NCBI GenBank assembly: GCA_041741015.1
Contig: JBGSKX010000006.1
Location: 2,495-66,494, forward strand
Reading direction: 5' to 3'
Origin: Pirellulales bacterium
GTDB lineage: Bacteria; Planctomycetota; Planctomycetia; Pirellulales; PALSA-1355
Length of the DNA stretch: 64,000 nucleotides
Shown here: positions 1-64,000 of the stretch, one piece after another
Layout: each line of letters begins with the position of its first letter
Numbering within the stretch: position 1 is the first letter of the stretch
Translations under genes and position numbers: made by a program
Notes under the pieces: model-generated
What the model was told of the DNA's origin: nothing
What the model saw: only the letters and a program-made list of their open reading frames with translations
The model's database searches: none

Positions 1-1329
1 GCACCAGGTGCCGCAACCATAGACTGACGTCCAGCCGTTCGCTTTCCCGGAACAGCACGCTCTCGGAGTTGAACTGATTCGTGGCCCAGCGGATTGCCAG
101 GAGCGCGCAAGCGATGGTCACTGCGATCACCAGCGGTACGTACGGCAACACAGCCAGGTACTCGCCTTCCAGCAGCGAACGCAGTAGCAGCACGACGCCT
201 GTGACCGGAATCAGGCTATTGCCAAAGTTCAGCTCCACGCCGGGCGACATCGGCAGTACCACCAGCGGCATCGTGACCAGCACCAGCGGCATCAGGTAGT
301 ACTGCCCTTCCTTGGTGCTCTTGGCCAACACGGCCAGCGCAAGACAAAGTGCGGAGAACAACGCCGACATCGGCACCAGGGCCACAAAAAGCCACAAGAA
401 CGCGAGCGTCGGCGGCGGACCAAGATTCGGCAGCTGACTCAGCACTAGCGTGCCAGTAATCGCCAGACTGCTTAGGTTCAGCACGGCTGTGGCGATGCTG
501 AAAAGCATGACCGTGAGCAATTTCCCCCACACGATTTCCAGACGTTCGGCCGGACTGCTCAGCAAGGTTTCCAGCGTACCTCGCTCTTTCTCGCCGGCAC
601 ACAGATCGATCGCGGGATAAAAGGCACCCGTCAGTGCCCAGAGGAGCAGCACCAGCGGCAGGATCTTGGACCACGCGGCGGCTCGATGTTGAGACTTTTC
701 GGCCACATCGTGGGTCGCGATCTTAAAAGGTTTCGCCGCGGTAATCGGTAGACCGCGCGATTCCAGGTTCTGCCGACCGAGCTCATCACGCCACTTAAGC
801 AGGACGTCATTCACGCGGCGATAGGCCGTCCGCGACGAATCTCGGGCCAAGTTTGGATAAACGGAAACATCCAACTCTGGCGCGGGCCGTCCGGAAACTT
901 GCCGAAGGGGCTCAATTGCCGCCTTAACGCGTAGTGCAAACTCCGCAGGAAAGCTCACGACTACGTCGTAACCGCCTTCCAGCATCTGTTGCCGAGCCCA
1001 GGCGTCTGCCCCTCGTGACGCGTCTTGAGGGGCCGTCTGGGGCGTGACCTGCAGCAGGTCGGCCGATCGATCGTCGCCGGGCGAGAATAATGTCCCCGAG
1101 AACCGATCGCCGTCAATGAGCGGAGGCAGTTCGCCCGCCGGTGGTGGGTTCACCACGAGAATACGAACCGGATGTTCTCGCAGGAACTGAGTGACCTGAA
1201 AGAAGCTCATGCCCAAAAGCGGATAGAGCACCATTGGGAGAATGGCAATCATGAACAGCGTGCGCCGATCGCGCAATTGGTCGCGAACTTCGCGAGCCAG
1301 GATCAGCTTGACGTTGCGCCAATTCATGG
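1..1329 (-). CDS. ABC-2 / NatB-type transporter permease (partial; the C-terminal end lies beyond the window edge)
   Basis: Missing from the ORF track because no stop codon lies inside the window. My minus-strand translation from the ATG at 1329 reads MNWRNVKLILAREVRDQLRDRRTLFMIAILPMVLYPLLG. A long loop follows, then several hydrophobic spans (ILPLVLLLWALTGAFYP, LLTVMLFSIATAVLNL, FLWLFVALVPMSALFSALCLALAVLA). The gene starts 22 nt after the stop of the upstream ATPase gene. Confidence 0.7.
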
Positions 1330-1351
1330 AGGGTCAATCTGCGAAAGGCCG

Positions 1352-2128
1352 CTAGGCGAACGGCACGCTCGCATGCCGGTGATCATGTTCTTGGATCAGG
1401 AGAAAGAAAAGCTCTTCCAGGTCGGGCTGTTTATGGGTCTCACACAATTCTTCAAGTGTTCCCTCGGAAAGAATATGTCCGCGATGCATGATTGCAATCC
1501 GGTCGCACAGCTTTTCGACTTCCCGCATGATATGCGTGGAAAAGATCACGCATTTGCCCTGGTCACGGAGTTCTGCGATGGACTTGAGTAGGGCCCGGGC
1601 CACGAGGACGTCGAGGCCGCTGGTGGCTTCATCGAAGATCAGTACTGGCGGATCGTGCACGATGGCGCGCGCGATCGAGACTTTCTGCTTCATGCCCGTC
1701 GACATTTTGGCGCCGAGCATGTCGCGAATCTCGTTCATCTGCAGACGGTCGAAAATCTCCTCCATCCGGGAGCGGAGGAAATCACCCTCAAGGCCATATA
1801 GCCGGCCAAAGTATTCGACCATTTCCCACGCGGTCATGCGATCGTAAACGGCCGTGTTGGTGGAGACGAAGCCGATCTGATGGCGGACGTGTGAGGCCTG
1901 GGTGAGCACCTCGTATCCATTGACGCTGGCCGTCCCTCCGGACGGACGGAGAATCGTGCTTAAGATGCGAAGGACGGTAGTTTTCCCGGCGCCGTTGGGC
2001 CCGAGGAGGCCGTAAACCTGGCCCGGCATGGCGTCGAAGCTAACCCCGCCGAGCGCGACGATTTTACCCCGCTTGAGATCAGCGTAGTGCTTAGTGAGGT
2101 GGCGGACGTGGATCATGTGCGGAGCCAA
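1352..2128 (-). CDS. ABC transporter ATP-binding protein (NatA / ABC-2 type)
   Basis: Walker [12 protein letters not shown] signature MSTGMKQK and Walker [13 protein letters not shown]. It lies directly upstream of the permease gene. Confidence 0.92.
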
Positions 2129-2459
2129 AAGGTCAGGAGGTCACGCATTCGTCCAACCACGCAAATCCCGAATCCAACGCGTTCATTGACAACGGTTTAA
2201 GGCTACCATATCCCCTGCTGAACGCCAGCAAGGTACCAGCGACACCAAGATTCATGAAGGACGGCAGCAATTTAGCTTTGCATCTCGAAGCAGCGAAAAT
2301 TCCCATTGCGCACATGCGCAAAAGACACGGAACTAGGGTTTTTTCCTTTGAAAGCGGTAACGCAAAAGATAATAATCCTACTCAACGTGACGGTGTCGCC
2401 ATCCAGGCCAGTGGCGGTCGGGACTAACCAATTTTCATTTCTTCCGGGAGACTTTGCTA

Positions 2460-3227
2460 ATGAAATGTCAAGCGAAACTCGCTGCGACACTATTGGCGCT
2501 TGCGTGCATTGCCCAAACCACCGCCAACGCCGCGGTGTATGTCGTCGACACATCTCAGAGCTCGATTACGATTACTGGAGCGATCGACCTGGGTTTGGAA
2601 GAGACGATTCCGATCATTCCCCAGTCTCCTGGCAGCAATGTGGTTTCGTTGCAAGGGACGCTGGATGTGGACGACCTGGGTGCCACGCTGCTCTTCAATT
2701 CTGCGGCCATTGATGGGATTGAAAACCCCGGCCCCTTCTCGCCAGGCGTTGTTACTCCCGGTGATCCCCCGGTCGTTGGCCCTCCGGCCCCCGGTGATGC
2801 TGCGTTGTACATTGCGGACCCCTCGTTTGGCTCAATCGTGCTGCGGGATCTTCTGATCTCGATCACGGGCAATGCAGATCCGGGCGCTCCGAACTTTGAT
2901 CTAGCCGATCTTACATTATCGATTTTCGGTAGTGGCGATTATGACATCGCGCTTCTCGGCGAAGTTGGAAACCTGGCGCTTGACGGCGAAAGCGCAACGT
3001 TCCCCGGTGGAACCGGTAGCTTGGTGGGTGACACGCTGACAATTCCGATTTCAATCGACATTGTGCAACAGCTCGAAGTTACCCCGGGCAATTTCGCGGA
3101 CGTGATCGTTTCGCTCCAAGGCCAGCTCGTTGCCAATCTGGTCCCAGAGCCGAGCAGCATCGCGATGCTGGGCCTCGGGGTGATTGGTCTGGTTGCGGTC
3201 GGACGTCGACGCTTCCGCAAGGCCTAA
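2460..3227 (+). CDS. PEP-CTERM sorting-domain secreted protein
   Basis: Signal peptide MKCQAKLAATLLALACIAQTTANA. The C-terminus VPEPSSIAMLGLGVIGLVAVGRRRFRKA is a PEP motif, a TM helix and an Arg cluster. GGGAGA lies 9 nt before the ATG at 2460; the track ORF starts at TTG 2454. Confidence 0.8.
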   Translation: MKCQAKLAATLLALACIAQTTANAAVYVVDTSQSSITITGAIDLGLEETIPIIPQSPGSNVVSLQGTLDVDDLGATLLFNSAAIDGIENPGPFSPGVVTPGDPPVVGPPAPGDAALYIADPSFGSIVLRDLLISITGNADPGAPNFDLADLTLSIFGSGDYDIALLGEVGNLALDGESATFPGGTGSLVGDTLTIPISIDIVQQLEVTPGNFADVIVSLQGQLVANLVPEPSSIAMLGLGVIGLVAVGRRRFRKA

Positions 3228-3257
3228 GAATCCATTTGTTTCGTTAGTTGCTGATCC

Positions 3258-3297
3258 AGCTGGCCTTGCCGCATCCTGTGGGAAGGCCAGCTTTTTT
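3258..3297 (+). terminator. Rho-independent terminator candidate
   Basis: Stem agctggcctt / aaggccagct (10 bp) followed by a T-run, about 30 nt after the stop at 3227. Confidence 0.6.
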
Positions 3298-3797
3298 CTT
3301 GCGCTATCCCGCCAACCGCGGCCTGGCAGGATGAGAGGCCTCGAGCTGGTTGATCCTGCAAAATGAATGGTTGCATCTTTCGGCGAAAGTTTCCTATTTT
3401 GCTTGACGTGCGGTTTGAGCCGATTATCATAAGCCTGCAGAGGAACCGCTTTTGTAATTGCAACTCTATCTTGGTTGGGAACGCTAATGGCTGCGGCCGC
3501 CGAGCTGTCGCTCTTTTCGTAGAGCACAACGCTTAGGCACGATGCAACCTTTCTGACGGCGAACCGATTTCGGTCGCCCGTTCCCTTCGGCGCTATATGT
3601 TGCCCACGGACGAATCCAGCGAGACTGGATCATAGCTTCCTGGCGGATGCAGCTCGATTTCGGACGATTCAGCTAGGCGAGAAATCGTGCGCGTTGGCTT
3701 CCAGCGAAGATTCGCAATCGCGGGCCACAGTCATCGAACATTTCTTGCCATCACGTGCACGCCAACTTCATCCGCTGGAAAGGGAGATACCTGTCTA

Positions 3798-4544
3798 ATG
3801 AAAACTGCATTTCGATCGCTTCTGGGCGCCTTGGCCTTGTGTGTTGGCGCATCTCAGCTTCATGCCGCAACGTACGTCATCGACCAGACGCAAAGCTCGA
3901 TTACGATCACCGGGTCGGCACTCGGAATTATTCCAATCGTACAACAGTCCCCCGGATCGAATGTCGCGGTCATCGCGGGCTCGATCGATGCCACTGCAGG
4001 CGGCGGCTTCCTGACCTTCACCGGTGGCGTTGCTGATGCCGTTGAGAAACCCGGACCCTATCTTCCAGGCCCGATTAGTGGTGACCCTCCGGTTGCCGGC
4101 CCGGCCGCTCCGGCCGATGTGGCACTCTATTTGGGCAACGCCTCGACTGGACGTCTGGCACTACGGGATTTTGCGGTGTCCCTATCGGGATCCGCTCCCT
4201 TGGCCGGAAATGATTTCGATTTGACTGCCCTGACGCTCACGGTCACCTCAGGTGCATTGGACTACCAGGTCAGCTTGCTCGCCCTGGTCGGTCACGAGGA
4301 AATCGCCGGACAGACTGCTAATCCTACCGAGGGGACAGGACTGCTGGTCGGCGGGACGCTGACCATTCCGATCAATGTCAGCATCGCATTTGAAGTCACG
4401 GACGGCGATCCACCGGGCATGGCGGTAGTCAACCTGGTTGGCCAAATCGTCGCCACGATTCCTGAACCCGGCACGATCGCCATGCTCGGCCTCGGTGCAG
4501 TCGGCTTGATCGCAGTCGGCCGCCGCCGCCTCCGCCGGGCTTAG
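3798..4544 (+). CDS. PEP-CTERM sorting-domain secreted protein (paralog of 2460..3227)
   Basis: Signal peptide MKTAFRSLLGALALCVGASQLHA and C-terminus IPEPGTIAMLGLGAVGLIAVGRRRLRRA. It shares YV(V/I)D..QSSITITG, QSPGSN and GDPPV(V/A)GP blocks with the upstream gene. AAGGGAGA precedes the ATG at 3798; the track ORF start at 3687 is probably an over-extension. Confidence 0.8.
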   Translation: MKTAFRSLLGALALCVGASQLHAATYVIDQTQSSITITGSALGIIPIVQQSPGSNVAVIAGSIDATAGGGFLTFTGGVADAVEKPGPYLPGPISGDPPVAGPAAPADVALYLGNASTGRLALRDFAVSLSGSAPLAGNDFDLTALTLTVTSGALDYQVSLLALVGHEEIAGQTANPTEGTGLLVGGTLTIPINVSIAFEVTDGDPPGMAVVNLVGQIVATIPEPGTIAMLGLGAVGLIAVGRRRLRRA

Positions 4545-4610
4545 TGGCTTAGCATCTACAAATGCCACCTGAACGTGGCTGCCGTGCGAAGTTGTCGATG
4601 TGCTCATGCA

Positions 4611-4650
4611 AGGGCTGGTTCCGCTGATCGCGGGGCCAGCCCTTTTTTTC
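4611..4650 (+). terminator. Rho-independent terminator candidate
   Basis: Stem agggctgg / ccagccct followed by T7, downstream of the stop at 4544. Confidence 0.6.
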
Positions 4651-4808
4651 GATGGATTCGTCCGTTCGTCCTCCGGAGGTCGTAGGCTAATCTTTTGAGA
4701 ACCCAGAACGGCATTTTGGCGCGACGCCTCTGCGCTGTCATGGATATTGGTTTCCTGTAGGGCGGCATCCCGTTGCGAAATGTTTCTCGATCTCCAAGGA
4801 GTTTGGCG

Positions 4809-6200
4809 ATGCCATTGCACAGCCGCGACCATGTTTGTGACAAACTTGACGACGATATTTATGCCGCAGGCGATCTGGCTCAGACTGCTCCCAGGTATCG
4901 TTTTCCTGAATTCGAACGCAATCCTGACCACGTGTACGCGGCCGTTCACGACGAACTGATGCTCGACGGCAATTCGCGAATGAACCTGGCAACGTTTTGC
5001 CAGACCTGGGGCGAGCCCCAAGCTCAAAAGCTCCTGGGAGAGTGCTGGGACAAGAACATGGTCGACAAGGATGAGTATCCACAAACGGCCGAACTCGAAC
5101 GCCGTTGCGTGCATATGCTCGCGGAACTCTGGAATTCGCCAGTGTCGGAGAATACCATTGGCTGCTCGACCACCGGTTCCAGCGAGGCGGCGATGCTTGG
5201 CGGCCTGGCCATGAAATGGCGCTGGCGCGAGCGTGGGCGCGCTGCAGGTCGGCCGACCGATCGACCGAACATGGTCTGTGGCCCTGTACAAGTCTGCTGG
5301 CATAAGTTCGCGCGCTATTTCGACGTCGAATTGCGCGAAGTGCCGCTTGGTCCCGGCCGCTGGATGCTGACACCGGAGGAAGTCGTACGACGGTGCGACG
5401 AGAACACAATTGGCGTCGTGCCAACGCTGGGCCTGACCTTCACACTCCAGTACGAGCCAGTATCCGAGATCTGCGCGGCATTGGATCGGTTACAGGTGGA
5501 ACGCGGCTGGGACATCCCCGTGCATGTTGACGGCGCCAGCGGCGGGATGATCGCCCCCTTCATTCACAAAGAAGTGCTCTGGGACTTTCGGCTCCCGCGG
5601 GTGAAGTCGATAAATACCTCGGGACATAAATTCGGCCTCACGCCGTTGGGATGCGGTTGGGTGATCTGGCGAGATCGACAGGAGTTGCCGGAAGATCTAA
5701 TCTTCCGCGTGAACTACTTGGGGGGCGACATGCCGACATTCGCGCTGAATTTCTCACGGCCCGGAGGCCAGATCGTCTGTCAGTATTACAACTTCCTGCG
5801 GCTGGGACGCGAGGGATACCAGCGAGTGCATCAGGCTTGCGCCGATACGGGGGTCTACCTGGCCGCGGAGATTGGCAAGTTGGGGCCGTTTGAGATCGTG
5901 TACGACGGGCGCGGCGGAATTCCCGGCGCGTGCTGGAAGCTGCGCGGCGAGGAGGTGACGAATTTTTCGCTGTATGACTTTGCCGACCGACTGCGCACGC
6001 GTGGCTGGCAGGTCCCGGCCTATTCGCTTCCCCAAGATGAAGAACATACGGTTGTGCAACGCGTGCTCGTTCGGCAGGGCGTCAGTCGCGATCTTGCGCA
6101 ACTTTTACTCGACGACTTCAAAGCCGCACTCGCGTTCTTCGCCAAACATCCGGTCGGCAGTCGTCTGGAGGAAAGCGAAGCCGGGGGCTTTCATCACTAA
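4809..6200 (+). CDS. gad: Glutamate decarboxylase (PLP-dependent, GadA/GadB family)
   Basis: [25 protein letters not shown] and [10 protein letters not shown] (PLP-lysine motif) align with my memory of E. coli GadB. AAGGAG lies 7 nt before the ATG at 4809; the track start is 4773. Confidence 0.88.
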
Positions 6201-6229
6201 TAGGATTGCGAGCTCAGCGACGCGGATCC

Positions 6230-7324
6230 TTAGGCGACGGCCGGTTCCAGTGGGGCTTCATCGATGAGCTCGTAGAATACGTTGCGCCGTCGTGGCGTGT
6301 ATCCAAGCTCTCGGATGGCATCCTTCATCTCTTCGAGCGTCAGGTAATGGACCGTGCCGGCGGCTGCCACGACGTTCTCCTCGATCATCAGGCTGCCCAT
6401 GTCGTTGGCCCCGTAGAGTAACGCAATCTGACCGATTTTCAGTCCCTGGGTCACCCAACTCGACTGGATGTTGGCGAAGTTGTCGAGATATAGTCGGCTC
6501 ACGGCCTGGGTTTTCAGGTACTCGAACGAGCCGGCCGGCGCCACGTCGGCCATGTTGTGCCCCGGCTGGAAGGTCCAGCAGATATAGGCGGTGAAGCCGC
6601 CGGTCTCGTCCTGCAGCTGCCTGAGTCGCTCTAGATGCTCGACCCGTTCGGCCAACGTTTCCACGTGCCCAAACATCATCGTCGCCGTGCTGCGGCCGCC
6701 CATTTCGTGCCACACGCGATTAACGTTGAGCCAGTCGTCGGTCAGCACTTTGCCGCGTGTAATGTCCTTCCGCACGCGGTCGACGAGAATCTCGGCACCA
6801 CCGCCCGGAATGCTTCCCAGTCCGGCCGCTTTGAGTCGTTCGAGGACCTCCCGCAGCGGCCGTTTTGAGAGCTTCGTGAAGAAGTGGATCTCCGGCGGGC
6901 TGAAGCCATGCACGTTGACCTGTGGAAAATGCGACTTGATGTCGCGCAACAGATCCTCGTACCACTCGAGTTCCAGGTCAGGATGCAAGCCGCCTTGCAT
7001 CAAAATTTGATCGCCGCCGAGGTCGACGGTCTCCTGAATCTTTTGCAGTAACACGTCGCGTTCGAGGATGTAGCCTTCCTCGTGCTTCGGCTTGCGATAG
7101 AACGCGCAGAAATCGCAGACTGCCGCGCAGACGTTGGTGTAATTGATGTTTCGATCAATGTTGTACGTCCGGTATGACTCGGGATGCAGGCGGCGCGTCA
7201 CCGCGTCAGCGGCCCGCCCCAGCGCCGCCAGGTCGTGGCACTCCAGCAGGCGCAGTCCCTCGTCCGGCGTCAATCGGCCGCCGTCCGCGGCTTTATCCAG
7301 AAGCTTGGCAATCGTTGAATCCAA
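6230..7324 (-). CDS. mqnE: Radical SAM futalosine-pathway enzyme of the MqnE/MqnC/CofH family; probably aminodeoxyfutalosine synthase MqnE
   Basis: NINYTNVCAAVCDFCAFY is a CxxxCxxC radical SAM cluster motif. MMFGHVET, QDETGGFTA, SWVTQG and MIEENVVAAAG are also present. It lies next to mqnA. The MqnE-versus-MqnC choice comes from remembered motifs only. Confidence 0.75.
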   Translation of the reverse strand: MDSTIAKLLDKAADGGRLTPDEGLRLLECHDLAALGRAADAVTRRLHPESYRTYNIDRNINYTNVCAAVCDFCAFYRKPKHEEGYILERDVLLQKIQETVDLGGDQILMQGGLHPDLELEWYEDLLRDIKSHFPQVNVHGFSPPEIHFFTKLSKRPLREVLERLKAAGLGSIPGGGAEILVDRVRKDITRGKVLTDDWLNVNRVWHEMGGRSTATMMFGHVETLAERVEHLERLRQLQDETGGFTAYICWTFQPGHNMADVAPAGSFEYLKTQAVSRLYLDNFANIQSSWVTQGLKIGQIALLYGANDMGSLMIEENVVAAAGTVHYLTLEEMKDAIRELGYTPRRRNVFYELIDEAPLEPAVA

Positions 7325-8126
7325 AGTCGACTCCGGCGGGCGCCAGGCCCAGTTCAGCGGCTTTCTGATAATAGAGTGCCAGTCCGCGATGTTCGCGCTG
7401 GCCGAAGTAAAAATACAGGTTATCGCGCAGGTAACTCAAACACTGCGGCCGAGTCAGGCCAAGTGGAGCCGCTTGGCGCGCGGCGATCTCGTCCAGATGA
7501 GCGACCCCAGCATCGCGAGCCTGGCTGAGGGCGGTGTCCAATCCGTCGAGTTCCGCACCGGCGCGGGCGACCCACATCGCAAACACGAACGGCAATTCCG
7601 CCCAGCGGCACCATTCATCTCCCAAGTCCCAGACGACCTCGAACTGTCCCGGCGGCGAATGGATCGCACGGTCGCCAATGAGCAGTACGGCATCGGCCGA
7701 AGTGTCGGAGATGCTTTTCTCGACGGGCAGTCGCTCAAATCGAGGCTCGAGGCCGTACCGCTCTTTAAGCAGGATTCGCGTGAGCGCGGCGCTTGTGCGA
7801 GAGCCCTCATCCAACGCAAGCGTGCGAATGTGCTCAATCGGACCCCGGCTGAACAGCTTCACCGAAAGCACCGGTCCCCGGCAGCCGATGCAGGCATCGG
7901 AGACGATCGTGTAGGTAGGATCCTGAAAGAATTCGATCGATGGGATCAGGGCGATGTCGAGTGTTCCAGCCGCCAGATGGTCGGCCAGACGGCTCGGGTA
8001 GTCGAACACCAATTTCGCCCGAGGCGCAAGACGTTCGAAGTCGTATACAAGTGGCTTCGTGTTCAGGTAGTTGACCGCGCCAACTCGAAGTTTCTTACCC
8101 GTGGCCATGGGATCCGTTTCAGGCAC
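7293..8126 (-). CDS. mqnA: Chorismate dehydratase MqnA (futalosine pathway, periplasmic-binding-protein fold)
   Basis: The N-terminus KLRVGAVNYLNTKPL is typical of MqnA. An alternative start is Met7 at 8108. The 3' end overlaps the downstream mqnE start by 32 nt. Confidence 0.8.
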   Translation of the reverse strand: MPETDPMATGKKLRVGAVNYLNTKPLVYDFERLAPRAKLVFDYPSRLADHLAAGTLDIALIPSIEFFQDPTYTIVSDACIGCRGPVLSVKLFSRGPIEHIRTLALDEGSRTSAALTRILLKERYGLEPRFERLPVEKSISDTSADAVLLIGDRAIHSPPGQFEVVWDLGDEWCRWAELPFVFAMWVARAGAELDGLDTALSQARDAGVAHLDEIAARQAAPLGLTRPQCLSYLRDNLYFYFGQREHRGLALYYQKAAELGLAPAGVDFGFNDCQASG

Positions 8127-8325
8127 CTCTCGGCAGTGCTCCCGAACACCTGTGGCGTCGGGTGCTTGTGAATCTTTTCACGAAACGTCATTATAAAGAC
8201 CGCATTCGGGGCGCTAAGACCACACAAATAGCCACCCGAACTCCTGCACGGTCGCTTCATTACCAGGGCCCACGGCCTGCCCAAACGTTCCAAACGAGTC
8301 CAGGATAGCGCCACTAGAGCATATT

Positions 8326-9039
8326 TTGATGAAAACGATCGTTCAGATTTCGCTTGATGTTACGACGAAGGAAGAAGCATTAGAAACAGCCGAAATGGCC
8401 ATGCGGGCCGGCGTCGACTGGCTTGAGGCGGGCACACCGCTGATCATCGCCGAAGGCATGCACGGAGTCCGTGCGCTCCGCGAGCGGTTCCCCAAGACTC
8501 CCATTGTCGCCGACCTAAAGACTATGGATGGCGGGTACCTAGAAGCCGAGATGATGGCCAAAGCAGGTGCCACGCACGTCGTGGTGATGGCCCGCGCCCA
8601 TGCAGAAACGATCAAATGCGTGGTCAAAGCCGGCCGTGACTTTGGTGTCCAGGTGATGGGCGACAACATGGTCTGCGAGAGCATGGTCGACGGGGCAAAG
8701 TTCCTGGAGGATCTCGGTTGCGACTTTGTCATTCACCACATCGGCTTTGACGAACGGCGCGGTATTGCAGCCCAGGGCCTGCGAATGCCCAGCCCGCTCG
8801 ATCAATTGCGGGCAGTCGTCGAGGCGGTCAACATCCCGGTGCAGGCTGTCGGCGGCCTGAGCCTGGAGCAGGCGGTGCAGACGCCCGAGTATGGCGCGCC
8901 ACTCGTCGTGCTCGGCGCGCCGTTGACGATCGATGCCGACGCCTTCAAGACGGCCAGCGGCGATGTTGAGTCCTCGTTGCGGCTGATCTGCGAAAAAGTC
9001 CATAGCTATGGCGATATCCCGGTAGGAAAGAAATCATGA
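8326..9039 (+). CDS. 3-hexulose-6-phosphate synthase / 3-keto-L-gulonate-6-P decarboxylase family protein (OMP-decarboxylase fold)
   Basis: VQISLDV, LEAGTPLIIAEG and ADLKTMDGGYLEAEM match the HPS/KGPDC core motifs as I remember them. Confidence 0.75.
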   Translation: MMKTIVQISLDVTTKEEALETAEMAMRAGVDWLEAGTPLIIAEGMHGVRALRERFPKTPIVADLKTMDGGYLEAEMMAKAGATHVVVMARAHAETIKCVVKAGRDFGVQVMGDNMVCESMVDGAKFLEDLGCDFVIHHIGFDERRGIAAQGLRMPSPLDQLRAVVEAVNIPVQAVGGLSLEQAVQTPEYGAPLVVLGAPLTIDADAFKTASGDVESSLRLICEKVHSYGDIPVGKKS

Positions 9040-10058
9040 AGTCTGCAGGTGTAGTCAATTTCGGGCCCGAGCAGTTCAGTGTCGAGATTCGCGAAATCGA
9101 GCGGCCAGAGATTGGTCCGGACGACGTGCTGCTCGAAGTCGGCGCGGTGGGCGTTTGCGGTAGCGATCTGCATCAGTGGACGGCCGAGCACAGTTGGCCG
9201 GTAAATTATCCGGTCGTGCTAGGACACGAGTTCGCCGGCGCTGTCGTCGAGCTGGGAAAGAACGTCAAGGGCTGGCGCGAAGGCGATCGCGGCGTCAGCG
9301 AGACGGCGGCGGTCATCGATCTGGACAGCCCGCTCACGAAGCAAGGGTTGTACAACCTGGATCCCACGCGAAAGGGCTTTGGCTACGGCGTTAACGGCGC
9401 GATGACCAAGTATGTCCGCGTGCCGGTCCGCTGCTTACATCACTTGCCGGACTCGCTGCCGATCGAGAAAGCCGGACTCACCGAACCCTGCTGCGTTGCC
9501 TACAACGCCGTCGCGGTAAACTCAAACGTGAAGCCTGGCGACCGCGTCGTCGTGCTGGGGCCTGGCCCCATCGGACTGCTTTGTGCGGCGATTGCTCGAA
9601 TGCAGGGGGCGGAAGTCGCGGTGGTGGGACTGGAACGCGATCGGCCTCGTCTGGCGATTGGCGAGCTGTTTGGCTGCGTGTCGATCGTCGAAGGTCTCGA
9701 CGCCTGGGCAAAGGCAACCGACGGGCTGGGCGTCGACGGCGTGATCGATGCAGCCGGTATTTCGGCCACGCTCAAGACGGCGCTCGACATCGTCCGGCCA
9801 GCCGGCTGGGTTACGAAGGTCGGGTGGGGAAAGCTCCCTTACGGTCACTCGCTTGATCCGCTGGTGCAGAAAAACGTCACGCTCCGCGGCAGCTATAGCC
9901 ACAACTGGCCAATCTGGGAGCGCGTCATCCGCCTGCTCGACACCGGCGCCCTCGACGTGCAGAAGGTCATCGGCGGTATCTGGCCGCTCGAAGAGTGGCA
10001 CGAGGCTTTCGAGACCATGCACTCGGGCAGGATCGTCAAGGCCGTGCTCAAGCCGTAA
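9036..10058 (+). CDS. Zn-dependent medium-chain alcohol / polyol dehydrogenase
   Basis: GVCGSDLH, GHEFAG and the GPGPIGL Rossmann motif. The start overlaps the upstream stop by 4 nt. Confidence 0.85.
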   Translation: MKSAGVVNFGPEQFSVEIREIERPEIGPDDVLLEVGAVGVCGSDLHQWTAEHSWPVNYPVVLGHEFAGAVVELGKNVKGWREGDRGVSETAAVIDLDSPLTKQGLYNLDPTRKGFGYGVNGAMTKYVRVPVRCLHHLPDSLPIEKAGLTEPCCVAYNAVAVNSNVKPGDRVVVLGPGPIGLLCAAIARMQGAEVAVVGLERDRPRLAIGELFGCVSIVEGLDAWAKATDGLGVDGVIDAAGISATLKTALDIVRPAGWVTKVGWGKLPYGHSLDPLVQKNVTLRGSYSHNWPIWERVIRLLDTGALDVQKVIGGIWPLEEWHEAFETMHSGRIVKAVLKP

Positions 10059-10070
10059 GCGACTGGGATC

Positions 10071-10847
10071 ATGCGCCTCAACGACAGAGTCATCCTGGTT
10101 ACCGGCAGCACCACCGGCATTGGCGAATCGATCGCCCGGTGCGCGGTGGCCGAGGGTGCTCGCGTCCTGATTCATGGCCGCGATGAGGAGCGGGGCAGGG
10201 CGTTGGTCGCGGAGTTGGGTGATCAAACGGCGTTCCACCGGGACGACATCGCCGATCCGGCTGCGCCTGCGCGCATGATTTCGGCCGCCATCAAGGCCTT
10301 CGGCCGGCTCGATGCGCTCGTGAATAACGCCGCTTCAGTGCAGCGCAGCAATCTCGACACGACGACCGTCGACTTCTTCGACAAGATGATCGCGATAAAC
10401 GTTCGAGCGCCGCTGCTCTTGATCCAGGCGGCCGCCCAGCACTTGAAAGCCACGCGTGGGGCCGTGCTCAACATCGGTTCGCTCAATGGATATTGCGGAG
10501 AGCGAAATCTGCTCGCCTATTCGATCTCAAAGGGCGGGCTCATGACTCTCTCGCGGAACCTGGGCGACGCGCTGGCCTTCGAAGGCGTTCGTGTGAACCA
10601 CTTCAACGTGGGATGGGTGCTCACGCCGAACGAGTACGAACAAAAGATCGCAGACGGCTTGCCGCCCGATTGGCCCGAGCGGGTACCGCGCACCAAAGCG
10701 CCTGCCGGCCGGCTGCTGAAGCCCGAGGAGATTGCCGCGGCGGCGGTCTATTGGATCAGCGACGAAAGCTACCCGATCAGTGGCAGCGTGATTGACCTGG
10801 AGCAACATCCCGTGATCGGTCGCAATCCGCCCAAGGAAGTCAACTAA
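10071..10847 (+). CDS. Short-chain dehydrogenase/reductase (SDR)
   Basis: VTGSTTGIG cofactor motif, NNAA, and YSISKGG (YxxxK). Confidence 0.85.
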   Translation: MRLNDRVILVTGSTTGIGESIARCAVAEGARVLIHGRDEERGRALVAELGDQTAFHRDDIADPAAPARMISAAIKAFGRLDALVNNAASVQRSNLDTTTVDFFDKMIAINVRAPLLLIQAAAQHLKATRGAVLNIGSLNGYCGERNLLAYSISKGGLMTLSRNLGDALAFEGVRVNHFNVGWVLTPNEYEQKIADGLPPDWPERVPRTKAPAGRLLKPEEIAAAAVYWISDESYPISGSVIDLEQHPVIGRNPPKEVN

Positions 10848-10938
10848 GCAGGGGTTAGGGTTGAGGAGTGGGGATCGAGGCTCCACATCCGGTCTGCATC
10901 TGATCCCTGGTCCCCAATCTCTAACCCCTACTCTTCTC

Positions 10939-11829
10939 ATGCCACAGCTCGCTGCATTTCCGAAGGCTTACATGGACAACCTGGTCGTCGACGGTTCGAT
11001 GACGATTCGCGATTGGGTCGAGCTCGCCGATTCGAATCTCGATATCGATGGCCTTGAATTCTATAGCGGCTTCCTGGAATTGCAGGACAGCCGCAACTGG
11101 CGCGAAGCGCGCAAGATCGTGGAGGAAAAGGGACTCACCATCCCCATGCTTTGCTGCTCCCCCGATTTCACCCATCCCGACGTTGAGTTCCGCCGTCAAC
11201 AGATCGAACTCGAAAAAGGCTGGATCGACATGACCGCCGAACTCGGCGGACGCTTTTGTCGCGTGCTCTCAGGTCAACGGCGACCTGAGGTGTCGCGCGA
11301 AGAAGGAATTCGCTATGCCGCAGAAAGCATCGAAGCGTGCATTCCTCACGCGCAGGCGTCAGGCATCACGCTGATTATCGAGAATCACTACAAGGACAAT
11401 TACTGGCAGTATCCCGAATTCGCCCAGCATATGGATGTGTTTTGCGATCTTGTGGCGCGCCTGCCGACGAATGGTTTTGGCGTGAATTACGATCCGAGCA
11501 ACACGTTTCTGGCCGGCGAAGATCCGCTCGAACTACTCGAGCGCGTCAAGCATCGCGTGGTAACGATGCATGCCAGCGACCGTTACCTGGCCGAAGGGAC
11601 GATCGAAGACCTTCGCAAGGAAGAAGACAGCGTAGGTTACGCCAGCCGCTTGCGGCACGGCGAGATTGGCAAGGGCATGAACGACTACGACGCGATCTTC
11701 AGCAAACTGGCTGGCGTGGGCTTCGACGGTTGGATCAGCATCGAAGACGGAGTCGACGGCATCGAACAACTAAGGCGAAGCGCCGAGTTCCTCAGACGCA
11801 AAATGGCGGAATACTGGCCGTCAAAGTAG
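10939..11829 (+). CDS. Sugar phosphate isomerase/epimerase (xylose isomerase-like TIM barrel)
   Basis: Family-typical IENHY, NYDPSN and WISIED blocks. The ATG at 10939 is preferred over the TTG track start at 10861. Confidence 0.75.
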   Translation: MPQLAAFPKAYMDNLVVDGSMTIRDWVELADSNLDIDGLEFYSGFLELQDSRNWREARKIVEEKGLTIPMLCCSPDFTHPDVEFRRQQIELEKGWIDMTAELGGRFCRVLSGQRRPEVSREEGIRYAAESIEACIPHAQASGITLIIENHYKDNYWQYPEFAQHMDVFCDLVARLPTNGFGVNYDPSNTFLAGEDPLELLERVKHRVVTMHASDRYLAEGTIEDLRKEEDSVGYASRLRHGEIGKGMNDYDAIFSKLAGVGFDGWISIEDGVDGIEQLRRSAEFLRRKMAEYWPSK

Positions 11830-11839
11830 ATCGCAGACC

Positions 11840-12115
11840 CTAACCCCGAGCTTGCGGCTGAAACTCTCGCTGCTCGCGGCGAAAACCGCGGTGCTGGCAG
11901 TTGTGCTTTGGCGGTCCCATTCGCGCGGCCAGGACGCGTTCGATGTCTTCGGCCGACATCCCGCGCTCGATCATCTCCATCTTGAGCGTGGCTTCCATGT
12001 CGTCTCGCTGCATTTTGCGATTGTTGATGCCGATGATCAGCGTCATGCCCACGACCGTTAGCGCCAGAAGCGGCAAGCAAATGCCCAACACGGCTTCGAT
12101 CGGAAATCCGTTCAT
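11840..12115 (-). CDS. Small single-pass membrane protein, unknown function (paralog A)
   Basis: From Met30 of the track ORF: MNGFPIEAVLGICLPLLALTVVGMTLIIG (TM), then RDDMEATLKMEMIERGMSAEDIERVLAAR. This block is shared almost verbatim with the neighbouring gene. Confidence 0.55.
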   Translation of the reverse strand: MNGFPIEAVLGICLPLLALTVVGMTLIIGINNRKMQRDDMEATLKMEMIERGMSAEDIERVLAARMGPPKHNCQHRGFRREQREFQPQARG

Positions 12116-12137
12116 ATTGTGAACCTTTGAGTTGGCA

Positions 12138-12452
12138 TCAGTTGCACGGCTTGGCGAACCCGCGACGCATTCCAGCCCAAGCAGAATTACGGCCGATCTC
12201 AATCGCCTTCGGGCCGCAGTCCGCCGCGCGAGCCTCCAGCACTTTGCGGATGTCGTCGGCCGACAAGCCGCGCTGGATCATCTCCATTTTGAGAGTGGCC
12301 TCGATGTCATCCATCCGGCTGCGGCGATAATGGTAGGAAACGACCGCCACGAGGCCAATCGATAAACCCCCGATGATGGCGACCAGCCCCAGGAAGATGC
12401 CGCACAACGCGAGCAACTCTTCGCTGGTCAATTGCGACAGAAGTTCGGACAT
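12138..12452 (-). CDS. Small single-pass membrane protein, unknown function (paralog B)
   Basis: From Met17 of the track ORF: MSELLSQLTSEELLALCGIFLGLVAIIGGLSIGLVAVV (TM), then RMDDIEATLKMEMIQRGLSADDIRKVLEAR. Confidence 0.55.
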   Translation of the reverse strand: MSELLSQLTSEELLALCGIFLGLVAIIGGLSIGLVAVVSYHYRRSRMDDIEATLKMEMIQRGLSADDIRKVLEARAADCGPKAIEIGRNSAWAGMRRGFAKPCN

Positions 12453-12619
12453 GGCGACTTTTCCCGGGTCGGTAGCCGTTAAGGCGAATTCCCCGCTCAC
12501 ACCGTATTCGCCCCAGTATGGTCAATCTTGGGGAATTGGCAAGAAAAACGGCCTGTCACCGCACAAATGTCGGCTGTGTCTCAAGCGGATTGGATGCGAG
12601 ACGTGCTTTTACCGGAAGC

Positions 12620-13789
12620 TTATGCCTTCAGCTGCTCATCGTGGCGCATGCCGCTGGGGGGCAGGTCGGCGCGGTGCACATTAGCTAAGGCGGCCTTGGC
12701 GCCGGCGTGCTGCTCGGCGTCATTGTCTTCCCACTCGATCGATACGGCGCCCGAGAAACCAGCCCGGTTGAGCTCGACCAGCAGCTCTTCGGTGTTCGTG
12801 GCGTCGCGCGCCGTGCCCGGCGTCACGAAATTCCAGCCGTTATGCTTGTCGCCCATTGGCTTGTGACCACCCAGTCGGCCATTGCGGGTGTAGCCTTTGT
12901 CGACTTGCACACCCTTGATATGGGCACAGTGAATCCGGTCGCCGTGCGTGCGGATGAAGTCGACGCCGCTCACCCCTTGCCATTCCATGTGCGAGCAATC
13001 GAAATTGAAGCCGGCGGCCTTCTCGAAACCGGCCTTGTCGACAGCGGCCAGGTAGTCGCCGGCACTGGTGATGTCGCCCATCGCGCGTTCACTGGGGTGG
13101 CATTCAAGGTCAAATGTCGTGTCGTACTTGAGGCATGCCTGGAAGACGGGCGCGAAACGCTCAACTAAAAGTTCCAGGCTCACGTCGAATACATTCGGAA
13201 TCTCGTGACCGCCCAATGAGCTCGGCAGCGGCGGGAACAAGAACCAATGACTCCAGCAATGGGCCGGCGAACCGACGAATCCGGAGACGGGAACGACGCG
13301 ATCCTCCAGCTTGCCGATAAAGTGCGCGAGCCGCACGATGTTCACCAGCGTCGTGGCCGCTTGCTTGCGAGCGATTTCAGCCACGTCGTCCGGCACGTAG
13401 TAGGGGTTCGTACGGGGCGGCTTGTTTCCGGCGGCGCGCCACTTTGAGTAGGCTTCGACAGATTCACCGCCTAGGAACTGTAGCGTCTTGGCGCTCGGTT
13501 CGTCGCCCAGTGCCTGGCCTTGCAGGTGAGCGGCCAGTGAGAAGATTTCCAGCCCTCGCTTCTTGGCTTTCGCCACGCGCTCTTCGGCATAGGCCTTCGC
13601 GCCCGCGTCGTCGCCGCAGCGAGCCAGGTCGAGTTCCCAACTGGCTTCTTCCCAGCCGTCAAAACCGGTCTTTGCGATCCAGTCGAGCCACTGATCCTCG
13701 GGCACGTTTCCAAACTGCCCGCGGACGAGGCCAATCTGGTGATAGGAGTGCTTGCCGGAACGGTGCTGCGCGGTTTGATGGTGGCCCAT
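12620..13789 (-). CDS. Sugar phosphate isomerase/epimerase family protein (xylose isomerase-like TIM barrel)
   Basis: Long 389 aa ORF with family-like blocks (GFDGWE, FDLECHPSE, SIEWEDN). The assignment is by general resemblance only. Confidence 0.65.
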   Translation of the reverse strand: MGHHQTAQHRSGKHSYHQIGLVRGQFGNVPEDQWLDWIAKTGFDGWEEASWELDLARCGDDAGAKAYAEERVAKAKKRGLEIFSLAAHLQGQALGDEPSAKTLQFLGGESVEAYSKWRAAGNKPPRTNPYYVPDDVAEIARKQAATTLVNIVRLAHFIGKLEDRVVPVSGFVGSPAHCWSHWFLFPPLPSSLGGHEIPNVFDVSLELLVERFAPVFQACLKYDTTFDLECHPSERAMGDITSAGDYLAAVDKAGFEKAAGFNFDCSHMEWQGVSGVDFIRTHGDRIHCAHIKGVQVDKGYTRNGRLGGHKPMGDKHNGWNFVTPGTARDATNTEELLVELNRAGFSGAVSIEWEDNDAEQHAGAKAALANVHRADLPPSGMRHDEQLKA

Positions 13790-13990
13790 GGCTCGCTCGA
13801 AAGTGGCTGGTTGGTGGGAGGATTGGCCGGCAAATTTACCCGCCGGGAACTTCGCATCTTATTGCATCAAGGGTGAATTGCAAGCACGTCGGCAGGCTCA
13901 AGATGGCGGTGGCCTGGCCCTTAAATTACATTGTCAAGCATACCGGCCGTCGTCGCCGAAGCGCCGTGCTAACCCCACACCGAGACCGTC

Positions 13991-14974
13991 ATGGATCGCC
14001 GCTACTTTTTGCACGCCGCCGGCAGTGCCGGGATCGCCGCTGTTGCGCTGCGTGCCGCAGCCGGCGAGGTAAAGTCCGCCGTGACGATCCGCCGGACCGA
14101 GCCCGATCGCTTCGTGCTCGACTTTTCGCCCAGCGAGCCGCGGCCGCTGCGCATCCTGCAGCTTACCGATACGCACTTCGGCAGCCAGAATGTCGGTGCG
14201 AAGATCAACGACAGTCGCAGCTTTCTGGAGATCCGCCGGCTGGTCGAAGAGCAGAAGCCAGATTTTCTGGTACACACTGGCGACTTCATCAACAACGACC
14301 AGGGCGAGAAGGTCAGCTTTGAAGCGATTGAGGTCTTCGACGACTTGAGCATTCCTTGGACACACGCACTGGGTAATCATGATCACGGCCACCTCAGTGT
14401 CGCGGAGTTCCGCAAACCGATGAAGCACGCCGCAGTGGGCGAGTTCGGTGCTGGTGACAAGACGGAGTACGCTTTCCGCTTCAATATCACCACTGGCGGT
14501 GGCGGCGATCCGCGATACTCCCTGTTCTGCTTCGACTCGGGCTTCAAAGAGCCCAACCGCCGAGTTAGCCAGCCGCAGATCGAATGGTTCGTGGGACAGA
14601 TGAAACGCGACGCGGCCGAGGGTCTTAAGACGCCGAGTCTGGCGATGATTCATATCCCCGTCGTGGAGTTCGAGAGCCTGCGGGCTGCGAACCTGCATAA
14701 AGGGCACTTTGGTGAGCGAGTCTGTTTCGACAGTGACACTGGCGACACGTTCACTGCGCTCAAAAACTCCGGTCGCGTGCGGGCCGTATTCAGCGGCCAC
14801 GATCATGAGAATGACTATGCCGGTATCTGGCAGGGGATCGAACTGGTGTATGGCCGCGTCGGCGGCTGGTCAGGTTATGGTGACCTTGAACGCGGTGGAC
14901 GGCTGATCGAGATCGATCTGGCCACGGGCGGATATACCCATAGGATCGTGACACCCAAGCGGCGCGACGCGTAG
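13991..14974 (+). CDS. Tat-signal metallophosphoesterase (calcineurin-like)
   Basis: The twin-arginine N-terminus is MDRRYFLHAAGSAGIAAVALRAAAG. Metallophosphoesterase motifs present are LTDTHFG, TGDFIN, GNHDH and SGHDHEND. Confidence 0.8.
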   Translation: MDRRYFLHAAGSAGIAAVALRAAAGEVKSAVTIRRTEPDRFVLDFSPSEPRPLRILQLTDTHFGSQNVGAKINDSRSFLEIRRLVEEQKPDFLVHTGDFINNDQGEKVSFEAIEVFDDLSIPWTHALGNHDHGHLSVAEFRKPMKHAAVGEFGAGDKTEYAFRFNITTGGGGDPRYSLFCFDSGFKEPNRRVSQPQIEWFVGQMKRDAAEGLKTPSLAMIHIPVVEFESLRAANLHKGHFGERVCFDSDTGDTFTALKNSGRVRAVFSGHDHENDYAGIWQGIELVYGRVGGWSGYGDLERGGRLIEIDLATGGYTHRIVTPKRRDA

Positions 14975-15005
14975 ATCGGCAAACTGTAAGGAAACAGGTA
15001 CTGCA

Positions 15006-15866
15006 ATGAGACTATCCAAGTTGCGGCTGTCCGATGGCACGCTCACGAGCGGAGTTGTCGAGGACCTTGGGTTTCAGTTGCTGCCGCGCACCGACGTTTA
15101 CGACTCATTGTCGGCGATTCTGGAGTCCCCCGACCCGAAAGCAACCGTCGATGAATTGATCACGGCGAGCCCCGGCTTCGTGCCCTTGGATAGCGTTGAA
15201 TTGCTGGCGCCGATTGACCAACAGGAAGTGTGGGCTGCCGGCGTGACGTATCGACGTAGCCAAGTCGCCCGGATGGAGGAGTCGAAGGGCGCGGCAGTAT
15301 TTTACGATCAAGTCTATCTGGCAGACCGGCCGGAGCTGTTCTTTAAGGCGACGCCGCATCGTGTGGCCGGTTCCGGCCAGGATGTTCGAATTCGTCGTGA
15401 CGCACGCTGGAACGTCCCAGAGCCGGAGTTGGCCTTGGTATTGAACTCACGGCTGGAACTGGTCGGCTTCACGATTGGCAATGATATGAGTTCGCGTGAC
15501 ATCGAAGGGGCGAATCCCCTCTATCTGCCGCAGGCGAAGGTTTACGACGCATGCTGCGGCCTGGGACCCTGGATCACACTAGCTGGCGCGATGCCCTCGC
15601 CTGAGGAAACGACCATCCTGCTAGAAATCGAGCGAAACGATGCGATCGTATTTAGCAACAGTACGAAGGTCTCGCAAATGGCCCGTGGTTTTGCCGATCT
15701 CATCGGCTGGTTGGGGCGCGACAATTCCTTTCCCGCCGGCGCGATTCTCTTGACAGGTACGGGGATTGTTCCGGGCGATGACTTCACGCTCATGCCGGGA
15801 GATGGCGTAAGCATCTGGATTACCGGGATAGGATGTCTGTTCAATCCGGTCGTGCAAGCATCCTGA
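15006..15866 (+). CDS. Fumarylacetoacetate hydrolase (FAH) family protein, 2-keto-3-deoxy-pentonate dehydratase-like
   Basis: WAAGVTY, ELFFKATPHRV, NVPEPELALV, GNDMSSRDIEG and NPLYLPQAKVY resemble the KdaD/FAH family as I remember it. Confidence 0.75.
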   Translation: MRLSKLRLSDGTLTSGVVEDLGFQLLPRTDVYDSLSAILESPDPKATVDELITASPGFVPLDSVELLAPIDQQEVWAAGVTYRRSQVARMEESKGAAVFYDQVYLADRPELFFKATPHRVAGSGQDVRIRRDARWNVPEPELALVLNSRLELVGFTIGNDMSSRDIEGANPLYLPQAKVYDACCGLGPWITLAGAMPSPEETTILLEIERNDAIVFSNSTKVSQMARGFADLIGWLGRDNSFPAGAILLTGTGIVPGDDFTLMPGDGVSIWITGIGCLFNPVVQAS

Positions 15867-16730
15867 TCGCACCCGAGTTGGGGCATTCTGGGTTGAACCT
15901 GCTCCTTGTACGACGCGTATAATCGTTAGAGCCGGAGCAATGGCAGGATTTTGCGTGACCGGAGGCGCGCGATCCGAACGATTTCCTTTCGCTATTTCCC
16001 GATCCTGGGACAACCGCTACCGTCGCCCTAACCGTGGGCGATAAAGGCAATCCACATAATGGTTTGCCACGGGCATCGCTTGCCTGTCCGGCCGCACAGG
16101 AACGCTCGTCACGTGCGCCAGGACCGGAGTGCTCGTTACGACTGGAGAAAGTTTCTAAAGTCGCCCCCCTCCGGGAATCGAAACTAACTTCGGAAGGTTT
16201 GTTCCGCCAGCGACTTTCGCAAGGAGTTGGCGGGATGAACTGCAGGGGGGGACACCTGCCGCAAGACAAGCCATTGTTTTGCTCACGGCTTCGGCCGGGC
16301 ATTTTCACTCGCGTGGATTCGCGCGATTAAAAAGCCTGATCGGGCCGCACGCGCACGCCCCACTTGTATCCGGACGTTTGAGCCAACATGGTTCGTTCCC
16401 AAGACGAACCGTTAGGCGAGGCAAAATCCGCCCTTCGTGAAATGCTGGGCAAGCTTTGCAGCTCAAGGATTTTCCTCCGCGCTTAAACCATCCGGACTGC
16501 CGATGACTGAAGCGAGGCTCGGATCAGAAGGACCTGAACCACGCCCCGAAGAAGCAATTAACAACGTGATGCCCCGACCCAGATGTTTGCGGTAAGGCCG
16601 GTCGCCCCCACGATCGGACCGAAGGAACGGAACAAAGGCCGAACAACCGCAGGCAAGGGGCGATTTAGCTCCGCGGAACTTACCGCGGACGAGTTCCCAC
16701 AATAGCGCGAGTCATTTTGGAGAGCCTGTA

Positions 16731-17303
16731 ATGAAGGTCTTCACCACGGGTCAGGTCGCAAAGATCTGTAAAGTAGCCCCACGTACGGTTAGTAAATGGT
16801 TTGATTCGGGCCGGCTCAAGGGATATCGCATCCCGGGCAGCCAGGACCGCCGCATTCCCCGCGAGTATTTGATCCGCTTCTTGAAAGAGCACGGCATGCC
16901 CCTGGGCGACCTCGAAGACGAGGCCATGGCCAAGGTGCTGCTCGTCGGTCAGGACCAGGTTCTGATTGAGAACCTCAAGCAGAAGCTGCCGATCGACCGT
17001 TCGTTCAAAGTCGCGGTTGCCGCTAGCGGATTCGAAGCCGGCATCCAGGCCGAGAGCTTCCATCCGGACTGCATCATCGTCGACTTCTCGATTGGCCGGG
17101 TTGAAGCCCTGCAGATTTGCCAGAATCTGCGTCGCAACCCCGAGTATGCCGACACGATTCTGATCGCCCTGCTGCCGGACGACGGCAGTTCGACGAGCTT
17201 CGATCGCTCCAGCATCAATGAAACCTTCAAGAAACCGTTTGACGCCGCCTTGCTTGCCGAGCGGATCCGGACCTTGATTGGCGCTCGCAAAGAGCTCGTC
17301 TAA
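16731..17303 (+). CDS. DNA-binding regulator: N-terminal excisionase/MerR-type HTH plus C-terminal receiver-like domain
   Basis: TTGQVAKICKVAPRTVSKWFDSGRLKGYRIPGSQDRRIPREYL is the HTH. The REC-like part is VLLVGQDQ ... CIIVDFSIG ... FKKPF. GGAGA lies before the ATG. Confidence 0.75.
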   Translation: MKVFTTGQVAKICKVAPRTVSKWFDSGRLKGYRIPGSQDRRIPREYLIRFLKEHGMPLGDLEDEAMAKVLLVGQDQVLIENLKQKLPIDRSFKVAVAASGFEAGIQAESFHPDCIIVDFSIGRVEALQICQNLRRNPEYADTILIALLPDDGSSTSFDRSSINETFKKPFDAALLAERIRTLIGARKELV

Positions 17304-17354
17304 CGAGCGGCGCGGTTTCGCCGGGCACTGGGCGCCCAAGACTCGCTAAAACCA

Positions 17355-17392
17355 ACCCGTCGCGGGATGACCCCCCGCGACGGGTTTTTTTT
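17355..17392 (+). terminator. Rho-independent terminator
   Basis: Stem cccgtcgcggg / cccgcgacggg followed by T9, about 50 nt after the stop at 17303. Confidence 0.8.
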
Positions 17393-17619
17393 GCGCGCGT
17401 GGGAAGCGTCTTAGAGTGCATTCTGCTTACTTTACGAAGCAAAGTGCGACCTTCTCGCCCCAGCTCGAAATGCCCCTCGACGCGCCCTGTGCGAAATCTA
17501 GAATGAACGTCGGGTTTCTCGCGCCTCCTGGACCTGCATGCGGGTATTTGGGCTCCAGGGTGATGCTGCAAAATGGTTTGCGGTTGTCATTTCGCGAGTA
17601 AGCGACTCTGGGCAAGCCG

Positions 17620-18099
17620 GTGATGGGCGAACTGACACACTTCGATGCTGAAGGCGCCAGCCGAATGGTCGACGTGGCCGCCAAGCCCGTCACCCAGCGG
17701 GCGGCAACCGCCAGCGGAAGCGTGCGAATGCAGCCCCAAACGCTGGCCCTGATACGAGGCGGCAACAGCGCCAAAGGGGATGTCCTGGAGGTGGCTCGGC
17801 TGGCCGCGATCATGGCAGCCAAGCAAACCAGCGGGCTGATCCCGCTCTGCCACCAAGTGCCGCTGGATGCCGTGGAAGTGAGCTTCGCGTTTCCTGATGA
17901 CCAGCATGTGGCGATCACGGCAACGGCCAGGGCCACGGCCCGAACTGGCGTCGAGATGGAAGCTCTAGTCGCGGTGAGTGTAGCGGGGCTGACGATCTAC
18001 GACATGTGTAAGGCGGTCGATCGGGCTATGGTCGTCGAGCGTGTGCAACTGGAAGCAAAGTCGGGAGGGCGAAGCGGCAACTTTCGCCGTGAGCCGTGA
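17620..18099 (+). CDS. moaC: Cyclic pyranopterin monophosphate synthase MoaC
   Basis: LTHFD, MVDV..K, KGDVL and LIPLCH motifs; the length is about 159 aa. Confidence 0.9.
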
Positions 18100-19157
18100 G
18101 TGAACCAATGACGAGTGTGCATGGCGCTACAGACCAGAAGGACCTTCGTTCGATGAAGCAAGCCACCCGCGAGCAGGATGCCCTCGCGCGCCACTGGAAA
18201 CGCCTGTACGCGCCGATCGCCGATGAGCTGGCCGCCAGCGAATTGCTGCTCCGCAGCGAGCTCACCAGCGACGATCCGTTTGTTGACGGGCTCGTGAAGC
18301 ACGCCTATCGACTTGGCGGCAAGCGGCTGCGGCCGGCGCTCGTGCTGCTGGCCGGCAAAGCTGCGGGCAAGACCTCGCGCGAGCACGTTGTGCTTGCTAC
18401 CGTGCTGGAGATGATTCACACCGCGACACTGGTGCACGACGACGTACTGGACGAAGCAAGTCTCCGCCGGCATCGCGAAACGATCAACGCCCGCAGCGAC
18501 AATGAAGCCAGTGTGCTGGTGGGCGACTTCCTGTTCACGCACTCGTTCTACCTGGCCAGTTCGTTGGAGACGACCTACGCTTGCCGACGGATCGGACACT
18601 CGACGAACATTGTTTGCGCCGGCGAGCTGCGGCAGATCAACAGTCGCGGTAACTTCGAACTCACAGAGCCCGAGTATCTCTCGATCATCGACGCAAAGAC
18701 GGCCGAGCTGTGTGCCTGCTGTTGCCGGCTCGGTGGGCACTATGCCGGCGCGAGCGAAGCGGTCGAGGAATCTCTCGACCGCTACGGTCGCAACCTGGGC
18801 ATCGCATTTCAGATCGCGGATGACATGCTCGACCTGGTCGGCGATGAAGCTTCGATGGGCAAAAGCCTGGGCACCGACCTCGAAAAACAGAAGCTCACGC
18901 TGCCGCTCATCCGTCTGCTCTCCAAGAGCTCGCCCGACGAACGTGTCGAGATCCGCGAGCTGCTGGCTTCCAAGAGCCGAGCAGACCGCAGCCAGATCGC
19001 ACTCTGGCTCGAGCGGGGCGACGGGATGGAGTACGCCCGGCAGACGGCCCGGCGCTATGCGGATCTGGCCCGCGTCGAGGCCGAAGCTCTTCCGGTGGGC
19101 GAAGCCCGGGACGTGCTCGTGTCGCTGAGTGAACTGGTGGTAAGCCGGCAGGACTGA
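18096..19157 (+). CDS. Polyprenyl diphosphate synthase (long-chain trans-IPPS, IspB/HepT-like)
   Basis: First and second Asp-rich motifs LVHDDVLDE and QIADDMLD. The start overlaps the moaC stop by 4 nt. Confidence 0.88.
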
Positions 19158-19166
19158 GCGGAAGGC

Positions 19167-19583
19167 TTAAGTAGCTTCCACACGGCTTCGAGCCGGAATC
19201 GCTGCGATCAGGTGGAGCACGACTCCGCCTAGCGCGAGATAGATTGCCGGACGTGACCAGGGCCGAGCCAATCCACTCAAGTAAGGTTCGGTGCAGAACC
19301 CCGCGAGAAATAGCGGCGGACCGGCTAAGAGTGCGAGAGATCCAAGGAGTTGCAGCCCGCACCGCCAGCGCGCGTCTGCCGGCCTCAAGTAGATGCCCGT
19401 CATAGCATTTGCCACCGACGCCAGCAGGATGTAAACGTGCGTCGAGCGATAGAGCATCCGCGCCGTGTCGTCGTAGCCCCGCAGATGGTCATGGACGCGG
19501 TCCATGTACTGGCCCGTAGCAAGGAAAGCGATGATGCCGAGCAGTCCCACAAGCAGATGGAGCCGGCGAAGCAGAGTGAGCAT
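19167..19583 (-). CDS. Hypothetical integral membrane protein (about 4 TM)
   Basis: 138 aa ORF with four hydrophobic spans and no recognisable motif. Confidence 0.5.
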   Translation of the reverse strand: MLTLLRRLHLLVGLLGIIAFLATGQYMDRVHDHLRGYDDTARMLYRSTHVYILLASVANAMTGIYLRPADARWRCGLQLLGSLALLAGPPLFLAGFCTEPYLSGLARPWSRPAIYLALGGVVLHLIAAIPARSRVEAT

Positions 19584-19724
19584 GAGCGTTGTTAGAATGT
19601 AAAGAAGCGTGGCAGGCGAGCGATTCTAATAGACCATCATCGGCTCACAAGGTTCGTGATCGAGCGCAGACAATCGAAGAATCGGTAGATCGGTGATGTC
19701 CGGAGCTCAAAACTAGAGGGTCTT

Positions 19725-20090
19725 ATGCAAACCGCGAAGCTCGTTCAGGTGCAGCCGATTCTGGGCACGCGTGACCTGGCCGCGGCCGTTCAGTTTTACA
19801 CGGAACGGCTGGGCTTCACGCTGTCGTTCGGCGATCCGACGGTCGAAGTCGGCTACGTTGGCTTGCGACGCGATAAGGTCGAATTGCACTTGCAGTTTCA
19901 ATACGAACACGAAATGTCCACGACGCGATTACGCATCGTGGTCGACGATCCGGACTCGCTGTTCGCCGAATACCGGGACAAAGGCGTGTTTCACGTAGAA
20001 ACCCGGCCGGCCGATACCGCCTGGGGCACGCGGGAATTCGCGTTCTATGATCTCGATCGGAACGGGTTGACGTTTTACCGAGACTTATAA
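19725..20090 (+). CDS. Glyoxalase / bleomycin-resistance (VOC) family protein
   Basis: 121 aa with a VOC-like pattern: QPILGTRDLAAAVQFYTERLGF ... AWGTREFAFYDLDRNGLTF. Confidence 0.75.
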   Translation: MQTAKLVQVQPILGTRDLAAAVQFYTERLGFTLSFGDPTVEVGYVGLRRDKVELHLQFQYEHEMSTTRLRIVVDDPDSLFAEYRDKGVFHVETRPADTAWGTREFAFYDLDRNGLTFYRDL

Positions 20091-20097
20091 GGCAAGC

Positions 20098-20982
20098 TCA
20101 CGCTGGCCACGTACGGCTTTGTTGCATGCGGAACCCTGTGAGTTTGATGTCACCGTTGCTCAAGGCCTCGACGGTTGAGTAGCCGTTATTCTCGGGGCCT
20201 GAGCCCTCAATCATGGCGACCAGCGTGCAATAATGAATGCCGGCGATGTCCTGGTAGTCGTTCTGGTGGCTGTGGCCTTGAAATACGGCCTGGACCCGCC
20301 CTGACTTCTCCAGGATGCGGCGCACTTCGGCAGCGTGGCGGACGGCGTGCACGCCCCCTTCGTCGAGCCGCTGATGAGCGAAGATGATGGTCGGCTGCTT
20401 GTTGCTCGCCAGGTCCGCAGCCAGCCATTCGAGTTGGGCTGCCGGGATGTTCGCGTCCTTCCAGTCGGAGCTCCTGCGGCCGTAGGGCTGGCCGTCGGAG
20501 CGAAAACAGGAGTCCAGTACGACAAAGTGCCAGCCGCCGCGGTCGAACGAATAGTACGACTGCTTGCGACCGATCGCGCCGAGGAACTCCTCCTTGGTGA
20601 GCATGTCGACGCAGTGGTTGCCGAGCACGTAGTGCCGGTCGTCGGCGATCCGTTTAAAATCGCGATTCACGCGTTCCAGATAGCCGAGCTCGACTTCTGG
20701 CGTGTCGGCCGCGTCGATGAAATCGCCTAGTTCGACGAGGAACGCGAGCTTCTCCCTCTCGAACTGCTTGGCCGCCTCAGCAAGCTTTCCGAGCGTTTCT
20801 CGGTAATAGCGCGTGCCGGCCGGTGGCTTGTCGGCGTGGTGCAGGTCGGTGATGAGACCGAAGCGCACGGGCGCTTGCTGGGCGTCATCAGCGAACAAGA
20901 CGCGGGAGTGCGCGGCGGTAGCGAGCAACAGCGCGCCGTGCTTCAGGAAGGCTCGTCGGCCTAGAGGGAACTCGTCAGTCAT
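20098..20982 (-). CDS. Tat-signal metallophosphoesterase
   Basis: The twin-arginine N-terminus is LGRRAFLKHGALLLATAAHS. Motifs present are ITDLHH, LGDFID, GNHC and QGHSHQND. Confidence 0.8.
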   Translation of the reverse strand: MTDEFPLGRRAFLKHGALLLATAAHSRVLFADDAQQAPVRFGLITDLHHADKPPAGTRYYRETLGKLAEAAKQFEREKLAFLVELGDFIDAADTPEVELGYLERVNRDFKRIADDRHYVLGNHCVDMLTKEEFLGAIGRKQSYYSFDRGGWHFVVLDSCFRSDGQPYGRRSSDWKDANIPAAQLEWLAADLASNKQPTIIFAHQRLDEGGVHAVRHAAEVRRILEKSGRVQAVFQGHSHQNDYQDIAGIHYCTLVAMIEGSGPENNGYSTVEALSNGDIKLTGFRMQQSRTWPA

Positions 20983-21245
20983 GGCTGCGCATGAATCCCT
21001 GAGAGGCCAGGTCCAACGTCACAGAGTTGACCACGTCCGGGGCGCATCAATAGATCGTGAAGACAGCGTCATCGTCGCTGCGTGCGACCGCGCTGTCGTC
21101 ACCGAACAATTCCACCGTGCAGCGAATGACACGTCCGTGCGATGAGAATTTCACAAAATGCAAGACATCAGTCGGTTGCATTACCATAGCTTCTTCACCC
21201 GAGCTCACCTTACGACTCGCATCGCTTGCCGCCAATCAATTCCCT

Positions 21246-21848
21246 CTACCGCGCTCGCTTGGCCATCATCTCGTCGAGTTCGTCGACAAAGTCCTGCACG
21301 TCTTTGAACTCGCGGTAGACGCTGGCGAAGCGGACGAAGGCCACCTGGTCCAGCTTCCGCAGATGCTGCATCACCAGCTCGCCGAGCATCGTGCTGGGAA
21401 CCTCGGGCTCGCCGCGGGCGTAGACTTCGCTCTCGATGGCTACCACGATCGCTTCGATCTGCTCGTCGCTCACGGGGCGTTTCCAACAGGCCTTTTCCAG
21501 GCCTTGGCGGATCTTCTGGCGATCGAACGGAGATCGGGTGCCGTCTTTCTTGACGACTTTGAGCTGCCGCTGTTCGCTTCGCTCGCAGGTCGTGTACTGC
21601 CGGCGGCAAGCCAGGCACTCGCGCTGGCGGCGGACGGCGAAGCCTCCTTCTGAGATCTCGGTTTCCAGCACGCGATTCGCATCGTCGTGGCAGAAGGGGC
21701 AGCGGATCGCGTCGTCGAAGCGTTCGTAAGTGTTATAGCGGGTCTGGCAGCCCAGGCACTCGCGGCGGCGCCGAATCGCGAAGCCGTCGTGGCTGGCGCG
21801 TGAGTCGATCACCTTATCGTTGTCGATGCCGCAGTTGGGACATTTCAT
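21246..21848 (-). CDS. nrdR: Transcriptional repressor NrdR with a tandemly duplicated N-terminal zinc ribbon
   Basis: From the ATG at 21848, the first module is MKCPNCG..KVIDSR..IRRRRECLGCQTRYNTYE. A second module follows: IRCPFCH..RVLETE..VRRQRECLACRRQYTTCE. After it comes the ATP-cone (VVKKDGTRSPFDRQKI ... VAFVRFASVYREF). The track ORF start at 21956 is probably an over-extension. Confidence 0.85.
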   Translation of the reverse strand: MKCPNCGIDNDKVIDSRASHDGFAIRRRRECLGCQTRYNTYERFDDAIRCPFCHDDANRVLETEISEGGFAVRRQRECLACRRQYTTCERSEQRQLKVVKKDGTRSPFDRQKIRQGLEKACWKRPVSDEQIEAIVVAIESEVYARGEPEVPSTMLGELVMQHLRKLDQVAFVRFASVYREFKDVQDFVDELDEMMAKRAR

Positions 21849-22092
21849 GCGCGTCGCGCTCAATCGCACGGGATTGTACCGGTAGCTCTCATGATAACAG
21901 GAACCCGGGCGGCAACCAGCATGGGAGATTGCCGGTTTAGCGTCCAGCACCCGCAAAGAATTGGTCGCGGCCGACGAATGACCTGCAGCCGACTGAGCCG
22001 TCTGGTACGCCGCGGCAGGGCAGCGCTATAATGGCCCACGCGGCAAGCCCACGGGCAGCTGTCCACCAATCATTTGCGGAGAACACTCTGGC

Positions 22093-22770
22093 ATGAAATG
22101 CCCCATTTGTACGAAGGACACGGCCGCGGGATCGGCCTTTTGCCAGCACTGCGGCGCGAAGCTGCCCGACGGCGTCGAGACGGCCACCAGCAGCCCTTCG
22201 ACGAAACCACAGCCCGTGATGAGCGAGCCGGTCGCGAGCGGCCGATCGGGACGCGTGACCGACGTGCCTGAGGAAACGATCTGGGAAGGAACTTATTCGC
22301 CCAAGGCGATGCTGGGGGCGTTCGTCCTGTGTGGAATTCTGAGCGTGCTGCTGGTGGTGGGCGGGGTGATTTTTTTATCGACCGTGCCGCTGCTTGGCGC
22401 GGTGCTCTTGGGGGCGATTGCTGTGGTCTGGCTGGCGGCACTGGCGAAACTGGCGGTCAATCGGCTGGGACGCAGCTACAAGCTTACCAACCAGATGTTC
22501 TATCATCGCGAAGGTGTTCTGACGCGGACCACCGATCGCATCGAGCTGATCGAGATTCACGACGTGGCCTGGACGCAGGGACTCGTCGAACGGGCCGTGG
22601 GCGTGGGTACGATCACGATCACCTCGGCCGACCGCACGCACGGCAAGCTTGAGCTAAAAGGCATCGAGAACGCCGAAGATGTGGCGGGGAAGATCGATAA
22701 GGCACGTCGGGCCGAGCAGGTTCGCCGCGGCCGGCGCATCGATTTCAGCAGCATTGATCATCAGACTTGA
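22093..22770 (+). CDS. Zinc-ribbon / two-TM / bacterial PH (YdbT/DUF304-like) domain membrane protein
   Basis: N-terminal MKCPICTK...CQHCG, two hydrophobic spans, then YKLTNQMFYHREGVLTRTTDRIELIEIHDV..TITITS, which is typical of membrane-flanked bPH domains. Confidence 0.65.
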   Translation: MKCPICTKDTAAGSAFCQHCGAKLPDGVETATSSPSTKPQPVMSEPVASGRSGRVTDVPEETIWEGTYSPKAMLGAFVLCGILSVLLVVGGVIFLSTVPLLGAVLLGAIAVVWLAALAKLAVNRLGRSYKLTNQMFYHREGVLTRTTDRIELIEIHDVAWTQGLVERAVGVGTITITSADRTHGKLELKGIENAEDVAGKIDKARRAEQVRRGRRIDFSSIDHQT

Positions 22771-22856
22771 AACGCTGCACGCGACGAATGGTACGCAGCG
22801 TAAGTGAGTCAAGCCAGAAGAACTCCTCGTTGCGGTGACGCAAACAGCGCGAGCGA

Positions 22857-24389
22857 TTATTCTTCCTCGTGATGGCCGTTTGTGGCGGCTGGCTCGGGGG
22901 CGCTGTCCGGGCCTTCGCTCCAATCACGCCGCTGGCGGCTGCTGGGAATGTTCATAGCCTTGCGATATTTGGTCACCGTGCGGCGGGCGACCGTAAGGCC
23001 GTGCTTGCCAAGCTCGCGAACGAGTTCGTCATCACTGAGCGGGTGCTGCTTGTTCTCGTTGTCGATGATTTCCTGCAGCTTCAGGCGGACCGTATCCCAG
23101 GCGACTTCTTCGCCATCGGCGCTCACGGTGCCCCCGCAGAAAAACCGCTTCAACGGAAAGATGCCGCGCGGGGTTTGAATCCACTTGTCGTCGACTGCCC
23201 GGCTGACCGTGGTGACATGCACGCCAACTTTGTCGGCGATCTGCTGCATTTTCAAGGGCTCGATCGACTCGGGGCCCTTGTTCAGGAACTCGGTCTGGTG
23301 ATCGACGATCGCCTGGGCCACGCGAGTCAGCGTGTTACGACGCTGCTCGATCGATTCGATGAGCCACTGGGCGGAGTTGATCTTCCGCTTGATATATTCG
23401 CGAGTCTCGGCGTTGGTCTTCTCACTCATCAGAATGTTGCGGTACGTCGGACTGATGTACAGCTTGGGCGTGCGGCCATCCTCGAGCCGAACGCGGTACT
23501 TGCCGTCGTCACCAAGCTCGACAAATACGTCTGGAATCACGTTCGGCACAAAGACTTCGCCGAAGCTCGCACCCGGTTTGGGATTGAGCTTTCGCAACTC
23601 TTCGCGCGTTTCCTGGATGAGCGCGATCGAATAACCGGTCTTGCGTTCGATGGCCGGCAGTCGATTGTGTTCAAGGTCTTCCAGGTGGCTGGAGATGATC
23701 GTCTTGAGTTGTTCGTAGTGCGGCATGCCCGGCGTGAGCTGCAGGAGCAGACACTCGCGCAGATCGCGAGCGGCGACTCCCGGCGGGTCGAGCTTCTGCA
23801 CGATCACCAGCGCACGCTGGGCCAGGACCAACTGCTCGGGTGGAGAATTCGGATCGATCAGATCTTCGAGCCGCGACTGCAGGTAGCCATTCGCATCGAG
23901 GTTGTAGATGATGCGGTCGCACATCGCCCGGAGTTCGGGGGCGAGGTTGAACCAGCCGAGTTGATCGTGCAGGTAGTCTTGCAGCGACTGGGGCCGGGCG
24001 ACCATGTTGGCCATCGCGTCGTGCTTGCGGTCGCCTTCTTCTTCGATCCGCGTGCTGGACGGGCGGGTACGTTCCTCGAACTGGTCGGGGAACTCCTCGT
24101 CCATGTTCAGCAGGCGTTCGAAGTCGTCCTCGTTGTTCTTGCTTTCATCGACGACCAACTCGCGCTCTTCCTCGCTCGGCGCGTCGGGGTTTTCGACGTC
24201 GACGGGCTCCTCCGGAAGATCCGAGTCCTCCTCGGTGAGTTCCAGCGCAGGGTTTTCCTGAATCTCCTGCTCGATCCGCTCCTGCAACGCCATGATGGGC
24301 AATTGCAGGATTTCCATCGACTGGATCATCCGCGGTGCAAGCACCTGCTTCTGAACCAATCGCAATTCCTGGCCAAATGAAAGTCGCAT
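22857..24389 (-). CDS. rpoN: RNA polymerase sigma-54 factor RpoN
   Basis: N-terminal Gln/Leu-rich region I (LRLVQKQVLAPRMIQSMEILQLP), an acidic region II, and the C-terminal RpoN box ARRTVTKYRKAMNIPSSRQRR. Confidence 0.93.
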   Translation of the reverse strand: MRLSFGQELRLVQKQVLAPRMIQSMEILQLPIMALQERIEQEIQENPALELTEEDSDLPEEPVDVENPDAPSEEERELVVDESKNNEDDFERLLNMDEEFPDQFEERTRPSSTRIEEEGDRKHDAMANMVARPQSLQDYLHDQLGWFNLAPELRAMCDRIIYNLDANGYLQSRLEDLIDPNSPPEQLVLAQRALVIVQKLDPPGVAARDLRECLLLQLTPGMPHYEQLKTIISSHLEDLEHNRLPAIERKTGYSIALIQETREELRKLNPKPGASFGEVFVPNVIPDVFVELGDDGKYRVRLEDGRTPKLYISPTYRNILMSEKTNAETREYIKRKINSAQWLIESIEQRRNTLTRVAQAIVDHQTEFLNKGPESIEPLKMQQIADKVGVHVTTVSRAVDDKWIQTPRGIFPLKRFFCGGTVSADGEEVAWDTVRLKLQEIIDNENKQHPLSDDELVRELGKHGLTVARRTVTKYRKAMNIPSSRQRRDWSEGPDSAPEPAATNGHHEEE

Positions 24390-24504
24390 GAAAGTTCAAC
24401 TTGTTCCGTCGTGTACCTGGTCGTTCGCGCTAGTCACGCGACGACGCTCGCTGGCGCAGCTCTTGCTGTTGTGTTCGTCTGATCGGGCCAGGTTTATTTT
24501 TCCG

Positions 24505-25098
24505 TTAGAACTTCTGCCGACCTGCCAGGGCGTCGGCCAGAATCTCTTTGTTAGCAAATTCTAGCACGCTGCCGCTGGTGATGCCCCGGGCCAGCCGGGT
24601 GATCTCCACAGGCAAACCGGCCAATAAGTTCGAGATATACAGTGCCGTTCCGTCTCCTTCGAGGGTCGGATTCGTGGCCATGATCACTTCGCGGAACGTG
24701 CCCCCCCGGACCCGCTCGACTAGCGCCTCGATGGTCAAATTCTCCGGACCGACGCCATCCAGCGGTGCGATCCTACCGAGCAGTACGTGATATAGTCCGC
24801 GATAAGTGCCCGGCTGTTCGAGGGCCAGTAGATCTCGCGGCTGCTCGACGATGCAGAGTTGGCTGCGGTCCCGCCTCGCGTCGCGGCAGATCTCACACTC
24901 GTCCTGCTCCGTGAGATTATAGCAAGTTCGGCAGTACCGAACGTTTTCTTTCACATGACGGATGGCGTCGGCCAAGGCCAATGCTTCCGATTGGTGAACC
25001 CTGAGAATATGGTAGGCCAGCCGCTCGGCCGACTTTTTGCCGATGCCCGGCAGCTTGGCGAACTCCTCCACCAGCCTGGTTACCGATTCACTGATCAA
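24505..25098 (-). CDS. recR: Recombination protein RecR
   Basis: [15 protein letters not shown] (HhH), the zinc finger [16 protein letters not shown], and a Toprim-like C-terminal part. Confidence 0.93.
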
Positions 25099-25185
25099 GC
25101 GGCAATTGTCCTAAAAATGGTGGTAGGCGTCGGGAAACTGTGAGGTAGATCGCGGGGGACGCTTGGCGGAATCGCCGAGCTGGCT

Positions 25186-25563
25186 TCAGCCCTGAGTTCC
25201 GGAACTACCCCCCGAAAGTTGTGACAGCATGTCATTCATGCCCGGCATATCCAGTCCGGCGGTGAGCGACTTCATGGCCTCGGCGTGCAGTTCGCGGCTC
25301 TTGGCCAGTGCCTGATTCATCGCTGCAGGCACCAGGTCTTCGATCAACTCGCGGTCGCCGCCGGTGATCAGCGAAGGATCGATACGGCAAGAGAGAATCT
25401 CGCCGGCGCCGTTGGCTTCGACGGTTACCAGTCCGCCGCCAGCAGTGCCTTCGACGCGCTTGGATTTGAGCTCGTCGGCGATTTGCGTCAGCCGGCCGCC
25501 CATTTGTTGAGCCTGTTTGAGGATGCTACCGAGGTTGGCGAGTTTCCCGAGTCCTTCGAACAT
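25186..25563 (-). CDS. ybaB: Nucleoid-associated protein YbaB/EbfC
   Basis: From the ATG at 25563: MFEGLGKLANLGSILKQAQQMGGRL ... GGGLVTVEANGAGEILSCRIDPSL. It sits in the dnaX-ybaB-recR order. The track start at 25638 would overlap dnaX. Confidence 0.88.
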   Translation of the reverse strand: MFEGLGKLANLGSILKQAQQMGGRLTQIADELKSKRVEGTAGGGLVTVEANGAGEILSCRIDPSLITGGDRELIEDLVPAAMNQALAKSRELHAEAMKSLTAGLDMPGMNDMLSQLSGGSSGTQG

Positions 25564-25594
25564 GTCAAGTCTCACAAAGTGGTTTCGACGATGT

Positions 25595-27358
25595 TCAGTT
25601 CGCGGCTTCGGGATCTTCGACACGCACGATTTGAGCATCGAATAATTCAGTCGCTCGGCGAACCATGGCGTGCTCTTTCAGTTCGGCCACGCGTTGCCTT
25701 TGCGGAGCCGCGCGGCGTACCTGGGCCGCAGCCTGATGGGGTTCGTCCGCAATCGTAGCAAACTCAAGCTTTACACGGCCGCCCGCGACGCTTGAAAGTG
25801 CCTGTTCAATCTCGGCTACCTGCCGCTCGCAGAACGCTCTGCAGGCAGTATACTTCGCGCGAAATGTAGCGACCAGCCGATTGCCGCCAGGCGCGCTTGC
25901 GCTTTCACAGAAGTCTGCGTTCTGATGCAACAGCCCTTCGAGGCTGGCGAGCGCGGCATCCCAGATGCGTTTAGCATTCCCACTCGTCACTTCGGCCGGC
26001 GGTAGCGATGCGGAGGTTAATGATTGCGGCGTCGCTGGCTCGCTGTCCGCTGACTCTGATTGGGGTGAGACTGGCTCATGTTTTTTTTTTGCTGCCAGAT
26101 CGGACACCGCGGGGACATTGCTAGGAGTAGCGCTCGGCCTGATCGGCCCAGTTGATACAGGCAGGCCGCCGGTTTGCAGTCCCTGGATCAACTCCGAAAG
26201 GTCGTCGAGGTTCTCAAGACTCGCGATCCGCACCAGGGCCATTTCGACCAGGGTGCGCGACTGCGTACTGTAGCGCATCCGCGAGAGGGTGTGATCGATG
26301 ATCTGCATGATCGCCAAGACGGATTCCAGTCCGGCGCCTCTCCCCGCTTCCGCAAGGTACGCGTGTTGTGCAGGAGCGGTATGCAGCAGTGCCTCGGCCG
26401 GGCAGCCGACGGCAGAGACCATAACGTCGCGAAAGTAGCCCAGGAGTTGTTCAAGCAGTTGGCCGACGTCAACGCCTTCACTGGCGGCGGAATCCAGATC
26501 GGCGATGGCCGCCGCGGCATCCCGCCCGAGCAGGTGATCGACCAGCGTGGTCAAGCGAGCTTCACCAGCCGTGCCCAAGAGCGCATGGACGTCGGCCGCC
26601 GTGATTCGCGCCCCACCGATCGCCAGAATCTGCTCCAAGAGCGACTGGCTGTCGCGCATCGAACCGGCCGCCCGGCGGGCCAGAATGGTAAGTGCCTCGG
26701 GCTCCGCCTCAACACGCTCGGCCGAGACGATCTGCGAGAGTCGCTCGACGATCGAGGCGATGTGAATCCCCGCGAAGTCGAACCGCTGGCAGCGCGAGAG
26801 GATCGTGATCGGAATCTTCGATGCTTCGGTCGTGCAGAAGATGAATTTCACATGCTCAGGCGGTTCCTCGAGCGTCTTGAGCAAGGCGTTGAAAGCCTCA
26901 CGCGTGAGCATGTGGACTTCGTCGATAATGTAAATCTTGAACCGTGCCCGGCTCGGCCGGACATTCACGTTCTGGCGGAGCGAGCGAATTTCGTCAATGC
27001 CGCGGTTGCTGGCACCGTCAATCTCGATGACGTCGACGTCGGCGCCGGCCGTGATGTCACGGCAGATCTCGCACTCGTTGCAAGGTGTGGCCGTGGGGCC
27101 GTGAACGCAATTCAGCGACTTGGCGAGAATCCGGGCGGACGAGGTTTTACCAACACCACGAGCACCGGTGAACAGGTAGGCGTGACCGACTCGACCGGCG
27201 GCGATGGCGCCTGTCAGCGCTCGGGCGACGTGATCTTGCCCGATTAGCTCGTCAAACGACTGGGGCCGATAGCGGCGGGCAACGACCACGTACTCGCCGG
27301 AACGGGGAGCGTCACCGGCTGAGTTATCGATCGGAGGTTTTCCAGCCGGAGCGGCCAT
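25595..27358 (-). CDS. dnaX: DNA polymerase III subunits tau/gamma (DnaX)
   Basis: YRPQSFDELIGQDHV, GARGVGKTS (Walker A), the zinc module CNECEICRDI, IIDEVHML and TRCQRF. Start chosen at the ATG at 27358 (MAAPAGKPP...). The track extension to 27511 runs into the SRP RNA. Confidence 0.9.
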   Translation of the reverse strand: MAAPAGKPPIDNSAGDAPRSGEYVVVARRYRPQSFDELIGQDHVARALTGAIAAGRVGHAYLFTGARGVGKTSSARILAKSLNCVHGPTATPCNECEICRDITAGADVDVIEIDGASNRGIDEIRSLRQNVNVRPSRARFKIYIIDEVHMLTREAFNALLKTLEEPPEHVKFIFCTTEASKIPITILSRCQRFDFAGIHIASIVERLSQIVSAERVEAEPEALTILARRAAGSMRDSQSLLEQILAIGGARITAADVHALLGTAGEARLTTLVDHLLGRDAAAAIADLDSAASEGVDVGQLLEQLLGYFRDVMVSAVGCPAEALLHTAPAQHAYLAEAGRGAGLESVLAIMQIIDHTLSRMRYSTQSRTLVEMALVRIASLENLDDLSELIQGLQTGGLPVSTGPIRPSATPSNVPAVSDLAAKKKHEPVSPQSESADSEPATPQSLTSASLPPAEVTSGNAKRIWDAALASLEGLLHQNADFCESASAPGGNRLVATFRAKYTACRAFCERQVAEIEQALSSVAGGRVKLEFATIADEPHQAAAQVRRAAPQRQRVAELKEHAMVRRATELFDAQIVRVEDPEAAN

Positions 27359-27411
27359 CGCAACTCGAGAGGGGGCATCATGCACAAAGCAGCGTGGGGC
27401 AGAATAGACCA

Positions 27412-27552
27412 AGGCCCGCGGTAGCGACCTCGGATGAGAGACCCATCGCACAAAGAGATGACTGCTTATGGCTGCTGACTTTCGTCCCTGACCAGGTTCG
27501 CAGGTCCCCATTGCGAGGGCCTCTCATCGGAGGCCGCCAGGCCGCGAGGAGG
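27412..27552 (-). ncRNA. ffs: Signal recognition particle RNA (small bacterial 4.5S type); ends approximate
   Basis: The minus strand reads CCUGGUCAGGGACGAAAGUCAGCAGCCAUAAGCAG. This matches the remembered E. coli 4.5S domain IV, CCAGGUCAGGUCCGGAAGGAAGCAGCCAAGGCAG, with a GNRA tetraloop and the AGCAGCC loop. The flanks pair into one long hairpin (CCUCCGAUGAGAG with CUCUCAUCCGAGG, CGCA with UGCG, CUGC with GCAG). It lies directly upstream of dnaX on the same strand, as in the Bacillus scr-dnaX-yaaK-recR arrangement. Confidence 0.78.
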
Positions 27553-27839
27553 TGCGTACCAATTCTTACGCACGAAGGTCGCCCCGTCAAAGGGGCAGCG
27601 GAAGTGCCGCGAAATGGATTCGCGCGCCGTCAATTGTGCGACAACTGATCGCATGCGAATCACGCATCGGATCGCAACGAAGCCGCAACGATCATACGGC
27701 CGCCACCAATTCTCTTGCGAGATTCACGATTTGCGGAAATCGCCGCGAGTAACGCGGGATTTTGTAACCTTTTGGTTCGGGTGATGCGTAGAATGATTTC
27801 GGCGACAGGCGCGGGCAAACTGATGGTGGGGCGTGTAAA

Positions 27840-29852
27840 ATGAGAGTCGCTAGATTCTGGAAGTGGACCGCCGTGGTCTTCATGACGGTGCTGCTGGCGC
27901 TGCCTGAGAGCACAGCCTGGGCTCAACGAGGGGGCGGCAGCCGAGGCGGCGGAAGTGGTGGTCGCAACAGTGGTGGCGGTGGCGGCGGAGCACGCTCGAT
28001 GGGCGGTGGGGGCGGCGGAAGTCGCAGTTTCTCGTCACGCGGCGGCGGTCCGTCGGTGTCTCGTAGCGGCAGCGGTTCGTCGATGTCACGCGGCTCGGCG
28101 CCGAGCATGCGTGGTTTTTCTTCCTCGAATCTCGGTGGCCGATCGGGTGGTTCACCCTCTAGTTCGCGCAGCTTCTCCGCTCCGAGTCGAAGTTCTACGC
28201 CCAGCGTGCGGAGTTTTTCCGGTTCCGGCGGTCGCTCGTCGATGAGCGAGAGCCGTAATCCCAGTTCGATCTCACGCTCGCCCAGCATGCGCGATTTCTC
28301 GGCTGGTAATCTCGGACGGTCGATTGACCGCGGCAGTGCTGGGCGTTTGGCTTCGCCGGGCGGCGGGCGAAGTTCGTCGGGGAATCCAACGGTGCGATCT
28401 GGCGGCTCGCCGGAATCTCGAAACTTCGCCGATCGTAACTTCTCATCGAGGAGCAATCTGACGCAAAGCGGCGGGCCGCAGCGCAACGCCAACCAGCGGT
28501 TCGAGGCCAACCGCCAGAATCTCGGGAACATCAGCCGAGGACCATCACGCGGCAACACCGTAGGGGCGGCTACTCCCGGTCGCACGGACGGAAATCGGTC
28601 CGATTTTGTCGCTCGCAACTTCGGCTCGACAAGAAACCCGATCCGCGTAGGCGATGGAAATGGACGGCCAGGTTCACCGGGCGATGACTTTCGCCGTGGC
28701 GATGGCAATCGCGGTGATTGGACTCGAGGCGATGGTAATCGGGGAGACTGGAATCGGGGCGAGTGGGCCCGCGGCGACGGCAATCGCGATGGAAATCGTG
28801 GAGGCGACTGGAATCGCAATAACAACTGGAACCGTGGCGATTGGGGCCGTAACGACTGGAATCGCGGCGACTGGGGAAAGAACAACTGGGGTCGCACCGA
28901 TTGGAACCGCCACGGTTGGAATCGGTGGGGCAACAGCTGGAACCACGGCTGGAATAATAATTGGAATAACAACTGGTGGGGAGGTAATCGTGGCTGGTGG
29001 GGCTACGGACGAAATGTCTGGTGGACCCCTGGCTGGAATAACTGGGCCTGGGGTTGGGGGTGGCCACTCATCGGTTGGAACAATTGGGGATTGGGTTGGG
29101 GGCTCGGCTGGGGCTTAAGTAACGTCGGTTGGGGCGGTTACGGTTACCCCACGTATTACGACACTACCTACGTTTATCCCACAACGACGCTCTACGCGGA
29201 CGCGACCGACGTGATTGTTCCCCAAGCACAGCAACCGGCGCTCGACCCGCTGGCAACCACGGGCGACTTCGTGTCCGATGGCGAAGCGGCGTTTCGCGCC
29301 GGTCGCTATCAAGACGCGCTTCGGTTGTGGCAACACTCGATGGTCGACGATCCGGACAATGGCGCGGTTGTGCTGCTGATGGCTCAGGCCCTGTTCGCGC
29401 TCGGCCAATATCAGTCGGCTGCAAACGCGACCCAAATGGGCATGCAAATGCTGCCGGAAACCGAGTGGGGCAATGTTGTTCGTAATTACACCCAGCTCTA
29501 CGGCAACATCGAGGATTACACCAACCAGGTGCGGGCAGCGGAGAAAGCTCGCGACACGCGAGCGGACGACGGGGCAGCGCGGTTCCTGCTCGGTTTTCAC
29601 TTCGGGTACTTGAACTATCCGAAGCAAGCCGTGCGTGAGCTGGATGCGGCGCTGGTGATCGAACCTCGCGATGTGGGGGCGGAAAAACTTCGCGACATCT
29701 TCGCCGCTCAAGCGGGGATGCCCGCCCGACCGCACACCGCGCAGCCCGCCGATGGACAACCGGCTGGTGGTGCTCCGGCTCCCGGCTCGCCAAGGCTTGG
29801 CCCAGATCAGAAGCCCGTCACGCCGCCGGCCCCGGTGGGTACGGATGCCTAA
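27840..29852 (+). CDS. Secreted low-complexity protein: signal peptide, Ser/Gly/Arg-rich repeats, Trp/Asn/Gly-rich repeats, TPR-like C-terminal domain
   Basis: Signal peptide MRVARFWKWTAVVFMTVLLALPESTAWA. It is the longest ORF at this locus (670 aa). The C-terminal part (GEAAFRAGRYQDALRLW ... ALFALGQYQSAANA) looks like TPR helices. The 349 aa antisense ORF reads as a mirror of the repeats. Confidence 0.75.
   Translation: MRVARFWKWTAVVFMTVLLALPESTAWAQRGGGSRGGGSGGRNSGGGGGGARSMGGGGGGSRSFSSRGGGPSVSRSGSGSSMSRGSAPSMRGFSSSNLGGRSGGSPSSSRSFSAPSRSSTPSVRSFSGSGGRSSMSESRNPSSISRSPSMRDFSAGNLGRSIDRGSAGRLASPGGGRSSSGNPTVRSGGSPESRNFADRNFSSRSNLTQSGGPQRNANQRFEANRQNLGNISRGPSRGNTVGAATPGRTDGNRSDFVARNFGSTRNPIRVGDGNGRPGSPGDDFRRGDGNRGDWTRGDGNRGDWNRGEWARGDGNRDGNRGGDWNRNNNWNRGDWGRNDWNRGDWGKNNWGRTDWNRHGWNRWGNSWNHGWNNNWNNNWWGGNRGWWGYGRNVWWTPGWNNWAWGWGWPLIGWNNWGLGWGLGWGLSNVGWGGYGYPTYYDTTYVYPTTTLYADATDVIVPQAQQPALDPLATTGDFVSDGEAAFRAGRYQDALRLWQHSMVDDPDNGAVVLLMAQALFALGQYQSAANATQMGMQMLPETEWGNVVRNYTQLYGNIEDYTNQVRAAEKARDTRADDGAARFLLGFHFGYLNYPKQAVRELDAALVIEPRDVGAEKLRDIFAAQAGMPARPHTAQPADGQPAGGAPAPGSPRLGPDQKPVTPPAPVGTDA
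28680..29180 (+). repeat. In-frame degenerate short repeats encoding the RGDGN / GDWNR / WNN / GWG tracts
   Basis: Reiterated ggcgatggcaatcg, gactggaatcg and ggctgg units. The translation is RGDGNRGDWTRGDGNRGDWNRGEW...NWNRGDWGRNDWNRGDWGKNNWGRTDWNRHGWNRWGNSWNHGWNNNWNNNWWGG...GWGWPLIGWNNWGLGWGLGWGL. Confidence 0.8.
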
Positions 29853-29879
29853 AGCATTTTAGTCACCTTGAAACGTTAT

Positions 29880-29918
29880 GCCCGCTGCTGAGGTCTCTTG
29901 GCAGCGGGCATTTGTTGC
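29880..29918 (+). terminator. Rho-independent terminator candidate
   Basis: Stem gcccgctgc / gcagcgggc followed by atttgttg, about 30 nt after the stop at 29852. Confidence 0.55.
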
Positions 29919-29939
29919 ACGGCTGACGGAACATTCCGA

Positions 29940-30635
29940 TCACTCGCCGGGGGTGGTGACCAGCAGTTTTTCGGCAGCCGCCTGACCAAGTGTCGTTTCC
30001 GCCCCAGCAATCCGCACGGTGATGACGCCGCCTTCGGGTGTGTTGGCAATCACTTCTCCTGCCACACCGAGGGGTAAACCTGCGTTGCTCAAAAAACGCA
30101 GGAACTCGGGCGACTGGTCAATGACGCGCGAGAGCTGGAAGGTGTCGCCGACCTGGCACTCGGCCAGCGAACGGCTCTTGGGGACTTTTAGCGTGCCATC
30201 GGAGCTTGGAATCGGGTCGCCATGAGGATCGGCCTCGGGGTGGCCGAGGAACGCGTCGATGCGGTCGATGAGGCGATCGCTCACCGCATGTTCCATATGC
30301 TCGGCTTCTTCGTGGACTTCGTCCCAGCTGAGATCGAGCGTCTTGACGAGGAAAAGCTCGATAAGGCGGTGCCGCCGCACAACGCGGAGCGCCAGGGCCG
30401 AGCCGGCGCCTGTGAGCCGCACGCCCTCGTACGGCGTGTACGTGACCAGCTTACTCTCGCTGAGAGTTTTAAGCATGCTGGTTACTGTGCCGGGCGATAC
30501 TCCCAGGGCCGTAGCTAACTGCCCAGTCGCGGCATGGCCGTCGCTGGTATGGCAGATCTGGTAGATCGATTTGATGTAGTTCTCGACCGTCAGGCTTGGC
30601 AAGGCCGCCTCCCCGCACTTTCGACGTCTGCGCAC
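29940..30635 (-). CDS. DtxR/MntR-family metal-dependent transcriptional regulator with a C-terminal FeoA/SH3-like domain
   Basis: LTVENYIKSIYQI, the winged HTH ATGQLATALGVSPGTVTSMLKTL, the metal-site region EVHEEAEHMEHA..HPE.DPHGDPIP, and the C-terminal GDTFQLSRV. Confidence 0.85.
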   Translation of the reverse strand: MRRRRKCGEAALPSLTVENYIKSIYQICHTSDGHAATGQLATALGVSPGTVTSMLKTLSESKLVTYTPYEGVRLTGAGSALALRVVRRHRLIELFLVKTLDLSWDEVHEEAEHMEHAVSDRLIDRIDAFLGHPEADPHGDPIPSSDGTLKVPKSRSLAECQVGDTFQLSRVIDQSPEFLRFLSNAGLPLGVAGEVIANTPEGGVITVRIAGAETTLGQAAAEKLLVTTPGE

Positions 30636-30791
30636 GAATGAACCGCCAGTGGTATTCTAGCCCTCAATTGCGCAGGGAGCCATGAGAGCCAACGATTCTC
30701 GCGGCGGCCGGGTTGCCGGGCCCATTGCGGGAAGCACATGCTCGCGAGATGATGGCGGCAACTATTCGCCCGGGTTGCTTAGGAATCGGTC

Positions 30792-31742
30792 GTGCGTCCC
30801 TTAAACGAGCTTGCTCACGAATTGTGCGAACAACTGGTAGCCGAGGCTGCCGACTTGCGCGTTTCCGTCGCACAGTCGGGTAACGGCGTGCGACTGATCG
30901 ATTGCGGAATCACTGCCTCTGGCGGTTTGGAAGCTGGCCGACGACTGGCCGAGATCTGCCTTTCGGGACTGGGGCAAGTCAGCTACGTGCCGTCGCAATT
31001 GGCGGAAACCCCGGGCTTGGCGGTGCAAGTTGTCACGGATCGTCCACTCGAAGCCTGCATGGCTTCGCAGTATGCCGGCTGGCAGATCGCCGAAGGCAAA
31101 TACTTCGCGATGGGATCGGGTCCGATGCGGTCGCTTGCTCGCAAGGAGCCGCTGTTCGCCAAGATTGGATATCAGGAGTCTGCGAAAGTAGCCATCGGAG
31201 TGCTGGAAACCAGCAAGGTTCCGCCAGACGAGTTGTGCCACAAACTGGCGGAGGAGTGCGGCGTCTCGCCTGAAAAGCTCACATTGCTCATGGCGTCCAC
31301 TGCGAGCCTGGCCGGCATGGTGCAGATCGTCGCCCGAAGCGTCGAAACAGCGATGCACAAGCTGTTTGAACTGGGCTTCGATTTAGCACGCGTCGAGAGC
31401 GGCTTCGGAACGGCGCCGCTGCCGCCGGCATCTGCAGATAACCTGGTGGCGATTGGACGTACCAACGACGCAATTCTGTACGGCGGTGAGGTGACGCTGT
31501 TCGTGCGCGGCGATGACGCCAGCCTCGAGCAACTCGGCCCCAAGGTTCCCAGCGGTGCGTCGTCCGATCATGGGCAGCCGTTTGCCGCGATCTTCGCACG
31601 TGCGGGGCAAGATTTTTACAAGATCGATCCGCACCTGTTCAGTCCTGCACGGATCGTGCTTTCGAACCTGGACACGGGCCGCACGTTCGCGTTCGGTCGG
31701 ACGTTGCCACGGGTGATTCACGAATCTTTCGATCTGCGGTAG
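30792..31742 (+). CDS. mch: Methenyltetrahydromethanopterin cyclohydrolase (Mch)
   Basis: About 316 aa with LIDCGI, GGLEAGRRLAEICLSGLG, SQYAGWQI, FAMGSGPMRSLA, GRTNDAILYGG and DFYKIDPHLFSPA, as remembered for the methylotroph and planctomycete Mch. Confidence 0.85.
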   Translation: MRPLNELAHELCEQLVAEAADLRVSVAQSGNGVRLIDCGITASGGLEAGRRLAEICLSGLGQVSYVPSQLAETPGLAVQVVTDRPLEACMASQYAGWQIAEGKYFAMGSGPMRSLARKEPLFAKIGYQESAKVAIGVLETSKVPPDELCHKLAEECGVSPEKLTLLMASTASLAGMVQIVARSVETAMHKLFELGFDLARVESGFGTAPLPPASADNLVAIGRTNDAILYGGEVTLFVRGDDASLEQLGPKVPSGASSDHGQPFAAIFARAGQDFYKIDPHLFSPARIVLSNLDTGRTFAFGRTLPRVIHESFDLR

Positions 31743-31753
31743 GTGCGAATCTC

Positions 31754-32635
31754 ATGCACTTTGCCGTTCTCTGCTCACCGACGAGCTGGTATTTACAGGA
31801 CCTGCGCCGAGCGGCCGCTGGGGACCACGAGCTCACGCCGATTGCATTTCGCGACCTTGCTGCCGAGCTGGGGCCGTCTGGTCCGCGATTCATCGCGGGA
31901 GGTCTCGATCTTGCGGCCGTCGACGTGTTACTGGTCCGGACGATGCCGCCCGCATCGCTCGAGCAGGTTGTGATGCGAATGGACGTCCTGGGGCGACTTG
32001 AAGCGGCAGGAACGCTGGTCGTCAACTCCGCCCGGGCAGTGGAAGCCGCGGTGGACAAGTACCTGGCGAGCGCGAAGCTCGCTGCAGCAGGACTGAAGAC
32101 TCCCGAAACCATTGTGTGTCAGACCGTCGACGCAGCCATGGAGGCGTTTGCCCGCTTGGGCGGAGACGTGGTGCTGAAGCCGCTGTTTGGCGGCGAAGGT
32201 CGTGGAATCGCGCGGCTGGAAGATGAGGCGATCGCCCAACGCACGTTCAGCCTGCTCACCGGACTGGGGGCCGTGCTTTACGTGCAGCGGTTCGTCCCCC
32301 ATGATGGATGGGACATTCGCGTGCTGGTGGTCGGCGAGGGGATGTGGGCGATGCGGAGACGTAACCCGCTTGATTGGCGGACCAATGTGAGCCGCGGGGC
32401 GATAGCCGAGGCGATTGAATGCGATCCGCACTGGGCTCAACTGGCGCGGCGCGCGGCCGATGCGATTGGCGCCGTGATTGCCGGAGTCGATTTGCTGCCT
32501 GGCCGCGATCATGAGCTACACGTAATTGAAGTTAACGCGGTGCCTGGCTGGCAGGCGTTGGCGCGAACGCTGGAAGTCGACATCGCCCGCGAAGTACTCG
32601 ACTATGTTGGCGGGCAGGTCGCGAGGCAACAGTAA
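31754..32635 (+). CDS. ATP-grasp ligase of the RimK family (H4MPT-cluster associated, MptN-like)
   Basis: ATP-grasp blocks VVLKPLFGGEGRGI, YVQRFV and DIRVLVVG are present, and IEVNAVPGW follows them. The gene starts 12 nt after the mch stop. Confidence 0.75.
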   Translation: MHFAVLCSPTSWYLQDLRRAAAGDHELTPIAFRDLAAELGPSGPRFIAGGLDLAAVDVLLVRTMPPASLEQVVMRMDVLGRLEAAGTLVVNSARAVEAAVDKYLASAKLAAAGLKTPETIVCQTVDAAMEAFARLGGDVVLKPLFGGEGRGIARLEDEAIAQRTFSLLTGLGAVLYVQRFVPHDGWDIRVLVVGEGMWAMRRRNPLDWRTNVSRGAIAEAIECDPHWAQLARRAADAIGAVIAGVDLLPGRDHELHVIEVNAVPGWQALARTLEVDIAREVLDYVGGQVARQQ

Positions 32636-32661
32636 CCGTAGGCCAACGAGCGAAGTGATTC

Positions 32662-34353
32662 ATGTCCCGCGTGACGAACTCGACGGCGATTGCTGCTGTG
32701 CCCGCGCCCGTGAACGTAGCGCGGCGGTTGGCGGCAATGGCCGAGCGTATGCCGGGCGCGGTTGCCGTTGCCGTGCCGCGAAAAAGTCGGGGCCGGTTCG
32801 CGTACGACAGGTGCACGTTCGCGGAACTCGAAGCGGAGACAAATCGTATCGCGAGTGGCCTGCGCACATTGGGCGTCACGCCCGGGACGCGGATCGCGCT
32901 GCTCGTCAAGCCAAGCCGCGAATTCATCGCGCTGGTGTTCGGACTGTTCAAGGCCGGTGCGGTGATCATCCTGATTGATCCGGGCATGGGGCGGCGCAAT
33001 CTGCTGCGCTGTCTGGCCGATGCCGAGCCGGCAGGTTTCATTGCAATTCCTGCTGTGCATGGGCTGCGCCGCCTATTGCGATCGCGTTTCCCCAAGGCGC
33101 GGTTCAATGTCACGGTCGGGCGGCGGCTGTTCTGGGACGGAATTACTTACGCCGAGCTGCTCGAGCTGGGTTCATCCAAGCCGACATGCCAGGAGACCTC
33201 GGCCGACGATCCCGCCGCGATCATTTTCACCACAGGCAGTACGGGACCTCCCAAAGGCGTACTGTACCGCCATGGGAACTTCGACCGCCAGGTGAGAGAG
33301 ATCTCCGAGTTTTACGGAATTCAGCCGGGAGAGATCGATGTACCCGGCTTTCCACTTTTCGGGCTGTTTAATGCGGCGATGGGTGTGACGACGGTCATTC
33401 CCATCATGGACGCCTCGCGTCCCGCGCGCATCGATCCCAAGAAGTTCGTGGCCGTCGTGCAGGACTGGCAAGCCACGCAGTCGTTTGGCTCGCCGGCGAT
33501 TTGGAACCGCGTCGGCCAATACTGCGAAAAGCACAACGTGCGGCTGCCGCTGCAGCGTGTGATATCGGCCGGAGCGCCGGTGCCACCCCACGTGCTGGCG
33601 CGTATGAAAGCGGCGATCGCTTCGGACGGCGACGTGCATACCCCCTACGGAGCCACCGAGGCATTACCCGTCGCGTCGCTCTCGGCCAGCGAGATCTTGT
33701 CCGAAACGCGCCATCATTGGGCTCAGGGTGGGGGGACCTGCGTCGGCGGCCACTTTCCGGGCATCCAGTGGAAGATCATCGCGATCACGGATGAGCCGAT
33801 CGAATCGATCGACGACGTGCGGGAGCTTCCCCAAGGACAGATTGGCGAAATCATCGTCACGGGGTCGGTGGTCACACACGAGTATGTGACTCGCCGCGAA
33901 TCGAACGCCCTGGCGAAGATTTCCGACGGCCCACGCGTCTGGCACCGCATGGGGGACGTTGGCTATCTGGACGAGCGTGGCCGCTTTTGGTTCTGTGGCC
34001 GGAAAGCTCACCGGGTAGAAACCACGCACGGACCGATGTACTCGATTCCCTGCGAAGCGATCTTCAATCAGCATCCGGTAGTATACCGCTCAGCGCTCGT
34101 GGGCGTCGGGCAGACGGGTAAGCAGCGGCCGGTGATCATTGTCGAGCCATGGCCGGGAATGCGGCCACGCTGGCGAAAGGCGCGTGAAGCACTCATTGTG
34201 GAACTCGCACAGCTCGGTAAAGCGAATCCACTGACCGTTTCCATAGAGCAGTTTCTGATACACCCGGCGATGCCGGTGGACATTCGGCATAACGCCAAGA
34301 TATTTCGCGAGAAGTTGGCTCCCTGGGCGGCTCGCAAACTGGGATGGCACTAA
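32662..34353 (+). CDS. AMP-dependent synthetase/ligase (fatty-acyl-AMP ligase / OleC-like beta-lactone synthetase family)
   Basis: Adenylate-forming core motifs FTTGSTGPPKG, YGATE and GDVGYLDERGRFWFCGRK. It is followed, with a 10-nt overlap, by an OleD-like reductase. Confidence 0.8.
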   Translation: MSRVTNSTAIAAVPAPVNVARRLAAMAERMPGAVAVAVPRKSRGRFAYDRCTFAELEAETNRIASGLRTLGVTPGTRIALLVKPSREFIALVFGLFKAGAVIILIDPGMGRRNLLRCLADAEPAGFIAIPAVHGLRRLLRSRFPKARFNVTVGRRLFWDGITYAELLELGSSKPTCQETSADDPAAIIFTTGSTGPPKGVLYRHGNFDRQVREISEFYGIQPGEIDVPGFPLFGLFNAAMGVTTVIPIMDASRPARIDPKKFVAVVQDWQATQSFGSPAIWNRVGQYCEKHNVRLPLQRVISAGAPVPPHVLARMKAAIASDGDVHTPYGATEALPVASLSASEILSETRHHWAQGGGTCVGGHFPGIQWKIIAITDEPIESIDDVRELPQGQIGEIIVTGSVVTHEYVTRRESNALAKISDGPRVWHRMGDVGYLDERGRFWFCGRKAHRVETTHGPMYSIPCEAIFNQHPVVYRSALVGVGQTGKQRPVIIVEPWPGMRPRWRKAREALIVELAQLGKANPLTVSIEQFLIHPAMPVDIRHNAKIFREKLAPWAARKLGWH

Positions 34354-35351
34354 TGCGCGTGCTAGTCACTGGCGGCGGAGGTTTTCTAGGCCGCGCGATC
34401 ATCGAGCAACTGCTCGCTCGGGGCGACGAGGTTCGCAGCCTCGCGCGGGGCAATTACCCTGAGTTGGAAGCACGCGGCGTCGAATGTCTGCGCGGCGACA
34501 TTCGCGATGCAGCCAGAGTGTCCAGTGCGTGCGCCGACTGCGAGCTGGTGTTTCATACGGCCGCCGTGGCGGGCATCTGGGGACCTTGGGAGCACTTCTA
34601 CGGGATCAATGTGCTGGGGACACGGAACGTTATTGCGGCTTGTCGCGAGCGCAAAGTGCCGAAGCTCGTTTATACGAGCAGCCCCAGCGTGACATTCGGC
34701 GGTAACCCGCAGGAGAACGTTGACGAGAGCGTGGGCTACGCGAGCCGCTGGCTGTGCCATTACGCCCAGACCAAGGCGCTGGGCGAGCAGGAAGCCCTGG
34801 CTGCGAACACGCGGGCACTGGCGGTCTGCGCCTTGCGACCGCATTTGATTTGGGGGCCGGGCGACCAGCACTTGATTCCGCGGTTGATCGAGCGAGCTCG
34901 CAGCGGGCAGTTGCGCCGCGTCGGAAACGGCAAGAATCTGATCGACATGGTGTATGTGGACAACGCAGCCGCAGCTCATGTGCAGGCGGCCGAGGCCCTG
35001 TTGCCGGGTTCGCCGGTAGCGGGCCGGGCCTACTTCATCAGCCAAGGAGAGCCGGTCAACTGCTGGCAGTGGATCGACGAACTGCTCGGGCTCTCGGGTT
35101 TGCCGCCCGTCGAGCGGAGCATCTCGCTGTCGGCGGCGTGGCAGGTTGGTGCGGCCATGGAATGGGCGTACCGGTTGCTGCGTCTGACGGGTGAGCCGCG
35201 AATGACTCGATTTCTGGCGGGCCAGTTAGGGATGTCGCATTACTTCGACATCACGGCGGCGCGGCGAGATTTTGGCTATCGGCCTGGGGTCGGCAAAGAG
35301 GCTGGAATGGAGCGTTTACGCGTCACTCTGCGCGCGGATGAGTCGCATTAG
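34344..35351 (+). CDS. NAD(P)-dependent 3-beta-hydroxysteroid dehydrogenase/epimerase family reductase (OleD-like)
   Basis: VLVTGGGGFLG, the YAQTK YxxxK motif, ALRPHLIWGPGDQHLIPRL and AYFISQGEP. Confidence 0.8.
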   Translation: MALMRVLVTGGGGFLGRAIIEQLLARGDEVRSLARGNYPELEARGVECLRGDIRDAARVSSACADCELVFHTAAVAGIWGPWEHFYGINVLGTRNVIAACRERKVPKLVYTSSPSVTFGGNPQENVDESVGYASRWLCHYAQTKALGEQEALAANTRALAVCALRPHLIWGPGDQHLIPRLIERARSGQLRRVGNGKNLIDMVYVDNAAAAHVQAAEALLPGSPVAGRAYFISQGEPVNCWQWIDELLGLSGLPPVERSISLSAAWQVGAAMEWAYRLLRLTGEPRMTRFLAGQLGMSHYFDITAARRDFGYRPGVGKEAGMERLRVTLRADESH

Positions 35352-35547
35352 ACAAGCTTTGCGATACCGAATTGAGCGCTTTGCAGAGCAAAGTCATTCG
35401 CGACCGCGCAGGGGGCGTTTCACGCGCCTGGCGAGGCCTTGCCAGTGGCACGGAAAGCCGCTAATTTCAAGGGTTTGAGCGAGGTGGTCGAGGCGTGCGT
35501 AAGATCATGGTGTCAGGACGTTTTTGGATCTACACGGAAGTCGCGCC

Positions 35548-36804
35548 ATGATTGCCAACCCAGCCACCCAGCGACCGGATCACGAGCGAATCGTGATTAC
35601 CGGAGTCGGCCTTGCCGCTCCGAACGGCAACTCGCTGAGCGAGTTTCGCGAGGCTCTGCTCAACGGTCGCAGCGGCGTTTCGGAGTACGAGATTCGCTAC
35701 GTCGGCAAGACCTTGGCCGGCGTCTGCAATTTCGACGAGCTTCGCTACCAGAAGAAGAAGGAACTGCGCCGCGGCACCCGGGCGGCCAGCGTCGGCATCT
35801 ACTGTGCGAACGAAGCCGTGAAGGATGCCGGGCTGGACTGGCCCAACGTCGACAAGTCGATGGTGGGCATCTACATCGGCGTGACCGAGCACGGCAACGT
35901 CGAGACAGAAAACGAAATTTATGAGCTGCGCGGCTTCGACTATGACACGAAGTTCTGGTCGCATCACCACAATCCGCGAACAGTTGCGAACAATCCCGCC
36001 GGCGAGATCTCGCTGAACATGGGAATCACGGGGCCGCACTACACGGTGGGCGCCGCCTGTGCGGCGGGTAACGCCGGTTTGATCCAGGGTGCGCAGATGC
36101 TGCGGCTGGGCGAGTGCGACGTCGCGATTGCCGGCGGTGTTTCCGAGAGCGTGCGAACGTTCGGCATTTTTGCCAGCTTCGCCAGCCAGGGTGCGCTGGC
36201 CACGCATGCCGATCCGGCCAAGGCCTCGCGCCCGTTCGACACCGAGCGGAACGGGATCGTGGTGGCCGAAGGGGGCTGCCTGTACATCCTCGAGCGGCTG
36301 AGCGACGCCAAGCGGCGCGGCGCGAAGATCTATGGCGAAGTGGCCGGCTACGCAATGAACAGCGACGCGAGCGACTTCGTGCTGCCGAACCCGGTGCGCC
36401 AGGCTGAGTGTGTGCAACTGGCATTGCGGCGGGCGCGCTTGACGCCCCAGCAGGTGGACATCGTGAGCACGCACGCGACGGGGACCTCGAGCGGAGACGT
36501 GCAGGAGTGCACGGCGCTGCGCAGCGTGTTCGCCGGTTCGGAATCGACCTGGTTCAATAACGCCAAGAGTTTCATTGGCCACGCGATGGGTGCCGCCGGT
36601 TCGCTGGAGTTGGGCGGAAACCTGCCGGCGTTTGCCGACGGCGTGTGCCATCCTACGATCAACGTTGACACGCTCGACCCCGAGTGTGCCCTGGACGGAC
36701 TGGTGGTCAACGAGGCCCGCGAAAAGAATCGCGTGAACGTCATTCTGAACAATTCGTTCGGAATGCTCGGGATCAACTCGGTCGTCATCATTACCCGCAT
36801 CTAA
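35548..36804 (+). CDS. Beta-ketoacyl-ACP synthase (FabF/FabB-type KS)
   Basis: RIVITGVGL, active-site Cys in GAACAAG, and the His pair in STHATGT and FIGHAMGAAG. The ATG at 35548 is preferred over TTG 35524. Confidence 0.88.
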   Translation: MIANPATQRPDHERIVITGVGLAAPNGNSLSEFREALLNGRSGVSEYEIRYVGKTLAGVCNFDELRYQKKKELRRGTRAASVGIYCANEAVKDAGLDWPNVDKSMVGIYIGVTEHGNVETENEIYELRGFDYDTKFWSHHHNPRTVANNPAGEISLNMGITGPHYTVGAACAAGNAGLIQGAQMLRLGECDVAIAGGVSESVRTFGIFASFASQGALATHADPAKASRPFDTERNGIVVAEGGCLYILERLSDAKRRGAKIYGEVAGYAMNSDASDFVLPNPVRQAECVQLALRRARLTPQQVDIVSTHATGTSSGDVQECTALRSVFAGSESTWFNNAKSFIGHAMGAAGSLELGGNLPAFADGVCHPTINVDTLDPECALDGLVVNEAREKNRVNVILNNSFGMLGINSVVIITRI

Positions 36805-36834
36805 CGAGCCTGCTTCACTGGAGAACCTGAGGGC

Positions 36835-37095
36835 ATGGGTCCTGCTGAAATCAAAGAGACGATTCTCGACATCCTGGAAGGCATCGCGCCGGACGAAGAT
36901 CTGAGCGGCCTGAAGGATGACGTGCCGCTGCGCGAGCAACTGGAGCTCGACAGCATGGACTTTCTGGACATCGTGATGGAGCTCCGCAAGCGTTACCGGG
37001 TGCAGATTCCCGAGGACGACTACCTGGAGCTGGCCACGATGAACAGCACGGTGAACTACCTGACGCCGCTGATGAAGGACCTGGAGAAGGTCTGA
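36835..37095 (+). CDS. Acyl carrier protein
   Basis: 86 aa with the phosphopantetheine attachment motif LELDSMDFLDIV. Confidence 0.88.
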   Translation: MGPAEIKETILDILEGIAPDEDLSGLKDDVPLREQLELDSMDFLDIVMELRKRYRVQIPEDDYLELATMNSTVNYLTPLMKDLEKV

Positions 37096-37212
37096 TCCTC
37101 CCTCGGACGAACTGATCCCAATGGGCCAAAAGAACCCGTTGGGCGAATCCGCGAATCGCACCAAATCCCACCTGGCAACATCCGCGACGCCAGTCGCGAG
37201 CTAAGAGCGTTC

Positions 37213-38637
37213 ATGTCCAGCTACGACACGATCATCATTGGCGCGGGATTGTCAGGACTGGCGGCCGGCATTCGGCTCGCGCACTACGATCGGCGGGTGT
37301 GCATCCTCGAACGGCACACCACGATCGGCGGACTGAACTCGTTCTATCGCCTGGGCGGGCGAAACTACGACGTCGGCCTCCACGCCGTGACGAATTACAC
37401 CCCCAAAGGCGCTCGCAAAGGCCCGCTCGCCCGGCTGTTACGCCAGTTGCGGTTCCGCTGGGAAGACTTCGCCCTGGTGCCGCAGATCGGCTCACAGATC
37501 GCATTTCCGGGCATTTCGCTCAATTTCACAAACGACTTCGAATTGTTCCGCAGCGAAGTGCACCAGGCGTTTCCCGCCGAACGGGCGAATTTCGACAAGT
37601 TGTCCGCGGCGATTATGGACTACGACGACCTGGATGGCGCGCTTGCCTCGCAGTCGGCCCGGAGTATCGTGACGCAGTGGATCCGCGACCCGCTGCTGAT
37701 CGACATGTTGTTCTGCCCGCTGCAGTACTACGGCGGCGCCCGCGAGCACGACATGGACTTCGGGCAATTCTCGATCATGTTCCGCAGCATCTTTCAGGAA
37801 GGTTTCGCGCGACCCTGGTCGGGCATCCGCCAGATTCTTAAGAACCTGGTACGTCGGTTTAAAGAACTGGGGGGCGAGCTGCGTTTGCGAGCCGGCGTGC
37901 AACGGATGGAAGTCGACGACGATCGTGTGAGCCGGATTGTGCTGGACGACGGCAGTGAGATCACGGCCGATCGTGTGCTTTCCTCGGCGGGGCTCGTGGA
38001 AACTCTGGCGATGGTCGATCAGCGGCCCGCGCGGACTCCGCAGCCGGGTCAGCTGTCGTTCGTCGAGGGGATCGCCGTGCTGAATGAGCAGCCGCAGACA
38101 CTCGGTTGCGATCGCTCGGTCATCTTCTTCAACGATTCGGACAAGTTCCGCTGGCAGAAGCCGGATGAACTGGTGGATGTGACGAGCGGGGTGGTCTGCC
38201 TGCCGAACAATTTCAAGTTCGATCGCCCGCTGGAAGACGCCATGGTTCGCGTGACAGCGCTGGCAAACTACGACCGGTGGCGCTCGCTGCCGCCGGTCGA
38301 CTATCAGGCTGCCAAACAGGCGACTTACGAACGGATTATGGAGATAGTCGGGCGATTCATTCCGGAGTACCGGGCGCGCACCGTGGCCAGCGACATGTTC
38401 ACGCCGATGACTGTCGAACGGTTCACCGGTCACGCCAATGGCGCCATTTACGGTTCGCCCGAGAAACGCAAGCACGGGACGACGCATCTGAAGAACTTAT
38501 TCCTGTGTGGCACCGACCAGGGGTTCGTGGGCATCATCGGCGCGATGTTCAGCGGCATCATGATCGCCAATCGGCACGTGCTGGGCACTGTTTCCACGGA
38601 CCTCGAACAAGTCGCGGCCGTCGGCGTCGACTTCTAA
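37213..38637 (+). CDS. FAD-dependent oxidoreductase of the phytoene desaturase (CrtI) family
   Basis: N-terminal dinucleotide fold DTIIIGAGLSGLAAGIRLA ... ILERHTTIGG. The length (474 aa) and overall layout are CrtI-like. Confidence 0.75.
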   Translation: MSSYDTIIIGAGLSGLAAGIRLAHYDRRVCILERHTTIGGLNSFYRLGGRNYDVGLHAVTNYTPKGARKGPLARLLRQLRFRWEDFALVPQIGSQIAFPGISLNFTNDFELFRSEVHQAFPAERANFDKLSAAIMDYDDLDGALASQSARSIVTQWIRDPLLIDMLFCPLQYYGGAREHDMDFGQFSIMFRSIFQEGFARPWSGIRQILKNLVRRFKELGGELRLRAGVQRMEVDDDRVSRIVLDDGSEITADRVLSSAGLVETLAMVDQRPARTPQPGQLSFVEGIAVLNEQPQTLGCDRSVIFFNDSDKFRWQKPDELVDVTSGVVCLPNNFKFDRPLEDAMVRVTALANYDRWRSLPPVDYQAAKQATYERIMEIVGRFIPEYRARTVASDMFTPMTVERFTGHANGAIYGSPEKRKHGTTHLKNLFLCGTDQGFVGIIGAMFSGIMIANRHVLGTVSTDLEQVAAVGVDF

Positions 38638-38667
38638 GAGAAAGGCGCGCTCCGCCGCGATTGCTGT

Positions 38668-40113
38668 ATGGCCCGAGACTTTCTAAAAGGCGCGCGAGAC
38701 AGCTACGACTGCATCGTCATCGGCAGCGGTCTGGCCGGAATGACGGCCGCCAATACGCTGGCTCGTGCCGGGCAGTCGGTACTGCTGCTCGAGCAGCATT
38801 ACAAGCTGGGGGGCATGGCCACCTGGTTCAAACGCCCCGGCGGGCACATTTTCGACATCTCGCTGCATGGTTTTCCGGTCGGGATGATCAAGAGCTGCCG
38901 CCGCTATTGGTCGAAGGAGATTGCCGATTCGATCGTGCAGCTCAGGAACATCCGCTTCGACAATCCGATGTTCTCGCTGACGACGACGTTCAATCGCGAG
39001 GATTTCACGCGGCTGCTGATCGAGAAATTCCAGGTACCCGAGGCCGACGTGGTGGCGTTTTTCGACGCCGCACGCGGCATGAACTTCTACGACGATCAGT
39101 CGACCACCGTCGGCCAACTGTTCCAGAAGTTTTTTCCCGGTCGCGAAGACGTGATCCGGCTGCTGATGGAGCCGATTACGTACGCCAACGGTTCGACGCT
39201 GGAGGATCCTGCGATCAGCTATGGCATCGTGTTTTCGAACTTCATGTCCAAGGGCGTATTCACGTTCGAGGGCGGAACCGATCGGCTGATCGATCTGATG
39301 CACAAGGAGCTTGTGGCCAGCGGCGTCGACGTGCGAATTCGTTGCGACGTGGAAAAAATCCTGGTCCGCGACGGCCGCGTATGTGGAGTGCGGGTCAACG
39401 GTCGTGACATCGCCGCCCGCTCGGTCGTCTCGAATGCGAATCTGAAAAGCACGATCTTCCGCATGGTCGGCGAGGAGCATTTCGACCGCAAGTTCGTCGA
39501 CGACGCGCAGGCCGTGCGGCTCAATAATTCAAGTTGCCAGGTGTATATGGCGCTCAAGCCGGGAAGCGACCTGGATGAGAGCCTGGGCGACCTGCTGTTC
39601 AGTTCAACTGCGCCGTTATTTCGGACGGACGCATTGCTGTCGCGAGACATCACTAGCCGAACGTATTCTTTCTACTATCCCCGCACGCGGCCCGGCAGCG
39701 ATCGATCGCTGATTGTGTCGAGCACAAACGCTCGCTACGAGGACTGGGCGAAACTCTCGAAGGAAGAATACGAGGACAGCAAGCGAGACCTGGTTGAAAC
39801 AACGATCGATGCTCTCGCACGCTATATTCCCGACATTCGCGCGCGACTGGCGCATGCCGAGGCCTCCACGCCAATTACCTTCCGTCATTACACCCAGCAC
39901 TTAAATGGGGCCAGCTTCGGCACGAAGTTCGAGGGGCTCGCCGTGAGCAGGGCAATTCCAGAACAGGTCGGCGGCTTGTATCACGCGGGCAGTGTTGGAA
40001 TCATCATGTCTGGCTGGCTGGGCGCGATGAACTACGGTGTGATCGTGGCCAACGACGTCGATTCCTGGTTGCTGAAATCCGCAACGCGCCCGCCTCTCGC
40101 CGCCACCGCGTGA
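38668..40113 (+). CDS. FAD-dependent oxidoreductase of the phytoene desaturase (CrtI) family (second copy)
   Basis: [19 protein letters not shown] ... [10 protein letters not shown]. It is 481 aa and similar in architecture to the previous gene. Confidence 0.75.
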
Positions 40114-40572
40114 ATGAGATCCCCCATGAGCTTGCAAGAGATCGAACAAGCGATTCCGCATCGTCCGCCGTTCCTGCTGGTCGACGAAATCGTGGACCGC
40201 GGTGAGGACTGGATCATCTGCCGGAAGACGTTCCACGGGGACGAGTACTTTTACGCTGGCCACTATCCGGAGTTTCCAATCACGCCGGGCGTGTTACTGT
40301 GCGAAGCAGCGATGCAGGCCGGCGCGATTTTGCTCTCGCATCGCGAAACGCCACCGGAGGGTGGAATTCCAGTTGCGGCGGGTTTGAACAACGTGCGTTT
40401 CCGGCGGATGGTTCGGCCGGGCGACACCATCGAAATGGAAGTCAGGCTCACAAACCGCATCTCGAAAGCCTGGTTCCTATCGGCAAAAGTTTCCTGCGGC
40501 GGGCAGCTTGCCGTCCGCATGGACTTCATCTGCGCCGTGGCCCAGCCGGAAATGAATGGCAACGGCAACTAA
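40114..40572 (+). CDS. FabZ/FabA-like 3-hydroxyacyl-ACP dehydratase (hotdog fold)
   Basis: [14 protein letters not shown] and [20 protein letters not shown] (catalytic His and Glu context). The start abuts the previous stop (TGAATG). Confidence 0.85.
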
Positions 40573-40588
40573 CGGGACCCGGTGCCGA

Positions 40589-41404
40589 ATGGCCACTGAT
40601 TTTCTGCAACTGGCCGGCAAAACGATCCTCGTGTTCGGCTTGGCAAATCGCAAGAGCGTCGCCTGGCACGTGGGCCAGGTGCTGCGAGAGGCCGACGCAA
40701 ATGTGGTTTATGTCGTACGCAGCGAACAACGCCGCGACGGAGTGCGGAAGCTGCTTGGACCGGAGACGGACATTTACGTCTGCGACGTCGAGCATCAGGA
40801 CCAGATCGAGCGAATCGCCGCTGAAGTCTCTGCGCGGCATCCCAAGCTGCATGGCCTCGTGCATTCGATCGCGTTTGCCGACTACGGCGAAGGGCCGAGG
40901 CCGTTTCATGAAACGTCGCGGTCGGCATTCCTGCGCGCGGTGGATATTTCCTGTTTTTCACTGGTGGCGCTGGCCAACGCGTTTAAGCCCGCGCTGGATG
41001 TGAGTGCGTCGGTCGTAGCGATCTCGATCTCAACCACACGGATGGCGGCCGAGAACTACGGCTACATGGCGCCGGTGAAGGCTGCGCTCGATTCTTCGCT
41101 CGTGTTCCTAGCGAAGTCGTTTAGCCGGTTCTCCGAAGTACGGTTCAATGCCGTCTCGCCGGGCTTGCTCAAAACTTCGGCCTCGGCCGGCATTCCCGGC
41201 TACATCGACAGCTACCTGTACGCCGAGCAGGTAACTCTTCGCCGCCGCGCGCTTCAAACCGCGGAAGTGGCGAGCACCGTCGCATTTTTGTTGAGCCCGC
41301 GCTCCAGCGGCATCAATGCTCAGCAATTGGTAATCGACGCCGGCATGAGCGTGAATTATTTCGACGAGCGGATTGTGCAGCGGTGCGTGGACTTGGCCGA
41401 GTGA
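40589..41404 (+). CDS. FabI-like enoyl-ACP reductase (SDR)
   Basis: [34 protein letters not shown] (the Y..K of FabI) and [12 protein letters not shown] align with my memory of E. coli FabI. ATG at 40589. Confidence 0.8.
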
Positions 41405-41587
41405 TCTCTTCTGAGAACCGCTCTGATTTGTTTGCGTGCGAATCTCACCGGCAGCGCCGAGCTGCTTGACCGGAAAGTTGGTCGCTTGCGATTCCAAATG
41501 TGGTCTCGCGGCAACCAGTCCGATCGGGTGGCGAGCAGCGATCAAGGCGCAATCCCTTACAGCCACTGGCTTTCGGTCCGGATATTG

Positions 41588-41616
41588 TTGACACTCGACA
41601 GAGAAGCTCTTAGTTT
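41588..41616 (+). promoter_or_regulatory. Sigma-70-type promoter candidate for kaiCB
   Basis: TTGACA (41588-41593), a 17-nt spacer, then TAGTTT (41611-41616). It sits in a local AT-rich island about 130 nt upstream of the kaiC start region. Confidence 0.35.
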
Positions 41617-41742
41617 AAAATTTCGCAGAATCGGTCGCGGCTATCCTTCCGGTGTCTTTTTTGCACAGGGACGCCGCCGCGATTGATACGACGATGCGGG
41701 CGTACAAGGCGGGTCTCCCCGCTGTCTAGTCTGTTCGGAGAC

Positions 41743-43491
41743 GTGACATTGAGTGTTTCCACCGCAAAATCTGCTGCGCCGCAATTGGCGAAGGCCCCGA
41801 CCGGCATCGATGGCTTCGACCAGATCACCGGGGGCGGGCTGCCGCAGGGGCGCCCCTCGCTGGTGTGCGGCAGCGCCGGCTGCGGCAAAACACTGTTCGG
41901 TCTCGAGTTCATCATTCATGGAGCGACCCAGTTTAATGAGCCCGGCGTGATCATGACGTTCGAGGAGACCGAGCGTGATCTGACCGAAAACGTGCGTTCG
42001 CTGGGCCACGACCTGGAGCAGCTCTCGGCCGATGGAAAAATCATGATCGATCACGTGCGCGTCGAGCGGAGCGAGATCGAAGAGGCGGGCGAATACAACC
42101 TCGACGGCTTGTTCCTCAGGCTCGGACTGGCGATCGATGCTATCTGCGCAAAGCGCGTGATGCTCGACACGCTCGAAGCGCTGTTCTCGGGATTCACCAA
42201 CGAAGCCATCTTGCGCGCCGAGCTGCGGCGACTGTTTTTGTGGCTTAAAGATCGCGAAGTCACGACGGTGATCACCGGCGAGCGTGGCGACGGCGCACTC
42301 ACGCGGCAGGGTCTGGAAGAGTACGTCTCCGACTGCGTGGTCCTGCTCGATCATCGAGTGCTGGACCAGGTGTCGACGCGTCGATTGCGGATTGTGAAGT
42401 ATCGCGGCAGCGCGCATGGCACGAATGAGTATCCGTTCCTGATCGATGAAGACGGTATTTCCGTGCTCCCGATCACATCGTTGAGCCTGAAGCACCAGGC
42501 CTCTGAAGAGCGAATCTCGACTGGCATCGCACGGCTCGACGAGATGCTGGGCGGCGGATTCTATCGGGGCACGAGCATTCTCATCTCGGGAACTGCCGGG
42601 ACCGGCAAGAGCAGCTTGGCGGCGTATATGGTAGAGGCGGCGTGTCGGCGCGGCGAACGCTGCTTGTACTTTGCCTTCGAGGAGGCTCCCGCACAGATCG
42701 TGCGAAACATGCGGAGCATTGGCCTGAACCTGGGGCAGTGGACTGACAACGGCTTGCTGCAGTTTCATGCCCAGCGCCCTTCGCTGTACGGACTCGAGAT
42801 GCACCTGGCCGTGATGCACAAAGCCATCGAGGATGCCAAGCCGTCGGTGGTTGTGATCGATCCGATCAGCAACCTCTCGAGCGGCGGCACACTGGGCGAA
42901 GCGGGCGCGATGCTGGTGCGGATCATCGACTTTCTCAAGGTCAAAGGCATTACCACGCTGCTTACGAATCTGACTTCGGACGCCTCGGCCCGCGAGTCGA
43001 CCGACGTCGGCGTTTCCTCGCTGGTCGATTCCTGGATTCTGCTGCGCGACATCGAACTTGGCGGCGAGCGCAACCGCGGGTTGTACATCATCAAATCGCG
43101 CGGCACCGCCCACTCCAACCAGATTCGCGAGTTCCTCTTGACCGACAAGGGAATCGATTTGCTGGATGTTTACGTCGGCCCCGAAGGCGTGCTCACAGGC
43201 TCGATGCGATTGGCCCAGGAAGCCCGCGAGCGGGCGGTCGAAGTTGCCAAAAGCCAGGAGGACGACCGCCGCGCTCGGATTCTGGATCGGAAGCGGAAGG
43301 CGATTGCGGCGCAGATCGCGGCACTGGAAGCGGAACTGTCGGCCGACGAGACCGAGGCCGAGGAGGACGCCGAGAAACTGTCGCAGCGGATTGCTCGGAT
43401 GGCGCAGGATCGACACGAAATGGCAGTTAGCCGCAAAGCAGATGGAAATGGCATATCAAACAAGGGGATGAAAGTCGGAGACCAGGGATGA
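41743..43491 (+). CDS. kaiC: Circadian-clock-type ATPase KaiC (double RecA domain) with a C-terminal coiled-coil-like extension
   Basis: The N-terminal CI domain has [22 protein letters not shown] and TFEETERD. The CII domain has [18 protein letters not shown] and FAFEEAPAQ. The phosphosite region is [16 protein letters not shown]. The start is uncertain: in-frame GTG 41743, TTG 41749 (GGAGA 9 nt upstream), or the track TTG 41683. Confidence 0.9.
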
Positions 43492-43820
43492 GCGAATCGC
43501 ACATACAAGTCAATGATGGCGCAAAAGCCGACGAGGGCTTTTGGGAACTGAGGCTCTATGTGGCCGGACAGACTGGCAAGAGCATGATCGCGATGCAGAA
43601 TCTGCAGCGCATCTGCGACGAGCATCTGGCTGGGCAGTACCGAATCGAAGTGGTCGATCTGCTCAAACAGCCGCAACTGGCCAAGGGGGATCAGATCGTC
43701 GCGATTCCCACCTTGGTGCGCTCGCTGCCCAACCCGGTCCGCAAGATCATTGGCGATCTTTCCAATACCGAAAAGACGCTGGTCGGTTTGCAATTGCGTC
43801 CCGCCGTCGGCTCGAGCTAA
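43488..43820 (+). CDS. kaiB: KaiB
   Basis: [27 protein letters not shown] ... [40 protein letters not shown]. The ATG overlaps the kaiC stop (ATGA). Confidence 0.92.
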
Positions 43821-43834
43821 GGACTTCGCTCCGA

Positions 43835-45505
43835 ATGACCGATGTCACACGAACGATGGATGCACCCGCCGCGGAACTGCAACGCGAGAACGCGTATTTG
43901 CGGCAGCGCGTCGCCGAGCTTGAAGAGACACTCGAAGTCCTGACCGCGATCCGCACTGGACAGGTGGATGCGTTGATCGTGGACGACGATACTGATCGCC
44001 CGGAGGTGCGCACCCTGGAATCTGCGGACAGGATCCATCTGCGCCTGGCGCAGCAGGCCGCCAACGCCGGGACCTGGGAATGGGATCTGGCGAACCGGTA
44101 CGTGCGCGGCTCGGAAAGCTTCTGGTCGCTGTTGGGAATCACGCCCGCGCCCGCGCAATTGCCCGAAGAATATTGGCCAGACCTGATGGCGACCGAAGAC
44201 CAAGAGCGGATCCAGACGCGGCTGCAACAGGCGCTCAAAGCTGAAGATGAGTTTTATGAGGAACTGCGGATCACGCGCGTCGATAGTGAGCCGCGCTGGC
44301 TGGCGGTGCGGGGACGTATCGTACGCGGGTTTGAAGGCAGGGCAGCGCGCGTGATTGGGATCAGCCTGGACATTACCGAGCGAAAAGCGATTGAAGACGC
44401 TCTGCGGCTGGCCGATCGGCGCAAGGATGAGTTTCTGGCCATGCTGGCACACGAACTGCGCAATCCGTTGGCTGCCATCGGCAACGCGTTTCGGTTGTTT
44501 CGGGGTGTCAGCCTGAGCGAATCGGAGCGAGACTGGACCGGAGAAGTTCTGGAGCGGCAGATTCTGCAGCTTCAAAGCCTGATTGACGATCTGCTCGACA
44601 TCTCGCGGATTACCCAAGGCAAGGTCAAGCTACGGCGGAGAACGCTGGAAATCAATGAGCTGTTGGGACGCGTGACGGAAACCTTGCGGCCGCGGTTTGC
44701 CGCCGCGCAGCAGAATTTGTCCGTCGAGCTCTCCGGGGAGTCGCTGTGGGTTCATGCCGATGAATCGCGGCTCGAGCAAGTGTTCGTCAATTTGCTGACG
44801 AATGCGGCCAAATACACCAAAATGGGCGGCCGTATCTGGCTCAGCGGCCGCCGCGAAGGTAATGAGGTGGTCATCATCGTCAAGGACACCGGCATCGGCA
44901 TTGTGCCGGAAATGCTGCCCCGCGTGTTTGAACTGTTTGCCCAGGCCGAGCGCGGGCTGGAGCGAACAGAAGGAGGCCTCGGGATCGGCCTTTCACTGGT
45001 TCGCCGAATTGTGGAACTGCACGAGGGGAGTGTTACCGCGTACAGTGAAGGTTCGGGGCAGGGGAGCGAGTTCACGGTTCGCTTGCCCGCGTGTGAATCG
45101 CAAAAGAAGTCCGTTCCACTGGAGGCTCCCGTTATCGAAACCTCGGCAAATCCACGTCGCGTATTGATCGTCGATGACAATCGCGACGCTGCTCAGACCA
45201 TGGCCCTGCTGATCAAGCTTTCGGGTCACGAGACGGCCACCGCGCACGACGGACCGGAAGCGCTGGCCATGCTGGACGTAGTGAAACCGGAGGTGGCGCT
45301 GCTCGATATCGGCTTGCCCAAGATGGACGGCTATGAGCTGGCGCGACGAATTCGTGAGCGGGTGAGCGACGTCTATCTGATCGCGGTGTCCGGATATGGG
45401 CAGCCGGAGGATAAAGCGCGTTCCAGCGAAGCAGGCTTCGACGAGCACTTTGTCAAGCCGGTCGATTCGACGCAGTTGATTGCGAGCTTGACGCGCCGGC
45501 GCTAG
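43835..45505 (+). CDS. Hybrid sensor histidine kinase/response regulator (coiled coil, PAS, HisKA, HATPase, REC)
   Basis: From the ATG at 43835. PAS-like GTWEWDL ... ITERK and the H-box FLAMLAHELRNPL. The N and G boxes are NLLTNAAKYT, DTGIGI and GLGIGLSLV. The REC domain has VLIVDDNRD ... ALLDIGLPKMDG ... FVKP. The track start at 43541 overlaps kaiB and is probably an over-extension. Confidence 0.88.
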   Translation: MTDVTRTMDAPAAELQRENAYLRQRVAELEETLEVLTAIRTGQVDALIVDDDTDRPEVRTLESADRIHLRLAQQAANAGTWEWDLANRYVRGSESFWSLLGITPAPAQLPEEYWPDLMATEDQERIQTRLQQALKAEDEFYEELRITRVDSEPRWLAVRGRIVRGFEGRAARVIGISLDITERKAIEDALRLADRRKDEFLAMLAHELRNPLAAIGNAFRLFRGVSLSESERDWTGEVLERQILQLQSLIDDLLDISRITQGKVKLRRRTLEINELLGRVTETLRPRFAAAQQNLSVELSGESLWVHADESRLEQVFVNLLTNAAKYTKMGGRIWLSGRREGNEVVIIVKDTGIGIVPEMLPRVFELFAQAERGLERTEGGLGIGLSLVRRIVELHEGSVTAYSEGSGQGSEFTVRLPACESQKKSVPLEAPVIETSANPRRVLIVDDNRDAAQTMALLIKLSGHETATAHDGPEALAMLDVVKPEVALLDIGLPKMDGYELARRIRERVSDVYLIAVSGYGQPEDKARSSEAGFDEHFVKPVDSTQLIASLTRRR

Positions 45506-45510
45506 GCCGA

Positions 45511-45543
45511 GAAAGCGGCGAATCGCGAGTGGGCAACCGCTTT
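45511..45543. terminator. Hairpin between convergent genes (possible bidirectional terminator)
   Basis: gaaagcgg / ccgctttc 8-bp stem between the kinase stop (45505) and the topA stop (45557). There is no strong U-run. Confidence 0.3.
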
Positions 45544-45556
45544 CAGAAGGTCGCGT

Positions 45557-48286
45557 CTAGAAGGGGGCGTCGTCCGAGGCCGCCGACTTCTTCTTGACGG
45601 TGGTTTTCTTCTTCGTGCCCTTCTTGGCCGGTGCCTTTTTGGCGGGAGTTGCGCCATTCTCGGCCGCAGCCTTTTTCTTCGCGGGTGCCTTCTTGGCGGT
45701 CTTTCGCTTGGCCGATTTCTTCGAAGGGCCTAGCGCCGCCCGGGCAGCCAGTAATTCCAGCGCCTGTTCGCGGGTGAGTGCATCAGCCGTGAGCCCCTTG
45801 GGCAGCGAGGCGTTTGTTTCACCGTCGTTCAGGTATAGCCCATAGCGGCCCTCAAGCAGCTGGATCTTCTGCTTCGTCACCGGTGACTCGTCAAACACCT
45901 TAAGCGGCTCGCGCGGGGCGCCGAAGCCCCGCCGAACGGCCTTCGGCTGGGCGAGCAATTCGAGGGCTTGTTCAAGCGTCACGTCGATCGGTGAAAGGTC
46001 TGCCGGCAAGCTGCGAGTCTCGGAACCTGCCTTGATGTAGGGTCCGAAGCGGCCGTTCTGGGCCACGATCGGTTCGCCGTTGCCGGGGAAGATGCCGAGT
46101 TCGCGTGGCAGCGATAACAGCCTAAGCGCGACATCGACCGTGACATCTTCCGGCTTCATGCCCTTGAGCAGCGAGGCGTTTTTCGGCTTCTCTTCATCCT
46201 CCGGCGTTCCCCGCTGAATGTATGGCCCGAAGCGGCCTACTTTCAGGAAGATCGGCTTGCCGGACTCGGGGTCGTGACCCAGTGGCTCTTCGGCTTGGGC
46301 GGCCTGGCTGAGAATCTCGAGCGCGGCTTGGACCGAGAGTTCGTCGGGCGCCATCTCTTCGCGCAGGCTGCCGCGACGCTCGCCCTGTTCGATGAACGGT
46401 CCATAGCGCCCGACGCGAACGAAAATCGGTTCTTCGCCTTCCGGTTGACCGATCAAGATGCGGCCGATGTCGCGGGCATCGACCTCGTCCACTTTATTGG
46501 CCAGTAGTTTTTTGAGCCCCGGCTTGCCGTTGCCGAAATAGAACTGCCGCAAGTAGTCGACGTGCCCCGATTCGCCGCGGCTGATCGCATCGAGATCGTC
46601 TTCCATTTGGGCCGTGAACTTGTAGTCGACTAGTTCCGGCAGGTGGGCCGTTAGCAACTGCGCGACGGAGAATGCCACCCAGGTCGGCACCAGGGCGTTC
46701 CCTTTCTTGAAGACGTACTCGCGCGCGAGAATCGTATCGATGATCGAGGCGTACGTGCTCGGGCGGCCGATCCCCATTTCTTCCAGCGCCCGGGTGAGCG
46801 AGGCTTCGCTGTAGCGCGCCGGAGGCTGGGTGGTGTGGCTTTTGGGTTCAAGTTCGCTGAGGTCGAGCGGCTCGCCCACCACGACGCTCGGCAGCACGGT
46901 GTCGCGTTCGGCGAGGTCGGCCTGCGGATCGTCGCTGCCTTCGACGTAGGCCCGCAGATATCCGGCGAAATCGATGGTTTTTCCGCCGACTTGGAAGATC
47001 GCGCCGTCGCCTTCGATGGTAATCGTGATGCGCCGGCCGTGCGCGTCGGCCATCTGGCTGGCGACGGTCCGCTTCCAGATCAGATCGTACAGCCGGAATT
47101 GATCGGCGTTTAGTTCGTTACGCAGCGTTTCGGGGAGCGCGAAAGGATGGCCCGCGGGGCGGATGGCTTCGTGAGCTTCCTGGGCGTTCTTGACCTTGGT
47201 TTGATAGGTCCGCGGCGCGTCGGGCAGATACTCGCTGCCGTACTGCGAACGCACCAGATCTCGCGCCGCATCGACGGCCACCTTGGCCAGGTTCGTCGAG
47301 TCGGTTCGCATGTAAGTAATGTGGCCGTTCTCGTAGAGGCTCTGGGCAGCCTGCATGGTGCGTTTGGCGGTGAAGCCAAGTTTGCGGTTGGCCTCCTGTT
47401 GCAGCGTGCTGGTGGTGAACGGCGGATATGGTTTCGTAGTGAAAGGCTTGTCGTCGAGCGCCGTGACGGTGAAGCTGGCTCGGCCCAGACGCTCGAGGAG
47501 CACAGCCGCGCCGCCTTCATCGAGCAGTAGCAGCGACTCGTCCTTGATCTTGCCGGTGGCGGCGTCGAAATCTTTGCCGCTGGGAATCTTACGGCCGTCG
47601 ACGGAGACGAGTTCCGCCTGGAACGACTGCTGATCGCGCTTGGAAAACTTGCCGAGCAAATCCCAGTAGGTCGCCGAAACGAAGGCCATTCGCTGGCGTT
47701 CGCGTTCGACGATCAGCCGCACGGCAACGCTCTGCACGCGACCGGCGGAGAGTTTAGGCCGCACCTTGCGCCACAAGAGTGGCGAGACTTCATAGCCATA
47801 CAGCCGGTCGATGATCCGCCGGGCTTCTTGAGCTTTGACCAGGTCTTCATCGATCGATCGCGTGTGTTCGAGCGCGTCGCTGATCGCTTCTTTCGTGATT
47901 TCGTGGAAGACGAGCCGGTGGACGGGGACCTTCGGCTTCAAGAGTTCGTTGAGATGCCAACTAATGGCTTCTCCTTCGCGGTCTTCGTCCGTCGCCAGGT
48001 AGAGGTCCTTCGCCTCTTTCAGCAGGTCCTTTAACTTGCGAACCTGCTGGGTCTTGCCCGGCGGAATGATATAGACCGGGTCGAAGTCGCTGTTGACGTT
48101 CACGCCCAGGTGGGCCCAATCCTCTCCTTTATATTGAGCCGGAATCTGTTTTGCCCCCTGGGGCAAGTCACGCACGTGGCCAATGCTGGCCTCGACCGTG
48201 AAGTCGCTGCCCAGAAACTTGCTGATCGTGCGTGCCTTGGCCGGCGATTCGACGATCACCAGTGATTTGCCGTTTTTCTTGGCCAT
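45557..48286 (-). CDS. topA: DNA topoisomerase I with Cys-free C-terminal repeats and a Lys-rich tail
   Basis: Toprim N-terminus LVIVESPAKARTI and an active-site region around YITYMRTDS. Four G(R)(F/Y)GP(Y/F)I repeats carry no cysteines. The tail is KKSAKRKTAKKAPAKKKAA..KKGTKKKTTVKKK. Confidence 0.93.
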   Translation of the reverse strand: MAKKNGKSLVIVESPAKARTISKFLGSDFTVEASIGHVRDLPQGAKQIPAQYKGEDWAHLGVNVNSDFDPVYIIPPGKTQQVRKLKDLLKEAKDLYLATDEDREGEAISWHLNELLKPKVPVHRLVFHEITKEAISDALEHTRSIDEDLVKAQEARRIIDRLYGYEVSPLLWRKVRPKLSAGRVQSVAVRLIVERERQRMAFVSATYWDLLGKFSKRDQQSFQAELVSVDGRKIPSGKDFDAATGKIKDESLLLLDEGGAAVLLERLGRASFTVTALDDKPFTTKPYPPFTTSTLQQEANRKLGFTAKRTMQAAQSLYENGHITYMRTDSTNLAKVAVDAARDLVRSQYGSEYLPDAPRTYQTKVKNAQEAHEAIRPAGHPFALPETLRNELNADQFRLYDLIWKRTVASQMADAHGRRITITIEGDGAIFQVGGKTIDFAGYLRAYVEGSDDPQADLAERDTVLPSVVVGEPLDLSELEPKSHTTQPPARYSEASLTRALEEMGIGRPSTYASIIDTILAREYVFKKGNALVPTWVAFSVAQLLTAHLPELVDYKFTAQMEDDLDAISRGESGHVDYLRQFYFGNGKPGLKKLLANKVDEVDARDIGRILIGQPEGEEPIFVRVGRYGPFIEQGERRGSLREEMAPDELSVQAALEILSQAAQAEEPLGHDPESGKPIFLKVGRFGPYIQRGTPEDEEKPKNASLLKGMKPEDVTVDVALRLLSLPRELGIFPGNGEPIVAQNGRFGPYIKAGSETRSLPADLSPIDVTLEQALELLAQPKAVRRGFGAPREPLKVFDESPVTKQKIQLLEGRYGLYLNDGETNASLPKGLTADALTREQALELLAARAALGPSKKSAKRKTAKKAPAKKKAAAENGATPAKKAPAKKGTKKKTTVKKKSAASDDAPF

Positions 48287-48637
48287 CTTCCGTTATGTGT
48301 CCTTGCTGCCGTTGGGGGCAGTCCATCGCCTAAAACTCGGGATCTTGCTGGGAAAATCGGCCCGATGGACCGCCTCATGCCACGAACGAATATCAGACTC
48401 TCTTAATTCATTCTCCGCTTTTGGCAAGCAGGTCTTCATGCCAGCGACGGCTATTGTCGATCGCAAGTCATTACTCCGCAGTCACTTACTAAAACGCTGG
48501 TTTTCTTGCTGCCGGCTACCGCAATCGCTCTCGCGGTACTGGCTTAATGGGCCGGTCCCCCAACTGTCAAGCCGACTTGGAGCAAAGCCAACAGTCAGGT
48601 CCCCCCGAAGGTAGGCCTCCTGCTTGACAGGAAGTAT

Positions 48638-48660
48638 CTGTACTAGTACAACTAGTACAG
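48638..48660. promoter_or_regulatory. Perfect inverted repeat, candidate GntR/YtrA operator overlapping a promoter
   Basis: The repeat is CTGTACTAGT-aca-ACTAGTACAG, with 10-bp perfect arms. It ends right at the first possible start codon of the GntR gene. TTGACA at 48624-48629 followed by 17 nt and TACAAC (48647-48652) would put the -10 element inside the repeat. Confidence 0.55.
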
Positions 48661-49074
48661 TTGGGGAGCAATGTGGAATTCAGCATCCAAGTCACGACCG
48701 GTGTTCCGATTTATCAACAGCTTGCCGAGCAAATCTGCGCCGGCATCGCTCGAGGGCGACTCACGCCCGATGAGCGGCTCCCGTCGGTGCGTGAGCTATC
48801 ACAAACACTGGTGATCAACCCGAACACCGTGGCCCGCGCTTACACAGAGCTCGAGCGGCAAGGGGCAGTTTATACGCGACCAGGAATGGGGGTCTTCGTC
48901 CGCTCCGCGCGACCTACTCTCACACGCCAGGAGCGGCAGTCCCGGCTGCAAGACGCGGTGGACAAGCTGCTGATCGAGGCCGTGGGACTGGGCTGTGACA
49001 GTGGCGAAGTGCTGGAGTTGATCGACAGCTGCATCAAACAGTTCCAATGGCAAACGGGTTCAACGACGAGCTAA
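48661..49074 (+). CDS. GntR-family transcriptional regulator (short YtrA-like subfamily)
   Basis: PIYQQLAEQICAGIARGRLTPDERLPSVRELSQTLVINPNTVARAYTELERQGAVYTRPGMGVFV is a winged HTH, followed by a short C-terminal helix pair. Start is TTG 48661 or GTG 48673. Confidence 0.85.
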   Translation: MGSNVEFSIQVTTGVPIYQQLAEQICAGIARGRLTPDERLPSVRELSQTLVINPNTVARAYTELERQGAVYTRPGMGVFVRSARPTLTRQERQSRLQDAVDKLLIEAVGLGCDSGEVLELIDSCIKQFQWQTGSTTS

Positions 49075-49151
49075 TTGGGTTTGTTTGAAGGTACGCGCAA
49101 TACTCTGAAACTTACGGGGATGGCCATGAGCGACGCATCGTCATCGAAGAG

Positions 49152-50054
49152 TTGACGAAATACTACGGTCCGCGGTGCGTGGTCAACACCGTCAACCTCC
49201 GTGTGCCGGCCGGTTGTGTCTACGGATTTCTGGGCCGCAACGGCGCCGGCAAATCCACGCTCGTCAAAATGTTGATGGGCATGGTTCAGCCGGATGCCGG
49301 CTCGTCGCAACTCTTGGGTAGTGATAGTGGCACGCTAACTTCGGCCACGCGCGCTCGCGTGGCCTATCTGGCGGAAGGCCATCCACTTTATCGCTGGATG
49401 ACGGTAGCGCAGGCGGCTCGTTTTGCACAGGCGTTCTATTCGCCGGAGCGGTGGCACGGCCGCTTCCTGGACGAGATCTTGGATCACTTTCGGATCTCGC
49501 CGAAGAGCAAGGTGGGCCGTTTGTCGAACGGCCAGCGAGCCCAGGTGAGCCTGGCGCTGGCGCTTGCTCCCGATCCGGAGCTCTTGGTGCTGGACGATCC
49601 GACGTTGGGCCTCGATACCGTTGTGCGCCGCGATTTTCTGGAATCGATGATTCATCTGATCCAGCGCAGTGGGCGCACGATCTTTTTCAGCTCGCACATT
49701 CTGAGCGACGTGGAACGCGTGGCCGATCGGATTGGTGTGCTGGTCGACGGCGTCCTGCGGGTCGATTGTCCAACCGACACGTTCAAAGCGGCGCTCCGCC
49801 GCGTCGTGCTGGAATTCTCCGGTAGTGTGCCGCGGTTTCCCGATTGCGAGGGACTGGTCAGCCAGCGTCAAATCGGCAATCGGCTGGAGATCGTCGTCGT
49901 GCACTTTGGGGATGTGCACCGCGAACTGGCCGCAGGCCTGGGCGCGATCCACGTCGAGGAGGTGGAAATGAATCTGGAGGACGCGTTCATCGCCTATACC
50001 CGCGGCGAAACGCGACCGCTGCCCTCATTCGATCGGGAGCCAATCCGATGCTAA
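49152..50054 (+). CDS. ABC transporter ATP-binding protein (start codon problematic, see findings)
   Basis: Walker A GRNGAGKST, signature LSNGQRAQ and Walker B LLVLDDPTLGLD. The conserved N-terminal strand ERRIVIEEL is encoded in frame upstream of the first canonical start. Confidence 0.85.
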   Translation: MTKYYGPRCVVNTVNLRVPAGCVYGFLGRNGAGKSTLVKMLMGMVQPDAGSSQLLGSDSGTLTSATRARVAYLAEGHPLYRWMTVAQAARFAQAFYSPERWHGRFLDEILDHFRISPKSKVGRLSNGQRAQVSLALALAPDPELLVLDDPTLGLDTVVRRDFLESMIHLIQRSGRTIFFSSHILSDVERVADRIGVLVDGVLRVDCPTDTFKAALRRVVLEFSGSVPRFPDCEGLVSQRQIGNRLEIVVVHFGDVHRELAAGLGAIHVEEVEMNLEDAFIAYTRGETRPLPSFDREPIRC

Positions 50055-50719
50055 AGGCGCTGGTTTGGAAAGAAACTCGCGAGCTCGCTCCGCTGGTGGC
50101 GCTGGCAGTCATTGCCGAGCTCCTGTTCTATCTCCCGCTGAACATGTTCCCGCTGAACATGTTTGTCAGCATCAACCTGAATTATGACGATGGGGGGCGG
50201 ATCCCCTTTGTCAAAACTTCGCTCGAGAACTGGTTGCTCGTAGTTGGTGGGGCGACTGGCATCGCCTTGGGATTCTGGCAAACCGCCGGCGAACTCGGCC
50301 GGGGAACGTTTTTGTTTTTGCTGCATCGCCCGGTCGATCGCACGACCGTGTTCACCGCGAAGTTGGCGGTGGGAGTTGCACTGACGTTGCTGGTAGCCGG
50401 CGTGCCAATTCTGGGCTACGCGCTTTGGGCGGCAACGCCCGGGACGCATGCGAGCCCGTTTTTCTGGTCGATGACCATTGGAACCTGGCTGCTTTGGTTC
50501 CGTTTGCCGCTGTTTTACCTGGGGGCGTACCTCAGTGGACTGCGGCCTGGACGCTGGCTGGGGAGTCGTGCGTTGCCGCTGTTTGCGGCGCCATTGTTAT
50601 TCCTGATGTTGTCTATTGTCGCGTCCTGGCCACTGGTCTCTGTGGCACTCACCTTGCTGGTCGAGCTGGCCTATCTAATTGCGATTTACTTCGTTGCGCA
50701 GTCTCGCGACTACTCCTAA
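50048..50719 (+). CDS. Integral membrane protein, probable ABC-2-type permease partner
   Basis: From the ATG at 50048, which overlaps the ATPase stop (ATGCTAA): MLKALVWKETRELAPLVALAV, then about 6 hydrophobic spans. The track start at 49844 is an over-extension. Confidence 0.65.
   Translation: MLKALVWKETRELAPLVALAVIAELLFYLPLNMFPLNMFVSINLNYDDGGRIPFVKTSLENWLLVVGGATGIALGFWQTAGELGRGTFLFLLHRPVDRTTVFTAKLAVGVALTLLVAGVPILGYALWAATPGTHASPFFWSMTIGTWLLWFRLPLFYLGAYLSGLRPGRWLGSRALPLFAAPLLFLMLSIVASWPLVSVALTLLVELAYLIAIYFVAQSRDYS
50135..50164 (+). repeat. Perfect 15-bp tandem duplication inside the permease gene
   Basis: cccgctgaacatgtt occurs twice back to back (50135-50149 and 50150-50164). It encodes PLNMF-PLNMF in frame. 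Confidence 0.95.
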
Positions 50720-50752
50720 GTTAACCCATCCGCGCTCTCGAAGGAGACGGCC

Positions 50753-52228
50753 ATGTCTGCTCGCTGGAAGAAAGCTTCGCTGGGCGCGTCGCTCGTGCTG
50801 GCGACAATTCTGGGCGTTGGCCTGTTCGCGGCCTGGTTCTTCGTCTTCATCACGGGTGACAACGCCATCCGTCCTTACCGAGCCCAAGAAGCCTCCAAAC
50901 AGCTTGTATTCACCCGCGACGGTGAAGCTTTGGTGGAGATCTATCCGGCAGGTTATCGAGGCGACCTCGATCCCATTTACCAGACGCTCGAGGGCCGGCC
51001 CTACTTGCCGAAGGAAGGAAGCGTCGCGCGCTTAGATCCGCTCGATTTAGTGGATGATTACGCGCAGGTCATTCGTCCAGCATCCGACGTCAACACTGAC
51101 TCCGTCTACGTCGATCGCAATGACTGGTCGATGCGGATGCTGGGGATGGGCGCTCTTTCGCCGACGAAAACGTACTGGTACCTGATTTACAATCTGAATC
51201 ACGAAGGGACCGCCGCGTTCGTTGGCTACGACGCGCGCACCCGGCGGCGAATGGGTTATTTCGGTCGGCGCGGATTCAGTACCGATCCCCCCGCCCCCGC
51301 AGACTCGTTCAAGATTCCCTTCGATCTGTTTGTCGACGGTGGATGGAGTGCCGCCTACTTTACTCGCGGATCCGAGCCAAACTATGACGTCGCTCTGCAC
51401 GAGGACATGTTCCTGGTCTCGGACGGCGAACTTCTGAGAGTGAGTTTGGCGAACCAAACGGTGGAGTCGTTTTCGCTGCCAGAGAAAGTGATCGCCTTGG
51501 GCAGATACACGCCGCACACCGGAGTCTTACCGCGTCATTCTCGTCGCAACGCGATGGTCGTGCGGCTGCCGAGTGAGTTGCGGCTGTTCAGCCTGCAAGG
51601 AGAACCGCTCGGCGCGATTCCGTTGAAGCCTGAGCTGCAGGATAAGAGTCTGACGCTGTACAACCTCGAGTCCGGGGAGTTCATTTTGGAAGCGACCGTG
51701 GCCGGTGTTCGCGAAGCACCACCGACCGTCACCTGGTTTGCCGCCGACGGCAAGGAACTGCGCCATATGGTTGCGGATGTCTTTCCGCCTCGGCCCAAGA
51801 GGCCGTGGGAGGACTGGGTATTTCTGGGGATCGTGAATGTTCCGGTGTTGTATACAGTCGTGTGGCCAGTGGCGGCGTATTTCGAGGTGAACCGGGGGGC
51901 TGCGCCCGACATGACCACGGCCTTTGCCCAGTTGCTGAGCCGGTTCTGGGCGCCGTACACGCTGCTGGTCCTGATCTGCCTGGCGCTGGCCGTTCGGACG
52001 TATCGTCGGCACGCGCGGTACGAGTCGCGAGGTGCCGCGGCCTGGGCAATCTTCGTCCTGCTGACGGGGCCGTTCGGCATGGCGGCCTACCTGCTGCATC
52101 GTGAGTGGCCGGTTCGCACCGCATGCGAACATTGCGGCCGACCGACGCCACGCAATCGCAGCCAGTGCTTAGTCTGTGCCGAGCCGTTTCCGGCGCCTGA
52201 GCGGCGCGGGATTGAAATCTTCGCCTGA
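50753..52228 (+). CDS. Hypothetical membrane protein: N-terminal TM, large extracytoplasmic domain, three C-terminal TM spans, C-terminal zinc-ribbon-like CxxC..CxxC
   Basis: 491 aa ORF, co-directional and 33 nt after the permease gene. The C-terminus carries CEHCGRPTPRNRSQCLVCAEPF. No family was recognised. Confidence 0.6.
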   Translation: MSARWKKASLGASLVLATILGVGLFAAWFFVFITGDNAIRPYRAQEASKQLVFTRDGEALVEIYPAGYRGDLDPIYQTLEGRPYLPKEGSVARLDPLDLVDDYAQVIRPASDVNTDSVYVDRNDWSMRMLGMGALSPTKTYWYLIYNLNHEGTAAFVGYDARTRRRMGYFGRRGFSTDPPAPADSFKIPFDLFVDGGWSAAYFTRGSEPNYDVALHEDMFLVSDGELLRVSLANQTVESFSLPEKVIALGRYTPHTGVLPRHSRRNAMVVRLPSELRLFSLQGEPLGAIPLKPELQDKSLTLYNLESGEFILEATVAGVREAPPTVTWFAADGKELRHMVADVFPPRPKRPWEDWVFLGIVNVPVLYTVVWPVAAYFEVNRGAAPDMTTAFAQLLSRFWAPYTLLVLICLALAVRTYRRHARYESRGAAAWAIFVLLTGPFGMAAYLLHREWPVRTACEHCGRPTPRNRSQCLVCAEPFPAPERRGIEIFA

Positions 52229-52441
52229 TGTGCCCGTCAGGCAGACACGGGCTGGTCGAGCCTGGGATTCGCTCCAAACCCCGGCTGCCTTTGGCATTGC
52301 ATCGGGCGGAGCTTCGGCCCTACAATTCCCGCAAGCGCACAAAAGTGCCGCGCCGCTAGCGTTCTCAACCGCCTTGGGCGGCGCTGGCTTTCGACCAGGC
52401 ATTCGTTTTTCGCACCCGCAGACGCACAAAGGACTGTTTCC

Positions 52442-54895
52442 GTGGCAAGTCCGTTTTCCTTGTTCCGCAAGAACCAGAAGATCCTGATGGCCGTCTTCGG
52501 CGTGGCTGCCATGATCGCCTTCGTGTTTCTTGGCCCGCTCTCGCAGTACATGGGCGGCGGCCGACCCGAGGGTGGCAATCCCGTGATCGTCGAGACGAAG
52601 TACGGCGACCTCAAGGCGAGCGAACTGCAGGGTCTCGAATATCAGCGTGAACTGGTCAATCGATTCATCGAAGCGCTGGTCGTCGAATCCGCGGCCAAGC
52701 AATTCTCTCAGCCTGGAATGGACAATCGCTGGCTGCAGCAGATTGCCCAGCAACAGTTCATGATGTGGCACAATCGCATCATGGAGCACGCCTCGGGTGG
52801 ACCGGAGCAGCAGGCGGTCGAGACAATGCTAATGGCCGAACGGGCCAAGCAGATGGGCCTGGTGGTGAGCGATCAGACGATCAACGACATGATTCGGCAG
52901 ATCTCGTCTGATAGCTTGTCTCCCGCCGAGATTCAGACAATCATTCGCCGCCTGCAGCCCCAGCGGCCGATCAGTGTCACGCGGTTGTTTGATGCGTTTC
53001 GGACCGAACTTCTGGCGATGCAGTACTACCAGTTTTTCGTGAGCTCGCTGGCCGATGTGCCGCCGGCTCAGCGGTTCGAATACTTCTCGCGTTTGAATCG
53101 GCGCGTGAAGTCCGAATTGATGCCGCTGGCAGTGGCGGATTTCGTGAGCCAGGCGCCGGAACCGACCGATGCTGAGGTGAAGGAGTTCTACGAAAAATAT
53201 AAGAACGCCTATCCCGATCCGACGTCCCCTGAACCCGGCTTCAATAAGCCCAAGCGGGCATCGTTCCAGTACTTCAAGGCCACCCTCGATCCGCTGGCGG
53301 AGCAACTCAAGGGTGAAGTGAGCGAGGAAGAGATCGCGAAGTTCTATGAAGAGAACAAGCAGCGCTTCCCGGCGATGAGCCTGAACAATCCGGCCGCAAC
53401 GGCGCCGGCCGGAGAGGAACCCGCCGCCGAATCACCTGTGGCCGAGAAGCCTGCGGAAGAAACTCCCGCCGCGGAGACGCCTGCGGAAGAGAAACCAGCC
53501 GACGCTCCGGCGGAGGAGAAACCTGCCGAAGAGACGCCCGCCACAGAGCCAGCGCCCGAGGAGAAGGCACCGGAAGAGAAGGCGCCCGAAGGTGAACCGG
53601 CCCCGAGCGAATCGCCCCAAGCACGGCGTGCTTCGGGCCAGGTGTTCCGGCTGGTGAGCCTGCAGGAGGAAAAACCCGCAGAGGAAGCCCCGGCGACTGA
53701 ATCGCCTGCCGAAGAGAAGCCCGCTGACGAGGTCCCTGCCACGGAAGCACCGGCCGAGGTCGCGCCGGCTGAAGCGACGCCGGCAGAACAGAAGCCCGCC
53801 GCGGAAACCCCGACCGAGGATAAGCCAGTCGAAGAGACGCCAAAGAATCCCGGTGACGAGGTGGTGCCCGAGCCGGCCGTGCCAGAGGCGGCACCGCAGT
53901 TCGAGCCGCTTGAAAAGGTAAAGGACGAGATTCGCGACATCCTCGCGCAGCAGAAGGCCGCCGAAAAGCTGCAAGCGCAGTTCGAAGAGCTTTCCGGACA
54001 GATGAAACGGTATGCCGACGAACACGACATCTACTCCGTTGAAAAGCAGACGAATGCGAAGGCGATCGCGCCGCAGCCGCTGGACTTCAACAAGCTGGCC
54101 GAAGGAAAGAATGTTGAAGTTGGCGAACTAAAGTCGGTCACGCCGCTGCAGGCCATGAAATCGGACATCGGCAAGTCGTTCCGCGAGACGCAGAGCGCCG
54201 TGCCAGGCCAGGGACGGCAAATACCGTTCGTACAGTTCGCGTTCGCCGAGAATCTGCCCGAGTATCGTGCGGAAATGGACCAGGACGGCGAGAACAACTT
54301 CTATCTGTTCTGGAAGACGAGCGAAGAACCGGCCTACGTTCCGCCACTGGATGAGATTCGCAGCGAAGTGGTGCAAGCCTGGAAACTCAACAAAGCTCGC
54401 GAACTGGCAAAGAAACGCGGCGGGGAATATGCCGAACAGGCCCGGACGCAGAAAAAGTCGCTGGCCGAGCTATTTGGTTCGCAGCCAAACATGAAGGTAA
54501 GCGAGCCGGTGCCTTTCAGTTGGCTCACTCTGGGGAATGTGCCGCTGCAACAGGGCGCAGAGCCGCGACTGAGCGAGGTCGACGGTGTCGACCAGGCCGG
54601 CCCCGACTTTATGCGAATGGTTTTCGGCTTATCGGCCGGGGGCGTGGGCGTTGCATTCAACCAGCCAAAGGATATCGTCTACGTGGTTCGGGCGATCGAG
54701 TTCGAGCCGTCTGAAGAACAGCTTCGGGACGAGTTTGCCCGCGAAAACCCGATGCGATACTTGTCCGCTGCGCGCGAGGATCAGCGGGCGATCTATCGCA
54801 ACTGGATCGAAGATCTAAAGTCCGACGCCGACGTTCGCTGGCTGCGACAAGCTGACGTCCGCCGCTCGACCGCCGCCAGCGAGGCGGAGTTTTAA
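52442..54895 (+). CDS. PpiD/SurA-like periplasmic chaperone with a long Pro/Ala/Glu-rich insertion
   Basis: The N-terminus FSLFRKNQKILMAVFGVAAMIAFVF is a typical PpiD anchor. SurA-N-like helices follow. A low-complexity block sits at roughly 53385-53900 (AEKPAEETPAAETPAEEKPADAPAEEKPAEETP...). Confidence 0.65.
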   Translation: MASPFSLFRKNQKILMAVFGVAAMIAFVFLGPLSQYMGGGRPEGGNPVIVETKYGDLKASELQGLEYQRELVNRFIEALVVESAAKQFSQPGMDNRWLQQIAQQQFMMWHNRIMEHASGGPEQQAVETMLMAERAKQMGLVVSDQTINDMIRQISSDSLSPAEIQTIIRRLQPQRPISVTRLFDAFRTELLAMQYYQFFVSSLADVPPAQRFEYFSRLNRRVKSELMPLAVADFVSQAPEPTDAEVKEFYEKYKNAYPDPTSPEPGFNKPKRASFQYFKATLDPLAEQLKGEVSEEEIAKFYEENKQRFPAMSLNNPAATAPAGEEPAAESPVAEKPAEETPAAETPAEEKPADAPAEEKPAEETPATEPAPEEKAPEEKAPEGEPAPSESPQARRASGQVFRLVSLQEEKPAEEAPATESPAEEKPADEVPATEAPAEVAPAEATPAEQKPAAETPTEDKPVEETPKNPGDEVVPEPAVPEAAPQFEPLEKVKDEIRDILAQQKAAEKLQAQFEELSGQMKRYADEHDIYSVEKQTNAKAIAPQPLDFNKLAEGKNVEVGELKSVTPLQAMKSDIGKSFRETQSAVPGQGRQIPFVQFAFAENLPEYRAEMDQDGENNFYLFWKTSEEPAYVPPLDEIRSEVVQAWKLNKARELAKKRGGEYAEQARTQKKSLAELFGSQPNMKVSEPVPFSWLTLGNVPLQQGAEPRLSEVDGVDQAGPDFMRMVFGLSAGGVGVAFNQPKDIVYVVRAIEFEPSEEQLRDEFARENPMRYLSAAREDQRAIYRNWIEDLKSDADVRWLRQADVRRSTAASEAEF

Positions 54896-54954
54896 CTCCA
54901 ACTTCGTCGGCAGCTTAATCGAACCCTGGGCGTAGACCGCTCGAGGGTTTCGCC

Positions 54955-57204
54955 CTATCTCCGCGGCTTGAGCATGACCATGCCCAAGGGTGGCAGGACG
55001 ATTGGCACCGAGTACGGGCGGCCGTCCCAGGGTAGTTCTTCGGCCATGATGCCGGGACCGTTCCCCAGGTTGCTGCCCCCGTAGAACGTCGAGTCGCTGT
55101 TAATGACTTCTTCGTACCAGCACTGCTCGGGCACGCCGATGCGGTGCATTGTCCGTGGCACAGGCGTGAAGTTGCAGACCGCGATAATGAAGTCCTGCGG
55201 ATTTTTGGCCCGCCGCAGATAAGCGAGCGTGCTCTGCTCCCAGTTGTGGCACTCGACCCACTCAAAGCCCTTACTGTCGAAATCGACTTCGTGCAGGGCC
55301 GGTTCGCGGCGATAGAGATGATTGAGGTCCGCGACGAAGCGTTTGAGTCCCTGGTGGGTGTCCCACTGCAGCAGGTCCCACTGCAAGTTCGTGTCGTAGT
55401 TCCACTCGTTCCACTGGCCGAACTCGCAGCCCATGAACATCAGCTTCTTGCCGGGATGCGAGAACATGTAGCCGTACAGCAGCCGCAGGTTGGCGAACTT
55501 CTGCCACAGGTCGCCCGGCATCTGATCGAGCAGCGAACCCTTGCCGTGCACGACTTCATCATGCGAGAAGGGGAGCATGAAGTTCTCGCTGAAGGCGTAT
55601 ATCAGGCTGAACGTCAACTCGTCGTGGTGAAACTTGCGGTGGACCGGCTCGTGTCGCATGTAGCGGAGCGTGTCGTTCATCCAGCCCATGTTCCACTTGA
55701 GGCTGAAGCCCATGCCGCCGAGATAGGTTGGCCGCGAGACGCCGGTCCAGGCGGTTGATTCCTCGGCGATCGTGAGCACGCCAGGATACTGGGCATGCGT
55801 CTGTTCGTTGAATTCCTTGAGAAAGCTGATCGCCTTGAGGTTTTCGCGTCCGCCGTATTCGTTGGGGATCCACTGGCCCGGTCCACGACTGTAGTCGAGG
55901 TAGATCATCGAGGCCACGGCATCCACGCGCAGCCCGTCAATGTGGTAGTGGTCGAGCCAGAACAGGGCATTTGAAACAAGGTAGTTGCGGACCTCGTTGC
56001 GGCCGTAATTGAAAATCACGGTGCCCCAGTCGGGGTGCTCGCCCTGGCGCGGGTCGGCGTGCTCGTAGAGATGCGTGCCGTCGAACATCCGCAGGCCGTG
56101 GGCATCGCGAGGGAAGTGGGCCGGCACCCAGTCAATCAGCACTCCGATGTTATTCCGGTGGCAGTAGTCGACGAAGTACATGAAGTCGTCGGGCGTCCCA
56201 TAGCGGCTGGTAACCGAGTAGTAGCCGACGGTCTGGTAGCCCCAGCTTCCAGTGAACGGATGCTCGCTGATCGGCATCAGTTCGAGGTGCGTGTAGCCCA
56301 TTTCCTGGCAGTAGGCCACGAGCCGGTGCGCCAGTTCGCGGTAGTTGAGCCAGCCGTTGGGGTTCTCGGTCGAGCGCTGCCAGCTACCAAGGTGCACTTC
56401 ATAGACCGACATCGGCGCGTCGAGCGCGTGATTGCGATGGCGACAGGCCATCCACGCGTTGTCGTTCCACGTGTATTGCGAGAGGTCAGTCACGATCGAC
56501 GCCGTACGCGGCGGCAATTCGGCGGCGAAGCCGTAAGGATCGGACTTCTCGAGCACCTGGTCGCGATGGCGAATGTGGTACTTGTAGATCGCCCCCGCTT
56601 CCAGGCCCGGCATGAACAGTTCCCAGATGCCGCTGGGAACGTGCTTGCGCATCGGATGGCGGCGCGAGTCCCATTCGTTGAAGTCGCCGACGACGCTGAC
56701 CCCGGTGGCATTGGGCGCCCAGACGGCGAAGTTTACGCCGCGCACGGAGTCGATCGTGCGGATCTGTGCGCCCAGCTTCTGGTAGCTGGCCCAATGCTTG
56801 CCTTCGCCGAGCAAGTACAAATCGAATTCAGAGAGCAGCGGCGGAAAGGCATACGGATCGTGCATGGTGCGTTCGGTTCCCCGCGTGTCGGCGGTCTTTA
56901 ACTGATAGCGATGCTGCGGTTGCTTGTTTTCCAGCGGGCAAATAGCTTCAAAGACCCCGGCCGGGTGGATCTGCCGCATGGGTTGGTTGCGACGATGTTC
57001 GGGATCGACCACCCAGGCCTGCGACGTGCCCGGTAGGTATGCGCGAACAGCCAATGCCCGGCGTCCCGCGGTCATGACCTCGTGCGGTCCGAGTAGCGCG
57101 AATGGATTCTCATCGTGGCCGTCCAACAGGGGGCCCAGCTTATCCAACTCCACCGTGGTGCGCGTCGTCATCGTCATCTTGTTCCTAGTGATTCTTGAGC
57201 ACAT
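54955..57204 (-). CDS. glgB: 1,4-alpha-glucan branching enzyme GlgB
   Basis: GH13 motifs are present: [27 protein letters not shown] and [10 protein letters not shown]. An N-terminal CBM48-like region is also present. Confidence 0.93.
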
Positions 57205-57277
57205 GAGGGGGTAAGTCTAGCCGCAAAATCCGCCGAGCTTACCCAGGATCAAGCCCAACCCCCGAACTTGACCCGAC

Positions 57278-57859
57278 TTATTGAAACCGAATGAGGGGCG
57301 AACTTCGCCCGCGCGACAGGCTAAGCCAGGCCCTCGCCACGGCGAGCTGGAATCGCAGCCAGTCCAACACCGCCGGCCAGAGCCCGGTAGCTGTTCGGGC
57401 TCGCTGCCGCTGATTATCAACCGTCGCCAGGTGTGGCGTGACCGCCGCGGCCGCAGCCGTATGCGGTGGATCAAAACGCCAGACCCGGCATTCCAGCTCG
57501 TGAAACTGCAGCGCCCGATCGACGCGCTGCCACAGGTCGCGATTCTTGACCGGGACCATTTCGCCGTAGTGCTCCCACTCCCAGTTGTTCTCGCGCCAGT
57601 CTTCCAGGCCGAAGGCCAGGCCGCGATTCACATATTTGCTGGGAGTGACAAGCGTCACTCGCGAGGGCTGTTCCAGGGCTTCAAGCCCCCGAACTACGGC
57701 TAGCAGCTCGAGGCGGTCGCCGCCTACGTCAGGCTCCGTATCGGTCGCTTCGAGCTGCTTTGCGCCATCATCGGATTGCAAGACGAACCGCCATTGCCCT
57801 TGCTCATCCTGCCGGCAGGATTCGGAGAACAGCAAGTAATGCGGGGTGGCTACTTTCAT
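57278..57859 (-). CDS. RNase HI-like protein with a degenerate catalytic site
   Basis: From the ATG at 57859: RLELLAVVRGLEAL and PVKNRDLWQRVDRAL align with E. coli RNase HI NRMELMAAIVALEAL and PVKNVDLWQRLDAAL. The D10 context reads LFSESC and the D70 context reads LVTPSKYV. The C-terminal GH..NE..D..LA block is absent. Confidence 0.65.
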   Translation of the reverse strand: MKVATPHYLLFSESCRQDEQGQWRFVLQSDDGAKQLEATDTEPDVGGDRLELLAVVRGLEALEQPSRVTLVTPSKYVNRGLAFGLEDWRENNWEWEHYGEMVPVKNRDLWQRVDRALQFHELECRVWRFDPPHTAAAAAVTPHLATVDNQRQRARTATGLWPAVLDWLRFQLAVARAWLSLSRGRSSPLIRFQ

Positions 57860-58149
57860 CGGGGAGGTCTTCAGGATGGTCGATTCGAGTGCCAGGTGTG
57901 CTCGCACGGCGTCTTTCGCTTGCCGAAGACAAAGGATGCGCGAACACCCTTTGCCAGGGCCCGATGCGACTTCGCCTAGGGCGGTCAGCCCGAGCCACGT
58001 GGTTTAAGATATCGTCAGCCGCCGCGCAGACTCTCTACCTTCGCCAAACGGAAGAGTGGAATTCCTCACCAGCCGGGCGCTTCTATAGCGAAGATGCGGA
58101 TTGCAGCCGCGATGGGCCAGGGCGCTGCAGTGCGCGCGAGCACTCGCGC

Positions 58150-58204
58150 AAAAAAGAGCGGCGCGGACGTCAACCTGATCCATCAGGTCTGCGCCCGCGC
58201 CGCC
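58150..58204 (-). terminator. Rho-independent terminator candidate (minus strand)
   Basis: The minus strand reads GCGGCGCGGGCGCAGACCUGAUGGAUCAGGU...CCGCGCCGC followed by UCUUUUUUG, about 60 nt after the stop at 58266. Confidence 0.55.
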
Positions 58205-58265
58205 GGAGGTTGCGGTTCCGACTTGTTCGTGCGCGTCGACTAGGCGACGCGTTTCACTGCGTCTT

Positions 58266-59009
58266 CTAGGCGACTAGCTTCACCGTGGCGACTTCGCCCG
58301 TGATTCCGCACAGGAATTCTTCGAAGATCCGCTGATCGAGGGCCGAGGCAGAATCGCTTTCCGGGTGGAATTGTGTGCCGAAGGCCAACCACTCGGTGGT
58401 GCTTTCGATGGCTTCGATGACGCCATCGGGACAGCGGGCGGAAACCATGAAGCCGGGGGCGACGTCGTCGATAGCCATGTGGTGCAGGCTGTTGACCCGG
58501 ATTTCGCCGTCGCCATAGACCCGCTCCATGAGCGTGCCGGGCACGACTTCCAGACCGTGGCGATGGGCCGGATCGATCAGGTCCTTGTGCGGCAGGGCCT
58601 TGGGCAGATCTTCCGGAATATGCAGAAAGAGCGTGCCGCCGAGCGTAACGTTGATCAGTTGCATGCCCGTGCCGACGCCGAAGACGGGCATCCGCCGCTT
58701 GGCAATGTTCGCCATTAGCCGGCGATCGAACTCTTCGCGGCGAGCGTCGATCGGACGCACCGAGGGATGCAGCATGTAGCCGTCGCGACGTGGATCGAGA
58801 TCACCGCCGCCCACGAGTACCACGCCGTCCAGCATGTCCAGAAGGCGGTTCAAGTCGGCGTCTTCTCGGGTCGGGGGCAGAATAACCGGCACCCCGCCGG
58901 CCTCGAGAATGGAATCGTAGTATCCGGCACAAACATAGGTGAAGGCGGGGGCATCCTTCTTGGCGGCGCGAAAGTCGGCATTCAGACCAATTAGCGGCTT
59001 CGATCGCAT
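58266..59009 (-). CDS. Class I glutamine amidotransferase-like / peptidase C26 (PuuD-like) protein lacking the nucleophile Cys
   Basis: From the ATG at 59009, with AGGAG 9 nt upstream: MRSKPLIGLNADF ... VLVGGGDLDP ... FGTQFHPE. The nucleophile elbow reads PVFGVGTGMQ instead of the remembered P.F.ICRG.Q. Confidence 0.75.
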   Translation of the reverse strand: MRSKPLIGLNADFRAAKKDAPAFTYVCAGYYDSILEAGGVPVILPPTREDADLNRLLDMLDGVVLVGGGDLDPRRDGYMLHPSVRPIDARREEFDRRLMANIAKRRMPVFGVGTGMQLINVTLGGTLFLHIPEDLPKALPHKDLIDPAHRHGLEVVPGTLMERVYGDGEIRVNSLHHMAIDDVAPGFMVSARCPDGVIEAIESTTEWLAFGTQFHPESDSASALDQRIFEEFLCGITGEVATVKLVA

Positions 59010-59503
59010 GTGATTGCACTCCTGCGACATTTCCTTTGTCGCGATGAAAGAACAGGGCGGAACAGAACGCCACGAGGCCGCGGTCCCGTGCGGGAAAGAA
59101 TGCTGAGGCGATAGCCCTCGCGTCGGGCAGCTGTCGCGCCACGCTCGCTGGTCGGCTACACATGAAGCCGAAGCGAGTCCCCCAGTTCGGGCGAGCGCAT
59201 CAAAAGAGGACGAATCTCGCATCGTCCCTGATGCGGACACCACTGCCGGGGGAAAGCTGCTGCCTTGAAGGGCCCTTCCTGGGCGCCCATCGCCGGAGCA
59301 ATTTTTCCCAATGGGTGTTGTTGTGCGGCCTCGAAACTCCTCTACGGCATTGCCGTGTTGTCCCGCGATGGGGAATGCAAGTGGAGTCGGAATGTAAGCC
59401 GCAGCGCGAGATTTACAAGCGCCTTCGCTTATTTTGGACCGACCGAAAAACGCTAGCACAACATCCTGTTAACAAACAGTTTAGAGCGCGGTAGCATGAC
59501 AGC

Positions 59504-60580
59504 ATGAAGTACACGAAAGTCGCGCTAGAGGGCCTCGCCTACACGCTGCCCGAGGAAATCGTCAGCTCTACGGACCTCGAAGCCCGACTGGAGCCGCTCT
59601 ACCGCCGGCTGCGGCTGCCCGAGGGACGCCTGGAACTCATGACCGGAATTCGCGAACGGCGCTTCTGGCCTGTCGGCACGCTGCCGGGGGACCACAGCAT
59701 CGTCAGCGTGCGCAAGCTGCTGGAAAATGCGCAGCTCGATCCGCGCGAGGTTGGGATGCTGGTGCACGCCTCGGTCTGTCGCGACTATATCGAGCCGGCC
59801 ACCGCCTGCCGGGTACATCACGATGCGGGTCTGCCGGCCGAGTGCCTGGTGTACGACATTTCGAACGCCTGCCTGGGCATCCTGAATGGCATGATCCAGG
59901 TGGCGAACGCGATTGAGCTGGGCCAGGTTCGGGCCGGCATCGTCGTGGGCACGGAAGACGCCCGGCCAATCGTCGAAAACACGATTCGGCTGCTTAACAC
60001 CGACAATTCGCTCACGCGCGACCAGATGAAATTGGCCGTCGCCACTCTGACGCTCGGCTCGGGGAGCGTGGCGGTGCTGCTCACACATCGTGAGTTAGGC
60101 CGTAAGGAGAGCCGGATTCTGGCCGCCCACGGCCGGGCTCACACGGTGGGGAACGCTCTCTGCCGCGGGACGTATCAGCCGGTGCCAGGTGCTGATGGTT
60201 CGATCACGAGCGTCGCGCCGGTCATGCAGACGGACAGCGAGCTGCTGCTGGTCGAAGGCATCGCCGCAGCTGGGCCGACGTTCCAGGGCTTTCTGGGGGA
60301 GGCGGCGTGGTCGCGGGCGGACATCTCTCGCACGATCTGCCACCAAGTGGGGAGCGCTCACCGAAAATTGATGCTGAGCACGTTGGAACTCGATCCGACG
60401 CGGGACTTCACAACCTACGAAACACTCGGAAACACGGGCTCCGTGGCGCTGCCCATTACGCTGGCAAAGGCGGCCGAAGCCGGGGTGCTGCGGGCCGGCG
60501 ATCGCGCGGCCTTGATGGGCATTGGCTCGGGAGTGAATGTGCTGATGATGGCCGTCGAGTGGCAGTGCAGGGCGTCCTAA
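59504..60580 (+). CDS. Thiolase-fold condensing enzyme, FabH-like; closest to my memory of the OleA type
   Basis: SVCRDYIEPATA, DISNACLGILNGM, ATLTLGSGS, LCRG, TDSELLLVEGI, CHQVG, LGNTGSVALPITL and GDRAALMGIGSGVN align block by block with my recollection of Xanthomonas OleA. Confidence 0.8.
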   Translation: MKYTKVALEGLAYTLPEEIVSSTDLEARLEPLYRRLRLPEGRLELMTGIRERRFWPVGTLPGDHSIVSVRKLLENAQLDPREVGMLVHASVCRDYIEPATACRVHHDAGLPAECLVYDISNACLGILNGMIQVANAIELGQVRAGIVVGTEDARPIVENTIRLLNTDNSLTRDQMKLAVATLTLGSGSVAVLLTHRELGRKESRILAAHGRAHTVGNALCRGTYQPVPGADGSITSVAPVMQTDSELLLVEGIAAAGPTFQGFLGEAAWSRADISRTICHQVGSAHRKLMLSTLELDPTRDFTTYETLGNTGSVALPITLAKAAEAGVLRAGDRAALMGIGSGVNVLMMAVEWQCRAS

Positions 60581-60999
60581 CCGTCCTGCTCGTCGTCCGC
60601 CTCGTCCAGCCTCTCGGGCCCTTCGGCAATGGCATAGGCCGTGGCATGGCTGCGGCAATGCGAGATGCTGATGTGCATCGTGTCGATGCCGCGGGCCTCG
60701 AGCACGTCGCGCGCTCCTCCTCGGAGTACGACCGAGGGGCGTCCGCCGGGATCATTGCGGACTTCGATGTCGCGCCAGCTGATGCCTTTGCGCCAACCGG
60801 TGCCGAGCGCCTTGAGCACGGCTTCCTTGGCGGCCCAGCGACCGGCGAAGTGTTGTGTGGCCTGTTTGCGGGTCTGGCAGTATTGAATCTCGTGCGGTGT
60901 GTAGACCCGGGTAATGAACAGCTCGCCGTGGCGCTCGATCATCTGCGCAATGCGGAGGCACTCGATGATGTCGGTGCCGATGCCGAGGATCTGACTCAT
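60577..60999 (-). CDS. acpS: Holo-ACP synthase (4'-phosphopantetheinyl transferase AcpS)
   Basis: From the ATG at 60999: ILGIGTDIIEC, FAGRWAAKEAVLKALG and ISISHC. The track start at 61482 is an over-extension across the upstream gene. Confidence 0.88.
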   Translation of the reverse strand: MSQILGIGTDIIECLRIAQMIERHGELFITRVYTPHEIQYCQTRKQATQHFAGRWAAKEAVLKALGTGWRKGISWRDIEVRNDPGGRPSVVLRGGARDVLEARGIDTMHISISHCRSHATAYAIAEGPERLDEADDEQDG

Positions 61000-61508
61000 A
61001 CGCTCTCGTTGCCCTGCTGTTCGGTGTGCTTTTGCTCGCGTTGTACTCTTGGCACCGCGCCAACTACGACCAAGCCGCATGCGGTCGCGACAATCAGGAG
61101 CACGTCGAGCGGCCACCACACGGGCTGGCTGCGAACACGCGCTGCCAGGTGTTCGCCAAAGGTCGGCCGCACATCCGTTTGGTTCGCCATGGCCGCAGCC
61201 AGCGGATGGCTGGCTGCAATCTGTTCGTCCAGCGCCGCGAGTCGCGTCTGATGTCCAATGTAGTCCTGGGCCACTACGAGCAACAGACCCCAGGCGCCCG
61301 TGCAGCCGATGAGCAGGGCCAGGCTCGACACAAGCGCCACCCGATTGAGCACTACCAGCAGGCCGCCGAAGATCAGGCCCACCGCGAGCGGAAACAACAC
61401 GGCCGGAGCGAACTGCTGCTGTTGGATCTGAAAGGCAATCCAGGACAGGGCGAGCGCCGCAAGCGTGCCGCCCCCGAACCACACAAGATAGCGCTCCAGC
61501 GGGTTCAT
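60996..61508 (-). CDS. Hypothetical membrane protein (about 4 TM)
   Basis: 170 aa with hydrophobic spans. Its stop overlaps the acpS start by 4 nt, and it lies 15 nt downstream of trpS. Confidence 0.55.
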   Translation of the reverse strand: MNPLERYLVWFGGGTLAALALSWIAFQIQQQQFAPAVLFPLAVGLIFGGLLVVLNRVALVSSLALLIGCTGAWGLLLVVAQDYIGHQTRLAALDEQIAASHPLAAAMANQTDVRPTFGEHLAARVRSQPVWWPLDVLLIVATACGLVVVGAVPRVQREQKHTEQQGNESV

Positions 61509-61523
61509 TCGTGCCTGGCCTAC

Positions 61524-62486
61524 TCAGGTTAATCCGCAGGCCTGTTTCGCGCGAGCCAGCACCTGGCCTGCCTTCTTCCTGGCTCGAGACGCTCCGTCGG
61601 CCAGAATCTCGCGCACTTTGTCGGGCTGTGAGGCCAACTCCGCGCGGCGCTCCCGCGCCGGTCGGAAATAGCGCTCCGCCGCATCGGCCAGGGCCTTCTT
61701 CACTTCGCCATAACCGAAACCGCCGCGCTGGTAGAGCGCCGCCATGCTTGCGATCTCGTCCGATGTGGCGACCAGCGAGTAAAGCTGGAAGAGGTGATCG
61801 CCGGTCGGCTCCTTGGGCTCTTCCATCGGGCGCGAATCGGTCGTGATCCGCATGATCTTCTTCCGCTGTGCTTTGGGGTCTTCGAAGATTTCGAGCGTAT
61901 TGTTGTAGCTTTTGGACATCTTTTCGCCGTCGGTGCCGGGCACCTTGGCCGAGCTGTCGAGAATCTTCGCCTTGGGAAGCGTGAAGGTCTGGCCGAAATG
62001 ATGGTTGAAGCTTTGCGCCAAGTCGCGCGCGACTTCAATGTGCTGGATCTGATCGTCTCCCACGGGTACGATGTCGGCGTCGTAGGCCAGGATGTCGGCG
62101 GCCATCAGCACGGGATACGTGAAGAGGCCCGCGTCGGCGTTGAGCCCCTTTGCTTTCTTATCTTTGTAGGCGTGACAGCGCTCGAGCAGCCCCATCGGCG
62201 TGCCGGTGAGCAGCAGCCAGCAGAGCTCCGAGACTTCCGGAACATCCGACTGGACGAACAGCGTCGCGCGATTCGGATCGAGACCCAGGGCGACCAGGTC
62301 GATTGCAGCGTCGAGCGTGTAGCCTGCCAGCAGTTTGGGATCGCGCACAGTCGTGAGCGCGTGCAGGTTGGCGACGAAGTAGTACGACTCGTCTTCGTCT
62401 TGCAGGTAGATGTACTGGCGAATCGCGCCGAAGTAGTTACCCCAGTGCGGGCGGCCGGTGGGCTGAATGCCGGAAAGTACGCGCAT
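61524..62486 (-). CDS. trpS: Tryptophan--tRNA ligase
   Basis: [18 protein letters not shown] (HIGH-type motif) and KMSKS; the length is 320 aa. Confidence 0.93.
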
Positions 62487-62498
62487 GAATGCAATCGG

Positions 62499-63482
62499 TT
62501 AGAGAGTCTTGGAAGTGGTCTCAGGAGGCGGCGACAGCGGCACCACGGGGCTCGCCGGCCAGGGACGCTTAAGCGTCCCGACGATATCGATAATTCGCTC
62601 AGCTCCAAGTTCGGCCACTGCCGTGGGCAGAGCGTCCAAGATCGTCATCGTGGCGGTCGGGTTATAAAAGTTCGCGGTGCCGATCTGCACGGCGCTCGCG
62701 CCGGCCACGAGAAACTCCATGACGTCGTCGATCGTGGCGATTCCGCCGATTCCAACCACGGGAATCGAGACCGCTTGCGCTACCTGGTAAACACAGCGCA
62801 GGGCAATTGGCTTGATCGCCGGGCCGCTAAGTCCGCCCACGCCATTACCCAGGATGGGTTTTCGCTTGCGCCAGTTAACGGCCATGCCCAGACAGGTGTT
62901 CACGGCCGAGATCGCGTCCGCGCCGCCATCGGCCGCGGCTCTGGCGACGCTGGCAATGTCGGCCACGTTTGGCGTCAGCTTGGCCAGGATCGGCAGGCTG
63001 GTCGCGCGGCGAGCACCTTCGACAACCTTGCGGCACATCGCCGGATCGACGCCGAAATCCACGCCGCCAGAGACGTTGGGGCAAGATACGTTGAGCTCGA
63101 TCGCCGCGACGCCGGGAAGTCCGTCGAGCCGCGCAGCCATTTCGGTGAATTCGTTCAGGTCATGACCCGCAATGCTGACGATTGTGGGCGCGGGCAAACT
63201 ACCGAGATAAGGGAGGTGATGGGCGATAAACGCCTCGATGCCGTCGTTGTCGAGACCGATCGAGTTGAGCATCCCGCCGGTCGTCTCAACCGTCCGCCAG
63301 GGAGCGTTGCCGCCACGCGGTTGCGGCGTGATCGTCTTCGGTACGATGCCGCCCAGGCGGCCCAGATCGACAAGTCCCGCCATCTCGCGGGCGTAGCCAA
63401 ACGTGCCCGAGGCGACCAGAATCGGGTTCGCCAGCCGCAAGCGGCCGAGAGGTACCGAGAGGTCGACGGAAACTGCAGTCAC
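62499..63482 (-). CDS. pyrD: Dihydroorotate dehydrogenase, class 1 catalytic subunit
   Basis: [28 protein letters not shown] (Cys base, class 1), KLTPN and VVGIGGI. The start is probably GTG at 63482 ([10 protein letters not shown]...). The track ORF runs to 63713 with a non-homologous-looking extension. Confidence 0.85.
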
Positions 63483-63696
63483 GGATGGAATCTCGAGAAT
63501 CTGGCTGGTGGGAGCGTAGTAGACACCACTGGCTAATGTACCGGTGCGCTCGGAGGGCGGCAACGCGGGACGGGGCGCGCGTTCGTGGGCGGCGCGGAAA
63601 CTCAACGCGTCAACGCAACAAGGCGAGCCGCTCGCACTTGCGCGGAGCGGCTCGCCCAGAGAATATTCCATTCGCAGTGTGGCAGACGACGCGTGG

Positions 63697-63915
63697 CTAG
63701 ATGATGCCACCATGCGTGCGATAGGGCGACAAATGGCTCGGCTGGTCGAGGAACCAGATTCGCTGCCATTCCTCGAGGAATAACCGCAGGTTCTCGGACG
63801 TGAAGATCAGCTCTTGCGTCCGTGTCGCGGGGTCACCCGAATAGATCGGGATGATGCAACCCGTGGTGGCACCGAGCGGTAGACACAAGATCGCAGCCAT
63901 GAGCAGCCTGCGCAT
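63697..63915 (-). CDS. Small putative lipoprotein
   Basis: From the ATG at 63915: [20 protein letters not shown] is a signal peptide with a lipobox-like LGATTGC, followed by about 50 more residues. Confidence 0.4.
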
Positions 63916-64000
63916 CACACGACTCCTTCGTGAACGGCAGCACCCGCCGGAAAGACACTTCCGGGTCAGTGCAGAACGCATCCTTGGTTGCCTTCCGCTC

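Follow-up and report, generated by a model that had tools for sequence, protein, structure and literature searches.

Transcriptional slippage has been demonstrated experimentally for the dnaX gene of Thermus thermophilus (Larsen et al., 2000, PNAS; Yurieva et al., 1997; both as cited in PMC1088944 and PMC5009743). According to these two secondary accounts, the slippery run is A9 (PMC1088944) and stop codons are located nearby in both alternative frames (PMC5009743). Thermus dnaX has a single zero-frame ORF coding for tau, and the tau C-terminus is missing from its short product. The Escherichia coli dnaX signal is built differently: it consists of an A_AAA_AAG heptamer preceded by an SD-like element and followed by a stem-loop, is located after domain III and yields a gamma of about 430 aa which ends one codon past the shift at a UGA in the -1 frame.

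Two other arrangements are relevant. Two-ORF dnaX genes with an A10 run are found in Chlorobi, Bacteroidetes and Coraliomargarita, and transcriptional realignment was predicted for them (Antonov et al., 2013, PMC3711429). In these genes the zero frame codes for gamma and a slip is needed to make tau. Coraliomargarita and Planctomycetota both belong to the PVC group. Caulobacter crescentus obtains a shorter, gamma-like form from a single tau ORF by post-translational partial proteolysis by ClpXP, with no nucleotide-level signal (PMC5009743; bioRxiv 10.1101/2022.11.10.516041).

Here we describe an A10 run in a dnaX gene of Planctomycetota, a phylum for which our search found no published description of dnaX A-run slippage. 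The site is a well-supported new example of a known device, most likely that of Thermus, and not a new kind of system. We infer from sequence comparison that slippage occurs at this site, what its rate may be, and that the cell produces and uses the short form.

The dnaX gene and its A10 run

The features of the locus are listed in Table 1. The window, i.e., the whole 64-kb stretch of DNA that was analysed, has 60.7% GC and contains no tRNA genes; the tRNA-Lys repertoire influences how readily ribosomes shift. The 587-codon ORF is aligned end to end by the gamma/tau profiles (NCBIfam NF004046, 477 bits with the cut-off at 400, residues 23-577; TIGR02397, 448.8 bits with the cut-off at 250), so one zero-frame ORF, which spans the A-run, codes for tau. 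Pfam domains cover residues 41-197 (DNA_pol3_delta2, PF13177), 203-249 (ATPase lid, PF22608) and 252-393 (domain III, PF12169). AAA+ clamp-loader domains I-III are thus followed by a tau-type C-terminal extension, the architecture that defines DnaX. The start codon position is supported by the SRP RNA gene directly upstream, since this gene overlaps a longer 638-aa version of the ORF. An identical 587-aa protein is present in public data (P0001).

Table 1. Features of the dnaX locus, in coordinates of the window.
Feature	Position	Strand	Description or basis
dnaX, DNA polymerase III tau in the zero frame, 587 codons plus stop	25595..27358	minus	Pfam and NCBIfam
Candidate A10 slippage site (T10 on the plus strand)	26081..26090	minus	third base of Ala423 and Lys424-426
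TGA in the -1 frame	26075..26077	minus	T of His427 (CAT) and GA of Glu428 (GAG); one Thr codon, then end
TAA in the +1 frame	26017..26019	minus	stop codon for the -1A and +2A readings, each with a tail of ~21 residues
Predicted disordered linker, residues ~397-451	26006..26170	minus	AlphaFold2 pLDDT <50
tau-specific C-terminal part: folded domain ~453-538, terminal helix 564-578	25598..26005	minus	pLDDT ~90
SRP RNA gene (ffs), directly upstream of dnaX	27430..27528	minus	Rfam RF00169, 64.7 bits, E = 1.9e-13

The run begins at nt 1269 of the gene, i.e., at position 3 of codon 423 (phase 2), about 72% of the way along dnaX. On the minus strand the region 26092..26076 is read as GCA GCA AAA AAA AAA CAT GAG, with GCA for Ala423 and three AAA codons for Lys424-426. 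The encoded residues lie about 30 residues past domain III, in the middle of the disordered linker (low pLDDT at segment residues 94-148 of the AlphaFold2 model, which are protein residues 397-451) and ahead of the folded C-terminal domain. The sequence flanking the run is hypervariable among homologues. A fold search related the C-terminal domain weakly to domain V, the C-terminal domain of E. coli tau (5fkv_E, E=9.8e-3; 2aya, E=5.7e-2), and the C-terminal 161 aa, searched by sequence in PDB, gave no matches.

A10/T10 is the longest homopolymer of the window, followed by T8, and only 0.04 A10 runs per window are expected from dinucleotide-preserving shuffles; the run in dnaX is more than chance. 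In many bacterial genomes, selection against A/T runs within coding regions sets in once these reach nine nucleotides (PMC1088944). The tenth A occupies the third position of the preceding codon, and A is found at only 15% of third positions. On the plus strand, no terminator-like site was found for the T10 tract, so the role of an antisense terminator T-tract was rejected for it. The plus-strand ORF 25965..26273, which covers the A-run, was taken as a spurious antisense ORF within dnaX.

According to the slippage model, the nascent A-tract would realign while RNA polymerase transcribes the T10 template, producing mixed mRNAs with A10, A11, A12, A9 and so on. Transcripts with 10 (or 10 +/- 3n) As would code for full-length tau of 587 aa (+/- n Lys). 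Simulated mRNAs gave four short forms. Addition of one A leads to a 427-aa product with the tail AAKKKT, one Thr being followed by the TGA stop, and loss of two As to the equivalent 426-aa product. Addition of two As gives 447 aa with the tail NMSQSHPNQSQRTASQRRRNH before the stop, and loss of one A gives 446 aa; the tail of the 446- and 447-aa species would open with NMSQSHPNQSQR. All slipped products retain domains I-III and lack the tau-specific C-terminal part, and on these grounds are predicted to be gamma-like subunits. They could take a place in the clamp loader, whereas polymerase tethering is not expected of them.

These results bear out several claims of an earlier sequence-only reading of this DNA. 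The T10 tract that it reported was confirmed by reading both strands directly, and its 587-codon dnaX is supported by the SRP RNA gene. The predicted 427-aa product with one Thr before the stop, and the extension of about 22 codons to TAA after loss of one A, were both reproduced in the simulated mRNAs. Its statement that the product ends past the clamp-loader core and loses the C-terminal tau part agrees with the position of the run relative to domain III.

Conservation of the run and of the off-frame stops

The related set consists of 80 metagenomic dnaX loci with 51-65% GC and 31-81% protein identity. It was obtained by a metagenome scan in which the query alignment was limited to the region from domain III through the C-terminus. 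A scan of contigs with the whole protein was dominated by YIIDEVHM, a universal AAA+ motif; its matches came mostly from distant phyla, and it was used for a general overview only.

An uninterrupted run of eight to ten As is present at the equivalent site in 68 of the 80 loci: A9 in 38, A10 in 27 and A8 in three, with none shorter than A8. The other 12 relatives have no A-rich stretch at all, which suggests that the device is dispensable in some lineages. In the fetched loci, runs of nine or more As are essentially confined to the dnaX site and to the sense strand. A run of this kind is also found in two cultured relatives, Aporhodopirellula aestuarii and Gemmata sp. IIL30.

In the 68 run-bearing loci, the first stop in the -1 frame is found a median of 1.7 codons past the run (background 32), and in the +1 frame a median of 4.7 codons past it (background 25). 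All 67 scorable loci have their -1 frame stop no more than 10 codons from the run, and in 51/68 loci this is true of the stops of both alternative frames. P-values overstate independence, as the loci are phylogenetically related; the result is the same after collapse to 57 distinct sequence contexts. The off-frame stops are built from rare codons, e.g., GAG ATA GCT AGT. Among the closest relatives the next codon changes from CAT to GCT or GAT, yet the T-GA of the -1 frame TGA is retained; the NNT-GAN arrangement that provides this TGA is kept in L162, L163, L081 and L076 despite different codons. The +1 frame stop is about 21-26 codons away in the dnaX studied here and its nearest relatives, near the background median and unlike in most relatives, so the argument from both frames rests on the wider clade. 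The sequence-only reading had proposed a candidate tau/gamma recoding site, acting through a -1 ribosomal slip or through transcriptional slippage, and had named conservation of the A-run and of an out-of-frame stop in related dnaX genes as the check; both are conserved, and the proposal is supported.

The zero frame extends for 444-734 nt beyond the run in relatives. Judged by zero-frame ORF length together with tblastn, the C-terminal domain of tau is in frame in about 70 of 71 loci. One A8 locus (L157) appeared out of frame by ORF length, a reading that tblastn did not support. L161, on contig JBBCKJ010084758.1 of GCA_037189345.1, has A11, which puts its tau C-terminus out of frame. It is the only relative resembling the two-ORF form, and may be an assembly error. 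Should its A11 be real, slippage would be the sole route to tau in this organism.

Could the protein sequence explain this conservation? Of the 120 closest DnaX homologues, 113 carry KKK within the linker, which is otherwise hypervariable, and a Lys-Lys-Lys patch could be a binding, cleavage or processing signal (e.g., for Caulobacter-like proteolysis to gamma, a known route), with the A-run being incidental. Codon usage points the other way. The runs occur in all three codon phases and encode AKKK, KKK, xKKN, EKKT, QKKI and others, so the homopolymer is kept where the peptide differs (KKN, KKT, KKI, KKV). Lys is encoded at the site by 171 AAA and 12 AAG codons, against 187 AAA and 337 AAG elsewhere in the same regions, where AAG is preferred; all 12 AAG are the final codon of an A9 run. 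A peptide constraint also would not predict that the run reaches into the preceding codon or that off-frame stops cluster directly past it. The constraint at the site acts on nucleotides and not on the peptide, as the comparison of the loci indicates, and an explanation by protein-level constraint only is very improbable. The same codon-level evidence suggests a mechanism at the level of nucleic acid, unlike that of Caulobacter.

We give hardly any credence to a neutral mutational hotspot or to phase variation at the DNA level, in which replication slippage would toggle the gene between tau-encoding and gamma-only states. Homopolymers are hypermutable, and L161 shows what such a toggled state could look like. 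A neutral A10, however, would not last at one site across genomes and proteins as divergent as those of the related set; the sequence-only reading had already called a 10-nt homopolymer unlikely to be neutral, in agreement with its low expected count and its retention across divergent GC-rich loci. Phase variation is at odds with the almost universal in-frame state of tau. As tau is essential, heritable switching to the OFF state would be lethal unless corrected at transcription or translation.

Transcriptional slippage and ribosomal frameshifting

A more serious alternative is programmed -1 ribosomal frameshifting, in which ribosomes with Lys-tRNAs on A_AAA_AAA of a uniform mRNA would slip back by one base; after decoding ACA as Thr they would meet UGA and release a 427-aa gamma, as in E. 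coli dnaX. An A_AAA_AAA heptamer conforming to X_XXY_YYZ (and different from A_AAA_AAG) is embedded in A10 in the proper phase, and the -1 frame stop follows the shift site immediately (ACA TGA). The main product does not distinguish the two mechanisms: a -1 ribosomal shift at A10 also ends in KKKT after 427 aa, and any A9-A10 run holds an A_AAA_AAA or A_AAA_AAG heptamer. In 12 relatives the run ends with A_AAA_AAG, the heptamer of E. coli. Of the two off-frame stops, moreover, that of the -1 frame is the more tightly conserved one (within 10 codons in 100% of the scorable loci). The dnaX heptamer can act without stimulators, as about 14-16% frameshifting was observed for it in vitro (bioRxiv 10.1101/2025.10.02.679949).

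The stimulators themselves were searched for. No SD-like motif is present within 18 nt upstream of the run in the window, nor at 62 of 69 sites. A stable downstream stem-loop was not found: the 81 nt past the run fold with -12.5 kcal/mol (z = +0.48 against shuffles), and the upstream fold has z = +1.69. Across the clade, downstream folding has a mean z of +0.16, with z < -2 at only 3% of the sites. Rfam release 15 gave no matches at the A-run at E <= 1. In E. coli, A_AAA_AAA is far less shift-prone on ribosomes than A_AAA_AAG (PMC5009743). Ribosomal frameshifting also leaves features of the clade without an explanation. Seven As would suffice for it, yet at least nine are present in 65/68 relatives, including the rare third-position A of the preceding codon, and the enrichment of stops in the +1 frame would serve no purpose in it. 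We therefore regard -1 frameshifting as an unlikely explanation of the conserved pattern; ribosomes may still contribute to the short form.

The similarity to E. coli dnaX asserted by the sequence-only reading thus holds for the predicted outcome, i.e., for a gamma close to 430 aa in length whose end lies one codon past the shift at a -1 frame UGA after domain III. It does not extend to the signal, as neither stimulator of E. coli dnaX accompanies the run here, and the extra As and +1 frame stops conserved in this clade are not needed by the E. coli mechanism. The parallel with Thermus thermophilus, drawn in the same reading, fits the anatomy better, with run length, the off-frame stops of the wider clade and the lack of stimulators in its favour. 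In both cases a single zero-frame ORF codes for tau, the sense strand carries an uninterrupted A-run (A9 in Thermus, A9 or A10 in this clade), stops in alternative frames follow soon after it (in the gene studied here, that of the -1 frame only), and a short product without the tau C-terminus is made (Thermus) or predicted (here). The Thermus site GAG-A9-GCCTGA (Antonov Fig. S3) is almost identical to that of one clade member (L118, A9-gcctgag). The differences lie in the phylum (Planctomycetota, not Deinococcus-Thermus), in the A10 run in phase 2 about 72% of the way through the gene, just past domain III, in the more distant +1 frame stop, and in the mechanism being demonstrated in Thermus and proposed from comparison here. 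Two-ORF dnaX genes have, like this locus, about 10 consecutive As at the tau/gamma junction, with the opposite assignment of the zero frame, which here codes for tau.

Taken together, the conservation of the run, the off-frame stops and the missing stimulators point to a Thermus-type slippage anatomy rather than an E. coli-type frameshift, and this comparative anatomy favours transcriptional slippage over ribosomal frameshifting as the likely source of the short form. The A10 run is probably a site of programmed transcriptional slippage (realignment) like that in dnaX of Thermus thermophilus. One dnaX gene would then most likely give both full-length tau and a shorter gamma.

Implications for DnaX of Planctomycetota

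The comparative pattern has practical consequences. Gene callers report only tau at this locus, and homopolymer errors in an assembly or a real A11 lead them to report a split gene, as for L161 and L076. Truncating slippage sites were set aside as a class by Baranov et al. (2005), as they are hard to judge by comparative analysis; statistics of off-frame stops may offer a purely comparative way to spot them. Since the cultured Aporhodopirellula aestuarii and Gemmata sp. IIL30 carry the run, the idea is experimentally testable.

The reason for the presence of a truncated gamma beside tau is still debated, and its purpose was called unclear in the Caulobacter work (bioRxiv 10.1101/2022.11.10.516041). 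A nucleotide-level device for making gamma, held across a GC-rich phylum against codon bias, would be independent evolutionary evidence for a selected short form.

We tentatively speculate that A-run slippage is the ancestral and dominant route to gamma across Planctomycetota, and that this may hold for a large part of the PVC and FCB groups and for other phyla too. Slippage may even be efficient enough for the A10 tau-in-frame and the A11 gamma-in-frame (L161) states to interconvert by single-base changes. If so, the short clamp-loader form would be selected far beyond the few model organisms studied, and RNA polymerase, not the ribosome, would determine the tau:gamma ratio, so that this ratio might respond to nucleotide pools or transcription conditions.

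The dnaX gene and its adenine run

dnaX is located directly downstream of ffs, the small bacterial SRP RNA gene (Rfam RF00169, 64.7 bits), in the gene order ffs-dnaX-ybaB-recR-rpoN, all on the minus strand. A mechanically called dnaX frame of 638 aa (to 27511) was rejected as too long, as it is overlapped by ffs. The position of this RNA and an identical public protein of 587 aa (P0001) uphold the 587-codon model used in the sequence-only reading. By Pfam, residues 41-197 form the clamp-loader AAA+ module, 203-249 the lid and 252-393 domain III, and the NCBIfam gamma/tau equivalog NF004046 scores above its cut-off over residues 23-577. Divergent from ffs and dnaX is an open reading frame whose product begins with a Gly/Ser/Arg-rich region, continues with Asn/Trp/Gly-rich, NWNRGDW-like repeats and has a C-terminal part resembling a helical repeat.

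Coordinates of the dnaX region features in the window
Feature	Position	Strand	Remarks
dnaX	25595..27358	minus	587 codons
A-run	26081-26090	minus (dnaX sense)	A10; T10 on the plus strand
ffs (SRP RNA)	27430-27528	minus	directly upstream of dnaX
Open reading frame	27840-29852	plus	670 aa

The minus strand reads GCA GCA AAA AAA AAA CAT GAG from 26092 to 26076, in every detail as described from the sequence alone, and the third base of codon 423 is the first base of the run. This A10 is the longest homopolymer of the window (60.7% GC), whereas dinucleotide-preserving shuffles give an expectation of 0.04 per window, so the run is real and beyond chance. A role of the plus-strand T10 as an antisense terminator was rejected, as no terminator-like site is found there.

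Conservation of the run

KKK is present exactly, at about position 400-495, in 113 of the 120 best DnaX homologues (57-100% identity; where named, Pirellulales, Planctomycetia or Planctomycetota), within linker flanks that are otherwise unalignable. Very often it is followed by x-Glu or x-Asp, the coding of an NNT-GAN codon pair. A metagenome scan, with the alignment limited to domain III through the C-terminus, yielded 80 dnaX loci (31-81% identity to the query segment, 51-65% GC; loci from our scans carry L numbers). An uninterrupted A-run occupies the homologous linker site in 68 of them (A9 in 38, A10 in 27, A8 in 3), and in the other 12 the linker is without any A-rich stretch (L098, L113-L115, L123, L128, L130, L132, L138, L149, L153, L155). 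The nearest relatives, L162 (97% protein identity), L163 (88%), L081 and L076 (82%), all have A10 followed by GCT GAG, GCT GAC, GAT GAA or GAT GAG: the codon varies, while the T-GA making the -1 frame TGA is kept. In L076, a MAG locus (CAWBCP010000004.1, 3001-4761), dnaX is recovered in five tblastn pieces in different frames with the A10 site intact; these breaks look like assembly indel errors.

KKK might be seen as a peptide signal, e.g., for proteolysis as in Caulobacter, but the codon-level evidence contradicts this. All three codon phases are represented among the runs, and the encoded peptides include AKKK, KKK, xKKN, EKKT, QKKI and others. At the site, lysine is encoded by 171 AAA versus 12 AAG codons, each of the 12 being the final codon of an A9 run, against 187 AAA versus 337 AAG elsewhere in the same regions. 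The tenth A is the final base of the codon just before, and only 15% of third positions in these genes are A. Runs of at least nine A in the fetched loci are essentially confined to this site and to the sense strand. These results show that the constraint acts on the homopolymer and not on the Lys-Lys-Lys peptide. Tau is essential. Neutrality of the run, or phase variation, is contradicted as well, by the depth of conservation.

Off-frame stops and predicted products

Off-frame stops were compared with those at other positions of the same genes. In the -1 frame, which +1A mRNAs or ribosomes shifted by -1 would read, the distance from run to stop has a median of 1.7 codons and is at most 10 codons in 100% of the 67 scorable sites (background median 32, 20%); in the +1 frame, which -1A or +2A mRNAs would use, the median is 4.7 codons, with 78% within 10 (background 25, 26%). 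In 51 of the 68 loci, neither stop is more than 10 codons away. The figures hold (100% for -1, 75% for +1) when the loci are grouped into 57 contexts whose flanks are less than 60% identical. As the loci are related by descent, formal p-values exaggerate their independence; the diversity of the downstream sequences still shows that this arrangement has been maintained repeatedly. With the run and the -1 stop both kept in relatives, the proposal that the A-run is a tau/gamma recoding site is supported.

Some stops come from codons that should be uncommon at high GC, like GAG ATA GCT AGT, which give TAG in both shifted frames; the motif cgaGATAGCTAGt and its variants do so 12 nt after the run in five loci (L136, L143, L144, L146, L152). 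At such a GC content the Ile codon ATA is expected to be rare, and its use in this motif suggests that off-frame stops are selected directly. In the window's dnaX the +1 frame meets its stop about 21 codons after the run, close to background, so the +1 argument rests on the wider clade.

Product lengths were obtained from simulated mRNAs with altered A counts. One extra A gives the 427-aa product foreseen in the sequence-only reading, with a tail ending AAKKKT, and loss of two A gives 426 aa. Loss of one A (446 aa) or gain of two (447 aa) adds a 21-residue tail ending at TAA, the former being the extension likewise anticipated; despite the distant stop, both products are still predicted to be without the C-terminal domain. 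In an AlphaFold2 model of residues 304-587, KKK is in the middle of a disordered linker (about 397-451), followed by a confidently folded domain (about 453-538, pLDDT about 90) and a terminal helix. Foldseek matches of this domain to the E. coli tau C-terminal domain are weak (5fkv_E, E = 9.8e-3; 2aya, E = 5.7e-2) and are accompanied by other small alpha/beta domains, and a PDB sequence search with the C-terminal part gave no match; the weak matches are consistent with tau domain V, not decisive. Every predicted slipped product is a gamma-like subunit that would keep domains I-III and lose the C-terminal domain.

Mechanism, distribution and known dnaX recoding

Two dnaX mechanisms are known. 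In E. coli, ribosomes shift by -1 at A_AAA_AAG, flanked by an SD-like element upstream and by a stem-loop on the downstream side. In Thermus, the case established by experiment, transcription slips on an A9 run that is closely followed by stops in both non-zero frames (PMC5009743; PMC1088944). Stimulators of the E. coli kind are absent here: the 81 nt downstream of the window run do not fold more stably than shuffled sequences (z = +0.48; 80 nt upstream, z = +1.69), the mean z across 69 sites is +0.16 downstream and -0.21 upstream, 62 of the 69 have no SD-like motif, and Rfam gives no match at the site at E <= 1. A valid heptamer does lie inside the run, and ribosomal frameshifting would give the same main short product as slippage. 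However, it needs only seven in-phase As and a -1 stop. It leaves unexplained three features that slippage would predict: nine or more As are kept, the preceding codon ends in an A that is rare at third positions, and +1 stops are enriched. Published comparisons point the same way, as A_AAA_AAA shifts much less than A_AAA_AAG on E. coli ribosomes (PMC5009743) and nine is the length at which many genomes start selecting against A/T runs in coding DNA (PMC1088944). We infer that Thermus-type transcriptional slippage is probably the mechanism at the dnaX A-run; a contribution of ribosomal frameshifting seems unlikely.

A broad genome scan found A9-A11 runs at about codons 354-422, counted from match start, in several groups. 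Within Planctomycetota these are Pirellulales MAGs (71% GC), Aporhodopirellula aestuarii, Planctomicrobium, Gemmata sp., and Phycisphaerae and Sedimentisphaerales MAGs; outside it, a Desulfobacteraceae MAG, Ignavibacteriota, a Fibrobacteria MAG (A11), Bacteroidota and a Leptospira-labelled MAG. The run is lacking in a Scalindua MAG, a Thermoguttaceae MAG (L002) and L001. In some non-planctomycete dnaX genes, from Trichlorobacter, Nitrospirales and a deltaproteobacterium (loci L020, ~1820-1829; L055, ~4704-4713; L046, ~4536-4545), A10 is much nearer the 3' end, at about codons 512-568 of 550-613, outside the post-domain-III linker. The close relative L161 (GCA_037189345.1, JBBCKJ010084758.1; 77% identity) has A11 at 1518-1528 instead of A10; its zero frame encodes a 433-aa gamma-like product, and the tau C-terminus is carried on in a different frame. 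The locus is either a naturally occurring two-ORF form like those of Antonov et al. (2013) or a homopolymer assembly error in a 3.3-kb contig.

Two-ORF dnaX genes with A10 were reported in Chlorobi, Bacteroidetes and Coraliomargarita by Antonov et al. (2013; PMC3711429), in whose Figure S3 the Thermus site reads GAG-A9-GCCTGA, almost the same as that of clade member L118. Their screen covered two Planctomycetes genomes only and detects frame transitions, so single-ORF cases would be expected to escape it; Baranov et al. (2005; PMC1088944) left out truncating cases as hard to judge comparatively. No account of dnaX recoding in a planctomycete came up in our full-text literature searches. We consider the present site a putative new example of already known dnaX recoding, comparatively well supported, that would not surprise a recoding specialist. 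Its phylum-wide conservation at the nucleotide level adds evolutionary weight to the question of why bacteria keep gamma, which is testable in the cultured organisms that carry the run.

Follow-up and report, generated by a model that had tools for sequence, protein, structure and literature searches.

A tryptophan-rich, low-complexity tract and a TPR domain in a predicted exported protein of a large Planctomycetota family

The window analysed here, a stretch of 64,000 nucleotides from a Pirellulales bacterium (GenBank assembly GCA_041741015.1, contig JBGSKX010000006.1), harbors an open reading frame at 27840..29852 on the plus strand, whose coordinates and layout match exactly those given in an earlier sequence-only reading of this DNA. 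The gene order around it is NrdR, bPH_2, sigma-54, RecR, YbaB, DnaX, SRP RNA, the gene under study (the window gene), DtxR-like and MCH. On the minus strand, the SRP RNA occupies 27430-27528 and lies upstream of dnaX; the window gene is divergent from the SRP RNA/dnaX unit, as had been proposed. The terminator assigned to the gene was also found: directly 3' of it lies a strong 15-bp hairpin (stem-loop 29878-29911, followed by UUUGUUG; deltaG -33.3 kcal/mol, z -4.97, none of 200 shuffles equally stable), which is placed between convergent gene ends and is probably a bidirectional terminator. An exact-sequence look-up of the encoded protein (the window protein) found no record. The features of the locus are as follows.

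27840..29852, plus strand: complete coding sequence, ATG start, 670 aa plus stop (ORF list)
27840..27926, plus strand: predicted Sec-type signal peptide, aa 1-29 (sequence, AF2 helix at aa 4-19, ortholog conservation)
27927..28679, plus strand: Gly/Ser/Arg low-complexity head, aa 30-280 (composition; AF2 pLDDT mostly below 50)
28425..28442, plus strand: first F[VA]xRNF motif, FADRNF, aa 196-201 (sequence)
28605..28622, plus strand: second F[VA]xRNF motif, FVARNF, aa 256-261, candidate TPR ligand (orthologs, AF2)
28680..28979, plus strand: RGDGN/RGDWN units and W-N tract, aa 281-380 (sequence, composition, repeats, ortholog indels)
28980..29144, plus strand: G-W block, aa 381-435 (alignment A4, Wimley-White sum)
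29145..29261, plus strand: Tyr/Thr junction and linker, aa 436-474, YPTYYDTTYVYPTTTLYADA (alignment A4)
29262..29714, plus strand: TPR domain, aa 475-625 (Pfam, AF2, Foldseek, homolog alignment)
29715..29849, plus strand: Pro/Ala tail, aa 626-670, ending G-T-D-A (sequence, ortholog alignment)
29878..29917, no strand assigned: terminator hairpin, 15-bp and G+C-rich, then a U-rich run (sequence and fold)

Conservation, together with the export signal of its product, indicates that this ORF is a genuine gene. Orthologs in L001, L002 and L004 are located at the corresponding genomic position, and their full-length ORFs start with the same signal peptide and RGGG onset, although the database gene calls are 5'-truncated. 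The Trp-rich tract is 92%, 85% and 71% identical to that of the orthologs in L007, L001 and L008, which conserve 34, 34 and 29 of the 36 Trp residues, respectively, and all indels between the orthologous tracts are in-frame and unit-sized. In the same order, dN/dS of the tract is 0.12, 0.05 and 0.10 versus 0.15, 0.07 and 0.07 for the TPR domain, the ratios for L001 and L008 being rough because dS exceeds 1. All regions of the gene stay well below 1 (range 0.05-0.33), with the head being least constrained (0.13-0.33). By these ratios, the Trp tract is under purifying selection about as strong as that on the TPR domain. The G-rich low-complexity DNA of the locus gives rise to long shadow ORFs in other frames too and many family members are truncated by gene callers, both of which would fit a spurious ORF. 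However, the reading frame, the signal peptide and 29-34 of the 36 Trp are shared by three other independent assemblies, hundreds of homologs exist and dN/dS is low throughout. The sequence-only reading had named a lack of homologs and of expression, or repeats collapsed or expanded by assembly, as grounds for dismissing the gene, and had asked for conservation and repeat number in related genomes; homologs turned out to be abundant, and the tract is reproduced in three other independent assemblies, differing by unit indels. The DNA-level repeats in the tract (period 15/30 nt, 64-88% matches, 2-6 copies) are short and diverged, which makes a collapse unlikely. Therefore, a spurious ORF or a tract distorted through mis-assembly has a practically negligible probability. 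Recent tandem expansion at the DNA level was likewise rejected, as the repeats are diverged and the orthologs of other assemblies agree.

The signal peptide consists of a basic n-region (R2, R5, K8), the hydrophobic core TAVVFMTVLLAL and an A-W-A|Q cleavage-type site, which is conserved in the orthologs together with the signal peptide itself. Of the 68 full-length family members, 57 have a small-x-small site and after it [R/H/Q]GGG. The window protein has 36 Trp, 5 His and no Cys and therefore no lipobox. Judged by these signals, it is an exported protein, in line with the secretion proposed before. The head (S 62, G 57, R 36 of 251 residues) carries a net charge of +27 at a pI of 12 and contains RGGG runs. 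All strings quoted earlier for an R-x-F-S beat were located in it: six R-x-F-S units (aa 62, 91, 110, 124, 151, 199) and two more R-x-F, giving eight R-x-F(S) units in total. At the other end of the protein, the Pro/Ala tail is present as described, and its terminal G-T-[D/P/E]-[A/S/T] is kept in the subfamily above ~57% identity.

The Trp residues are highly concentrated. Within aa 294-431, a stretch of 138 residues, lie 31 of the 36 Trp (22% Trp); at a background of 1.3%, the probability of 31 or more Trp in such a stretch is 6e-29. The other long ORFs in the window have 1.2% Trp. The extreme enrichment claimed by the sequence-only reading therefore stands, but its 'several dozen' Trp in about 150 residues amount to some two and a half dozen. 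The proposed three-stage shift could be followed along the chain, from RGDGN/RGDWN units through a W-N run (aa 329-380) to WAWGWGWPLIGWNNWGLGWGLGWGL at aa 402-426. Successive Trp are spaced by 5 (six to seven times), then by 4,4,4,4 and finally by 2,2,2. In aa 281-380 (per 100 residues N 24, G 21, W 17, R 16, D 13), units of period 5, x-[D/N]-W-[N/G]-R, give way to units of period 4; only ~14 period-5 units are present, several of which lack an aromatic residue. The G-W block that follows (WWGGNRGWWGYGR...WGWGWPLIGW...GLGWGLGWGL) has 18 G and 14 W in 55 residues and belongs to a module that precedes the TPR domain and is conserved in position, with invariant anchor residues in alignment A4. 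The Tyr/Thr patch noted after the G-W units is found at aa 436-474, and its Y-P...Y-A-D anchors are invariant in the same alignment. Searches of Pfam, NCBIfam and PDB returned no described domain for the Trp tract, in agreement with the earlier statement that none was known. When the tract (aa 271-447) and the head were searched separately against Pfam at E<=10, no match was obtained besides a meaningless GETHR match of 8.8 bits, and a profile of the module preceding the TPR domain found nothing in the PDB at E<=10. A homolog search with the Trp tract alone yielded one match, which is a truncated ortholog; because of composition-bias filters, this result says nothing about Trp tracts outside the family.

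The TPR-like helices seen at the C-terminus were confirmed as a TPR domain. Pfam matches at aa 481-534 exceed the cut-offs (TPR_19, 31 bits versus 25; TPR_2, 28.8 bits versus 27), and the AF2 model has about ten helices at aa 477-624, in 4-5 repeats, with a pLDDT of 93-98. The domain is acidic (net charge -7, pI 4.7). In Foldseek it matched consensus TPR, MamA and OGT structures with a probability of 1.0 and E about 1e-5, so that both profile HMM scores and the alpha-solenoid fold place it in the TPR repeat superfamily. A PDB sequence search with this C-domain returned consensus or designed TPRs only, and NCBIfam searches of the window protein and five homologs gave generic TPR matches far below the cut-offs. 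MamA and designed consensus TPR arrays are the best structural matches and share with the C-terminal 150 residues a 4-5-repeat TPR alpha-solenoid. A small stand-alone TPR module of the MamA kind could mediate self-assembly or peptide binding. The similarity is generic (15-20% identity), however, MamA is cytoplasmic whereas the window protein is predicted to be exported, and none of these TPR scaffolds has a 445-residue low-complexity N-terminal region. Identity with MamA itself was rejected (NCBIfam NF040959, 35.3 bits versus an equivalog cut-off of 200). Some homologs bear JGI names of PilF/PilW or TadD pilus-assembly TPR proteins, which were rejected on score, lipobox and context: TIGR02521 does not appear among the matches of the window protein at E<=0.1 and reaches 17-20 bits in homologs against a cut-off of 154, and no pilus genes occur in five genomic contexts.

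With the window protein as reference, a first-round search detected 45 homologs (E 1e-105 to 6e-08). All 45 have the TPR domain, which defines the family, with the C-domain signature HAMVDDPxNG...LFAxGQY...EWGxVVxNYxxLY...YTxQ...RFLLGYHFGYLxYPKQAVxELD, and upstream of it a signal peptide, a poly-Gly/(R|H) head and an aromatic-Gly block were found. A profile search at E<=1e-30 recovered at least 501 clusters at 50% identity, and the GTDB species genomes contributed 149 loci; a genome often has several paralogs, with a maximum of 3 copies. Among the best 80 of the 149 loci all but two have Planctomycetota titles; the exceptions are one untyped 'uncultured bacterium' MAG and one Actinomycetes-labelled MAG, whose member likely lies on a mis-binned contig. 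By homology, the window protein thus belongs to a large, uncharacterised, paralogous family with nearly all members found here in Planctomycetota MAGs. The family plan comprises, in order, the signal peptide; a poly-Gly head with Arg or His; a Ser/Asn-rich spacer with 1-3 F[VA]xRNF motifs; period-5 units (x-[D/N]-aromatic-[N/G]-[R/K]); an aromatic/glycine block of conserved position; a 'YP..TTT..YAD' junction; the TPR domain of 4-5 repeats; and the Pro/Ala tail.

Across 68 full-length members the total of aromatic residues varies little (coefficient of variation of W+Y+F 0.26, of W alone 1.17), while W correlates negatively with Y (Spearman -0.73) and R with H (-0.74). The family median of the maximum per 138 aa is 4 for W and 33 for W+Y+F. 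The aromatic load of the family is therefore about constant while Trp trades against Tyr. Relatives have FFPFFGYGLGYGLGYG(GGY)n at the position of the Trp tract, and the hydrophobic core [FY]P..GWG.G.P[LF][LI]GWGLG is conserved family-wide. On this evidence, the Trp tract is a lineage-specific Trp version of an aromatic-glycine block for which most relatives use Tyr/Phe. Neither the family membership nor the fact that the tract is not a unique invention had been noticed before.

Many paralogs start with (HGGGG)n and contain 20-55 His, and HGGGW-type units resemble the copper-binding prion octarepeat. Immediately downstream of the window gene, a DtxR-family repressor with a FeoA domain is convergent with it in four loci. 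Potentially, the Gly/His repeats of the paralogs and the Asp/Asn repeats could bind divalent ions as a periplasmic metal buffer or sensor tied to this DtxR/MntR-type neighbour. We consider this very improbable: the window protein has hardly any His and carries Arg where paralogs use His, which favours a charge or spacer role over metal chemistry, and the regulator is convergent, not co-transcribed, with synteny lost in distant members. The gene order is kept only among close relatives and is lost in L005 and L006, which points to shared ancestry and not to functional linkage. In the genomic contexts of the relatives compared, no conserved operon partner that would point to a pathway was found.

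Trp content also rises with Asp (rho +0.66) and Asn (rho +0.55) across the family, as if a whole binding chemistry shifted. W, N, G, R and D, of which the tract consists almost entirely, as well as Y and H, are the residues most enriched at sugar-binding sites, and periplasmic TPR proteins often act in peptidoglycan or exopolysaccharide machinery. The tract (Tyr/His in paralogs) might therefore bind polysaccharide through aromatic stacking and hydrogen bonds, with peptidoglycan glycan strands, holdfast, exopolysaccharide or imported glycans as ligands, while the TPR domain recruits a protein partner. Strong positional conservation would suit such a defined ligand. Even so, this glycan-binding tether is unlikely, if worth serious thought, since Pfam gave no carbohydrate-binding module match, no folded binding site is predicted, no conserved glycan-related genes adjoin in the compared contexts, and the W-for-Y swap fits a generic aromatic requirement equally well.

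The conserved core of the G-W block raises the question of membrane association. As the window protein has neither a lipobox nor a transmembrane helix, it would need other means to stay at a membrane. The Wimley-White interfacial sum of aa 381-435 is -24 kcal/mol, that of the 19-mer WAWGWGWPLIGWNNWGLGW alone is -12.9, and all other segments are unfavourable. The block could thus partition into the interface of either the outer or the inner membrane and pin the TPR domain there. However, neither an amphipathic nor a transmembrane helix is predicted, the mean Kyte-Doolittle value is below zero (-0.56), and most Trp (aa 294-380) lie among Arg, Asp and Asn, where partitioning is unfavourable (+10.6). 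We regard such an anchor as quite improbable.

Is the tract folded? AF2 gave a pLDDT of 29-43 for the tract in two runs, with essentially no secondary structure and no strands, and values stay below 50 over aa 265-474. Low pLDDT is no proof of disorder and the alignment there is shallow and hard to build; with this reservation, the models suggest that the Gly/Arg/Trp-rich region is probably disordered. The earlier idea of an aromatic-ladder beta-solenoid found no support in these models, and the search for PF00805 gave no match. An ordered beta structure beyond the reach of AF2 (a silk-like (Gly-X)n sheet, a functional amyloid or a stacked-Trp beta-solenoid) would nevertheless agree with the regular Trp spacing of period 5, then 4, then 2, with the alternation of Gly and aromatic/Leu in WGWGW and GLGWGLGWGL (GLGYGLGYG in relatives), and with a dN/dS equal to that of the folded domain and invariant anchors in the module. 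Asp/Asn directly precedes the aromatic residue of the period-5 unit as in pentapeptide repeats (PF00805), which likewise have a five-residue period and a central hydrophobic residue with Asp/Asn at position -1 and a small residue at position -2. A pentapeptide-repeat beta-helix was rejected, since the HMM had no match at E<=10 and AF2 modelled no such helix, a negative prediction being weak evidence; moreover, the few period-5 units partly lack an aromatic residue and their period drifts to 4 and then 2. Against ordered beta in general stand the strandless AF2 models, the empty PF00805 and PDB profile searches and the small number of period-5 units, and in a solenoid the unit-number indels between close orthologs would shift the register. 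Taken together, we find an ordered beta tract distinctly unlikely.

It is most attractive, although we hold this tentatively and a little short of an even chance, to read the window protein as a multivalent, self-associating envelope scaffold. The sequence-only reading had offered an envelope or matrix scaffold or a phase-separating protein, and both are compatible with the composition and the family pattern. In our proposal, the low-complexity region of ~445 residues would stay mostly unfolded once exported and behave as a 'sticker and spacer' polymer in which Trp/Tyr/Phe and Arg would be the stickers and Gly/Ser/Asn the spacers. The acidic TPR domain may bind F[VA]xRNF of its own or an adjacent molecule, and all these contacts together could crosslink the protein, at the cell surface or within the periplasm, into a gel or cohesive network. 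What we infer here is that the molecules self-associate, where exactly they reside, that the TPR domain contacts the motif, and which biological role they have. Charge complementarity between the basic head and the acidic TPR domain was counted in favour of the scaffold. A report on the E. coli curli accessory protein CsgF describes a cell-surface condensate (doi 10.1101/2022.10.20.513119), which we count as a precedent.

The F[VA]xRNF motif occurs in 1-3 copies in about two thirds of the 68 family members, and FVARNF at aa 256-261 is identical in L007, L001 and L008. With the TPR domain included, AF2 modelled FVARNF as a short helix at a pLDDT of 77; with the domain left out, the pLDDT was 40 and there was no helix. 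The two runs compared here had different alignments (44 versus 28 rows). The predicted order of the motif is thus dependent on the TPR domain; docking on the domain is what we infer from this and do not see. The remaining third or so of the members have no strict F[VA]xRNF, some showing F-x-x-[RH]-H-F variants, and this was counted against the scaffold, as was the lack of a conserved operon partner. The strong positional conservation of the tract also speaks against it, being unusual for a purely compositional sticker-spacer region. The low dN/dS, as in a folded domain, and the invariant anchors hint at a specific fold or a specific partner.

FUS and hnRNPA1 have sticker-and-spacer (prion-like) low-complexity domains with RGG boxes. 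The window protein resembles them in Gly/Ser/Asn spacers, regular aromatics, Arg-rich RGG stretches and, as far as low pLDDT indicates it, predicted disorder, and in that the aromatic number is kept across the family while identity and exact sequence drift. By its aromatic spacing in Gly/Ser/Asn and its RGG stretches it has the composition of this class, which is a functional one and not a homologous family. In contrast to FUS and hnRNPA1, it is bacterial, predicted to be exported and uses Trp, not Tyr; its tract, despite the low pLDDT at aa 265-474, is positionally conserved to a degree atypical for such domains and, in its own clade, under strong purifying selection, and no nucleic-acid partner is expected outside the cytoplasm.

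Disordered, Gly-flanked aromatic repeats combined with an alpha-solenoid are also known from FG-nucleoporins and GW182-type GW repeats. GW/WG here and GFGLFGLYGLG in paralogs may similarly act as multivalent hydrophobic 'hooks' attached to an alpha-solenoid, but the compartment differs, there is no sequence homology, the likeness is compositional only, and we know of no pore or Argonaute-like partner for the window protein. It is tempting to extend the comparison to a Planctomycetota exported family that builds a cohesive, selectively permeable hydrogel or condensate, networked by TPR-F[VA]xRNF contacts, as an extracytoplasmic analogue of the FG-nucleoporin phase. Such a material would be located in the unusually large periplasm or at surface structures and combine a TPR alpha-solenoid anchor with Gly-aromatic repeats (GW, GY, GLFG-like) and an RGG head, Trp being the cohesive residue in the lineage of the window protein. 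We rate this extension as a long shot. Plant glycine-rich proteins, high-Gly-Tyr keratin-associated proteins and silk GGY/GX motifs represent Gly/Tyr-rich structural proteins, which the long (GGY)n and (GL/GY)n runs of the paralogs and (G-W/L)n of the window protein resemble, but they are eukaryotic, lack a TPR domain and rarely use Trp. Closer at hand, the YTV cell-wall proteins of Planctomycetes are likewise exported and Planctomycetota-specific, and the patch YDTTYVYPTTT is Tyr/Thr/Val-rich. YTV proteins are cysteine-rich (PMC8567305), whereas the window protein has 0 Cys and no Pfam YTV match at E<=1, and this identity was rejected. A literature search for Trp-rich, Gly-Tyr-rich or FG-like exported planctomycete proteins found nothing relevant.

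If the scaffold mechanism holds, the family would represent a widespread, encoded low-complexity scaffold outside the bacterial cytoplasm, of which very few examples are known, in a phylum with an unusual envelope and periplasm, both poorly understood in molecular terms. A tract of 22% Trp that one clade keeps under purifying selection at the level of a folded domain challenges the view that such regions are under compositional constraint only. In addition, the family amounts to a natural experiment on 'sticker' chemistry, in which Trp/Tyr/Phe and Arg/His are exchanged at a constant aromatic load. The systematic N-terminal truncation by gene callers means that databases under-represent the signal peptides and low-complexity heads of this family.

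The open reading frame at 27840-29852 (+) comprises 670 codons from an ATG start. A hydrophobic N-terminal segment precedes a Gly/Ser/Arg-rich head (aa 30-280), in which Ser, Gly and Arg account for 62% of the residues (composition count; net charge +27, pI 12) and six R-x-F-S and two R-x-F units recur. Translation and spacing counts divide the following Trp tract into three stages:

From aa 281 (+): RGDGN/RGDWN units
Second stage, up to aa 380 (+): Trp every 5 residues (seven times), later every 4
aa 381-435 (+): G-W block, with Trp at alternate residues (WAWGWGW) and GLGW repeats

The tract gives way to a Tyr/Thr patch, then a helical domain and finally a Pro/Ala tail. Every string quoted for this composition gradient in the sequence-only reading is present in the translation, and the extraordinary Trp density is confirmed: 31 of the 36 Trp residues fall within aa 294-431, with a chance of about 6e-29 at a background of 1.3% (1.2% in the other long ORFs of the window). 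The C-terminal domain called TPR-like is borne out by Pfam TPR_19 and TPR_2 matches at aa 481-534, both above curated cut-offs, and by AlphaFold2, which predicts about ten helices at aa 475-625 with pLDDT 93-98. The protein thus belongs to the TPR superfamily by sequence and fold. Matches to the folded domain are limited to TPR structures of a generic kind, namely consensus TPR arrays, MamA and the TPR region of OGT, with identities of 15-20%, and all NCBIfam matches of the protein were far under threshold. Membership in the MamA, PilF/TadD, pentapeptide-repeat and YTV families was tested and failed. Its likeness to RGG/aromatic low-complexity domains, to FG- or GW-repeat proteins and to Gly/Tyr-rich structural proteins is compositional only, without homology.

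The gene had been described as divergent from an SRP RNA/dnaX unit and as having its own terminator, and both features are found in its surroundings:

25595-27511 (-): longest dnaX ORF, 638 aa, overlapping the SRP RNA
27430-27528 (-): SRP RNA, just 5' of dnaX, sharing its strand, and divergent from the gene under study
29878-29911 (between convergent genes): 15-bp hairpin followed by a U-rich run, -33.3 kcal/mol, z -5.0
29940-30635 (-): DtxR/MntR-family metalloregulator with a C-terminal FeoA domain, convergent with the gene under study
30792-34353 and onward (+): co-directional MCH cluster, conserved at 12.3-22 kb in L001, L002 and L004

Translation of dnaX probably begins with the ATG at 27358, which gives 587 aa versus 586 aa in homologs; in related loci, ybaB and then recR come after dnaX. 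The hairpin terminator is common to the gene under study and the DtxR/MntR-family gene. In three long contigs of relatives (L001, L002 and L004) the ortholog is likewise flanked by dnaX/SRP RNA on one side and by a convergent repressor of the DtxR family on the other, a pairing that is absent in distant family members. A role as metal buffer would fit the adjoining DtxR-type gene and the His-rich paralogs, but the window protein contains only five His residues, and we regard this role as very improbable. The MCH cluster encodes, in order, methenyl-H4MPT cyclohydrolase (MCH), a RimK-like ATP-grasp protein, an AMP-binding enzyme, an NAD-dependent epimerase/reductase, a ketoacyl synthase, an ACP and two amine-oxidase/desaturase-like flavoproteins, and may represent an unexplored lipid or polyene pathway beside a C1-transfer gene.

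Low-complexity DNA yields shadow ORFs, and two antisense or off-frame ORFs cover this coding region:

27923-28972 (-): 349 aa, Pro/Arg-rich
28570-29067 (-): 165 aa, Ser/Arg-rich

These two are not genes but by-products of GGN/CGN/TGG codon bias. For the frame at 27840-29852 itself, an artefact has a practically negligible probability, as independent assemblies agree and purifying selection is seen. Homologs are abundant: a first search returned 45 proteins sharing the C-terminal domain (45/45), a profile of this domain (C-domain) retrieved at least 501 cluster representatives (50% identity) at E<=1e-30, and a profile scan of species-representative genomes gave 149 loci. The exact sequence has no match in the public gene index, so the window stems from a distinct, though related, genome; the closest locus in the scan is L007, a Pirellulales MAG with a C-domain identity of 97%. 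Alignment of the protein with its L007, L001 and L008 orthologs showed tract identities of 92%, 85% and 71%, with 34/36, 34/36 and 29/36 Trp residues conserved, respectively. The tracts differ only by substitutions and in-frame whole-unit indels, e.g., an extra WNHGWNNHW. Reproduction of the tract in these three loci speaks against distortion by assembly, and since the tandem repeats in its DNA are short, with a period of 15/30 nt, and have diverged (matches 64-88%), collapse of a perfect array is unlikely. The low dN/dS ratios are also at odds with a spurious ORF.

Codon-level dN/dS of the gene against three orthologs (values against L001 and L008 are rough because dS is saturated in both comparisons)
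Trp tract: L007, 0.12; L001, 0.05 (rough); L008, 0.10 (rough)
TPR domain: L007, 0.15; L001, 0.07 (rough); L008, 0.07 (rough)
Gly/Ser/Arg-rich head: L007, 0.33; L001, 0.13 (rough); L008, 0.26 (rough)

Judged by sequence comparison, 27840-29852 is a real gene and not an artefact. Public gene calls for its orthologs in L001, L002 and L004 begin at internal Met/Val codons (P0002, P0010, P0011 and many other family proteins), and the open frames reach 140-200 codons further 5', as far as a signal peptide with RGGG after it. Thus, many database entries are 5'-truncated; these have neither signal peptide nor poly-Gly head. The loci concerned are:

L001: 9413-11575
L002: 9569-11320
L004: 9701-12259

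Full ORFs were reconstructed in the best 80 of the 149 loci, giving 68 full-length members; in 57 of these, [R/H/Q]GGG follows a small-x-small site. As proposed from the signal peptide, the window protein, which has no lipobox and no transmembrane helix, is predicted to be exported. Members have in common, in this order, a signal peptide, a poly-Gly head containing Arg or His, a region rich in Asn and Ser that bears aromatic period-5 units, an aromatic-Gly block (in most members FFPFFGYGLGYGLGYG(GGY)n) and the TPR domain. Among the best 80 loci, titles are Planctomycetota (Pirellulales, Planctomycetaceae, Schlesneria, Planctomicrobium) with two exceptions, an untyped 'uncultured bacterium' MAG and a contig labelled Actinomycetes, and several genomes carry three family copies. 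The latter contig (L051, CAVPGO010000032.1; 62% identity) is probably a binning error and not a true occurrence outside Planctomycetota. In one sub-branch (P0008, P0011, P0047; L004, L017, L018, L047, L058) the TPR domain occurs twice in tandem behind an Asp/Arg/Pro-rich (RDRDRD...), not Gly/Ser-rich, head. Isosphaeraceae-like and other distant relatives (P0029-P0031, P0034-P0044, L005) have an extra C-terminal domain of about 100 aa, which ends in DDPGLxFxR and weakly matches the Gemmata paralogous family TIGR03066 (27.5 bits, cut-off 93). We found no description of this low-complexity region (LCR)-TPR family in the literature. On these comparisons, the window protein is a genuine, unusual Trp-rich variant within a large and unstudied family of exported proteins, which was encountered here solely in Planctomycetota MAGs.

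Upstream of the TPR domain, the 68 full-length members contain a median of 4.5 Trp (range 0-35), 22.5 Tyr and 14.5 Phe; the coefficient of variation is 0.26 for W+Y+F and 1.17 for W alone. Trp correlates negatively with Tyr (Spearman -0.73), as does Arg with His (-0.74), and positively with Asp (+0.66) and Asn (+0.55). The residues W, N, D, R, Y and H are typical of sugar-binding sites, so that a glycan-binding tether would suit the composition; lacking a carbohydrate-binding module match and nearby glycan genes, it is an unlikely explanation. Across 190 family proteins, the highest count in any 138-aa stretch has a median value of 33 for W+Y+F and 4 for Trp, and at least 25 Trp are reached only in P0001-P0004, the clade of the window protein, and in the distant P0125. 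As W+Y+F is steady, W variable and Trp richness confined to a few lineages, the extreme Trp content reads as a lineage-specific aromatic choice in a family whose members need an aromatic-glycine block. The Trp-rich tracts of P0125 and P0142 are of quite different designs (GWGWSGGWGWGGWG and repeated RWAWRHPW units); therefore, Trp enrichment arose more than once, and the two proteins suggest at least three independent gains. Over the ~90 residues leading up to the TPR domain, anchors (W-G-Y, G-x-G-x-P-x-x-G-W, P-x-x-Y, Y-P and Y-A-D) stay invariant in relatives with as little as 48% identity in this block, a pattern indicating more than compositional constraint on this pre-TPR module. HMM searches agreed that the tract corresponds to no described domain, and a PDB search with the pre-TPR module gave nothing at E<=10.

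AlphaFold2 modelling of the full protein (44-row alignment) was confident in three parts only, namely the signal-peptide helix, aa 475-625 and an island at aa 251-262 (pLDDT 77, helix 256-260) with the motif SDFVARNF. The entire Trp tract had pLDDT 29-40 and no secondary structure. In a second run with aa 1-470, omitting the TPR domain, the island fell to pLDDT 40 and lost its helix, and the tract stayed low at 35-43. The aromatic-ladder beta-solenoid suggested earlier is thus not borne out. An ordered beta assembly missed by AlphaFold2 would account for the regular spacing, the (G-X)n stretches and the strong constraint, but with no predicted strands and no HMM or PDB match it is quite doubtful. 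Likewise, the interfacial energy of aa 381-435 (-24 kcal/mol) would favour a membrane-interface anchor, an improbable role given that no amphipathic or transmembrane helix is predicted.

Because the order of the island vanishes without the TPR domain, the model appears to seat SDFVARNF on that domain, as far as pLDDT from two runs with differing alignments indicates. The peptide with F256 and F261, NRSDFVARNFGST, is a candidate ligand of the TPR domain. Roughly two thirds of the 68 full-length members contain between one and three copies of F[VA]xRNF, and F-x-x-[RH]-H-F variants are found in some others. The export signal, a long region without predictable fold that is polycationic at the head and aromatic-rich toward the TPR domain, the acidic, peptide-binding-type TPR domain and the TPR-dependent order of the motif fit best with a multivalent self-associating scaffold, which we propose tentatively, at somewhat short of an even chance. 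Potentially, aromatic and Arg stickers would provide cohesive contacts and binding of the motif by the TPR domain would add directional head-to-tail links, resulting in a periplasmic or surface-located network or gel. The scaffold or phase-separating protein suggested from the sequence alone may therefore hold. A precedent for extracytoplasmic condensation is the cell-surface condensate reported for CsgF, a curli protein of E. coli (doi 10.1101/2022.10.20.513119). The extreme C-terminus (aa 667-670, 29838-29849) follows G-T-[D/P/E]-[A/S/T] (GTDA, GTEA, GTPA, GTPS), an ending that is shared by family members of more than about 57% identity (tails of L001-L030) and resembles a C-terminal ligand of the PDZ or tail-specific-protease type.

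Follow-up and report, generated by a model that had tools for sequence, protein, structure and literature searches.

The window, that is, the whole stretch of 64,000 nucleotides that was analysed, carries at 32662-41404 on the + strand eight co-directional, tightly packed genes. They encode, in this order, an OleC-like ligase, an OleD-like reductase, a FabF-like beta-ketoacyl-ACP synthase (KS), an ACP, two flavoenzymes (Crt1 and Crt2), a FabZ-like dehydratase (DH) and a FabI-like enoyl reductase (ER). An earlier sequence-only reading had counted nine genes in this interval; only eight are present, all of those that it listed lying on the + strand at the positions given, with the tiny gaps and overlaps it described. 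The OleC and OleD genes overlap by 10 nt, the Crt2 and DH genes abut with a gap of 0 nt, and the DH and ER genes overlap by 17 nt. Taking ATG 35548 as the KS start, the likely one in an ORF readable from TTG 35524, the gap between the OleD and KS genes is 196 nt. Directly upstream, co-directional mch and rimK-like genes with gaps of 11 and 26 nt extend the run to ten genes. On re-checking, the cluster again contains no ketoreductase (KR) besides the OleD-like protein, no acyltransferase and no OleB, and no OleB or other alpha/beta-hydrolase gene is found in the window.

The OleC-like ligase (32662..34353, +; 563 aa; Pfam AMP-binding) is an adenylate-forming enzyme and putative beta-lactone synthetase, with FTTGSTGPPKG at residue 189 and YGATE at residue 329. 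It passes the cutoff of NCBIfam PRK09274 (697 bits, cutoff 478) and stays under those of the OleC equivalog models (578 and 523 bits, cutoffs 900 and 850), while homologues of ~70% identity carry the JGI name 'olefin beta-lactone synthetase'. The OleD-like NAD(P)H reductase (34344..35351, +; 335 aa; Pfam 3Beta_HSD, 189 bits) displays the YxxxK motif as YAQTK and reaches 412 and 398 bits against the NCBIfam OleD models, under their cutoff of 580, with HpnA as the next family at 140 bits. The best NCBIfam matches of both proteins are thus, by a wide margin, the OleC/OleD models or the broader PRK09274, in agreement with the Ole-type pair proposed before. Their scores under the NCBI equivalog cutoffs count against the reading that we favor below.

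The pair had also been described as orphan, which overlooked an OleA homologue (non-decarboxylative Claisen thiolase, 358 aa) at 59504..60580 (+). This protein passes NCBIfam PRK09258 (437 bits, cutoff 285), and its best PDB matches are the Xanthomonas campestris OleA structures 3row, 3s1z and 4ku2 (192 bits), whereas true FabH reaches at most 75 bits; the residues Cys, Glu, His and Asn align and show conservation. In the window, oleA lies 18 kb from the cluster and OleB is absent, two observations that likewise count against the favored reading.

The four FAS-type proteins proved to be what had been suggested, a private KS/ACP/DH/ER set, with families and catalytic motifs borne out by Pfam, NCBIfam and PDB comparison. 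The KS (35548..36804, +; Pfam ketoacyl-synt N and C domains) has P. aeruginosa FabF as its best solved relative (227 bits), to which the Cys-His-His triad noted earlier and the Lys align. Its identity across phyla is 56-85%, and its family-specific gating loop reads GMLG instead of GFGG in 50 of 54 orthologues, a replacement consistent with unusual acyl substrates. The stand-alone ACP (36835..37095, +; 86 aa; Pfam PP-binding), whose serine motif DSM lies within LELDSMDF, adjoins the KS in 52/65 loci. The DH (40114..40572, +; 152 aa) scores 69 bits against Pfam FabA and 112 bits against NCBIfam FabZ (cutoff 113), and the His and Glu of a 17-residue stretch are present. For the ER (40556..41404, +; 282 aa), an SDR protein with 189 bits against Pfam adh_short_C2, the top NCBIfam and PDB matches are all FabI (e.g. 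3oif, 129 bits), and the Y-x6-K signature is present in 24/24 orthologues.

Crt1 (37213..38637, +; 474 aa; Pfam Amino_oxidase, NAD_binding_8) and Crt2 (38668..40113, +; 481 aa; Pfam Amino_oxidase) are FAD enzymes of the CrtI/CrtISO superfamily. They had been introduced as two paralogous phytoene-desaturase-family enzymes, and indeed they are distant CrtI-family members with a mutual identity of 25% over the full length, Crt2 being an ancient paralogue of Crt1. CrtI, CrtD and CrtISO, which desaturate or isomerise carotenoids, have the same fold and FAD-binding N-terminus, and the best folds for the AF2 model of Crt1 (pLDDT 79) are CrtI 4dgk and 4rep. In contrast, matches of the two flavoenzymes to 4dgk are very weak (46 and 27 bits), those to carotenoid families reach 67-89 bits at cutoffs of 238-587 (the best for Crt1 being carotenoid isomerase, 89 bits, far under its cutoff of 587), and the cluster, unlike CrtI/CrtD/CrtISO systems, holds no carotenoid genes. 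A precedent for a CrtI-family flavoenzyme acting on a fatty acyl chain, not a carotenoid, is UfaD of Rhodobacter sphaeroides, a CrtI-like enzyme that desaturates fatty acyl chains on the way to furan fatty acids. Its substrates are phospholipid-bound methylated chains, and it is not known to be associated with KS, ACP or ole genes. The Crt1 family comprises 316 representative clusters (E<=1e-30); Crt2 follows Crt1 in 34 of 61 loci, with 64-85% conservation between loci. One Crt1 homologue of 43% identity occurs in an unrelated gene context, and Kuenenia relatives of the flavoenzymes displayed no CrtI activity in vivo and gave no product in E. coli (PMC4790861), both of which count against the favored reading.

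Loci L089, L003 and L064 display a contiguous oleC-oleD-KS-ACP-Crt1-Crt2-DH-ER array followed by a convergent oleA, and L004 has the same order on a contig that starts inside oleD. Since oleA directly follows ER in these close relatives, the six-gene module (KS-ACP-Crt1-Crt2-DH-ER) is nested inside an ole cluster. In L002, L030, L048 and L065, oleA lies 1-5 kb off. Conservation of the neighborhood, which the sequence-only reading had suggested profiling, extends over several phyla: the module occurs widely among Pirellulales and Planctomycetales, with further occurrences in Verrucomicrobiota, Auribacterota and Bdellovibrionota MAGs. The same gene order recurs in dozens of independent genomes, indicating that the cluster is not a chance arrangement. 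Among the loci with enough flank, 15 of 38 have one or more ole genes no farther than 10 kb from Crt1 and the other 23 have none; within the same distance, OleD is found in 17/51, OleA in 10/49 and OleC in 5/47. Many genomes carry a split module (Stieleria, Rhodopirellula, Pirellula), and the many loci in which it is split or has no ole genes nearby count against the favored reading.

More distant lineages display other combinations. In L087, a Bacteriovoracaceae MAG, a single operon reads KS-ACP-CrtI-like-OleB-like-OleC-OleD, in which the OleB-like protein is a haloalkane-dehalogenase-like hydrolase and both DH and ER are missing; its KS, OleD and ligase are 56%, 42% and 35% identical to those of the window. 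Two further MAGs, L078 and L086, have a dedicated KR. L078 contains two KS genes, each with an OleA-like gene in front of it, and its module has its own KR, PPTase and malonyl transferase, indicating a real stand-alone synthase. L086 is arranged as KS-ACP-Crt1-Crt2-KR-DH-ER, and no ole genes are found near the module in L086 or in L084, where the contig ends within the Crt2-like gene.

These features are best explained by an ole (head-to-head olefin) cluster that encloses a dissociated synthase dedicated to its acyl chains, a reading to which we give somewhat better than even chances. Here, KS, ACP, DH and ER, together with FabD and FabG of the cell, would assemble a special acyl chain bound to the private ACP, and the two CrtI/CrtISO-family flavoenzymes may add or reposition double bonds on the ACP-bound chain. 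The resulting acyl-ACP, probably polyunsaturated, would serve OleA, OleD, OleC and possibly OleB: OleA would condense two such chains head to head, OleD would reduce the resulting 2-alkyl-3-keto acid, OleC would close the beta-lactone, and OleB, encoded elsewhere, would decarboxylate it, yielding a C31:9-type olefin, long-chain and probably polyunsaturated. We infer the supply of OleA by the module, the flavoenzyme chemistry and the product from gene families and their arrangement. Of the products considered earlier (a desaturated or conjugated lipid, a beta-lactone, a hydrocarbon), the OleA homologue and the nesting favor the hydrocarbon, leaving the others less favored.

The same enzymes could also form a self-contained pathway to modified fatty acids or polyenes that involves no head-to-head condensation. 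In it, the ligase would be a fatty acyl-AMP ligase (FAAL) loading a primer onto the ACP, the 3beta-HSD-type reductase would serve as the missing KR, and the product would be a desaturated or conjugated fatty acid, not an olefin. Ligase, ACP and KS represent a common priming logic, the OleC/OleD scores are under the equivalog cutoffs, and the distribution of KR is complementary, with none in the planctomycete clusters and a dedicated one in L078 and L086, where OleD is not seen nearby. However, for both ligase and reductase the OleC/OleD models give far higher scores than any FAAL or KR model, at least ten loci contain a linked OleA homologue that carries the OleA-specific Glu, and L087 joins a KS-ACP-CrtI-like set to a complete oleB-oleC-oleD without DH/ER, all of which makes such a pathway unlikely.

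Alternatively, the Ole-coupled pathway might end, with no OleB acting, at a long-chain (polyunsaturated) beta-lactone, or at a ketone without OleBCD coupling. Beta-lactones decarboxylate thermally in the GC inlet, so that they may be mistaken for olefins, and an alpha/beta-hydrolase gene is absent from the window and from every planctomycete cluster examined. Yet Pirellulaceae have a strongly conserved, unlinked haloalkane-dehalogenase-like hydrolase family, one member of which JGI names an OleB enzyme, and C31:9 is reported widely from planctomycetes; we regard this outcome as improbable. It is quite improbable that ole and the private FAS-like set are unrelated pathways that became neighbors in some Pirellulales by shared regulation or genomic drift. 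Many loci and phyla have the module without nearby ole genes, and the window illustrates that rearrangement can part oleA from the rest. Against this, the module sits between oleD and oleA rather than flanking the ole cluster, a different subset of it is joined directly to oleBCD in a second phylum (L087), and OleA-like genes are paired with KS genes in a third lineage (L078); three independent architectures make drift a poor explanation.

A ladderane-type or other cyclised lipid pathway, of the kind once considered for anammox clusters, is effectively refuted for this locus: the gene families resemble kuste3603-3608 (ACP, FabZ, FabF, a phytoene-desaturase-like gene; PMC4790861) and the DH is equally close to FabZ structures from anammox bacteria and to ordinary FabZ, but radical-SAM and SAM-methylase genes are absent from the cluster, the genome (60% GC, H4MPT genes) is Pirellulales-like and not anammox-like, and the module is widespread in lineages not making ladderanes. 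The only locus labelled 'Kuenenia' was misbinned, as it has 59% GC.

In the literature searched, we found no characterised pathway with this gene architecture, as the sequence-only reading had supposed. Its mention of anammox-era candidates combining FASII and phytoene-desaturase-like genes was accurate (Rattray 2009, PMC2649909; Javidpour 2016, PMC4790861). The closest precedent is that of Rattray et al. 2009, who hypothesised for Kuenenia stuttgartiensis and Desulfotalea psychrophila a novel anaerobic route to PUFA/PUHC, the latter species producing C31:8 and C31:9 without pfa and having in its FASII clusters a phytoene-desaturase-like pair, DP2405/DP2406, apparently adjacent by consecutive locus tags (PMC2649909). 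By gene family, those clusters likewise group ACP, FabF-like KS, FabZ and Amino_oxidase-family flavoenzymes; they differ in having several divergent KS paralogues as well as radical-SAM and methylase genes, and a link to ole is undescribed for them.

With OleABCD of Xanthomonas, Shewanella and Micrococcus, the locus shares OleA, OleC and OleD homologues with conserved catalytic residues, adjacent and overlapping OleC/OleD genes and, in its relatives, an oleA that closes the cluster. It differs in the six genes inserted between oleD and oleA, in the order oleC-oleD...oleA instead of oleABCD, in an unlinked OleB and in the sub-cutoff OleC/OleD scores. In Shewanella, Photobacterium and Geobacter, where pfa and ole are linked, the Pfa synthase provides OleA with 16:4n-3-ACP for making C31:9. 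OleA accepts Pfa-derived acyl-ACP, and ole may adjoin pfa (PMC6463001). These systems and the present locus have in common a dedicated secondary synthase for acyl chains that has an ACP of its own and is physically linked to ole, and the same proposed logic of OleA using a private ACP. Pfa, however, is a multidomain type I megasynthase whose DH domains are FabA-like and whose ER is of the PfaD type, whereas the synthase here consists of discrete type II proteins and two CrtI-family flavoenzymes. In function, the module would correspond, as a type II system, to the Shewanella Pfa synthase, which supplies Ole. n-C31:9 is found in many planctomycetes (PMC3327967), a census of pfa-like clusters lists among them only Gemmata and P. 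limnophilus (PMC3098273), and the module may account for the C31:9 hydrocarbons of planctomycetes without pfa.

The cluster at 32662-41404 consists of eight co-directional genes on the + strand, where the sequence-only reading had counted nine. It opens with an AMP-binding ligase of 563 aa (32662-34353), in which the FTTGSTGPPKG and YGATE motifs picked out by that reading are both confirmed, and continues, with a 10-nt gene overlap, into a 3beta-HSD-family reductase of 335 aa with a YxxxK motif (34344-35351). After a gap of 196 nt follow a FabF-like ketosynthase (KS; 35548-36804, the likely start being the ATG at 35548) and an acyl carrier protein (ACP; 36835-37095, 86 aa, LELDSMDF). Two Amino_oxidase/CrtI-superfamily flavoproteins, here called Crt1 (37213-38637, 474 aa) and Crt2 (38668-40113, 481 aa), precede a FabZ-like dehydratase (DH; 40114-40572), whose gene abuts that of Crt2, and a FabI-like SDR, the putative enoyl reductase (ER; 40556-41404), which overlaps the dehydratase gene by 17 nt. 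Alignment bears out the intact Cys-His-His triad claimed for the KS and adds the catalytic Lys; the DH retains its catalytic His and Glu, and the ER carries the FabI-type Y-x6-K signature. Across their whole length Crt1 and Crt2 share 25% identity, a sign of an old duplication.

The GC content stays even at ~60% throughout the window and gives no hint of a foreign island. A scan of 30500-42000 for consensus promoters and terminators returned counts no higher than shuffled controls and is silent on operon structure. Two co-directional H4MPT-pathway genes, mch and one for a rimK/mptN-like ATP-grasp protein, lie upstream (30792-32635; gaps of 11 and 26 nt); their adjacency to the ligase gene is conserved at five loci from other organisms (L002, L016, L018, L023 and L089). 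A 544-aa antisense ORF (35530-37164, -) spans the KS and ACP genes and has counterparts in four other loci. Nothing independent supports it, and its GC3 of 0.63 is the lowest among the retained ORFs; in all likelihood it is the shadow of a conserved coding region with high GC.

Several genes elsewhere in the window can be assigned to families. The only radical-SAM gene, CofH/MqnC-like (6230-7324), stands with a VitK2_biosynth gene of the MqnA/MqnD type (together 6230-8126, -), and the two indicate a predicted futalosine route to menaquinone. A polyprenyl synthase is encoded at 18096-19157, and a tandem pair of paralogues at 2454-4544 encodes PEP-CTERM-anchored proteins of 257 and 285 aa. The NrdR ORF (21246-21956, -) is 236 aa long and matches the NrdR zinc-ribbon model twice, its orthologues in L088 and L089 having 156 and 204 aa; the excess length may stem from a start called too far upstream or from duplication of the ribbon.

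The first two cluster genes had been described as an orphan OleC/OleD pair. Their OleC- and OleD-like character stands, but they are not orphans, as the window also encodes an OleA homologue that adjoins the cluster in relatives. The ligase scores 697 bits against NCBIfam PRK09274 (cutoff 478, passed) and 578 and 523 bits against two olefin beta-lactone synthetase (OleC) equivalogs, below their cutoffs of 900 and 850; the best acyl-CoA ligase model reaches at most 197 bits, far under the OleC model scores. Some homologues at ~70% identity carry the JGI name "olefin beta-lactone synthetase". For the reductase, two OleD models lead with 412 and 398 bits, short of their 580-bit cutoff, and the next family scores 140. 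The OleA homologue, a thiolase-fold protein of 358 aa (59504-60580, +), had been missed; it scores 437 bits against PRK09258 (cutoff 285, passed), and 192 bits to X. campestris OleA structures (3row, 3s1z, 4ku2 and others) vs at most 75 bits to FabH. The catalytic Cys, His and Asn align, as does the Glu that acts as base in OleA, and these four residues are invariant among seven cluster-linked orthologues.

Homologues of Crt1 at 55-90% identity number in the thousands and come almost without exception from Pirellulales and other Planctomycetia. We fetched 80 genome loci from Pirellulaceae, Thermoguttaceae, Lacipirellulaceae, Gimesia, Fuerstiella and Planctomicrobium, and counted the partners of Crt1 among those with enough flank for each. 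The KS accompanies Crt1 in 49 of 65 loci, the ACP in 52 of 65, Crt2 in 34 of 61, the DH in 33 of 61 and the ER in 29 of 61. The ole genes are found with Crt1 at lower counts: OleD in 17 of 51 loci, OleA in 10 of 49, OleC in 5 of 47, and any ole gene in 15 of 38.

The neighborhood comparison reveals a cluster order that recurs across Planctomycetia. On the 569-kb contig L089, the order is mch-rimK-oleC-oleD-KS-ACP-Crt1-Crt2-DH-ER, followed by a convergent oleA and a peptidase C26 gene. The same arrangement of oleC and oleD, the module ending in the ER, and a convergent oleA occurs in L003 and L064, and L004 has their order on a contig that starts inside oleD; in L002, L030, L048 and L065, oleA lies 1-5 kb downstream. 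In the window, oleA is ~18 kb from the cluster, separated by KaiC, hybrid kinase, topA and other genes. It belongs to a displaced block of glgB (-), RNase H (-), peptidase C26 (-) and oleA (+) at 54955-61000; in L003, L004 and L089 the block comes immediately after the ER gene and runs the other way round. On the strength of these gene orders and of the inversion, the six-gene module (KS-ACP-Crt1-Crt2-DH-ER) is nested inside an ole cluster, and the window holds a rearranged version. The ole cluster encloses an uncharacterized type II synthase with two CrtI-family flavoenzymes, a more coherent arrangement than the sequence-only reading had supposed.

Some further features mark the surroundings of oleA. 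Directly after the window cluster, a double ATPase of the KaiC family (602 aa) and a hybrid kinase with PAS, HisKA, HATPase and receiver domains (41683-45505) occupy the position that oleA has in relatives; a KaiC-like gene also follows Crt1 in L050. In L002, the closest large contig, two PT-HINT-domain genes (609 and 650 aa; 14337-18122) are inserted between ER and oleA. An AcpS (holo-ACP synthase) gene at ~60577-61000 (-) converges on the window oleA with a 4-nt overlap; relatives lack this adjacency, which is probably a by-product of the rearrangement.

Within Planctomycetia the module is widespread, and it turns up in further phyla as well. Among 1.84 billion representative proteins, 316 Crt1-related clusters (50% identity) were found at E<=1e-30, with named relatives in Opitutaceae, Puniceicoccales, Phycisphaerae, Auribacterota and Bacteriovoracaceae. 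A Bacteriovoracaceae MAG (L087) encodes a KS (56% identical to the window KS), an ACP and a CrtI-like protein followed by a haloalkane-dehalogenase-like hydrolase, an AMP ligase and a 3beta-HSD reductase, the last three being OleB-like, OleC-like (PRK09274, 454 bits) and OleD-like (340 bits). The fullest version among the loci is found in a low-GC MAG (L078, 1-11609), with OleA-like, KS, ACP, OleA-like, KS, Crt1, Crt2, ketoreductase (KR), DH, ER, PPTase and malonyl transferase genes. This MAG is labeled Dehalococcoidales, which may be a binning error, and has a further Amino_oxidase-family gene on the opposite strand (12592-14157). An Auribacterota locus (L086) has KS-ACP-Crt1-Crt2-KR-DH-ER, and an Opitutaceae MAG (L084) has KS-ACP-Crt1 with a Crt2-like gene nearby. 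These gene orders show that the module is a self-standing acyl-chain synthase able to carry its own KR, PPTase and MAT, and that it was joined to ole genes in at least two, arguably three, independent architectures.

Three loci called for closer inspection. A neighbor in L084 annotated 3Beta_HSD was rejected as OleD, being a sugar epimerase (Epimerase 184, 3Beta_HSD 40 bits), and was left out of the evidence for ole linkage. A locus labeled "Candidatus Kuenenia stuttgartiensis" (L080) was discarded as an anammox link; it has 59% GC throughout and a planctomycete-type KS-ACP-Crt1, and its MAG label is almost certainly wrong through a binning error. The Crt1 homologue of L083 (43% identical) adjoins dnaA and comEC and was not accepted as a module member; this unrelated context puts the boundary of the module family above ~45% identity and shows that the functional family is bounded.

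To our knowledge, the only proven source of the C31:9 precursor is the Pfa megasynthase. Sukovich et al., in 2010, are said to have found C31:9 in Planctomyces maris and Opitutaceae TAV2. In Shewanella and Photobacterium, where C31:9 is the product, 16:4n-3 is assembled by Pfa on ACPs of its own and passes as acyl-ACP straight to OleA; ole can be a neighbor of pfa (PMC6463001). Many planctomycetes characteristically contain the hydrocarbon n-C31:9 among their neutral lipids (PMC3327967); from this group, a 2011 census of pfa-like clusters names Gemmata and Planctomyces limnophilus alone and makes no mention of Blastopirellula, P. maris, R. baltica or Opitutaceae (PMC3098273). Desulfotalea psychrophila produces C31:8 and C31:9 without pfa. 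Its FASII clusters contain phytoene-desaturase-like genes, among them DP2405/DP2406, which have consecutive locus tags and are apparently adjacent; on this evidence Rattray et al. proposed a new PUFA route that works anaerobically (PMC2649909). The route is still an open question in a 2026 review (PMC13459092).

Given these observations and the nesting of the module in the ole cluster, we propose the module as an acyl supplier to Ole. The module would build a special, probably polyunsaturated, acyl-ACP, with the planctomycete version borrowing FabD and FabG from primary metabolism. OleA, OleD, OleC and an unlinked OleB would then turn two module chains into a long-chain polyolefin. The Rattray hypothesis had no direct physical tie between a module of this kind and the Ole enzymes; the nesting supplies one.

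The last of these steps requires OleB, whose absence from the cluster had been noted correctly. No alpha/beta-hydrolase was present among the scanned window ORFs, and tblastn with the OleB-like protein of L087 found no match in the window. Pfam scans of flanking ORFs and tblastn likewise identified no linked OleB in the planctomycete loci, the only tblastn match being a hydrolase cut off by the edge of L052. The ORFs that separate oleC from oleD in L010, L016 and L088 were rejected as OleB, being GYF-domain or unknown proteins. The end product might accordingly be a beta-lactone or ketone instead of an olefin, a rival favored by OleB being linked in no planctomycete locus examined. On the other side, Pirellulaceae share a strongly conserved family (70-88% identity) of haloalkane-dehalogenase-like hydrolases that is unlinked to ole, and one member bears the JGI name cis-3-alkyl-4-acyloxetan-2-one decarboxylase, the OleB enzyme, which makes it plausible that an unlinked OleB serves the cluster. 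The OleB-like gene of Stieleria maiorica (L090) lies away from the ole genes, next to CitG-like and PTPS genes. Genes of these two kinds accompany those for H4MPT-cofactor biosynthesis, and ole genes are found together with C1/H4MPT genes in these planctomycetes.

A second rival would make the OleD-like enzyme the ketoreductase of the elongation cycle and the ligase its loader. The cluster-embedded KR of L078 and L086 is indeed missing from all planctomycete loci, where OleD is common; the linkage to OleA and the fusion with oleBCD in L087 nevertheless weigh more heavily than this idea, and supply of acyl chains to Ole remains our preferred reading.

We infer the role of the flavoenzymes within the module from sequence and fold. 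The fold is CrtI-like (AF2 pLDDT 79; best structural matches 4dgk and 4rep). PDB sequence searches with both flavoenzymes gave only remote CrtI matches, the fold search confirming fold and not function, and their best, weak family match is carotenoid isomerase. Two paralogues would fit two double-bond-positioning activities for methylene-interrupted cis-polyenes during elongation. A more specific reading, which we consider possible but rather doubtful, is that the module is an uncharacterized flavoenzyme-dependent type II polyunsaturated acyl synthase, in which the Crt pair performs Pfa-type bond positioning, and a pfa-independent source of 16:4-type chains for C31:9. One activity would be trans-2 to cis-3 isomerization, the other trans-2 to cis-2 isomerization or desaturation, so that the pair would replace the FabA-like domains of Pfa synthases and could provide such chains in Planctomycetes, Verrucomicrobia and Desulfotalea. 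Alternatively, the flavoenzymes could be acyl desaturases.

Hentriacontanonaene (C31:9) and hydrocarbons like it are reported from many planctomycetes and Desulfotalea, and the module offers a concrete, clonable candidate for the missing route. Such a route would give a large CrtI-like flavoenzyme family, that of the 316 representative clusters at E<=1e-30, its first function. It would also bear on the role of related "phytoene-desaturase-like" genes in anammox lipid clusters, and a six-gene route to polyunsaturated chains would be useful for engineering. For the Kuenenia homologues, CrtI activity was absent and expression in E. coli yielded no product (PMC4790861). The ladderane candidate raised by the sequence-only reading finds no support: the cluster and its neighborhood have no radical-SAM or SAM-methylase genes and no divergent KS paralogues, the genome is not anammox (60% GC in the window), and the "Kuenenia" locus is mislabeled.

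Comparison with known systems upholds the earlier exclusion of housekeeping fab, pfa and aryl-polyene synthesis. All scores against housekeeping fab models stay under the equivalog cutoffs: the KS reaches 312 of 494 bits for FabF, the DH 112 of 113 and 108 of 155 for FabZ, the ER 174 of 391 for FabI, and the ACP 34-37 bits vs cutoffs of 66-71. The canonical GFGG gating loop of the KS is replaced by GMLG in the window, as in 50 of 54 KS orthologues. As stated before from sequence, the window cluster has neither a separate KR nor an acyltransferase (MAT) gene. Unlike the multidomain type I PfaA-D proteins with their tandem ACPs, FabA-like DH domains and PfaD-type ER, the window proteins are discrete and single-domain, and their best PfaA model score is 90 bits (cutoff 1010). 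Aryl-polyene (APE) clusters have a KS/CLF pair, whereas the window cluster has a single KS, and it lacks the thioesterase and the export genes (LolA-like, MMPL) that, with ApeI/ApeP dehydratases, mark APE clusters; the DH of relatives has ApeP-like or ApeI-like precomputed Pfam matches, marked weak only for the ApeP-like match of L002. Against TIGR02734, the window flavoenzymes score 67.5 and 80.8 bits (cutoff 238), and against carot_isom 89 and 87 bits (cutoff 587); beside them lie KS, ACP, DH and ER and no CrtB or CrtM. Only the fold is common to them and the CrtI family. The claim that the architecture matches no characterized pathway is supported within the literature searched, where no paper was found to describe it: neither the embedded module nor its link with Ole seems to have been reported there. 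The ole component is of a known kind and partly annotated already.
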